A stretch of DNA of 34,157 nt from Candidatus Scalinduaceae bacterium (GCA_046759445.1 JBHICG010000035.1:1-34157), one strand, 5' to 3'; positions 1-34,157 are shown, counted from the stretch's first letter. Numbers and translations are program-made. The notes: generated by a model not told the origin, from the sequence alone.

Positions 1-10
1 TAGACACAAT

Positions 11-39
11 ATACTACATCTTGCATCTACGGCAGTCAA
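11..39 (-). promoter_or_regulatory. Putative sigma70 promoter for a gene left of the window
   Basis: Minus strand TTGACT-N17-TAGTAT. Confidence 0.45.
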
Positions 40-312
40 CCGGATAAGCCTATAATATAAAATCGCTCAATTTAGGTGTATATATGTGTCTGAATAATCA
101 CATAGAAGACAAGTCAGGACATTAATATATATTGGTATGATTTTTTTTGTGAAGCAGAAAAAAAGAATACATCAAAAAATGCAAAATATTTTATAAATTA
201 ATTGATTATCCGAAGTACTGTTAAAAAACAAATTCAGATTTTTGTGCAAGATTCAGACAGACGTGTTCGAGATTCGTACAAATAGTAGTCACTGTCTTAG
301 ACTGGCTCTAAA

Positions 313-1551
313 TCAACTTAAACTGTTCATTAATGTTATAAGAGGCATGAAGAGAGCCACGATTATCGTACCGACGGCGCCACCTAAGAAGACAATCATA
401 ATTGGTTCAATCAAGCTAATCATGGACTCAACTGCGGTATCTATCTCTTCGTCATAATTATCAGCAACTTTTGCGAGCATCTTTTCCAGCTCACCCGATT
501 GTTCTCCTATTTCGACCATGTTTACTACTATAGGACTGCATATCTTTGCTTCACGCAATGGTTCTGCGATACTCTTTCCTTTACGCACGTTACTGTGTAT
601 ATTTTCAATTGCTTTGCTCATAGCCATGTTCCCGGTAACGTCTTTAATATTATTTAGAGCCTCTAAAATGGGTACACCACTTGATACTAATGTTGCAAGT
701 GTTCTGGCAAATTTGGAAACAACAGATTTGTTTACTATATTGCCAAATATTGGTATCCTAAACTTCATCCTGTCTATTACTAATCTGGCGCTCTTTATCT
801 TTCCAATTAACTTGTATAACGTAAGAATGGCAAGAGGAATTCCGAATATTGAATACCAGTGCGTAACCATAAAGTTACTAACGCTTATCAGGCCCAATGT
901 TATCAAGGGAAGGGAGACATCCATCTCATCAAACATCTTTGCGAATTGAGGAATTATGAACATCATTATTCCCGTTAATATTGCGCAAGCAATGACGATA
1001 ACGGCAACAGGATATGTCATAGAGCCTATGATTTTTCGTTTAAGTCTTTGTATTTTTTCTCTATATTCTGCCAGCCTTCTCAGAATTACGTCAAGGGCCC
1101 CTCCAACCTCTCCTGCATTGATAACATTCACGTATAGTTTGTCGAAGGCTCTGGGGTGTTTTGACATTGCTCCAGAAAGGGTATTGCCTCCCTGAATGTC
1201 CGTTATCATTTCACCAAGTACTTTTTTTAATAACCCCTTTTTCAATTGTGATTCAAGGATGCTTAAACTCTGTACCAGTGGTACTCCAGCATCTTGGAGC
1301 GTTGATAACTGCCTCGTAAAGGTATTTATCTCTTTTGCAGGTACTTTACCTAATGATATCGTGATAGTGCCTTTACGTTTATCTGCGTCTTTGGATGTTG
1401 CCTTGTCCCTATCTTTTGTTTGTTTTATTCGTGTGGGGTAGTAACCCTTGTTACGAATCTTTTCTATGGCCTCTTCGGTTGATACTGCATCAATCCTATC
1501 TTTAACCATTTGGCCTGTGCTATCTACGGCTTTAAAATAAAATGTTGACAT
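313..1551 (-). CDS. pilC: Type IV pilus/T2SS inner-membrane platform protein (PilC/GspF family)
   Basis: 412 aa; N-terminal FYFKAVD..G motif; FTRQLSTLQDAGVPL, AGEVGGAL, YP-TM, FARTLATLVSSGVPILEAL, IGEQSGEL and EP-TM-MP; downstream of PilB ATPases. Confidence 0.95.
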   Translation of the reverse strand: MSTFYFKAVDSTGQMVKDRIDAVSTEEAIEKIRNKGYYPTRIKQTKDRDKATSKDADKRKGTITISLGKVPAKEINTFTRQLSTLQDAGVPLVQSLSILESQLKKGLLKKVLGEMITDIQGGNTLSGAMSKHPRAFDKLYVNVINAGEVGGALDVILRRLAEYREKIQRLKRKIIGSMTYPVAVIVIACAILTGIMMFIIPQFAKMFDEMDVSLPLITLGLISVSNFMVTHWYSIFGIPLAILTLYKLIGKIKSARLVIDRMKFRIPIFGNIVNKSVVSKFARTLATLVSSGVPILEALNNIKDVTGNMAMSKAIENIHSNVRKGKSIAEPLREAKICSPIVVNMVEIGEQSGELEKMLAKVADNYDEEIDTAVESMISLIEPIMIVFLGGAVGTIIVALFMPLITLMNSLS

Positions 1552-1562
1552 ATTGATTTATG

Positions 1563-1622
1563 GCAGGATTTGCATTCTCCCCCATACCCATACCATTTGC
1601 TATGTGTGGAAATGCAACCTGC
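1563..1622. repeat. Imperfect inverted repeat in the pilB-pilC spacer
   Basis: GCAGGATTTGCATTCTCC ... GGAAATGCAACCTGC. Confidence 0.5.
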
Positions 1623-1665
1623 ATTTCAGGTTATAAATATATTTTAAATTCTTATGTAAAATGTG

Positions 1666-1681
1666 AGCAAAAGTTATACCA
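1666..1681 (-). promoter_or_regulatory. Putative sigma54 (-24/-12) promoter upstream of pilC
   Basis: Minus strand TGGTATAACTTTTGCT; GG-N10-GC spacing; matches TGGCAC-N5-TTGCW with 2 mismatches. Confidence 0.5.
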
Positions 1682-1699
1682 ATATTGACGTTTAAGTAA

Positions 1700-3418
1700 C
1701 TAATTCCTGGTTGTTTCTCTTATTACTTCTTCTAAAGTGGTTAGGCCATTGTACACTGCATTTAGTCCACTATCAAATAATGTGCGCATACCGTTATTTT
1801 TTGCTTTTTGTCTTATTATGTTGGTGGATGATTGTTCAATTATATGGGAACGAATCTCATCATTAATTGTCATTATTTCGAGTATTGCAAGCCTGCCTTT
1901 ATAACCTGTACGGTTACAATTGCTACATCCTCTCCCGACGTAAAAATGTTTGTCTTGTAATTCAGATTCGGAGAATTTAAGTTCGCTGATAGTATCCTTG
2001 TTTGGCACGTATTCTTCCTTACACTCTGTGCATATCTTTCTCAATAATCTCTGGCTGATTACGCCTAAAAGAGATGCTGTTATCAAGTACGGTTTAATAC
2101 CCATGTTGATTAATCTTGTTATTGTGGATGGAGCATCATTTGTATGTAAAGTACTTAATACAAGGTGACCAGTTAGTGATGCCTGCACGGCTATTTCTAC
2201 TGTTTCTAAATCTCTGATTTCACCTAGCAAAATTGTATCAGGGTCTTGCCTCAAAATAGCTCTCAGGCAACTTGCAAAAGTAACACCAATTTCAGGATTG
2301 GTTTGGATCTGCATGATGCCGTCAATATCATATTCAACAGGGTCTTCTGTTGTAATAATCTTTGCACCGATAACGTTAACGTAATTAAGAGATGCATATA
2401 ATGTTGTGGTTTTGCCTGAACCTGTTGGACCTGTAACTAAGATAATGCCATATGGCTTCTTCATCAATTGTTTAATTGTACTCATATCATCGGGTATCAT
2501 ACCCAGTTGTGTTAGGTCAAGTGAGGTTGAATTCTTGTCAAGTATCCTCATGACAACACTTTCTCCAAATTTGGTAGGGAGTGTGGAGACTCGGATATCA
2601 ACTGAATGTCCTCTTATGTTTAGAAGCATGCGTCCATCTTGTGGTAATCTTCTCTCCGCAATATCCATGTCTGCCATGACCTTGATCCTTGATATAATGC
2701 CTTTTGCGTAATTTAATGGCACAGGTATCTTTTCAATTAATATGCCATCAATTCTGTAACGAACTTTGAATCTCTTTTCATAGGATTCAAAATGGATATC
2801 ACTTGCCTTATCTATAACTGCTTGTAAAAGGATTAAGTTGACAAAACTTTTTACAGGTGTTTTATTAGCCAATTCCTTGAGCTGTTCTACGTCTATTGTT
2901 TCTCTGTTGTCTATAATTTCAATTTGAGAAGTATTATTCTGAAAAGTATCTATGAGTTCTTCTACAGATTCGTGTTGACCGGGATAGTATTTTTCAAGCG
3001 CACTGGCTACTTTGTCTTTATCGACCAAGATGGGTTTAATATTACATTGCAACAAAAATCTGAGGTCATCTATCTGCGATATATTTAAGGCATATTCTTG
3101 TGCTAGTGTAAGAGTGGTGCTTTCGTAAGCTATCGGAATAACTCGATATAGTTGGGCAATAGAAGGTGGTATCTTCTTTAATACTTCTTGTTCCAGCTCA
3201 GCATTAGAAAGGTCAACAATTTCCATACCCAGGTAATCACTTAAGGCCTCCATTATCAAGTCGTGTGTTGTAAAGCCGAGGTCTATTAATATATCTCCCA
3301 AAGATTTGCCATTTATTTTCTGTACCTCAAGCGCTTCATTTAATTGGTTATCACTTATAAGTTTCCTTTCTATTAATATTTCCCCGAATAATTTTCTTTG
3401 TTTTTCTTTTGTGATCAT
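1700..3418 (-). CDS. pilB: Type IV pilus assembly ATPase PilB/GspE family with N-terminal MshEN-like domain
   Basis: 572 aa; ASDIHFE, ERRLPQDGR, Walker A GPTGSGKTT, Asp box TEDPVEY, Walker B GEIRD, His box HLVLSTLH, Zn motif CTEC..CSNC. Confidence 0.93.
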   Translation of the reverse strand: MITKEKQRKLFGEILIERKLISDNQLNEALEVQKINGKSLGDILIDLGFTTHDLIMEALSDYLGMEIVDLSNAELEQEVLKKIPPSIAQLYRVIPIAYESTTLTLAQEYALNISQIDDLRFLLQCNIKPILVDKDKVASALEKYYPGQHESVEELIDTFQNNTSQIEIIDNRETIDVEQLKELANKTPVKSFVNLILLQAVIDKASDIHFESYEKRFKVRYRIDGILIEKIPVPLNYAKGIISRIKVMADMDIAERRLPQDGRMLLNIRGHSVDIRVSTLPTKFGESVVMRILDKNSTSLDLTQLGMIPDDMSTIKQLMKKPYGIILVTGPTGSGKTTTLYASLNYVNVIGAKIITTEDPVEYDIDGIMQIQTNPEIGVTFASCLRAILRQDPDTILLGEIRDLETVEIAVQASLTGHLVLSTLHTNDAPSTITRLINMGIKPYLITASLLGVISQRLLRKICTECKEEYVPNKDTISELKFSESELQDKHFYVGRGCSNCNRTGYKGRLAILEIMTINDEIRSHIIEQSSTNIIRQKAKNNGMRTLFDSGLNAVYNGLTTLEEVIRETTRN

Positions 3419-3430
3419 TTCGATATTTCC

Positions 3431-5128
3431 TTATTCGATAGACACCCTCATTACTTCATCCAGTGTCGTAATTTGAGCACGAACTAATCTTAATCCATCT
3501 TCCATTAAGGTGGTCATTCCAGTAGAGTGTGCTATCTTGCTTAATTCGCTTGTAGTCACTTTCCTGTGTATTGCCTCTCCTAATTCTGGAGTTATACTCA
3601 TAAACTCAAATATGCCTGTTCTACTGTGATATCCTGTTTTATTGCAATAATCACATCCTGTTCCATGGCAGAACTCCGTGTTATCAAAATCACTAAGGTT
3701 TAAATCCCGTTCTATAAAGCTATCTATCTTTATCTTGTGAGGGGCCTTACATTTTGGACAAATGACTCTGACCAGGCGCTGGGCTGCTATCGCAAGAATG
3801 GATGATGATACCAGAAATGGCTTTACTCCCATATCAGTGAGTCTTGTTATTGCCGAAGGAGCATCATTTGTATGGAGGGTGCTCAGAACCAGGTGTCCCG
3901 TTAACGCCGCTGAAACTGCAATTTCTGCAGTCTCAACATCACGTATTTCCCCTATGACGACTACGTTGGGGTCCTGACGGAGTATAGAGCGAAGTACTTT
4001 AGGAAATGTTAAACCAAGCTTCTCATTTACTTCACACTGATTAATATCTGGAATGTTATATTCTATTGGATCCTCGACTGTAATTATCTTTTTTTCCCGC
4101 TTGTTGATCTCATTCAAGGCCGCATAAAGTGTGGTAGACTTGCCACTACCAGTAGGGCCTGTGACCAATATAATACCATTCGGATTTTTCAAAACGCTCT
4201 TGAAACTGTTATAGTCGCTATCAGAAAAGCCTACGCTCTTCAGCTTTATTAGTGTAGATGATTTTTCCAATAGTCTCAATACGGCGCTTTCACCACAGGT
4301 GGTAGGTATTATACTGACTCTAATGTCTATTGGATTTCCATCAACTTCAAAGTTAATTCGCCCATCTTGAGGTTTTCTTTTCTCTGTAATATCTATGTTC
4401 GAAAGTATCTTTATCCTGGAAATTAATTCTTCATGTATGTATTTTGCGATAGAATGCACCTCCTGGCATACACCATCTATCCTGACCCTTATGCGAATCC
4501 TGCTTGACAATGGTTCAATATGAATGTCACTAGCGCGGGTCTTAACCGCTTCTCTTATAATATGCATTACGAGTTTAACAACTGGTGACTCGGCATTTTC
4601 CTCCACTCCTGTCATATGTTCAAAAAACTTGCCAGCTTCATCTTCTGTTTCTTTAAGTTCTTCGACTATGCCATCGAAAGAGATAACGTCTTCAATATTT
4701 TTGTAATATTTCTTAATTGCATTTTCAATGTTATTGCGTGTTGATAATACACATTCTATATCCGTATTAAGTGTAAAACGTAAGTTTTCTATAATACTTA
4801 TGTCAAGGGGGTCACTTGTTACAACAATGAGCAAACCATTTTCTTTTTTAATAGGAATGACATGATATTTTTCTACTATATTTTTAGGAATGCTGTTTAA
4901 GACATCATCTGGAATTGAGATATCCAAGGGGTTGACTACTTTAAAATCAAACTGTTCTGCCAGACACCTGATTATATCTTCAGGACTAGCATATCCCAAC
5001 CTCGTTATTGCTTCATCAAACCTGATTGACAATTTATTTTGATATGCCGATGCCTTATTAAGTTGTTCATCAGTGATAATTCTCTTTATTTTGAGTATTT
5101 CCCCTAATGATTTTTGTGAAATATCCAT
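3431..5128 (-). CDS. pilB: Second PilB/GspE family ATPase with degenerate MshEN-like N-terminus
   Basis: 565 aa; ASDIHIEP, EKRKPQDGR, GPTGSGKST, VEDPIEY, GEIRD, HLVLSTLH, CPKC..CDYC. Confidence 0.92.
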   Translation of the reverse strand: MDISQKSLGEILKIKRIITDEQLNKASAYQNKLSIRFDEAITRLGYASPEDIIRCLAEQFDFKVVNPLDISIPDDVLNSIPKNIVEKYHVIPIKKENGLLIVVTSDPLDISIIENLRFTLNTDIECVLSTRNNIENAIKKYYKNIEDVISFDGIVEELKETEDEAGKFFEHMTGVEENAESPVVKLVMHIIREAVKTRASDIHIEPLSSRIRIRVRIDGVCQEVHSIAKYIHEELISRIKILSNIDITEKRKPQDGRINFEVDGNPIDIRVSIIPTTCGESAVLRLLEKSSTLIKLKSVGFSDSDYNSFKSVLKNPNGIILVTGPTGSGKSTTLYAALNEINKREKKIITVEDPIEYNIPDINQCEVNEKLGLTFPKVLRSILRQDPNVVVIGEIRDVETAEIAVSAALTGHLVLSTLHTNDAPSAITRLTDMGVKPFLVSSSILAIAAQRLVRVICPKCKAPHKIKIDSFIERDLNLSDFDNTEFCHGTGCDYCNKTGYHSRTGIFEFMSITPELGEAIHRKVTTSELSKIAHSTGMTTLMEDGLRLVRAQITTLDEVMRVSIE

Positions 5129-5282
5129 ATAAGTTACCTATTTATTACGAAAAGCTGTCTTTTGCATACCTTCGGTAGAATATCTATACTACTTAAACAG
5201 GATTTGGTAAAAGACCTTCTTGTTATCCATTAAGCCTTTTGCAGACATATTTGTATCTAAAATTGCTTAACTGCTATAATCG

Positions 5283-5315
5283 TTGATTATACATTTACAG
5301 GTTTAATATAATCAA
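5283..5315. promoter_or_regulatory. Palindromic bidirectional sigma70-like promoter/operator upstream of the pilB operon
   Basis: TTGATTATA-N15-TATAATCAA, giving TTGATT-N18-TATAAT on both strands. Confidence 0.45.
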
Positions 5316-5938
5316 GCTATTATTATTTTTCCCTCTTAAAACTTGTTTCCAATCCGTAAGTACTTATCCAATATATATTTTCGGTAAAATTGTGTTTTTT
5401 TTGAGTTTTTATTTCGGTCGTGTTTTGTTAAAGAAAACTTTAGTGCATTAAAGCCTGACCGTGTTATATCTTACGAATCTAATAGACATAAGTCGTTTGT
5501 TTCAATGGATAACTTCTGTAATATAATTTCCTATAAGCTTGAGTAGTATGATATAAAATGGATATTCTTTCGAATCTTCAGGAAGTATTCAGAACAACAA
5601 ATAGAATTGCCGCATTATTTTACTAGTACAACTTTTGCCTGTAAATGTAAAATATTAAAAATACTGTTTGAATTTCTGATAATTATTGAAGGTCTCCCAT
5701 CATTAACCAGGCAATCACATTCATATAACTGTTGATGTTGTTTGGTGAGGGCTAGGAAGCCGGTGTTGTAGTGGGGTTATGGTAAGGTAGAAACACTCGC
5801 CATGTTGTTGAATGGTTTCAAGCTTATTATGTTCTGCTTATCAACACATCCGTAAATAGGAAAATAAAGATTTCAATGTTTAAGCTACTTGTCAGGTTAA
5901 TTCTAGTAGAAAGATCACAACATCTTCAGAAATTTTTT

Positions 5939-6196
5939 TTATGAGATTTCTACGCTCTTTCTCCCTTGTTTAAATAATTCATTCAAAACTATATCAATCT
6001 GTTTTTGGGTTATCCAACCCTTTTCAAACAAAATACTTCCTATAAGTCTATGGGATTTGTTAGAAAGATTATCATCAGCTTGTTCGGCTAAGGCGTCTTT
6101 TAGTTGTTTTACAGTTATGAATCCCATATCTACGGCTATTTTACCAAAACGAGGGCAGTATTTTTCTGAAAGCTTTTTGTGAATATTATTTTCCAT
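5939..6196 (-). CDS. Stand-alone MshEN-type domain protein (putative c-di-GMP receptor)
   Basis: 85 aa; RFGKIAVDMGFITVKQLKDALAEQ and LIGSILFEKGWITQKQIDIVLNEL match the tandem 24-aa MshEN motif; AGGAG RBS upstream. Confidence 0.8.
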   Translation of the reverse strand: MENNIHKKLSEKYCPRFGKIAVDMGFITVKQLKDALAEQADDNLSNKSHRLIGSILFEKGWITQKQIDIVLNELFKQGRKSVEIS

Positions 6197-6589
6197 CTTT
6201 TACTCCTTTCCTTACAAATTATAGAACATAATATAGGAAGTTCGTATAAATCTTATAGCTAATTGGTGACAAACTTAGGAATAATATGCCTTGCTTGGAT
6301 TTGCTTTTTTTCTAGTTTCGTTTCAACCTCTGTTCTTACTTATTAAAATCTTCTAATTGCTTTTCCCTTGATTTAAACGAAGTCATTTTTACTATATTGC
6401 AAGAATATTATTAGCGGTCTGTAGTATATGATTACGTAAATGTAATCATCATCTTAAGCCACCCCTTAATTTCACCAACCATATATTATCGGAATGATAA
6501 TGGATAAATTTATTTAAAAAAATTTGAGCAAGTCTCGTTAGTGTTACTAAATTTAATTTGCTTGTTCTAAGTCCTTGAATATTAAGTGA

Positions 6590-6778
6590 TTATGAATCAT
6601 TCTTTTTCTCCTTGAAATCTTCATCATCCAGGACAGTATTAATATTGGACAATAATTTATTACAAAAATCTTTTTCAATATCGCTTTTATTCAAAATTGT
6701 GGCAAGTTTGGTAGTTTCTTCTTTATCTAATCCAATTGTTACTTCTGGTAAAACTCTTCTTCTATCAACGACCCTCAT
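6590..6778 (-). CDS. Small hypothetical protein (62 aa, MRVVDRRRVLPEV...)
   Basis: ATG at 6778 has AAGGAG RBS; the track start at 6805 lies inside a repeat element. Confidence 0.65.
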   Translation of the reverse strand: MRVVDRRRVLPEVTIGLDKEETTKLATILNKSDIEKDFCNKLLSNINTVLDDEDFKEKKNDS

Positions 6779-6794
6779 TAAATTTACTCCTTTC

Positions 6795-6842
6795 AATCCC
6801 CCCATTCCCCCCCTTGATAAAGGGGGGTGTAGGGGGGATTTA
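6795..6842. repeat. C/G-run palindromic REP-like element (family A, copy 1)
   Basis: AATCCCCCC-ATT-CCCCCCCTT-GATA-AAGGGGGG-TGTA-GGGGGGATT; homologous to 18881-18932. Confidence 0.8.
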
Positions 6843-7643
6843 GCTTGTTGGTAAAATTGCCCATATTCTTGTTTGTCCGCCTGAGCCTCCTTCTATCTTT
6901 ATCGGTGCAATAATGAGCATCGCACCCGTTGGAGGAAGCATGTCAATATTTGCTATGTTTTCCAATATATATTTACCAGCTCCATTTATGATGTGGTGAA
7001 CCCCAAAATCAGATGATATTCCATAATCAACGCTTAAGGTGTCTATCCCGATTCCTTTGATATTTCTCTTTTCTACTAAGAATCTTGCCGCATCCTCAGA
7101 ATAACCTGGAAAATGGAGCTTGCCGTTTTCGTCAGCATTTTTATATTTTTCGTAATCATTCCACTTTTTCCACCAGCCAGTATTAAGGAGTATGATAGAT
7201 CCGTCTTCTATTTGGCTATTTGACTTCTCCCACAAAATAATGTCTTTAACGGTGAGTTGATAATCTGAATTAACTTCTACCTTTGTGGAGATATCTATAA
7301 CAGCAGCAGGACCGATAAGGGTCTTTAATGGGAGCTGATCTACAGAGAGTTGGTTGTTTTCGAAGTGATTTGGCGCATCAATATGTGTACCCAGGTGTTC
7401 AGGGGTAGAGTATATACCGGAAAAAACACCATTTCGTTCCAGAGTTGCTAATGTTTCATATTTAAAAGGTGAGTATAAAGGTCCAGGCCAATAGGCATTG
7501 TTTGAGTTCAAGGGATATGTCATGTCTATTATAGTATAGTTACCATGCATTACATCTTCAAGGCTGGTCGAAGATGTTGCAAAATTACTATGACAAAAGG
7601 TGAGTGTAATTGATACTAGTGTTAATGAAAACTTTTTTAACAT
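6840..7643 (-). CDS. Cyclase family metal-dependent hydrolase (kynurenine formamidase-like), probable signal peptide
   Basis: HxGTHxDxPxH motif (EHLGTHIDAPNHF), GIGIDTLSVD, ILENIAN, GGSGG; ATG 7643 preferred over TTG 7658; hydrophobic N-terminus MLKKFSLTLVSITLTF. Confidence 0.88.
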   Translation of the reverse strand: MLKKFSLTLVSITLTFCHSNFATSSTSLEDVMHGNYTIIDMTYPLNSNNAYWPGPLYSPFKYETLATLERNGVFSGIYSTPEHLGTHIDAPNHFENNQLSVDQLPLKTLIGPAAVIDISTKVEVNSDYQLTVKDIILWEKSNSQIEDGSIILLNTGWWKKWNDYEKYKNADENGKLHFPGYSEDAARFLVEKRNIKGIGIDTLSVDYGISSDFGVHHIINGAGKYILENIANIDMLPPTGAMLIIAPIKIEGGSGGQTRIWAILPTS

Positions 7644-7785
7644 TTCCTGATTGAGCAATTTGCCGTCTTATTTAATGACATGGCCTATTTCTGATTAAGT
7701 TTAAGATTATATTTTGTGAAGAATATTTCAATTAAATTTTTCATATATTTTTATTTTTTCAAGTTATTATGGGATTTATTTTATA

Positions 7786-7814
7786 TTGACCACTACTTCA
7801 GTTGCTGCTAGAAT
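7786..7814 (+). promoter_or_regulatory. Putative sigma70 promoter for the cupin-surE operon
   Basis: TTGACC-N17-TAGAAT about 45 nt before the ATG. Confidence 0.6.
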
Positions 7815-7858
7815 CAAAAATATTATTAGCAAAGATAAAAAAGTTTTAAACAATAATT

Positions 7859-8734
7859 ATGATACATCCTACTTTTTTTAATCAGACATTTAAGATATTA
7901 ATGATTATCCTTTCTTTGATTATTACTGGTTGCAAGACCGTGCAGAAACCCAGTGAATTTGTTGAGTCGTTAAGAAATCCTACCTCTTTTCCAAAGCTAT
8001 TTTTTCCTGATGTAAAGAATACGAGGGAAATTGCAAAAAAGAATGTCCTGGCTAAGGATGAAAATATAAAGGTTATTCCAATAGGTGAAAACAAAAATAC
8101 AAGTATACATCTTGTTCAAGTTAGGCAAGACGCAGAGATAGAAGCGCATTTTCATAAACATCATGATGAGTTAGTTTATGTTAAAAAAGGAGGAGGCATA
8201 TTAGAGCTTGATGGTACTCGCTATAGTATAGGAGAGGGCATGATGGTGGTTATACCAAGAATGACCGGACATAAGTTTGTTAATACAGGAGGAGAATTGA
8301 ATGTTGCCATATCTATTTTTTCTCCGCCTTTCGACGGTGAAGACATTCAGATATTAAAGGAAACTAAAAAACTTACAAAAAAAAAGAAAAATATATATGA
8401 AAAAGGCATAAAAGAACGTGAGAAAGAGAAGAAATCTAAGGGGAAAAGGTTTAGTCTTTGGAAAAAGAAAGAAAAAAAAGTTGGGTTAACCAAGGAAAGT
8501 AGAGAACAGGCAAGTAAAATAAATGAACAACAGAAGACTCTGGTCTTGACTGAGGAAGGGAAACAGCGTATTAAGGAAGTGCAGCAGGTAATAAAGGAAG
8601 AAGAAAGAAGGTTAATTGAAAAGTTAATTATGAATGAAAAACTTAAGGTATTGCAAAAATTAAAAGATGATGGCCTGATTAGTCAAGAGGAGTATGAAGT
8701 CGAAAGATCTGAATTGATCGGGGAGAATAAATGA
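7859..8734 (+). CDS. Putative lipoprotein: cupin domain, Lys/Glu-rich linker and C-terminal SHOCT-like domain
   Basis: Lipobox IITGC; cupin motifs HFHKHHDELVYV and IPRMTGHKFVN; C-terminus EKLKVLQKLKDDGLISQEEYEVERSELI. Confidence 0.8.
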   Translation: MIHPTFFNQTFKILMIILSLIITGCKTVQKPSEFVESLRNPTSFPKLFFPDVKNTREIAKKNVLAKDENIKVIPIGENKNTSIHLVQVRQDAEIEAHFHKHHDELVYVKKGGGILELDGTRYSIGEGMMVVIPRMTGHKFVNTGGELNVAISIFSPPFDGEDIQILKETKKLTKKKKNIYEKGIKEREKEKKSKGKRFSLWKKKEKKVGLTKESREQASKINEQQKTLVLTEEGKQRIKEVQQVIKEEERRLIEKLIMNEKLKVLQKLKDDGLISQEEYEVERSELIGENK

Positions 8735-9507
8735 AAATACTTTTGACAAATGATGACGGAATATATTCACCAGGTATCCTGGAACTTAAGCGGACTATGA
8801 AGGCATTTGGTTCTGTAGTGGTTGTTGCGCCAGATGTGCAAAAAAGTGGTGTTGGTCATGCAATAACATTCAGTCATCCATTGCGAATAAGGGAAGTTTT
8901 TTTAGATAGCGAATTTGTTGGTTATGGAATTGATGGTTCTCCAGCGGATTGTGTCAAACTCGGTGTGCGAGAAATAATGCAGGAAAAACCTGAATTGTTG
9001 ATATCGGGCATAAATATAGGCGCAAATGTTGGGATTAATGTGCTATATTCGGGAACAGTTGCTGCAGCAATAGAGGGAGCTATTTTAGGCGTTCCTTCTA
9101 TAGCAATCTCTCTGGAGGTTTCAGAATCATTACCTGATATCCAGGGGGCCGCTACCATAGCAAAAGACATGGTTAGCCATATAGTGAGGAGAGAGGTGCC
9201 AAGAGGGACTTTGCTCAACATAAACATCCCTCTTATACCAAAGAATAAAATAAGAGGAGTAAAGATAACCAAACAGTTTTCAGGGGATTTTGATGAGCAC
9301 TTTGATAGGCGTACCGATCCAAGAGGGGGTATCTATTATTGGTTGGCTGGAACTGGTTGGCCAGAGGAAGACGTTGTTGGTACCGATATGCATGCGCTTA
9401 AGGAAGGTTACATTTCAATTACACCGCTTAGATATGACTTAACAGACAGAGACTTTCTGAAGGAAATAGAAACCTGGCGATGGGACAATGGCACAAACAT
9501 AGGATGA
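8731..9507 (+). CDS. surE: 5'/3'-nucleotidase SurE
   Basis: ILLTNDDG, VVAPDVQKSGVG, GSPADCV, SGINIGANVG, YSGTVAAAIEG, SITPL. Confidence 0.97.
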   Translation: MKILLTNDDGIYSPGILELKRTMKAFGSVVVVAPDVQKSGVGHAITFSHPLRIREVFLDSEFVGYGIDGSPADCVKLGVREIMQEKPELLISGINIGANVGINVLYSGTVAAAIEGAILGVPSIAISLEVSESLPDIQGAATIAKDMVSHIVRREVPRGTLLNINIPLIPKNKIRGVKITKQFSGDFDEHFDRRTDPRGGIYYWLAGTGWPEEDVVGTDMHALKEGYISITPLRYDLTDRDFLKEIETWRWDNGTNIG

Positions 9508-9659
9508 TGGTAAAGAAAATACTACCAAATAATAATGTAGTTAAGACTGTTGTCTTTTTTTTGTCCAAAAACTAACTCTGGAATCCTCCTGAAGAAACCT
9601 GCCTGCCGACAAGAATGAAAGAAATATCCACCCCGCTTTCGAGTGGTTGATGTACTGTA

Positions 9660-9710
9660 TCCATAAAATATCTTTCCATTACCTGTCTTTAATGCAGCTC
9701 CAACTCTAGA
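9660..9710 (-). pseudogene. Possible short relic of a cytidine deaminase N-terminus
   Basis: Start-less minus-strand frame reads SRVGAALKTGNGKIFYG, resembling Cdd VGAALLTxxGxIFxG. Confidence 0.3.
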
Positions 9711-9820
9711 TATGAAAAAAAGACTGTGAACTAATTAGGAGGATTGAAAAAACTAACTGGTGAATACTTTTCTGGTGTGCAATCTTAAACAAAATTTATT
9801 CAAAATTATATGGAACTTAA

Positions 9821-10057
9821 TCATTCACCATTCATGCTGTTATTTATACCAGTGCCATGAGATTGAATTATTTCGATTGCCTGTGACTTTGTAAAACCTT
9901 CTTTACGCAGAGAGGAATAAAAATTATACATAAGCTTTGCAATGACATCTTGTAAATCCAAGCATTGAGGTAATATATCCTTTAGATGTCGAAGGCCTTG
10001 TTCTACTTCGATTTGTGCTATTAAACGTTTAAGGTTGTCGTCTGCTTTTTCTTCCAT
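9821..10057 (-). CDS. Hypothetical protein (78 aa)
   Basis: AAGGA RBS; own predicted promoter; helical, with YSSLRKEGFTKSQAIEI motif. Confidence 0.7.
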   Translation of the reverse strand: MEEKADDNLKRLIAQIEVEQGLRHLKDILPQCLDLQDVIAKLMYNFYSSLRKEGFTKSQAIEIIQSHGTGINNSMNGE

Positions 10058-10227
10058 TATATAAAAATCCTTACTAGTAGAAAATATATGATTGTCATTA
10101 ATACGATCAGGCTAAACTGAATACTATAGTGTCTAATTCTTTCTGCAACCATACGCATTGTTATTTAACCCTCAATAACCCATAACCCTATAACCGTCAT
10201 TACTATATATTGTAGAAATATTAGCAA

Positions 10228-10255
10228 ACTATACAACATTTAGGCCATTTGTCAA
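10228..10255 (-). promoter_or_regulatory. Putative sigma70 promoter for the 78-aa ORF
   Basis: Minus strand TTGACA-N16-TATAGT. Confidence 0.5.
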
Positions 10256-10323
10256 GTTATTTTTTTGGAAATGTTTATGCATAAATTTATTAAATAACAT
10301 GTAGTCATTATATTCCTTTTGTC

Positions 10324-10352
10324 TTGACTGTTTTTATACATTGTGATAAGTT
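10324..10352 (+). promoter_or_regulatory. Putative sigma70 promoter for CPBP-lpxD-lpxI
   Basis: TTGACT-N17-TAAGTT with extended -10 TGn. Confidence 0.45.
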
Positions 10353-10393
10353 TCAAAACCCTTAGTTATTCACCTTTAACAGAACCAATTTAT

Positions 10394-10444
10394 AAAGAAA
10401 CCTTATTTTAAGTTGTATCCAATTAAGGTTTCTTTTATCTTTTT
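10394..10444 (+). terminator. Terminator-like hairpin in the 5' leader of CPBP-lpxD-lpxI
   Basis: 12-bp inverted repeat AAAGAAACCTTA / TAAGGTTTCTTT followed by TATCTTTTT. Confidence 0.4.
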
Positions 10445-10496
10445 CAAGGAAACAGGTTAGATTTTATTTTCAATGGATACCGATTAAATTTGACAA

Positions 10497-11432
10497 ATGA
10501 AGCAATATAAGAAATTGTTTTTCTTGTTTTTTATTATAATGATTGCAAGTTGCATCATTGCGCCTATAAAAAAATTGCCTTTGGATTTTATGTTAGAAAA
10601 AGTCAATTTTTTAGCAGAGGTTGTTGACTATGAAGACGGCGTGTACGATTTTGGCAAGGTAATGAGAAGAATATTAATGTTAGTTACGTTAATTGTATTT
10701 ATCGTATTCAGGAAATCTCTGAAACTTGGCGCTTTGTTTTCATCAGGTATGAAGCTAAGACCTGGTTTTTTCAGGCAGTTTCTTTTCGGGTTATTAATGG
10801 CTGTAATATCACTACTCATCTATTATTCAATTGCGCTTCTTTCCAATGCGTGGATTATCCATATAGATTTTAATTCGGCAGGAATCATACTATCGAAGAT
10901 AATCAAATATATCTTAATAGGATGTTTAATAGGCTTTATTGAAGAAGTATTTTTTAGAGGCATTATCTTGCAATCTTTTATGGAGGATATGTCTGTGCCG
11001 ATTGCCGTATGCGCATGTAGCTTGATTTACTCTATACTTCACTTTTTTAGAGCTGATGTTCAAGTTGTTACGGGTTTTCAGGCATTTGTTGGTTTTTCAA
11101 CCATGTTGGAATTTTTTAAACCTCTTTTTCTTCAAATAACCAGAAATCTACCATCAATTGCTGGACTTTTTTTAGTGGGTGTAGTGCTTTCTTATGCATT
11201 TATTCAAACGAAATCACTATATCTTTCTATCGGTTTGCATTCTGGATGGGTATTTATGATGAAGGCAGATGGTCTTTTCCTTGTTCGTGTTAGAGAGAAA
11301 TATGAGTGGCTGTTTGGTGATAGCCAGTTAGTAACAGGTATTCTTGTATGGTCTTTTTTATTGTGCATCTTAATGGTAATCAAAAAAATCTACAGTAATA
11401 GGCAAAATTATGGAGTGAACGTAAGTGGATAA
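10497..11432 (+). CDS. CPBP (CAAX/Abi) family intramembrane glutamic endopeptidase
   Basis: Multiple TM segments; motifs EEVFFRG, YSILH and SIGLH. Confidence 0.9.
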   Translation: MKQYKKLFFLFFIIMIASCIIAPIKKLPLDFMLEKVNFLAEVVDYEDGVYDFGKVMRRILMLVTLIVFIVFRKSLKLGALFSSGMKLRPGFFRQFLFGLLMAVISLLIYYSIALLSNAWIIHIDFNSAGIILSKIIKYILIGCLIGFIEEVFFRGIILQSFMEDMSVPIAVCACSLIYSILHFFRADVQVVTGFQAFVGFSTMLEFFKPLFLQITRNLPSIAGLFLVGVVLSYAFIQTKSLYLSIGLHSGWVFMMKADGLFLVRVREKYEWLFGDSQLVTGILVWSFLLCILMVIKKIYSNRQNYGVNVSG

Positions 11433-12468
11433 AACCTTGAAAGAGCTTGCTAGTTATGTAGGCGGGAATGTTGTCGGAGATGAAAACATAAGAATAAAAG
11501 GTGTAATGACAATTGATGAGGCCAGAGAGGGGTATATTACTTTTATTTCTAACAAGAAATATATAAGAAAGCTCGATCAAACCAGGGCATCAGCAATTAT
11601 AGTGTCACCAGAAATAGAGGCAGAAGACAGGAATCTGCTTATAACCAAGAATCCATATTTAGCTTTCGCAAAGATTGTTGATTTGATGATGAATCCTGAA
11701 GCCAAATATCCGGGTACAGTTGATGATACAGCTAAGATAAGTGAGTTAGCTACAATAGGTTCCAATGTAACCGTTTATCCTTATGTATTTATAGGTGGAA
11801 ATACGAAAATCGCTGATAATGTAGTATTATACCCGAATGTTTATATTGGGGATAATTGTCAGATAGGGAATGATACCGTGATACATCCAAGTACAGTAAT
11901 ACATAAAGGTACAATAGTGGGTGATCGTGTAACCATTAATAGTAACGTAGTTATTGGATGTAGGGGTTTTGGATTTGCTCCCGATGGAAGAAAGTACTAT
12001 AAAATACCTCAGATTGGAATTACTGTAATTGAAGATGATGTGGATATAGGCGCCAATACGACCATAAATCGTGCCGTGTTGGGAGAAACAAGGATCAAAA
12101 GAGGCGCAAAGATAGATAGTGAAGTTATGATCGCTCACAATGTTGAAATTGGAGAAGATACTTTAGTAACTTCACAGGTTGGTATTGCAGGTACTGTTAA
12201 GATTGGAAATCATGTGCTTCTGGCAGGTGGATCAGGCGTTGATGGCCATACTGAGGTGGGGGATAATGTTATAGTTGGTGGATGGTCTGGAGTGATAAAG
12301 GATCTTCCTCCAGGTGGCACGTATTTGGGTACACCAGCAATAGAAATTGAAAGGATGAGGAAGTGTTACATAATTATACAAAGACTCCCAGAAATGCGAG
12401 AGGAAATAAAGAATCTACAGAAAAAGATAAAACAGTTAGAAAATAAGTTGGAAAAATGGAAAGATTAG
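11425..12468 (+). CDS. lpxD: UDP-3-O-(3-hydroxyacyl)glucosamine N-acyltransferase
   Basis: GTG start; NPYLAFA, hexapeptide repeats, GFGFAPDG, KIPQIG, IGANTTI, IAHNVEIG; C-terminal helix. Confidence 0.95.
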   Translation: MDKTLKELASYVGGNVVGDENIRIKGVMTIDEAREGYITFISNKKYIRKLDQTRASAIIVSPEIEAEDRNLLITKNPYLAFAKIVDLMMNPEAKYPGTVDDTAKISELATIGSNVTVYPYVFIGGNTKIADNVVLYPNVYIGDNCQIGNDTVIHPSTVIHKGTIVGDRVTINSNVVIGCRGFGFAPDGRKYYKIPQIGITVIEDDVDIGANTTINRAVLGETRIKRGAKIDSEVMIAHNVEIGEDTLVTSQVGIAGTVKIGNHVLLAGGSGVDGHTEVGDNVIVGGWSGVIKDLPPGGTYLGTPAIEIERMRKCYIIIQRLPEMREEIKNLQKKIKQLENKLEKWKD

Positions 12469-13277
12469 GCCTGATTGCCGGCAATGGACGTTTTCCCATT
12501 CTTTTTGCACAGAGTACAAAGGCCAAAGGCATAAACGTTATCGCAGTTGCCATTGAGGATGAGGCATCTCCAGAGATAGAAGAGTATGTTGAGAAATTAT
12601 ACTGGGTTGGTGTTGCCAAGATTGGTAAATTGATAAAGATATTAAAAGATGAGCAAATTGAAAAGGCTGTGATGGCAGGCGGGTTAACTAAATCACATAT
12701 CCATTCAAGGCTTAAGCATTTAAGATTCATGCCTGACATGAGGACTATCAACCTGTGGTACAAAAAGCTGAGAAGTAAGCATGACCACTCAATCCTGGAA
12801 GCTGTTGCTGACGAATTAGCTATTGATGGTATCCAACTCGTAAGTTCTATTGATTATGTGGAGCATTTAATGGCAGAGAAAGGTTGTTTGACTAAAAGGG
12901 TTCCTTCTGAAAGAGAAATTGCTGATGTCGAATTCGGATGGAAGATTGCAAAGGATATTGGAAGATTGGAAATAGGCCAGTGCATAGTGGTAAAGGACAA
13001 GATTGTTTTGGCAGTTGAAGCAATTGAAGGTACAAATGAGGCCATTAAGCGCGGAGGAAAGCTTGGACGTGGAAATGTTGTAGTAATCAAAATAAGCAAG
13101 AAAGATCAAGATTTACGCTTTGACTTACCAACTATAGGTTTAGAGACAATCAAACATTTAAAAGAAGCCGGAGTATCTACCTTAGCAATAGAATCAGAAA
13201 AGACACTGATTCTTGATAAAGAGGAAACGATTGAGTTGGCCAATAAAAGCAATATCTCAATAATCGCATATGAATAG
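12456..13277 (+). CDS. lpxI: UDP-2,3-diacylglucosamine diphosphatase LpxI
   Basis: LGLIAGNGRFP, VMAGG, EIGQCIVV, AVEAIEGTN, QDLRFDLPTIG. Confidence 0.93.
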   Translation: MERLGLIAGNGRFPILFAQSTKAKGINVIAVAIEDEASPEIEEYVEKLYWVGVAKIGKLIKILKDEQIEKAVMAGGLTKSHIHSRLKHLRFMPDMRTINLWYKKLRSKHDHSILEAVADELAIDGIQLVSSIDYVEHLMAEKGCLTKRVPSEREIADVEFGWKIAKDIGRLEIGQCIVVKDKIVLAVEAIEGTNEAIKRGGKLGRGNVVVIKISKKDQDLRFDLPTIGLETIKHLKEAGVSTLAIESEKTLILDKEETIELANKSNISIIAYE

Positions 13278-13503
13278 TAAATGCGTAATCCGTGGAAGTC
13301 GGATTTTTTAAGAATAATGAGAGTCAAAAAACCTTTTCAGTTTGTTTCGTTCTTATATACTTGCAGTCCTTTTTATTATCTTTTCTCTGTAGGTTCAACT
13401 GCCTTTTTTTAAATTGTTCCCTGATATCCCAAAATCTTGAGGAGAACTTTTGAAGACTTTCTTCTCTATCCTTCCTTTTCAATTTCTATTTCTCGCCTTT
13501 ATC

Positions 13504-13669
13504 CAGCATTGTCCGGTTAGGTTTTTGCATGTTTAATTTATTGCCCCCCAAGCTGTCATTCCCGCATGTTTTTAGCGGGAATCTAGGATGAATGAACCTC
13601 TAGATACCCGACAAAAGCGTTCGGGTATGACAAAACCCGCGCACGCAAAAACCTAACCGGACAATGCTG
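13504..13669. mobile_element. MITE (166 bp) with 25-bp perfect TIRs and 9-bp TSD, carrying a REP doublet
   Basis: TIR CAGCATTGTCCGGTTAGGTTTTTGC at 13504-13528 and 13645-13669; flanks GCCTTTATC (13495-13503) / GCTTTTATC (13670-13678). Confidence 0.85.
13554..13632. repeat. Inverted pair of TGTCAT-tagged REP hairpins (family B)
   Basis: TGTCATTCCCGCATGTTTTTAGCGGGAATCTAG (13554-13586) and inverted TGTCATACCCGAACGCTTTTGTCGGGTATCTAG (13600-13632). Confidence 0.85.
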
Positions 13670-13802
13670 GCTTTTATCACAAATAATGACATTCAAAAAC
13701 CCACATAATCCAAAAAGTTATAGAATTTCTAACACGTTTTATCTACAATCCATACCCCAAATATATTGCTTCATAGTTTACGTCGTTTGCGCCAATAAAT
13801 AA

Positions 13803-15149
13803 ATGTTTAGAAATACGATTAGAAAACTCACGCTTAAACCTGGAGTAACTATTAGTACAGGTTTCCTAATTTTTATCACGATAGGTACTGTCTTGCTTAT
13901 GCTTCCGGTGGCTACCGCTGATGGAAAAGGAACATCTTTCATTGATGCGGTTTTTACGTCTACATCTGCGATTTGCGTTACTGGCTTAATAGTTCAGGAT
14001 ACACCCGTCTATTTTTCACGATTTGGCCATATGGTTATCTTAATCCTGATACAACTGGGTGGATTGGGTATAATGACATCATACGCATTCTTCAGTATAG
14101 CTATTGGTAAACGACTTCTTATTTCTCAGCAAGTTGCAATAAAGGGTGCACTTGATACTGGGTATGCTGAGATAAAAAAAACAGTCTTAGTCATTATGCT
14201 ATCAACGTTCATTATAGAGGCTATTGGAGCTGTTGTGTTAGCGATCCATTGGTCTGGTGAACATTTTGGAGATGATATATTCTATCCTATATTTCATTCT
14301 ATAAGTGCATTTTGCAATGCAGGATTTTCACTCTTTAATGATAGTCTAATTAATTATAGTGGTGATGTAGTTGTTAATATTACGTTTGCGTTACTTATTA
14401 TTCTTGGCGGCTTGGGGTTTATTGTTTTATCCAATCTTTATGGCGTTTTTGCATTTTTCCTGAGTAGAAATAGTAAAAGAAAACTTAATCTGCACACTAA
14501 GATAGTGTTGACCATGACGGGGATTTTAATTATATTGGGTGCAATTCTTTTTTACGTATTTGAGCACGAAAACACATTAGACCTTTTGTCATTCAAGGAT
14601 AAGGTCTTTGTTTCTTTTTTCCAATCTGTTACGACGAGAACTGCGGGATTTTCGACTGTTGATGTTGGTAGTCTTACATCGCCTACATACTTATACTTTA
14701 TACTATTTATGTTCATTGGTGGTTCATCCGGTTCAACTGCAGGAGGGATTAAGACTGTTACATTTTTTGTGATTTTGGCAGTGGTTTATAAAATGTTTAG
14801 GGGTAAAGAAGACATAGAAGTTTTTGAGCGTACAATTAACAGACGTACCGTACAAAAGGCCATCTCAATTACAATAATTTCTATATTAACAATTACGTTA
14901 TTTTGTATGCTTTTGCTTTATACAGAAAATGTACCCTTTAAGTTTATTATTTTTGAAGTCTTTTCAGCATTTGGGACTGTGGGTCTTAGTTCTGGTTTAA
15001 CACCAGAATTAACTACTATCGGAAAGATATTAATTAGCATATTGATATTTATAGGAAGAATTGGTCCTTTGGTCCTGGCGTTAATTCTTGGCAGGGAGAT
15101 TGCGGAAAGAAAGATCCGTTTTCCTGAAGAAAGAATAGTCGTTGGTTGA
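13803..15149 (+). CDS. ktrB: Ktr/Trk potassium uptake membrane subunit (KtrB/TrkH family)
   Basis: Four pore loops SAICVTGL, SAFCNAGF, TTRTAGF and SAFGTVGL; GSTAGGIK; FIGRIGP; C-terminal IVVG. Confidence 0.93.
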   Translation: MFRNTIRKLTLKPGVTISTGFLIFITIGTVLLMLPVATADGKGTSFIDAVFTSTSAICVTGLIVQDTPVYFSRFGHMVILILIQLGGLGIMTSYAFFSIAIGKRLLISQQVAIKGALDTGYAEIKKTVLVIMLSTFIIEAIGAVVLAIHWSGEHFGDDIFYPIFHSISAFCNAGFSLFNDSLINYSGDVVVNITFALLIILGGLGFIVLSNLYGVFAFFLSRNSKRKLNLHTKIVLTMTGILIILGAILFYVFEHENTLDLLSFKDKVFVSFFQSVTTRTAGFSTVDVGSLTSPTYLYFILFMFIGGSSGSTAGGIKTVTFFVILAVVYKMFRGKEDIEVFERTINRRTVQKAISITIISILTITLFCMLLLYTENVPFKFIIFEVFSAFGTVGLSSGLTPELTTIGKILISILIFIGRIGPLVLALILGREIAERKIRFPEERIVVG

Positions 15150-15270
15150 TTGATATTTTTTTACTTTTCTTTGTTGGTTTGCGCAGCTATAAACTGTAAG
15201 GGCAATATGAGAATCAGAACTGTTCAACTGTTCAAACCTTTGACTTATACCAGTTGATAGGATATTGTAT

Positions 15271-15963
15271 ATGAGACAATTTGCCGTAATTGGTTTGGGA
15301 AGATTTGGGTTTAAGGTTGCTGAGATTCTGGCAGGTAAGGGTGCTCAGGTTATTGCCGTTGATAAAAATAATGCTTTAGTGGAAAAGGTTAGGGATATTG
15401 TTACTGAGGCAGTACAATTAGATAGCACGGATGAAGAAGCATTAAGAGAAAGTGGTGTGGAAAGCGTTGATGTTGCCGTTGTGAGTATTGGAAGGTCTGC
15501 AGAGTCTAATATATTAACAACTGCAATCTTGAAGAATTTCGGAATTAAAGAAATCGTTGCCAGGGCAAGTACAAAGTTGCAGGCTCAAATCTTGAGGGAA
15601 GTAGGCGCTACAAGGGTTGTTTTTCCTGAGGAAGATATGGGCCTTCGAGTTGCTAATAGTGTTCTTGCGCCAGGAGTTTTGGAATATATTGAGTTAGGGG
15701 CAGATTATAATCTGGCAGAGATAGAGGTTAAGGGAGACTTTACAGGGAAATCTATTAAGGAACTTGATATTAAATCAAAATACGGTGTAAATGTAATTAT
15801 GATCATGAAAAGAATACAACAGGAGACGGATAAGGAGGAAGAATTTTTGGAGAAGGAAATCAAAGAATTACCAGCTCCTGATTATGTATTAAAAGAAAAA
15901 GATATTATGGTTGTAGTTGGTGACAGTAAGGATATTGAGGTTCTTGAAAAACACATAAAATAA
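15271..15963 (+). CDS. ktrA: Ktr/Trk RCK regulatory subunit (KtrA/TrkA family)
   Basis: FAVIGLGRFG Rossmann motif; VVFPEEDMG; RCK_C domain; ATG 15271 preferred over TTG 15265. Confidence 0.93.
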   Translation: MRQFAVIGLGRFGFKVAEILAGKGAQVIAVDKNNALVEKVRDIVTEAVQLDSTDEEALRESGVESVDVAVVSIGRSAESNILTTAILKNFGIKEIVARASTKLQAQILREVGATRVVFPEEDMGLRVANSVLAPGVLEYIELGADYNLAEIEVKGDFTGKSIKELDIKSKYGVNVIMIMKRIQQETDKEEEFLEKEIKELPAPDYVLKEKDIMVVVGDSKDIEVLEKHIK

Positions 15964-16055
15964 TTAGTGTATGTTGCGGAATTCGATATTTACGTGCAAT
16001 TCGTAGGATTGCCTTAATAAAAATGATATTCGATTCTAACGGGTATTTGAAATAG

Positions 16056-16868
16056 ATGCGAACCATAGCATTAACAAATCAAAAAGGAGGGGTTGGTAAA
16101 ACTACTACAGCCGTTAACCTGGGGGCTGGTTTAGCAAAATTAGGTAAGAGTGTTGTCTTAATAGACCTTGATCCGCAAGGCAACTTGAGCTCATGGATGG
16201 GTATCAATATTAATGAGTTAGATAAATCTATGTTTAATGTTTTTCACGATGAAATGTCGATAAATGAAATTATCAGGGAAACGTGCGTAAAATATTTATG
16301 TGTTGCTCCATCAAATGTTACTCTGGCTGCAGTAGAAAGAGCATTAGCAAATAAAGAAGAAAGAGGTATTATTTTAAGGAATAGTCTAAAGTCCTTGTTA
16401 GATCATTATGATTACATTATTCTGGATTGTCCCCCATCACTTGGGTTGCTTACCGTCAATGCATTGACGGCAGTGCGGGAAGTTTTTATACCTTTAGAAA
16501 CTAAGGTATTGGCGCTCAATGGTCTGGTTACTTTGGTTAATACGGTCAATCTGGTTAAGGATACACTTAATCCTGATCTTGAAGTAACAGGAATAATTGC
16601 ATGTATGTTCGATATAAGAACAAATTTGAGCAATGAGGTCGTGGAAAAGATTAAGGATAAATTTCATGATAAATTGTTTAAGTCTATTATAAGGGAAAGT
16701 ACAAAACTGGCAGAATGTCCTATTTCTGGGCAACCTATCACACTGTATGCACCTGAAAGTCGTGGCACACAAGACTATATGGATTTGGCAAGGGAAGTTA
16801 TTGAAGGTGAAAAGAAAAAAGGTTGGTGGTTTAAGGAAAGAGCGAAAGGGATTGATGCGGATTGTTGA
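16056..16868 (+). CDS. parA: ParA/Soj family ATPase (no parB in the window)
   Basis: NQKGGVGKTTT deviant Walker A, DLDPQGN, ILDCPPSLG, MFDIRTNL. Confidence 0.92.
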   Translation: MRTIALTNQKGGVGKTTTAVNLGAGLAKLGKSVVLIDLDPQGNLSSWMGININELDKSMFNVFHDEMSINEIIRETCVKYLCVAPSNVTLAAVERALANKEERGIILRNSLKSLLDHYDYIILDCPPSLGLLTVNALTAVREVFIPLETKVLALNGLVTLVNTVNLVKDTLNPDLEVTGIIACMFDIRTNLSNEVVEKIKDKFHDKLFKSIIRESTKLAECPISGQPITLYAPESRGTQDYMDLAREVIEGEKKKGWWFKERAKGIDADC

Positions 16869-17895
16869 TTTGAGGAGTGATACAGTTACCGAACCAACAT
16901 TGAAGATGCGCCAGGCCATGAAGGAAGCTGAAGTAGGAGATGACGGCTTTGGTGAAGATCCTACCACAAATAGGCTAGAGAAGATAGCTGCCGAAAAAGT
17001 GGGAAAGGAAGATGCCCTCTTTGTTTGCAGTGGTACGATGGGAAACTTAATAGCCATAATGGTACACACAAAACCAGGTGATGGAGTGATATGTGATAGA
17101 AAGGCGCACATAAATACAATGGTATCTGGAAATACAGCTGCATTGGCAGGTGTAACAACATGTCCTTTAAATGTAGATGAATTCGGTCGTTTTGATATGG
17201 AAGAACTTGAATCAAGCATTAACCTTGATGATATCCGTTTTTCTAAGACTTCGTTGATAATTATTGAAAATACAAACAACCTGGCAGGGGGGGCAGTAAT
17301 TACTCCTGACGAAACATCTAAAATAATAAAGATAGCAAAGAAAAATGGTTTACACCTTCATATAGATGGTGCAAGAATATTTAATTCTGCAGTTGCTCAG
17401 GGTGTTGAGGTGTCCGAGTTAACAAAAGGGTGTGATTCGATTATGTTTTGTATCTCTAAAGGATTAGCGTCTCCAGTAGGTTCTATAATTGCAGGTACAA
17501 AGAAATTTATAGAAGAGGCTCGATGCAAAAGGAAAATGTTAGGGGGGGGTATGAGACAGACTGGTATTTTAGCTGCTTGTGGAATAGTCTCATTAGAGGA
17601 GATGATTGATAGATTACTAGATGACCATGAAAATGCAAGATATCTTGCTGAAGGACTTGCAAGAATAGATGGTTTTAATGTTAATCTGGAGACGGTTCAG
17701 ACAAATATTGTTTGTTTCAAATTTAGATTACCAAAATTAAATTGTAAAGAGTTCGTAGAAAGTCTTTCCCCAAAAGGGATTCTTGCAGTCTATTTTAAAG
17801 GAGATGATGGTAGAATGGTAACACATAAAGATTTGAACAGATCAGACATTATTTATGCTTTAGAAGTGATTACAAACGTAGTCTCAGGATGTTAA
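16855..17895 (+). CDS. ltaE: Low-specificity L-threonine aldolase (PLP-dependent)
   Basis: Start reassigned to ATG 16855 (MRIVDLRSDTVT); SGTMGNL, HIDGARIFN, CISKGL (PLP Lys), RKMLGGGMRQ. Confidence 0.92.
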   Translation: MRIVDLRSDTVTEPTLKMRQAMKEAEVGDDGFGEDPTTNRLEKIAAEKVGKEDALFVCSGTMGNLIAIMVHTKPGDGVICDRKAHINTMVSGNTAALAGVTTCPLNVDEFGRFDMEELESSINLDDIRFSKTSLIIIENTNNLAGGAVITPDETSKIIKIAKKNGLHLHIDGARIFNSAVAQGVEVSELTKGCDSIMFCISKGLASPVGSIIAGTKKFIEEARCKRKMLGGGMRQTGILAACGIVSLEEMIDRLLDDHENARYLAEGLARIDGFNVNLETVQTNIVCFKFRLPKLNCKEFVESLSPKGILAVYFKGDDGRMVTHKDLNRSDIIYALEVITNVVSGC

Positions 17896-17975
17896 TAGGA
17901 AGTTCAAAAAAAACGTAAGCAAAAGTTTCTTATAACCTTATATAAAGAAAATAATCTTTGCTTTAATGTTTTTTA

Positions 17976-18004
17976 TTGACTAAGTTTGTTTTTTTTGATA
18001 GATT
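17976..18004 (+). promoter_or_regulatory. Putative sigma70 promoter of the nuo operon
   Basis: TTGACT-N17-TAGATT with extended -10 TGn, about 46 nt before nuoA. Confidence 0.55.
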
Positions 18005-18050
18005 TCCGCACTTTTGTTATATAAAGTGTATTCAGTAAAAGTAACTTACA

Positions 18051-18407
18051 ATGTTAATAGCTTACTTACCGATTTTAATTATCCTAATAGTAGTAGCTGG
18101 ATTTGCCATTGCTAACATCGTAATATCTGCTCTTCTTGGCCGCCACAAGCCATCTGTAGAAAAACTATCCCCATATGAATGCGGTATAGAACCAACAGGC
18201 GCTGCAAGGGAAAGGTTTTCTGTAAAGTTTTATTTAATAGCTATGATGTTTGTTATCTTCGATATTGAAGTTGTATTTCTTTATCCGTGGGCGGTTGTGT
18301 TCAAGTCGTTACAACTATTTGGCTTAATTGAAATGGCAATATTCATAATAATCTTGCTGATTTGCTATGTGTATATCTGGAAAAGAGGTGGATTTGAATG
18401 GGATTAG
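18051..18407 (+). CDS. nuoA: NADH-quinone oxidoreductase subunit A
   Basis: [29 protein letters not shown]. Confidence 0.97.
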
Positions 18408-18883
18408 AAACAGCATTTAGTGATAGTATTCTTACGACAACGGTTGACAAGGTGGTTAATTGGGCCAGAAAAAATGCACTTTGGCCAATGCCTTTCGGAT
18501 TGGCATGTTGTGCAATTGAGATGATGGCTGTAGTAGCGCCAAGATATGATCTGGCTAGATTTGGCGCCGAGGTCTTTAGGTTTTCACCGCGTCAGTCTGA
18601 TTTGATGATAATCGCTGGTACAGTGACTTATAAAATGGCAGCCGTGACGAAGAAGATTTATGACCAGATGCCTGAACCAAAATGGGTAATTGCAATGGGG
18701 GCATGTGCTTCTTCTGGTGGTATTTTTGATACTTATAGTACCGTACAGGGAGTGGATCAAATTATTCCCGTTGATATATACTTGCCGGGATGTCCACCAA
18801 GGCCAGAAGCCTTAATTCATGCAGTGATGGAATTACAAAAGAAAATTGACAAAGAATCTGTTTTGGATAACGGAGCTAAGTAA
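18398..18883 (+). CDS. nuoB: NADH-quinone oxidoreductase subunit B (N2 cluster)
   Basis: [32 protein letters not shown]. Confidence 0.97.
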
Positions 18884-18969
18884 ATCCCCCTCATTCCCCC
18901 TTTTTTAAAGGGGGGGGAGGAAGGGGGATTTAACCCATTTTATAAAGGGGGATAGGATATGGGGGATTT
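18881..18969. repeat. C/G-run palindromic REP-like element (family A, copy 2 plus partial copy 3)
   Basis: TAAATCCCCCT-CATT-CCCCCTTTTTTAAAGGGGGGGG-AGGA-AGGGGGATTTA followed by CCCATTTTATAAAGGGGGATAGGATATGGGGGATTT. Confidence 0.8.
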
Positions 18970-18999
18970 GTTAACTTACTTTTTACTATTTTAATTACT

Positions 19000-19506
19000 A
19001 TGACTGAAGAGAACATAATAGAAAAAAACTTAAGAGAGAAATTTCCTGAATCAATATTGGATGTTGAAACTTTTAGAGATGAATTAACCATAAATATAGA
19101 AAAAAATTTTATTGAAAAAGTTGCCAGGTACCTTCGGGACGATGACGAACTGTCTTTTGATTTTCTATCAGATTTGTGCGGCGTGGATAAAACGCGTCTG
19201 GGCGATAACAACACCTTTGAAGTAGTTTATCACCTCTATTCATTAAAGCGAAATCACAGGGTAAGGATTAAAGTACAGATACCTGTTTCAAATCCAACCA
19301 TCAATACTGTTACAAATGTCTGGAATACGGCTAACTGGCATGAGAGAGAGGCTTATGATATGTTTGGAATAATTTTTAAAGGTCATCCAAATTTAGAAAG
19401 AATCTTAACTCCAGATGGTTTTGAAGGACATCCCTTGAGAAAAGATTACCCTCTTAAAGGAAGACAACCAGAATCTTTAAGAGAGACATATAGAAAAGGA
19501 GAATAA
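19000..19506 (+). CDS. nuoC: NADH-quinone oxidoreductase subunit C
   Basis: DLCGVD, ANWHEREAYDMFGI, GHPLRKDYP. Confidence 0.97.
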   Translation: MTEENIIEKNLREKFPESILDVETFRDELTINIEKNFIEKVARYLRDDDELSFDFLSDLCGVDKTRLGDNNTFEVVYHLYSLKRNHRVRIKVQIPVSNPTINTVTNVWNTANWHEREAYDMFGIIFKGHPNLERILTPDGFEGHPLRKDYPLKGRQPESLRETYRKGE

Positions 19507-20681
19507 TGGCAGTAACACAACAGGTGATGACCATTAACATGGGGCCACAACACCCCAGTACACACGGTGTTTTGCGTCTCGTTTTAGAGCTGGACGGAGA
19601 GACAGTAGTTAATGTTACTACTCATGTTGGATTCCTTCACCGTGGCGTAGAAAAGCTGGCCGAACATAAGACATACCATCAATTTATTACACTTACAGAT
19701 CGTTTAGATTATCTGGCACCGATGTCTAATAATCTGGGTTATGTTCTTGCAGTAGAGAAGCTGTTGGAAATAGAAGCACCTAAAAGATCTCAATACATAA
19801 GGGTAATTCTATGTGAATTAACAAGAATCTCTTCTCATCTTTTATGGCTTGCGACACATGCCCTTGATATAGGCGCTATGACTGTGTTTTTTTATTGCTT
19901 CAGAGAAAGGGAGACTCTTTACGACATATTTGAAATGGTTTCAGGAGCGCGTATGAACCTGTCATACGTTAGGATCGGTGGTGTGGCTAGAGACTTACCA
20001 GACGGTTTTATTGAAAAGACAAAGGAATTTATTAATGATTTTCCTTCTAAATTAAAGGATTATGAGACTCTTTTAACAAAAAACAAGATTTGGTTGATGA
20101 GGACAAAAAATGTTGGAGTGATTTCTGCAGAGGATGCAATTGATTATGGATTAAGTGGGCCAAGCATAAGAGGTTCTGGTGTGAAGTGGGATATAAGAAA
20201 ATCAGAGCCTTATTCTTCGTACGATGAATTGGATTTTATAGTGCCTGTCGGTAAAAACGGTGATGTGTTTGATAGGTATATGGTTAGAATTGAAGAAATG
20301 CGTCAGAGCAATGAGATTGTGCGCCAGGCCATAGACAATTTACCTTCAGGTAAATTTATTACGGATGTTCCTGATGTTACGCTTCCTCCGAAAGAAGAAC
20401 TTAAAAGCAGTATGGAATCTTTAATACACCACTTCAAAATAATAACTGATGGCATTTGTCCGCCTGTTGGTGAAGTGTATACCAGTATTGAAGCTCCCAA
20501 GGGAGAACTGGGATTTTACATAGTCAGCGACGGGACAAAAAGCCCTTATAGATTAAAAATTAGACCGCCTTCTTTTGTTAACTTAGAGGCGCTTCAAAAG
20601 ATGGTAGAAGGTCATTTGATTGCTGATGTGGTTGCCGTAATTGGAAGCATAGATATAGTGTTAGGAGAAATTGATCGTTAA
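19506..20681 (+). CDS. nuoD: NADH-quinone oxidoreductase subunit D
   Basis: NMGPQHPSTHGVLRL, RLDY, EAPKGELG, DIVLGEIDR; no NiFe CxxC motifs. Confidence 0.97.
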   Translation: MAVTQQVMTINMGPQHPSTHGVLRLVLELDGETVVNVTTHVGFLHRGVEKLAEHKTYHQFITLTDRLDYLAPMSNNLGYVLAVEKLLEIEAPKRSQYIRVILCELTRISSHLLWLATHALDIGAMTVFFYCFRERETLYDIFEMVSGARMNLSYVRIGGVARDLPDGFIEKTKEFINDFPSKLKDYETLLTKNKIWLMRTKNVGVISAEDAIDYGLSGPSIRGSGVKWDIRKSEPYSSYDELDFIVPVGKNGDVFDRYMVRIEEMRQSNEIVRQAIDNLPSGKFITDVPDVTLPPKEELKSSMESLIHHFKIITDGICPPVGEVYTSIEAPKGELGFYIVSDGTKSPYRLKIRPPSFVNLEALQKMVEGHLIADVVAVIGSIDIVLGEIDR

Positions 20682-20702
20682 CAATTTTAAGATTGCGAGA
20701 AT

Positions 20703-21206
20703 ATGGATACAACAAGCATACAATCAGTGCAGGATGAGACAGTAGATTTTTCCAAGGTAAAAAAGACACTGAAAAACTATGAAAATGTTAATGGGGCCCT
20801 AATCCCTATTTTGCAAAAGATACAGGCTGAATATGGCTATTTACAGGAACCTGTCATCAACTTTATTTCAGAAAGTTTAAATATCAGTGTTACCGAAATT
20901 ATTGGAGTTGCCACATTTTATGCTCAATTTCATTTAAAGCCGCGTGGGAAACATATAATTAAGGTATGTTGTGGAACGGCATGTCATGTCAAAAAGGCCA
21001 AAGGTCTTTCTGCAAAAATTCAGGAAAGGTTCAAGATAAATAAGAATGAAACTACAGAGGATAGGATGTTTACCTTTGAAGAAGTATCTTGTCTGGGAGC
21101 ATGTGGGATAGCTCCAGTTGTTGTAGTTGATAAGGATGTCCACGGCACTCTATCTCCTGATAAACTAGAAGGTATCCTGGATGGATACACGAAGCCTGCG
21201 GTGTAA
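20703..21206 (+). CDS. nuoE: NuoE / HydC-like [2Fe-2S] subunit
   Basis: LIPILQKIQAEYGYL, ATFY, CCGTACHV and CLGAC. Confidence 0.93.
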   Translation: MDTTSIQSVQDETVDFSKVKKTLKNYENVNGALIPILQKIQAEYGYLQEPVINFISESLNISVTEIIGVATFYAQFHLKPRGKHIIKVCCGTACHVKKAKGLSAKIQERFKINKNETTEDRMFTFEEVSCLGACGIAPVVVVDKDVHGTLSPDKLEGILDGYTKPAV

Positions 21207-21278
21207 ACAGGCAATTAGTTATTTAAGCTCATATATAAATAATGATGTTAATAATATGTTAGTTTTCGGAAAGATAAA

Positions 21279-23099
21279 ATGAGTAGTAGAACAAAAAGTT
21301 TAAAAACTAAAAGTAGTGGAAATGGAGACAAATCAGTAGTTTCCGTTTGTCTTGGAACAGGTGGAATTGCGGCTGGGGGCGATAAGGTTTTCGCAAGGTT
21401 TGAGAAAGAAATAAAGAACAAAAAACTGGATACGACCATAGGGAAACGTGTGTGTAAAACAGCAAAGACAGGTTGTAGGGGTTTGTGCGCCAAAGATGTT
21501 CTTGTTGATATTACAGTTCCGGGAATGGAGGCTCTTACCTACGAGAGAGTCACAGTTGACATGATACCTCAAATAGTCGAAGAACATCTGACAAAAAATA
21601 CTCCCGTAAAAAAATGGTTAGCAAAGGATGATTACCACAGATTCCATGAAAATCAACAAAGGCTTGTGCTTGGCAATTGTGGGACAATCGATCCTGAAAA
21701 CATAGATGAATATATAATAAAAGATGGATATAAAGCGCTTAAAAAAGTATTAACTAAAATGACTCCAAAAGAAGTAATAGACGAGATAAGCAAAGCTGGC
21801 CTTAGAGGTCGTGGCGGTGGTGGTTTTGAGACTGGCTGGAAATGGGAGTCATGTGCCAAATATGACGCGGATGAAAAGTATATTATTTGTAATGGTGATG
21901 AAGGTGACCCCGGGGCATTTATGGACAGAAGTATTATGGAGGGAGACCCTCATGCACTGCTGGAAGGTATGATTGTTGCAGGCTATGCCATAAGTGCTAC
22001 AAGCGGTTATATATATGTGCGTGCTGAGTATCCACTCGCTGTAGAACGATTACATATTGCGATTCGACAAGCGAAGGAAAAGGGATTTTTGGGAAAGAAT
22101 ATTCAAGGGAGTAATTATAGCCTTGATATCATAATAAAAGAAGGAGCAGGTGCCTTTGTTTGTGGCGAGTCGACTGCTTTGCAATATTCTATTGAAGGTA
22201 AACGCGGTATGCCTCGAACCCGACCTCCACAATCTGTAGAGGCAGGCTTGTGGGATAAACCAACCTGTTTGAATAACGTAGAAACATTCACAAATGTACC
22301 CATTATCATTAATAGAGGTGCGAAATGGTATTCTAATATCGGGACTGAAAAGAGTAAGGGCACAAAGATATTTGCACTTACTGGAAACGTCAAAAATACA
22401 GGCCTAATCGAGGTTCCAATGGGTATAACCATAAGAGAGATTGTATTTGACATTGGTGGCGGAATTCCGAAGAAGAAAAAATTCAAGGCCGTACAGATTG
22501 GAGGACCTTCAGGTGGTTGTTTGCCAGAATCATATCTTGATTCTCCCATAGACTTTGAATCACTACTCGAAGCTGGCGCTATGATGGGGTCCGGAAGTCT
22601 TGTTGTGGTAGATGAAACTACATGTATGGTAGATATGGCAAGATTTTTCCTTGATTTTTGCGCAAACGAATCTTGTGGTAAATGTCCTCCATGTAGGATT
22701 GGGACAACTCTTATGCTGGATATTCTCATCAGGATTACACAGGGAGAAGGTAAGGAAGAAGACCTGGATGTATTAGAGCAAATGAGTGATGAGATAATTA
22801 CTATGTCTCTTTGTGGATTAGGGCAATCGGCGCCAAATCCTGTCAAATCTACTATTAGGTATTTTCGTGATGAATATCTAGCACATATTCGAGATAAGGA
22901 ATGTCCAACAGCGACGTGTGTTGCGCTTCATAAATACACGGTTATTTCCGACAAATGCACAAAATGCATGCTTTGCGTTAAAAACTGTCCAGTGCAAGCA
23001 ATCACAGGATCACGTGACAAAGTTGCATTTATTGACAAAGAAAAATGTATTGAATGTAATCTGTGTTATGAAAAATGTAATTTTATGGCGATAAAATGA
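21279..23099 (+). CDS. nuoF: Extended NuoF / HydB-like flavoprotein (N-terminal thioredoxin-like domain, FMN/NAD(P)H site, N3, C-terminal 2x[4Fe-4S])
   Basis: 606 aa; GRGGGGF, CNGDEGDPGAFMDR, GAGAFVCGESTAL, GGPSGG, ESCGKCPPCR..SLCGLG, CTKCMLCVKNCP, CIECNLCYEKC. Confidence 0.93.
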   Translation: MSSRTKSLKTKSSGNGDKSVVSVCLGTGGIAAGGDKVFARFEKEIKNKKLDTTIGKRVCKTAKTGCRGLCAKDVLVDITVPGMEALTYERVTVDMIPQIVEEHLTKNTPVKKWLAKDDYHRFHENQQRLVLGNCGTIDPENIDEYIIKDGYKALKKVLTKMTPKEVIDEISKAGLRGRGGGGFETGWKWESCAKYDADEKYIICNGDEGDPGAFMDRSIMEGDPHALLEGMIVAGYAISATSGYIYVRAEYPLAVERLHIAIRQAKEKGFLGKNIQGSNYSLDIIIKEGAGAFVCGESTALQYSIEGKRGMPRTRPPQSVEAGLWDKPTCLNNVETFTNVPIIINRGAKWYSNIGTEKSKGTKIFALTGNVKNTGLIEVPMGITIREIVFDIGGGIPKKKKFKAVQIGGPSGGCLPESYLDSPIDFESLLEAGAMMGSGSLVVVDETTCMVDMARFFLDFCANESCGKCPPCRIGTTLMLDILIRITQGEGKEEDLDVLEQMSDEIITMSLCGLGQSAPNPVKSTIRYFRDEYLAHIRDKECPTATCVALHKYTVISDKCTKCMLCVKNCPVQAITGSRDKVAFIDKEKCIECNLCYEKCNFMAIK

Positions 23100-25738
23100 C
23101 AATGATTAATCTTAAAATTGATGATAAGGATGTGAGTGTTTCCAAAGGCACGAATATTTTTATGGCTGCAAGGAATAACGGGATCTATATTCCCGGATTA
23201 TGCTATCATCCAAAATTGACTCAGTACGGTGGGTGTAGACTTTGTATGGTTGAGGTAACTGAACGTGGAAGGACCAGGCATAGATTTTCCTGTGCACAAC
23301 CTGTATCTGAAGGAATGGAAGTAAAAACTAAAACTCCCAAGACAAAAAAGTATACGAAGTCTGTTATGGAATATCTACTGGCACACCACCCGCTAGATTG
23401 CCCAACATGCGATAAATCGGGAGAGTGCGGTCTGCAGGATGTTACGCATGATCTAAAATTATCAACAGGAAGATTTAAGACTGTAAGGATGGACGAACCG
23501 ATGAGAAGAGATAATCCTCTCTTGGAATTAAATGTAAATCGCTGTATCCTGTGTGGTAGATGTGTTAAGGTGTGTAAAGAAATTGAGGGTGTTGGCGCAA
23601 TAGATTATCAGAATAGAGGGTTTAAGACCGTTATTGGAACCGCTTTTAATAAGCCGTTGGATTGTAGTTTTTGTGGTGGTTGCGTATCAGTGTGTCCAAC
23701 AGGTTCGTGGCAGGATAGAACACTTAAATTTAGAGCCAGGCCATGGGAATTGAAAACAACATCAACGATTTGTACATACTGTGCTGTTGGATGTACTGTA
23801 GTATTAAATTCCAAGAATGATAAGGTAATGAGAATAACATCAGATGATGCTTTGGGCATAAACGAAGGTAATCTATGTGTGAAGGGGAAATTCGGCCACG
23901 AGTTTATTAATTCAAGTAGACGAGTTAAGACCCCATTAATTAGAAAGATTGGTATATTGTGTCCGACATCATGGGATGAGGCACTTGACTACGTATCAAA
24001 AAAATTCAGTGAAATCATAAACAAACATGGAGGAAAGGCACTAGGTGGTATTGGTTCTGAAAAATGTAGCAATGAAGATAATTATGTGTTTCAGAAATTC
24101 TGCAGGTCTGTGTTAGGAACTAATAATATAGATAATATGGCGAATTTAAAGTCGCCTTCGTTGAATCGATTGATTCAGTATTCTATTAAGAATGGGATTG
24201 CAACGACATCACTGGAAGAAATAGAAAACGCAGACACATTATTTTTTGTGGGGGCAGATGTAACCGAAGCGCATCCTGTGATTGGGAACATGGCGAGAAA
24301 AGCAATAAGATTGAACAAATCAAAACTAATCATTGCGAACGTAAGAAATGTTGAATTCAATAGCATCGCAAAAAAGGATGTGCGTCTTAATTATGCTATA
24401 GGTAGTCAAACCGCCTTAATTAACTCATTAATTAAGGTGATTATTGATGAAAAACTTATAGACATAAAGAAAGTTGAAAGCTCAACGGAAAATTTCAAAG
24501 AATTACGTTCCATGCTAAAAACATTTGCTATAAAGAAGGCGTCTAAATTAACGAATGTTCCTGAAGATAGCATAAAAAGAGCGTCTGTTTTATTAACAGA
24601 ACATGGAAATTGTTATATTATCTGTGGCAAAGATATAGAGGAAGATACACATGGTGAGGATACAATTAAAGCCCTGATGAATCTTAGTGTATTGCTAAAT
24701 GCCGTTTATAGTTTAAAACCTGGTGGCGGCAGGGTCTCACTTCTGTTTTCAAGAACTAACAATAATTCTCAGGGCGTAAATGATATGGGTGTTGTTCCTG
24801 ATTTCTTACCTGGTTATCTCGATATAAATGACCCGACAAATAGAAAAAAGGTGGAAGAATCATGGGGGATGAAATTATCTGATGATGTCTATAAGAAGGA
24901 CTCTAAAGATGTTTTTGATCTTGCCTTAAGTAATAAAGTAAAAGCTTTCTATGTCATGGGAGAAAACCCCATCGTAAGTTATCCAAATGGCAAGAAGGCA
25001 AAAGAAGCCTTTCAAAAAGCCGATTTTGTAGTTGTACAGGATAACTTCCTAACTGAAACCGCACAAATTGCAGATGTTGTTCTTCCCACCTCAACGTATG
25101 CTGAAAAGGAAGGCACATTTACGAACATGGGGATGACTGTGCAACGTTTGAACAAGGCCATACAGCAGATGGGAGATTCTAAACCTGATTGGCAGATTAT
25201 ATGTGACTTAGCCAAAAAGATGGGGGATTCATACTCGTATATATCTCCTAAAGAGATTATGAGTGAAGTAGGAAATAGTGTTTCTATATATGAAGGAATT
25301 GAAAATAACAATTTGGAAAAGGAAGGTTTTCGTTGGATATCTTCAATATACAATAAATGTGAACCTGTAAAGTATAAATTTGAAATTTTCAAGTCAGAAC
25401 CTTTGATTATGAAGGAAAGCAAAAAATATCCGTTCATATTATTAACAGGTCATAGTTTAAATCATCAAGGTACTTTTTCTAGAAATTCGAGTTCTCTTGT
25501 TTCAGTTGCTTCTGAATGTTTTGTGGAAATTAATAAAAAAAATGCGCAAAAGGCAAATATCAAGGATGGAGAGATGGTAATAATTGAGTCTGCGCAGGAC
25601 AAGATAAAACTCAAGGCAAAGACCACAAGCAGAGTACCTGAAGGCGCTGTTTTTGTTTCTGAGGATTATGAGTGGGCGCCTATTAACAATTTGCGTAATA
25701 ATGGATACACAAATGTAAAAATTTCTAAGGCTTACTAA
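23096..25738 (+). CDS. nuoG: NuoG / formate dehydrogenase alpha-like Fe-S subunit lacking the catalytic Cys/Sec
   Basis: 880 aa; [2Fe-2S] C..CRLC..C; HHPLDCPTCDKSGEC; CILCGRCVKVC + CSFCGGCVSVCP; CTYCAVGC..LCVKG; molybdopterin-fold domain ADVVLP..AEKEGTFTN. Confidence 0.88.
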   Translation: MTMINLKIDDKDVSVSKGTNIFMAARNNGIYIPGLCYHPKLTQYGGCRLCMVEVTERGRTRHRFSCAQPVSEGMEVKTKTPKTKKYTKSVMEYLLAHHPLDCPTCDKSGECGLQDVTHDLKLSTGRFKTVRMDEPMRRDNPLLELNVNRCILCGRCVKVCKEIEGVGAIDYQNRGFKTVIGTAFNKPLDCSFCGGCVSVCPTGSWQDRTLKFRARPWELKTTSTICTYCAVGCTVVLNSKNDKVMRITSDDALGINEGNLCVKGKFGHEFINSSRRVKTPLIRKIGILCPTSWDEALDYVSKKFSEIINKHGGKALGGIGSEKCSNEDNYVFQKFCRSVLGTNNIDNMANLKSPSLNRLIQYSIKNGIATTSLEEIENADTLFFVGADVTEAHPVIGNMARKAIRLNKSKLIIANVRNVEFNSIAKKDVRLNYAIGSQTALINSLIKVIIDEKLIDIKKVESSTENFKELRSMLKTFAIKKASKLTNVPEDSIKRASVLLTEHGNCYIICGKDIEEDTHGEDTIKALMNLSVLLNAVYSLKPGGGRVSLLFSRTNNNSQGVNDMGVVPDFLPGYLDINDPTNRKKVEESWGMKLSDDVYKKDSKDVFDLALSNKVKAFYVMGENPIVSYPNGKKAKEAFQKADFVVVQDNFLTETAQIADVVLPTSTYAEKEGTFTNMGMTVQRLNKAIQQMGDSKPDWQIICDLAKKMGDSYSYISPKEIMSEVGNSVSIYEGIENNNLEKEGFRWISSIYNKCEPVKYKFEIFKSEPLIMKESKKYPFILLTGHSLNHQGTFSRNSSSLVSVASECFVEINKKNAQKANIKDGEMVIIESAQDKIKLKAKTTSRVPEGAVFVSEDYEWAPINNLRNNGYTNVKISKAY

Positions 25739-25744
25739 TAATAA

Positions 25745-26026
25745 ATGGGAAATAAAGGACAAACATATTTTTGTGAAATTTGCAGACAAAAGGTAGAGGT
25801 TGTTGAAGATGGTTTTGGAGTGCTTGTATGCTGTGGTGAAGAGATGAAGCTGGTTGGAGAAAAAGGTATGATGGCTACCTGGACATCAGCACATCCTAAG
25901 CCAGATGGAGGTGTGATTTATGTCTGCAATGAATGTGGCCAGAAGATAAGGGTTGTGGAAGAAACTACTGGCATATTGGAATGTTGTGGCCAAAGAATGC
26001 AACGCAATGAGGTAGGTGTCAACTAA
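25745..26026 (+). CDS. Tandem (two-domain) desulforedoxin-like Fe(Cys)4 protein
   Basis: YFCEICRQKVEVVEDGFGVLVCCGEEM and YVCNECGQKIRVVEETTGILECCGQRM, two CxxC-x15-CC motifs; starts 6 nt after the nuoG stop. Confidence 0.88.
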   Translation: MGNKGQTYFCEICRQKVEVVEDGFGVLVCCGEEMKLVGEKGMMATWTSAHPKPDGGVIYVCNECGQKIRVVEETTGILECCGQRMQRNEVGVN

Positions 26027-26135
26027 TTGGGGAAATGTTTTGGAGATTCTGTAGCCGTATTGGGCGGGCCTACATGATCGGGAATCTATTTTCGGATCAA
26101 AATGCAATAAATTTGTGACCAACGGGAGCTAATTT

Positions 26136-27128
26136 ATGTTAGACGCGATTATATTCACTATAATTGCAACGATTAAGATAGCCATAGTCATTGGTTTACT
26201 CCTTATTGCCATTGCGTATCTTATATGGGTAGAACGCAAAGTCATGGCTCATATGCAGGTAAGACTTGGACCTATGAGAGTAGGATGGCATGGTTTGCTA
26301 CAGCCCATAGCAGACGGACTCAAATTAATATTCAAGGAAGACATCATCCCGACTAATGCTGATAAGACTATATTCGTGCTTGCACCAGTAATAGCTACTG
26401 TTCCAGCACTCATGACGTTTGCTGTTATTCCTTTTGGAGATAAGATAAGCATAATGGGACTTAATATTGATATGGTCATAACAGACGTGAATATAGGCAT
26501 ACTTTACATCCTTGCAATTACGTCTATGGGTGTTTATGGCGTTGTATTAGCAGGATGGTCCTCAAATAATAAATATTCTTTATTGGGTGGATTGAGGTCT
26601 GCTGCGCAGATGATTAGCTATGAGCTTTCACTAGGTCTTGCGCTGATAGGTGTCCTCATGATTACACAATCACTGAGCCTTGTTGACATTGTAAATGCGC
26701 AAGCCAAATGCTGGTTTGTAATATTACAGCCTATAGGTTTTCTTATATATGCCATAAGCGCCATTGCTGAAGTAAACAGATGCCCGTTTGATTTGCCAGA
26801 AGCGGAGACAGAACTGGTTGCAGGATTCCATACCGAATACAGCAGCATGAAGTTTGCCCTTTTCTTCATGGCTGAATATGCCAATATCGTAACTGTTTCT
26901 GCTATTGCCGTTACTTTCTTCTTTGGTGGATGGAGAGGCCCATTCCTCCCGCCTGTGGTTTGGTTTTTAATCAAGTTAGCTCTGTGCATATTCTTTTTTA
27001 TATGGTTAAGGTCTACATATCCTAGATTTAGATATGATCAGCTAATGAAATTTGGGTGGAAATTCCTACTGCCTGTTGCCTTAGCAAATATCCTGCTTAC
27101 AGGATTGGTAATGGTCTTGATACAGTAA
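26136..27128 (+). CDS. nuoH: NADH-quinone oxidoreductase subunit H
   Basis: [52 protein letters not shown]. Confidence 0.97.
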
Positions 27129-27153
27129 TTTGTGATATTTTGAGGAAATTTAA

Positions 27154-27573
27154 ATGATAAAACCATTGATTCAGGGTTTAGCGCTTACATTGAAACATTT
27201 TTTAAGACCATCCAAGGTCATCACAATGCAATATCCTGATGAAAGATGGACGCCTTATCCACGTTTTAGGGGGTTGCATGAATTACAGAGGGATGAAAAT
27301 GGCAAGGAGAAATGTGTGGCGTGTGGACTTTGTTCGACAGTTTGTCCCGCAGAGTGTATTTCTATCGAAGGCACAGAAAATGAGCAAGGAGAACGGTACG
27401 CAGAGGTTTATGAAATAAATATGCTCAGATGTATTTTTTGCGGATATTGCGAGGAAGTATGTCCTGAGGATGCCATCTTCTTAAGACAAAATTACGAGCT
27501 GGCTTCTGAAGACTTAAAAGACCATATTTATACAAAAGAAAAGTTACTGGTTCCTTTAAGGAAAAACAAATAA
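27154..27573 (+). CDS. nuoI: NADH-quinone oxidoreductase subunit I
   Basis: CVACGLCSTVCP and CIFCGYCEEVCP. Confidence 0.97.
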   Translation: MIKPLIQGLALTLKHFLRPSKVITMQYPDERWTPYPRFRGLHELQRDENGKEKCVACGLCSTVCPAECISIEGTENEQGERYAEVYEINMLRCIFCGYCEEVCPEDAIFLRQNYELASEDLKDHIYTKEKLLVPLRKNK

Positions 27574-27587
27574 ATTAAGGTATTTCC

Positions 27588-28106
27588 ATGTTAGAAGGCT
27601 TGTTGTTCATAATAGTAGGTTTAATAGCAGTTATTTGCGCTATTTGCGTAGTCGCCCAAAAGAGTCCTCTATATAGCGGAATCTTTCTGATTCAAACCAT
27701 GGTTTCCCTGGCAGTTTTGTACGTTATGTTACATGCACAATTTGTCGCTGCTATACAAATAATGATATATGCTGGTGCAATAATGGTGCTTTTTATTTTT
27801 GTAATAATGTTGCTTAACCTAAGCAAAGAAGACGTGGAGGCCGGCAGGGATAGGTTAATACTTCATAGGGTCTCTGCCATCTTTTTAGGTATTATTTTGT
27901 TTGCAGTGATTGGAGTTGTAGCGTTGAAAACAACGCTCCTGGGTGCTAAGGGTGAGTATATGCCTGAAAATATAAACCTGATAGGGAATACACAACTTAT
28001 AGGAAAATTACTATTTACGGACTACGTTTTCCCTTTTGAGATTGCTTCTATCTTGTTGTTTGCCGCTATTATTGGTGCTATTGTTTTGGCAAAAAGGGAA
28101 TTTTAG
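27588..28106 (+). CDS. nuoJ: NADH-quinone oxidoreductase subunit J
   Basis: QIMIYAGAIMVLFIFVIMLL, FPFEIASILL. Confidence 0.97.
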   Translation: MLEGLLFIIVGLIAVICAICVVAQKSPLYSGIFLIQTMVSLAVLYVMLHAQFVAAIQIMIYAGAIMVLFIFVIMLLNLSKEDVEAGRDRLILHRVSAIFLGIILFAVIGVVALKTTLLGAKGEYMPENINLIGNTQLIGKLLFTDYVFPFEIASILLFAAIIGAIVLAKREF

Positions 28107-28116
28107 GAAAAAATAA

Positions 28117-28419
28117 ATGATTCCATTATCTTGGTATTTAATATTATCTGGTATTCTCTTTACGATAGGAGTGATAGGTGTTTTAACTAAAAGAAATGCC
28201 ATTGTTATCTTTATGTGCATTGAATTGATGTTAAATGCCGTAAACTTGTCCTTTGTTGCGTTTTCCAGACACTTAAACTCAATGGATGGCCAAATATTTG
28301 TCTTCTTTATAATGACTGTTGCTGCCGCGGAAGCTGCAGTAGGATTGGCAATAATAGTGGCTGTTTTCAGAAATAAGGCCACTGTAAATGTTGATGATGT
28401 AAATTTGATGAAGTGGTAA
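28117..28419 (+). CDS. nuoK: NADH-quinone oxidoreductase subunit K
   Basis: [22 protein letters not shown]. Confidence 0.97.
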
Positions 28420-28458
28420 TGTGATAAATAAAGTACAAATTTTCATTGGAGAATTATT

Positions 28459-30375
28459 TTGGATTTAATCGGTTATGTCTTATTATTCCCCATTATAGGG
28501 ACAATAATAAACGGGCTTCTGGGTAAAAGGCTTAATACGTCAATAGTCGGCATTATAGCGTGCGCTGCAATTGGATTGTCATTTCTTGTGTCAATTATCG
28601 TGTTCTTAGATCTTCTAAAACTACCTCCCGAACACCGACTTATAGAAAAGGAATTTTTTACATGGATTGGTTCTGGCGCATTTAAGGCAGTTGCTGGTTT
28701 GCAGATAGATCCGCTTTCAACAGTGATGATATTGGTTGTTTCGGGTGTTGGGTTTCTCATTCACATATACTCGGTAGGATATATGCACGGTGATGAAGGA
28801 TATTATCGTTATTTTACTTATCTGAACTTGTTTACCTTTTCTATGTTGTTACTGGTGTTGGCGAATAATTTCCTTCTTATGTTTATTGGATGGGAAGGCG
28901 TTGGTTTGTGTTCATACTTGTTGATTGGTTACTGGTTTGAAAAGAAATCGGCATCTGATGCCGGAATGAAGGCCTTTATCGTAAACCGTATCGGGGATTT
29001 TGGTTTTATTCTTGCCATAATGTTGATTTTTGTCACATTCAATACTATAGATTTTACAGATGTCTTTAATGCAGCGCCTGAATATTTACATGTGGGTAGC
29101 TTTGTTGCAACAATGATTACTCTCCTATTGTTTGTGGGAGCTGTTGGGAAATCTGCGCAAATACCCCTTCATACCTGGCTTCCCGATGCAATGGAGGGTC
29201 CTACTCCTGTCAGCGCGCTCATTCACGCTGCAACAATGGTAACGGCTGGTGTATACATGGTTGTAAGATGTAATGTCTTATATATGCTAGCGCCTTTTTC
29301 GCTAACGATTGTGGCCATAATAGGGGGTGTAACTGCATTGTTTGCCGCAACGATTGGCCTTGCGCAGAATGATATTAAAAGGGTTCTTGCGTATTCTACG
29401 GTAAGTCAAATAGGATATATGTTTCTTGCTTGTGGTGTGGGAGCCTTTATAACTGGAATATTTCATCTGGTCACACACGCATTTTTCAAGGCCTTACTCT
29501 TTCTGGGTTCAGGTAGTGTAATTCATGCATTAGGTGGTGAGCAGGATATGAGAAAGATGGGCGGGTTAAGACCGCATCTACCAACAACATATAAGACATT
29601 TCTGATTGGCACTCTGGCAATAGCAGGGATACCACCATTTGCAGGATTCTTTAGTAAAGATGAAATATTGCTTGAGGCGTTTACCAAGGGGAATTTGATT
29701 TACTGGTGTTTGGGAGCTTTTGCGGCAATTTTAACGGCCTTTTATATGTTCAGACTGCTTTTTATGACTTTCCATGGAAAATCAAATATGGACAAACATG
29801 TGGAAGAGCACGTCCATGAATCACCTATGAATATATTAATACCATTACTGGTTCTTGCCTTTCTTTCCATAGTAGGTGGATTTCTTGGCTTTCCAGCAGC
29901 AAGTGCCATAAACGATTTTATGGCGCCGGTCATTGGAGGTGGCGCACATGGAATGGTTGATGGTGGTGAAGTGCATCACGTTTCTAACAGTCTTATGTTT
30001 TCAATGATGGCAATTTCAACTGCTATTGCATTAGTGGGTATATTTCTGGCATACTTGATGTACATAAAAAAACCTGATTTGCCAGCAAAAATAGTTGAGA
30101 AGTTTAAGTTAATTTATAACATAATCTTCAATAAATATTATGTTGATGAAATATATGATGCGGCAATCGTAAATCCTACCGTAAAGAGTTCCTTTTTTCT
30201 TTGGAAAATAGTCGATGTGAGGATTATTGATGGTTCTGTAAACGGAGTTGCCAGGATTGTTGAATTTATAAGCAAAGTATTAAGGCTTTTCCAGACTGGG
30301 TATGTGCGTAGCTATGCATTGTCGATGTTGCTCGGAGGAGTTATCATAATAGTTTGTTCATTGTTATTTTTATAA
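28459..30375 (+). CDS. nuoL: NADH-quinone oxidoreductase subunit L
   Basis: TTG start with GGAG RBS; GWEGVGLCSY, KSAQIPLHTWLPDAMEGPTPVSALIHAATMV, HAFFKALLF. Confidence 0.97.
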   Translation: MDLIGYVLLFPIIGTIINGLLGKRLNTSIVGIIACAAIGLSFLVSIIVFLDLLKLPPEHRLIEKEFFTWIGSGAFKAVAGLQIDPLSTVMILVVSGVGFLIHIYSVGYMHGDEGYYRYFTYLNLFTFSMLLLVLANNFLLMFIGWEGVGLCSYLLIGYWFEKKSASDAGMKAFIVNRIGDFGFILAIMLIFVTFNTIDFTDVFNAAPEYLHVGSFVATMITLLLFVGAVGKSAQIPLHTWLPDAMEGPTPVSALIHAATMVTAGVYMVVRCNVLYMLAPFSLTIVAIIGGVTALFAATIGLAQNDIKRVLAYSTVSQIGYMFLACGVGAFITGIFHLVTHAFFKALLFLGSGSVIHALGGEQDMRKMGGLRPHLPTTYKTFLIGTLAIAGIPPFAGFFSKDEILLEAFTKGNLIYWCLGAFAAILTAFYMFRLLFMTFHGKSNMDKHVEEHVHESPMNILIPLLVLAFLSIVGGFLGFPAASAINDFMAPVIGGGAHGMVDGGEVHHVSNSLMFSMMAISTAIALVGIFLAYLMYIKKPDLPAKIVEKFKLIYNIIFNKYYVDEIYDAAIVNPTVKSSFFLWKIVDVRIIDGSVNGVARIVEFISKVLRLFQTGYVRSYALSMLLGGVIIIVCSLLFL

Positions 30376-30383
30376 ATTAGTAT

Positions 30384-30666
30384 CTGTTGCGGAAACGCGG
30401 TTTTGTCATCCTGAACTTGTTTCAGGATCTCTTAACATATTGATACATATAAATTCTGACCCCCATAGCCCCGCATCTTGCTTTCAGCAAGAAAGCAGCG
30501 GGGCTAGGAATGGGGGCAGAATGACACGTTCGGGGATTCAGGGTGTAGTTTCTACTCGCAGAGTAGAATTACCTAAGCAATGCCGCTGTTGCGGAATTTC
30601 CAATGGTATTATACTATCTGTCATTCCCGTGGTAATGCCCGCATGGTAAGCAAACAGGGAATCTAG
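30384..30666. repeat. Composite REP/MITE-like cluster in the nuoL-nuoM spacer
   Basis: CTGTTGCGGAA at 30384 and 30586; TGTCATCCTGAACTTGTTTCAGGATCT 30404-30430; nested hairpin 30453-30526 ending ATGACA; TTCTACTC/GAGTAGAA 30550-30568; TGTCATTCCC...GGGAATCTAG 30619-30666. Confidence 0.8.
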
Positions 30667-30790
30667 ATTTCAAGATTCGTGGTGCTACAAAAGTGACAAG
30701 AGCATTTTGATTTGTATAATGAAATACAGGTAAAAAAAATATTTTATTTTTCGTGTAAACATTCGATAAGCCCGTTAAAACAATAAATAT

Positions 30791-32362
30791 ATGAACTTAC
30801 CAATACTTACTATAGCTACGTTTTTGCCACTGTTAGGAGCAATATGGCTTCTTTTTGTAGATAGAGGAAAAGAAGAAGAGATCAAGCGTATTGCCCTTGT
30901 TACTGCCATTGTCGGTTTCTTAATATCATTACCCTTATTCTTCAAATTCAATTTAAATACACATGAATTTCAATTTGTAGAAAAGGTTCCGTGGATAAAG
31001 GAATTTGGAATAAGTTACTATGTAGGTATTGATGGTATAAGTCTTTTTCTGTATCTCCTCACAAGCTTCCTTACAGTCATCTCAATCCTGGCATCATGGA
31101 CCATAAAGGATAGAATCAAAGAATATATGATTTCCATGCTTGTTTTGGAAACAGGGATGTTGGGAGTTTTCATCTCTCTTGATTTGTTCTTGTTTTATGT
31201 ATTCTGGGAGGTAATGCTTATCCCGATGTACCTGTTGATAGGTGTATGGGGTGGGCCGAGAAAGATTTATGCTACCATAAAGTTTTTTATATATACTATG
31301 GCCGGGAGTGTCTTGATGCTGCTTGCCATATTGGTGATTTATTTTATGAATTACAGGGTCACAGGTGAATACACGTTTGATTTACTGAAGATTTATAATC
31401 TTGACATACCTATGGGGGCCCAGTTCTGGCTCTTTTTAGCATTCTTTTTTGCCTTCGCCATTAAGGTTCCAATGTTTCCATTTCATACGTGGTTACCTGA
31501 TGCACACGTAGAGGCGCCTACTGCCGGAAGCGTTATTTTGGCAGGAGTATTGTTGAAAATGGGCACTTATGGTTTTGTCCGCTTCAGTTTACCACTGTTC
31601 CCATATGCAAGTCATCAGTTTGTACCTGTAATTGCATGGTTGGCTATCGTTGGAATCATATATGGTGCACTTGTAGCAATGGTACAGGAAGATCTCAAAA
31701 AATTAGTCGCCTATTCCAGTGTAAGCCATTTGGGTTTTGTGATGCTCGGTATATTTGTTTTTAATATACAGGGGATGGAGGGCAGCATTCTTCAGATGAT
31801 TAATCATGGCCTGAGCACTGGCGCATTGTTCTTGCTTGTCGGAATGATATATGAAAGAAGACATACCAGGATGATTGTCGATTTTGGTGGTCTGACAAAA
31901 CAAATACCAATATTTGCAGTCTTTTTTATGATAATGACACTATCTTCGATAGGGTTACCTGGCCTTAACGGTTTTGTAGGTGAGTTCTTAGTACTGGTCG
32001 GAGTATTTAAGTCTAATGTTATTTATGCTACTTTAGCAACTACCGGTGTTATATTGTCGGCATGTTACATGCTCTGGATGTTCCAGAGAGTTATGTTTAA
32101 TAAACTTTCTAATCCTGAAAATCAAAAACTTTCAGACCTGAATAAACGTGAATGGGCAGTATTATTGCCAATTACTATACTTGTTTTTTGGATTGGTATT
32201 TATCCAAAACCTATCATTTCCAGAATGGATGCGTCTGTAAATCACCTCTTAACGCAGGTGGATGAGAAATATAAAATAACCTTAAACCGGATTGAAAAGG
32301 ATAAAGCTAAATACGCACTTAGAAACGAGACAGCAACACTTACTCAATATCAAGAGGATTGA
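30791..32362 (+). CDS. nuoM: NADH-quinone oxidoreductase subunit M
   Basis: [56 protein letters not shown]. Confidence 0.97.
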
Positions 32363-32374
32363 AAAAGATGTAGC

Positions 32375-32407
32375 GAAGGCGTGCAATCATAGATTGCCTA
32401 AGCCTTC
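32375..32407. repeat. Small hairpin (possible degenerate GTAG-type REP) in the nuoM-nuoN spacer
   Basis: GAAGGC-GT-GCAATC-ATA-GATTGC-CTAA-GCCTTC, preceded by GTAGC. Confidence 0.45.
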
Positions 32408-32422
32408 CATAATCGAAATATT

Positions 32423-33874
32423 ATGGAAATAACAATACCACCATTTGATTTTAAAAGTATTACACCAATTCTTATTATAACCATCACCGGCTTATTGGTA
32501 CTCATTGCAGATGTGTTTTTCAAGAGGGCCTTAAGGGACAAGCTGGCATACTTAAGCTTAATTGGTATTATTATAACGGGTCTTGTTCTTTTTACTCAAA
32601 TAGGTACAACCGTATACTCGTTCAGTGACACATTTGTTGTAGATAATTTCTCCATATTTTTTAATTTTATATTTCTGATTAGTACGGCCATCGTTATCCT
32701 TATGTCAGTGAGCTATATAAAACAGGAAGATATTAACTATGGAGAATACTATACCCTGATATTGTTTGCTACAATGGGCATGATGCTGATGGCAGGCGGT
32801 TCAGACTTAATTACGATATTTCTGGGACTTGAAATAATGTCCATTTCGCTTTATGTGCTGGCGGGTTTCAGGCGTAAACGAATTGATTCTAATGAGGCGG
32901 CTTTGAAATATTTTTTGCTGGGAGCCTTTGCCACAGGCTTTCTTCTCTACGGCATTGCAATGTTATATGGGGCGACAGGTACTACGAATGTCAAAGAGAT
33001 TGCAATGTTTCTGGCAAACAATCCGCCACTATCAAATCCTATGGTTATTACGGGGACTGCCCTGCTTATTATAGGTTTTGGATTTAAGGTTGCTACTGTG
33101 CCATTTCATAAGTGGACTCCCGATGTTTACGAAGGAGCGCCCACGGCAATTACGGCATTTTTGTCTGTAGGGCCAAAGGCCGCTGCATTTGCGGCATTCC
33201 TCAGGGTATTTTTAGTATCACTGTCTGGTTTAGAGCAAAAGTGGTCCATAATCTTGTGGGTGCTGGCGGTCCTTACGATGACGGTTGGAAATGTTGTTGC
33301 CATTGCTCAAACCAACATAAAAAGGATGCTGGCATATTCCAGTATAGCTCATGCCGGTTATGCGCTTATTGCTATTGTTGTTGCAAATAGTTTTGGAACT
33401 GCAAGCATGCTCTTCTATATGTTAGCTTATACTTTTATGAATCTGGGAGCATTTGCCGTAGTAATCGTACTCGGGAAGAAAGGGGAGGAAAACGTTATGA
33501 TTGATGACTACAGTGGTCTCGGCTACAAACATCCTCTTTTAGCAATAACAATGAGTATCTTTATGTTTTCCCTGGCCGGCATACCTCCATTAGCGGGGTT
33601 TGTAGGGAAATTTTACATCTTTAGCGCTGCCATCAAATCGGGCTTTATTGTCCTGGCTGTTATAGGGGTGATTAATAGTGTTGTTTCAGTCTATTATTAT
33701 TTAAGAGTTACAGTTGTCATGTACATGAAACAACCTGTGCGCGAATTTGCACCGCTTTCACTCACACCGTTTATGATTGTTGCCCTCATAATATCAATCT
33801 GGGGTACTATCCATCTGGGCATATTTCCTGCAAGGATAATAGATTTCGCCCAAAAATCTACACTTCTATATTAA
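32423..33874 (+). CDS. nuoN: NADH-quinone oxidoreductase subunit N
   Basis: EAALKYFLLG, FKVATVPFHKWTPDVYEGAPT, KRMLAYSSIAH, SLAGIPPLAGFVGKF. Confidence 0.97.
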   Translation: MEITIPPFDFKSITPILIITITGLLVLIADVFFKRALRDKLAYLSLIGIIITGLVLFTQIGTTVYSFSDTFVVDNFSIFFNFIFLISTAIVILMSVSYIKQEDINYGEYYTLILFATMGMMLMAGGSDLITIFLGLEIMSISLYVLAGFRRKRIDSNEAALKYFLLGAFATGFLLYGIAMLYGATGTTNVKEIAMFLANNPPLSNPMVITGTALLIIGFGFKVATVPFHKWTPDVYEGAPTAITAFLSVGPKAAAFAAFLRVFLVSLSGLEQKWSIILWVLAVLTMTVGNVVAIAQTNIKRMLAYSSIAHAGYALIAIVVANSFGTASMLFYMLAYTFMNLGAFAVVIVLGKKGEENVMIDDYSGLGYKHPLLAITMSIFMFSLAGIPPLAGFVGKFYIFSAAIKSGFIVLAVIGVINSVVSVYYYLRVTVVMYMKQPVREFAPLSLTPFMIVALIISIWGTIHLGIFPARIIDFAQKSTLLY

Positions 33875-33915
33875 AACACCACATAATTTTTCCAGACATT
33901 CATAAGAGAATTATC

Positions 33916-33944
33916 TTGACGAGAGATTTTACTGAATATACTAT
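33916..33944 (+). promoter_or_regulatory. Putative sigma70 promoter for a downstream unit
   Basis: TTGACG-N17-TACTAT. Confidence 0.4.
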
Positions 33945-34157
33945 TCCATTCGTGTTTTCGGAAATATAGAAGGTTCAAACTAGAAGACTTACCCGGATAA
34001 ATATCAACGATTGTTGATTTGCCTTTTCGAGGAGACATATTGAAAATTGCTTTAAAGTAATATAAGCCATGACTATGATATTGGAAATATACAGATGCTG
34101 TATATTTCTAATATTATAGAAGCTGTATATTTAACTGTTGAACGAAACCGCTTACGC

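Follow-up and report, generated by a model that had tools for sequence, protein, structure and literature searches.

How the electrons of menaquinol reach NAD(P)H and ferredoxin, to feed the Wood-Ljungdahl pathway of anammox bacteria, is unsettled. Proposals for their NAD(P)H formation have invoked unusual Rieske/cytochrome b complexes, and Kuenenia has no annotated transhydrogenase. The locus considered here, within a window (the whole stretch of DNA analysed) of 34,157 nucleotides from a Candidatus Scalinduaceae bacterium, raises the question of whether a complex I could make this connection. The host belongs to the Scalindua group of anammox bacteria, and its genome encodes hydrazine synthase (HZS), acetyl-CoA synthase (ACS) and MqnC, consistent with the anaerobic autotroph envisaged in an earlier note on this DNA. 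Other routes are also encoded, namely PntAB, a fused NfnAB-like gene and an Rnf/Nqr-like cluster, and no RnfC scored above the cut-off in this genome.

The operon, on the + strand from 18051 to 33874, is the sole complex I of the host genome. Fourteen intact ORFs, each assigned by Pfam and NCBIfam, constitute the complete nuoA-N set described earlier; a fifteenth gene, located between nuoG and nuoH and encoding a 93-aa double desulforedoxin (DX2), had been overlooked. The features are as follows.

18051..18407, + strand: nuoA, 118 aa; D71/E73 correspond to E. coli D79/E81
18398..18883, + strand: nuoB, 161 aa; N2 ligands C37, C38, C103, C132
19000..19506, + strand: nuoC, 168 aa (Pfam, NCBIfam)
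19506..20681, + strand: nuoD, 391 aa; quinone site H16, H20, Y69, D121
20703..21206, + strand: nuoE (BfuC), 167 aa; C1 [2Fe-2S] C89/C94/C130/C134, ligands assigned by motif spacing
21279..23099, + strand: nuoF (BfuB), 606 aa; B5 Trx domain, FMN domain, SLBB, B1-B4
21348..21488, + strand: non-canonical B5 site of NuoF; C24, G29 replacing Cys, C59, C66, C70
22170..22232, + strand: nucleotide-pocket segment of NuoF; Ser298 (E. coli E183 position), Gln318 (T. kivui R340 position)
23096..25738, + strand: nuoG (BfuA), 880 aa; five FeS motifs A1-A5 (Type 3), molybdopterin-fold body
25745..26026, + strand: DX2, 93 aa; two desulforedoxin Fe(Cys)4 domains, invariant linker; candidate NuoF partner
26136..27128, + strand: nuoH, 330 aa
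27154..27573, + strand: nuoI, 139 aa; two [4Fe-4S] motifs
27588..28106, + strand: nuoJ, 172 aa
28117..28419, + strand: nuoK, 100 aa; E36/E72
28459..30375, + strand: nuoL, 638 aa
30376..30790, no strand: spacer, 415 bp; multi-copy genomic repeats, not a gene
30791..32362, + strand: nuoM, 523 aa; single copy
32423..33874, + strand: nuoN, 483 aa

With one nuoM in both operon and genome, this is not a 2M complex I, which carries a second nuoM gene. A promoter and terminator scan of the operon gave results at chance level (58 against 58.6). Contigs from two metatranscriptome runs of one study cover 30 and 28 of 30 bins across the operon and the flanking DNA, a coverage which, lacking a silent control, shows neither co-transcription nor expression level.

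The HPSTH and RLDY motifs of NuoD and the CC pair of NuoB, noted earlier, are present. Comparison with E. coli K-12 Nuo revealed that the residues characteristic of a proton-pumping complex I are retained, including the four N2 cysteines of NuoB, the His/His/Tyr/Asp of NuoD and, across NuoL, M, N, K, A, H and J, every charge-relay residue that was checked. Judged by these residues, the membrane arm and quinone module are ordinary, resembling canonical complex I of E. coli and Thermus.

NuoF, in contrast, differs from its canonical counterpart, which in E. coli has 445 aa, carries PGTYKDR and GRYICGEET, and lacks B2-B5 and any ferredoxin domain, a contrast that was correctly drawn earlier. It scores 494 against the canonical model TIGR01959, under the curated cut-off of 559, and combines a weak Trx-like [2Fe-2S] match (residues 18-101) with FMN, SLBB and N3/B1 domains and two Fer4 motifs. 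The motifs GTKIFAL (22359) and GGPSGG (22500), the C/H/C/C site (TTCMVD at 22617 and HIRDKECPTATC at 22884) and the two C-terminal [4Fe-4S] motifs were all located; PGAFMDR is also present but starts at 21909, the position 21915 given earlier being its Ala codon. B1 is ligated by C466/469/472/512, the B2 Zn site is formed by C449/H536/C542/C547 with T487, the His/Cys3 arrangement described by Schut et al. 2022, and B3/B4 employ eight C-terminal cysteines. The Cys ligands of B1-B4, including all eight of B3/B4, are conserved in 120/120 homologues, and His536 is invariant in a 69-row alignment.

Losey 2020 distinguished bifurcating-type subunits by A/E232, M234, a Phe replacing Tyr near the FMN, and GGPSG, and NuoF carries A213, M215, F293 and GGPSG (408-412). 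Since the "F367" of that work is Val in PDB chain numbering, it was taken as the GAF Phe, equivalent to F293 of this NuoF and to Tyr178 of E. coli; F365, which could also be meant, is Phe as well. NuoF does not show the pattern of a canonical NADH-only complex I, which would be a short subunit with T/S-x-K and Tyr but lacking a ferredoxin domain. The nine best PDB sequence matches are bifurcating B subunits (E at most 1e-189, whereas Thermus Nqo1 reaches 1e-122), as are the top 10 fold matches (TM-score 0.84-0.90). The best in both searches are from NfnABC/StnABC (PDB 9BOV/9BP5, 8OH5, 9N5U), although in these enzymes BfuB binds NAD, an FAD domain within BfuA binds NADP, and there is no membrane arm. 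NuoE carries the C1 [2Fe-2S] ligands of a BfuC and NuoG is a Type 3 BfuA with an A3 cluster, the genes lying as BfuC-B-A in the middle of the nuoA-N cluster. On these motifs and matches NuoEFG is a HydABC/BfuABC-type module, in agreement with the earlier assignment.

The thioredoxin-like domain claimed for the N-terminus corresponds to the weak Pfam match, and its B5 site departs from the canonical form, the second Cys being replaced by G29. An extra Cys accompanies C24 in 63/67 rows and C28 in 0/50, and the non-canonical site is common to Desulfobacterota Nuo-Bfu. B5 is essential in T. kivui HydABC and, in two Nfn enzymes, Zn takes its place. Moreover, two alternative NuoF N-termini occur in anammox bacteria, the second type having a three-Cys GxGxC N-terminus as in NfnABC/StnABC.

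The architecture is not new, and a claim to its novelty was rejected: Schut et al. 2022 (PMC9304861), in the text available, predicted Nuo-Bfu, a Type 3 Bfu complex I of 14 subunits represented by 51 sequences in BfuB clades 38 and 39, and included the Planctomycetes. The operon shares with that description nuoA-N with BfuABC in the middle, A1-A5, the B1-B4 and C1 ligands and a menaquinone host. It differs, as far as that text extends, in a Ser/Gln rather than Glu/Phe nucleotide pocket, the DX2 gene, the alternative NuoF N-termini and the existence of headless relatives; anammox Ser298, the DX2 gene and an operon without nuoEFG in two relatives were not found in the literature searched.

Ser298 of NuoF aligns with E. 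coli E183, the NAD-selecting Glu. Ser298 and Gln318 occur in 41/41 anammox operon NuoFs and in 120/120 nearest homologues, whereas Desulfobacterota Nuo-Bfu have Glu/Phe at the two positions in 9/9 (CGEET/PPF; loci L192-L200). The latter, which we label Geobacter-type after the Schut paper, are otherwise similar in gene order, NuoF identity (56-58%) and the C-x-GTGG..(KR)C B5 variant, but have no DX2 gene in the operon. In R. capsulatus FdsB, loss of negative charge at the structurally similar Glu259 confers NADP activity, and the same effect is stated for E. coli complex I (PMC10671435). As the FdsB single mutants retain NAD activity, with a millimolar Km for NADP (PMC10671435), dual NAD/NADP use by NuoF is possible. 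Both NADP-using BfuBs checked have Ser in the pocket: T. kivui HydB, which "operates on NADP+" (PMC10021017), reads CGESTAL..PPRT, and C. autoethanogenum HytB, "dependent on TPN", reads CGESTAL. CGEET was found in six chains (A. woodii, A. mobile NiFe, T. maritima and three Nfn B chains), and the Losey alignment holds three CGES rows only (HytB twice and its C. ljungdahlii twin) against 182 CGEE and 31 CGEG occurrences. T. kivui HydABC (PDB 8A6T) and Hyt also share the BfuBC core, although they are soluble, use H2 or formate as third substrate and have a canonical B5.

At the second pocket position, NuoF has Gln, T. kivui HydB Arg and Hyt His, and no characterised example of a Ser/Gln pair was found; a DNA pattern scan for the Ser motif performed no better than its control. 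Schut et al. 2022 hypothesised NAD(H) as the nucleotide substrate; Ser298 in place of the NAD-type Glu, a mark at the sequence level, constitutes a variant rather than grounds for exclusion from Bfu, because Bfu also includes the NADP-using HydABC of T. kivui. In sum, the pocket favours NADP over NAD, and the nucleotide of the anammox NuoEFG head is likely to be NADP(H).

Our best reading is that the operon encodes a Nuo-Bfu predicted to operate as a reversible menaquinone/NADP(H)/ferredoxin proton pump, the NuoEFG head coupling pyridine nucleotide and ferredoxin in one four-electron reaction:

2 MKH2 + NADP+ + 2 Fd(ox) + about 8 H+ inward <-> 2 MK + NADPH + 2 Fd(red)

Electrons would travel from quinone through N2, NuoI and NuoG to B1/FMN. 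There a hydride would be passed to NADP+, and ferredoxin would receive two low-potential electrons relayed first by the mobile cluster of NuoE and then by the ferredoxin domain of NuoF. For an autotroph with menaquinol as its electron entry point, reverse operation driven by the proton motive force (pmf) could supply both anabolic reductants of the Wood-Ljungdahl pathway. MK-7 lies near -70 mV in Kuenenia (PMC12954380) and, at 4 H+ per 2 electrons, the full reaction is calculated to balance at a pmf of about 170-185 mV, such that it can run either way. If NADPH stands at -380 mV and ferredoxin at -500 mV, a pmf >183 mV is needed for the reverse reaction, or >244 mV at 3 H+ per 2 electrons; no measured anammox pmf was found in the literature searched. 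Ferredoxin coupling by this complex appears reasonably probable, its combination with NADP use is slightly short of an even chance, and for the reverse direction in the cell the chances seem evenly balanced.

Alternatively, the complex may function as Schut et al. predicted, in the forward direction, with NADH and reduced ferredoxin confurcated onto menaquinone, four-proton pumping, and Ser298 neutral or merely broadening specificity. That prediction is in print, with clade 39 placed in the Planctomycetes, and A. mobile WorB also has Ser (CGESSAL) and is reported to reduce and bind NAD (PMC12318220), although no NADP test of WorB was found in the literature searched; Gln rather than Arg at position 318 points the same way. 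The Ser of both NADP-using BfuBs against the Glu of the six NAD-type chains, and the uniform divergence of the anammox pocket from that of the Desulfobacterota operons, render this unlikely. We are equally doubtful of a non-bifurcating NAD(P)H:menaquinone oxidoreductase, running forward or in reverse, with the extra clusters an inherited side branch. No assay of any Nuo-Bfu was found in the literature searched. NuoF has a non-canonical B5 site, a pmf of only about 153 mV (calculated) would suffice for reverse flow to NADP alone, and anammox family f3 is served by a canonical complex I. Moreover, cyanobacterial HoxF bifurcates without a ferredoxin domain (bioRxiv 10.64898/2026.06.25.734504), so that domain rules for bifurcation are imperfect. 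Against this, however, stand the B2 Cys ligands and eight B3/B4 cysteines retained in every homologue, the bifurcating type of each Losey mark and the fact that the close solved relatives all bifurcate.

A third alternative is an 11-subunit core acting as a ferredoxin- or carrier-linked quinone oxidoreductase, with NuoEFG a loose, exchangeable soluble module linking the nucleotide and ferredoxin pools or reducing DX2. The operon occurs without nuoEFG, at 75-94% identity, in two relatives: G089, which belongs to the host genus and is 97% complete, and G090. Here nuoD is followed directly by nuoH across gaps of 222 and 47 bases with no N, and no close NuoF or NuoG was found elsewhere in these genomes; in addition, 2/21 loci carry two different nuoF genes in tandem. 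Since these relatives are headless and family f3 has canonical complex I, the head is not essential to anammox. Nevertheless, a loose module is quite improbable: nuoEFG lies within the operon in 21/21 selected anammox-order loci and 9/9 complete Desulfobacterota operons, nuoF overlaps nuoG by 4 bases, and NuoG, which keeps A1-A5 throughout both sets, lacks a catalytic site for a third substrate, so that the head alone would have no third reaction. Scarcely credible is a formate/NAD/quinone complex with NuoG as catalytic subunit: although Fdh-alpha is its best NCBIfam match (535 bits, under the cut-off of 666), a Mo/W formate dehydrogenase was rejected because the Cys/Sec-His of the metal site is absent, NMANLKS aligning with the Cys/His of the host's own Fdh-like proteins (NCARV.H, QSETECH) and no Cys occurring at the metal position in 21 anammox-order NuoGs.

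The NuoF part of the phylogeny called for earlier placed the anammox cores in one clade (100/100) among BfuBs. A quick tree joined the anammox head with NADP-type BfuBs (95 SH-aLRT); a careful tree gave no clear sister, and in an AU test union with the Desulfobacterota group was not rejected (p-AU 0.67), the constrained tree scoring higher. An independent origin of the head from NADP-type BfuBs is not claimed, as neither the careful tree nor the AU test supports it.

DX2 is present in 61/66 genomes with the head and absent from 21/26 without it, and in G089 and G090 it was lost together with the head. A three-chain complex model of DX2 with NuoF, from which NuoE was left out, scored 0.66 against 0.00 for the best of 3 controls; the mark used is reached by 116/157 solved complexes and 2/215 mismatched pairs, frequencies that apply approximately to a three-chain model. 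Contact agreement between runs was at least 85% and partner pLDDT at least 72. The NuoF residues that form the modelled site are conserved throughout the BfuBs, and the site probably overlaps with the position taken by the C-terminal domain of NuoE; binding in the cell is suggested tentatively. Conservation of the DX2 linker was discarded as support, the interface being on average no more conserved than the rest (0.80 against 0.78). Fe(Cys)4 centres lie near 0 mV, and rubredoxin has an Em of about 0 mV; DX2 as a low-potential ferredoxin was rejected on this ground. A rubredoxin-reductase cluster holds DX2 in 6/7 loci fetched around DX2 matches, the seventh (L216) being a nuo operon. A role merely as carrier of that cluster was rejected on distribution: close orthologues of the reductase-like gene are confined to families f1 and f2, family f4 has matches of just 28-33% in 30/47 genomes and DX2 in 43/47, and G088-G090 retain the gene without DX2. 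As a lineage-specific head partner, DX2 would most likely provide a high-potential electron take-off or a gate at the NuoE seat. In the fullest scenario, proton-driven reverse operation of a 15-subunit complex I would serve most anammox bacteria as a bifurcating menaquinol:NADP+/ferredoxin reductase making both CO2-fixation reductants, with DX2 at the NuoE seat gating the head or diverting electrons to oxygen defence; this is speculative and, taken whole, unlikely.

Expression and assay of the soluble NuoEF(G) head require no anammox culture, and controls are built in: nature offers a Ser/Gln head in anammox and a Glu/Phe head in Desulfobacterota, as well as the headless relatives. An NADP-type head on a natural complex I would already be unusual, and a complex I in which a single reaction tied NADP and ferredoxin to the proton gradient would provide a direct route; the complex may be how anammox bacteria make NADPH and reduced ferredoxin for CO2 fixation.

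The complex I operon was described as complete in the earlier note, and this was borne out by 14 intact genes. An additional small gene, DX2, which was absent from that note, lies between nuoG and nuoH:

18051-33874, + strand: nuoA-N, 14 intact genes
25745-26026: DX2, 93 aa, two desulforedoxin domains

In alignments with the E. coli K-12 subunits, all charge-relay residues checked in NuoL, M, N, K, A, H and J are kept, as are the four N2 cysteines of NuoB and the His/His/Tyr/Asp residues of NuoD; these are the positions which we take to be the charge-relay, N2 and quinone-site residues, verified as letter matches. The genome (G000), which is 97% complete, carries one set only of NuoB/C/D/H. 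The nuoL-nuoM spacer (30376-30790) is made up of short repeats, for which as many as 40 overlapping matches occur in the genome, followed at 30693-30720 by a sigma-70-like match of 11/12, the promoter scan being overall at chance level. Upstream of nuoA (13803-17895, + strand) lie trkH, trkA, a parA-like ATPase gene and a beta-eliminating lyase (threonine aldolase-like) gene, with no evident link to the complex, and the - strand at 313-5128 encodes PilC/GspF and, in tandem, two PilB/GspE ATPases that have MshEN domains.

By sequence and fold, the NuoEFG head is of the Bfu type, with NuoF, NuoG and NuoE corresponding to BfuB, BfuA and BfuC, respectively. The nine best PDB sequence matches of NuoF (606 aa) are bifurcating B subunits, as are the best structural matches of its AlphaFold model (mean pLDDT 88). 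NuoF carries A213, M215, F293 and GGPSG, which are bifurcating-type criteria (PMC7311640), and a B2 metal site, C449/H536/C542/C547 with T487, as described in PMC9304861, together with B1 and both C-terminal clusters, and the Cys ligands are invariant in 120/120 homologues. The HydABC-type head proposed in the earlier note agrees with the best sequence and fold matches, the residue criteria and the B1-B4 ligands. The motifs listed there were all found; the start of PGAFMDR is at 21909, its Ala being at 21915. Five FeS motifs are present in NuoG, from which the Cys-His of formate dehydrogenases is missing. At site B5 of NuoF, G29 occupies the second Cys position, and an extra Cys near residue 59 is present in 63/67 rows with C24 and in 0/50 rows with C28, which suggests that the B5 ligand has been relocated. 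Solved structures carry Zn at B2 and, in two active Nfn enzymes, at B5, and B5 is described as essential in T. kivui HydABC.

A complex of this kind, Nuo-Bfu, was predicted by Schut et al. 2022 (PMC9304861), with 14 subunits and 51 sequences in clades 38 and 39, the latter comprising Planctomycetes and Nitrospirae, and was proposed to oxidise NADH and ferredoxin jointly while reducing menaquinone. Among the literature matches listed, the term occurs only in that paper, and no Nuo-Bfu assay was found in the literature searched, which leaves aside most subscription papers, among them reviews and the complexome study on anammox bacteria. By every structural mark except the nucleotide pocket, the present complex is a putative member of this family.

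In the pocket, NuoF Ser298 aligns with E. coli E183. The structurally similar Glu259 of R. capsulatus FdsB binds the ribose 2'-OH; NADP activity results from its uncharged or basic substitutions and also from L279R, and for E. coli complex I the authors cite an equivalent effect (PMC10671435). By spacing, 20 residues on, FdsB L279 corresponds to NuoF Q318 and, in T. kivui, to R340, a residue that stabilises bound nucleotides (PMC10021017). NuoF shares its Ser with the CGEST pockets of the NADP-using HydB of T. kivui and of HytB of C. autoethanogenum, described as 'dependent on TPN'; six NAD-type chains carry CGEET. A real counter-example is A. mobile WorB, which has Ser at the pocket position yet is reported with NAD (PMC12318220). 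In the alignments, Ser/Gln is present at positions 298 and 318 of 41/41 anammox operon NuoFs and Glu/Phe in 9/9 complete Desulfobacterota operons, while the other BfuB-like rows (n=138), picked as top matches rather than randomly and including kin that are not independent, show Glu in 111, Ser in 26 and Gly in 1. We consider it fairly probable that the head uses NADP. The sole non-anammox Ser/Gln BfuB among the 138 rows occurs at a Thermodesulfovibrionales locus, L028, whose EFG genes are arranged head to head with nuoABCDH, encoded by the other strand.

DX2 tracks the head: both are present in 61 genomes and neither in 21, with each alone in 5. Its named homologues all derive from anammox bacteria or Planctomycetota and show 65-89% identity; invariant among them are eight Cys and, in the linker, M42, W46, T47 and P53. 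Prediction of a complex between NuoF 16-606, NuoG 1-280 and DX2 scored 0.66 against 0.00 for the best control, the runs sharing no less than 85% of their contacts, with a partner pLDDT of at least 72; the mark applied is reached by 116/157 solved complexes and 2/215 mismatched pairs and is rough for a three-chain job. The modelled linker sits on NuoF 211-214, 366-375 and 442-460. This prediction, made without NuoE, supports DX2-NuoF binding short of showing it, and the modelled DX2 may have taken a seat left vacant. In some Scalindua-group genomes DX2 has relocated to the neighbourhood of rubrerythrins and a rubredoxin-reductase-like gene; G000 carries such a cluster without DX2, and three further genomes (G088-G090) keep the reductase-like gene and lack both DX2 and the head. 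The cluster (L212 2632-6382; G000:C84:2150-7246) encodes a rubredoxin-reductase-like flavoprotein, rubredoxin/desulforedoxin proteins and two rubrerythrin-like proteins, and has a fused cbb3 ccoNO gene in its vicinity at L217.

A close NuoF (at least 800 bits, our own choice of cut-off) occurs in 66/92 genomes of the order. At the 21 loci examined (L001 and 20 regions selected because their contigs are long), nuoEFG always lies inside nuoA-N (21/21), DX2 is within the operon in 15 and two tandem nuoF genes occur in 2. These full-length pairs (L001 5740-9462; L111 11791-15513) combine a four-Cys type with an Nfn-like three-Cys type, and differ in their N-terminal metal sites, both members being Ser/Gln. 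In trees of 70 and 57 rows, hand-chosen from the aligned set, each N-terminal type forms one clade on the N-domain tree (SH-aLRT 91 and 94; few columns) and the two interleave on the NuoF core tree, a pattern suggestive of an exchange of domains, or of conversion, among old paralogues. The divergence of NuoE tends to go with NuoF type. Two close relatives, G089 (same genus) and G090, carry the nuo operon with nuoEFG and DX2 missing between nuoD and nuoH (L226, G089:C55, 712-3102; L230, G090:C154, 7237-9452); in these anammox bacteria, complex I would have 11 subunits and no head. Canonical complex I operons were found at the three family-f3 loci examined and as a second operon of G049. Outside the order, no match exceeded 740 bits among 250 sampled Planctomycetota, save the order's own genomes; BfuB adjoins nuo genes at L028, L067 and L077, and a nuo operon was absent around BfuB for the ten top Nitrospirota matches viewed in context. 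Nitrospirota BfuBs at L201-L210, of about 592 aa, show the same relocated-Cys N-terminus with a Glu pocket, outside nuo operons; in most cases a NuoG-like protein comes next, divided into parts of about 346 and 539 aa.

The nearest named homologues belong to Ca. Scalindua, Jettenia, Brocadia and Kuenenia, and in the host genome hydrazine synthase alpha, acetyl-CoA synthase and MqnC all score above cut-off. The genome also carries an Rnf/Nqr-like cluster. It encodes PntAB and a fused NfnAB-like protein (C81:1129-3945 and C6:14225-16549), whereas Kuenenia stuttgartiensis is reported to have no annotated transhydrogenase. A stand-alone NuoE/NuoF-like pair is present at C50:11558-13687, with no adjoining nuoG; its NuoF-like protein (546 aa) carries AFM, GGPSG, a canonical B5 and a Glu pocket and lacks B2-B4. 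Two Fdh-like NuoG homologues occur on C5 and C29.

Equilibrium proton-motive forces were computed from the potentials in Table 1 of Schut et al. (PMC9304861), assuming 4 H+ per 2 electrons. They amount to 158 mV for NADH/ferredoxin, 170-183 mV for NADPH/ferredoxin, 103-153 mV for the nucleotide alone and 188-213 mV for ferredoxin alone, such that coupling to the nucleotide lowers the force needed for ferredoxin reduction from menaquinol. The equilibrium for an NADP head lies close to the typical proton-motive force of bacteria, a bacterial value and not an anammox one. By its anammox-wide Ser/Gln pocket, candidate partner DX2 and headless relatives, the complex is a testable variant of Nuo-Bfu and not a new kind; operating in reverse it would fit the life of an autotroph, and the forward direction would fit growth on formate or stored carbon.
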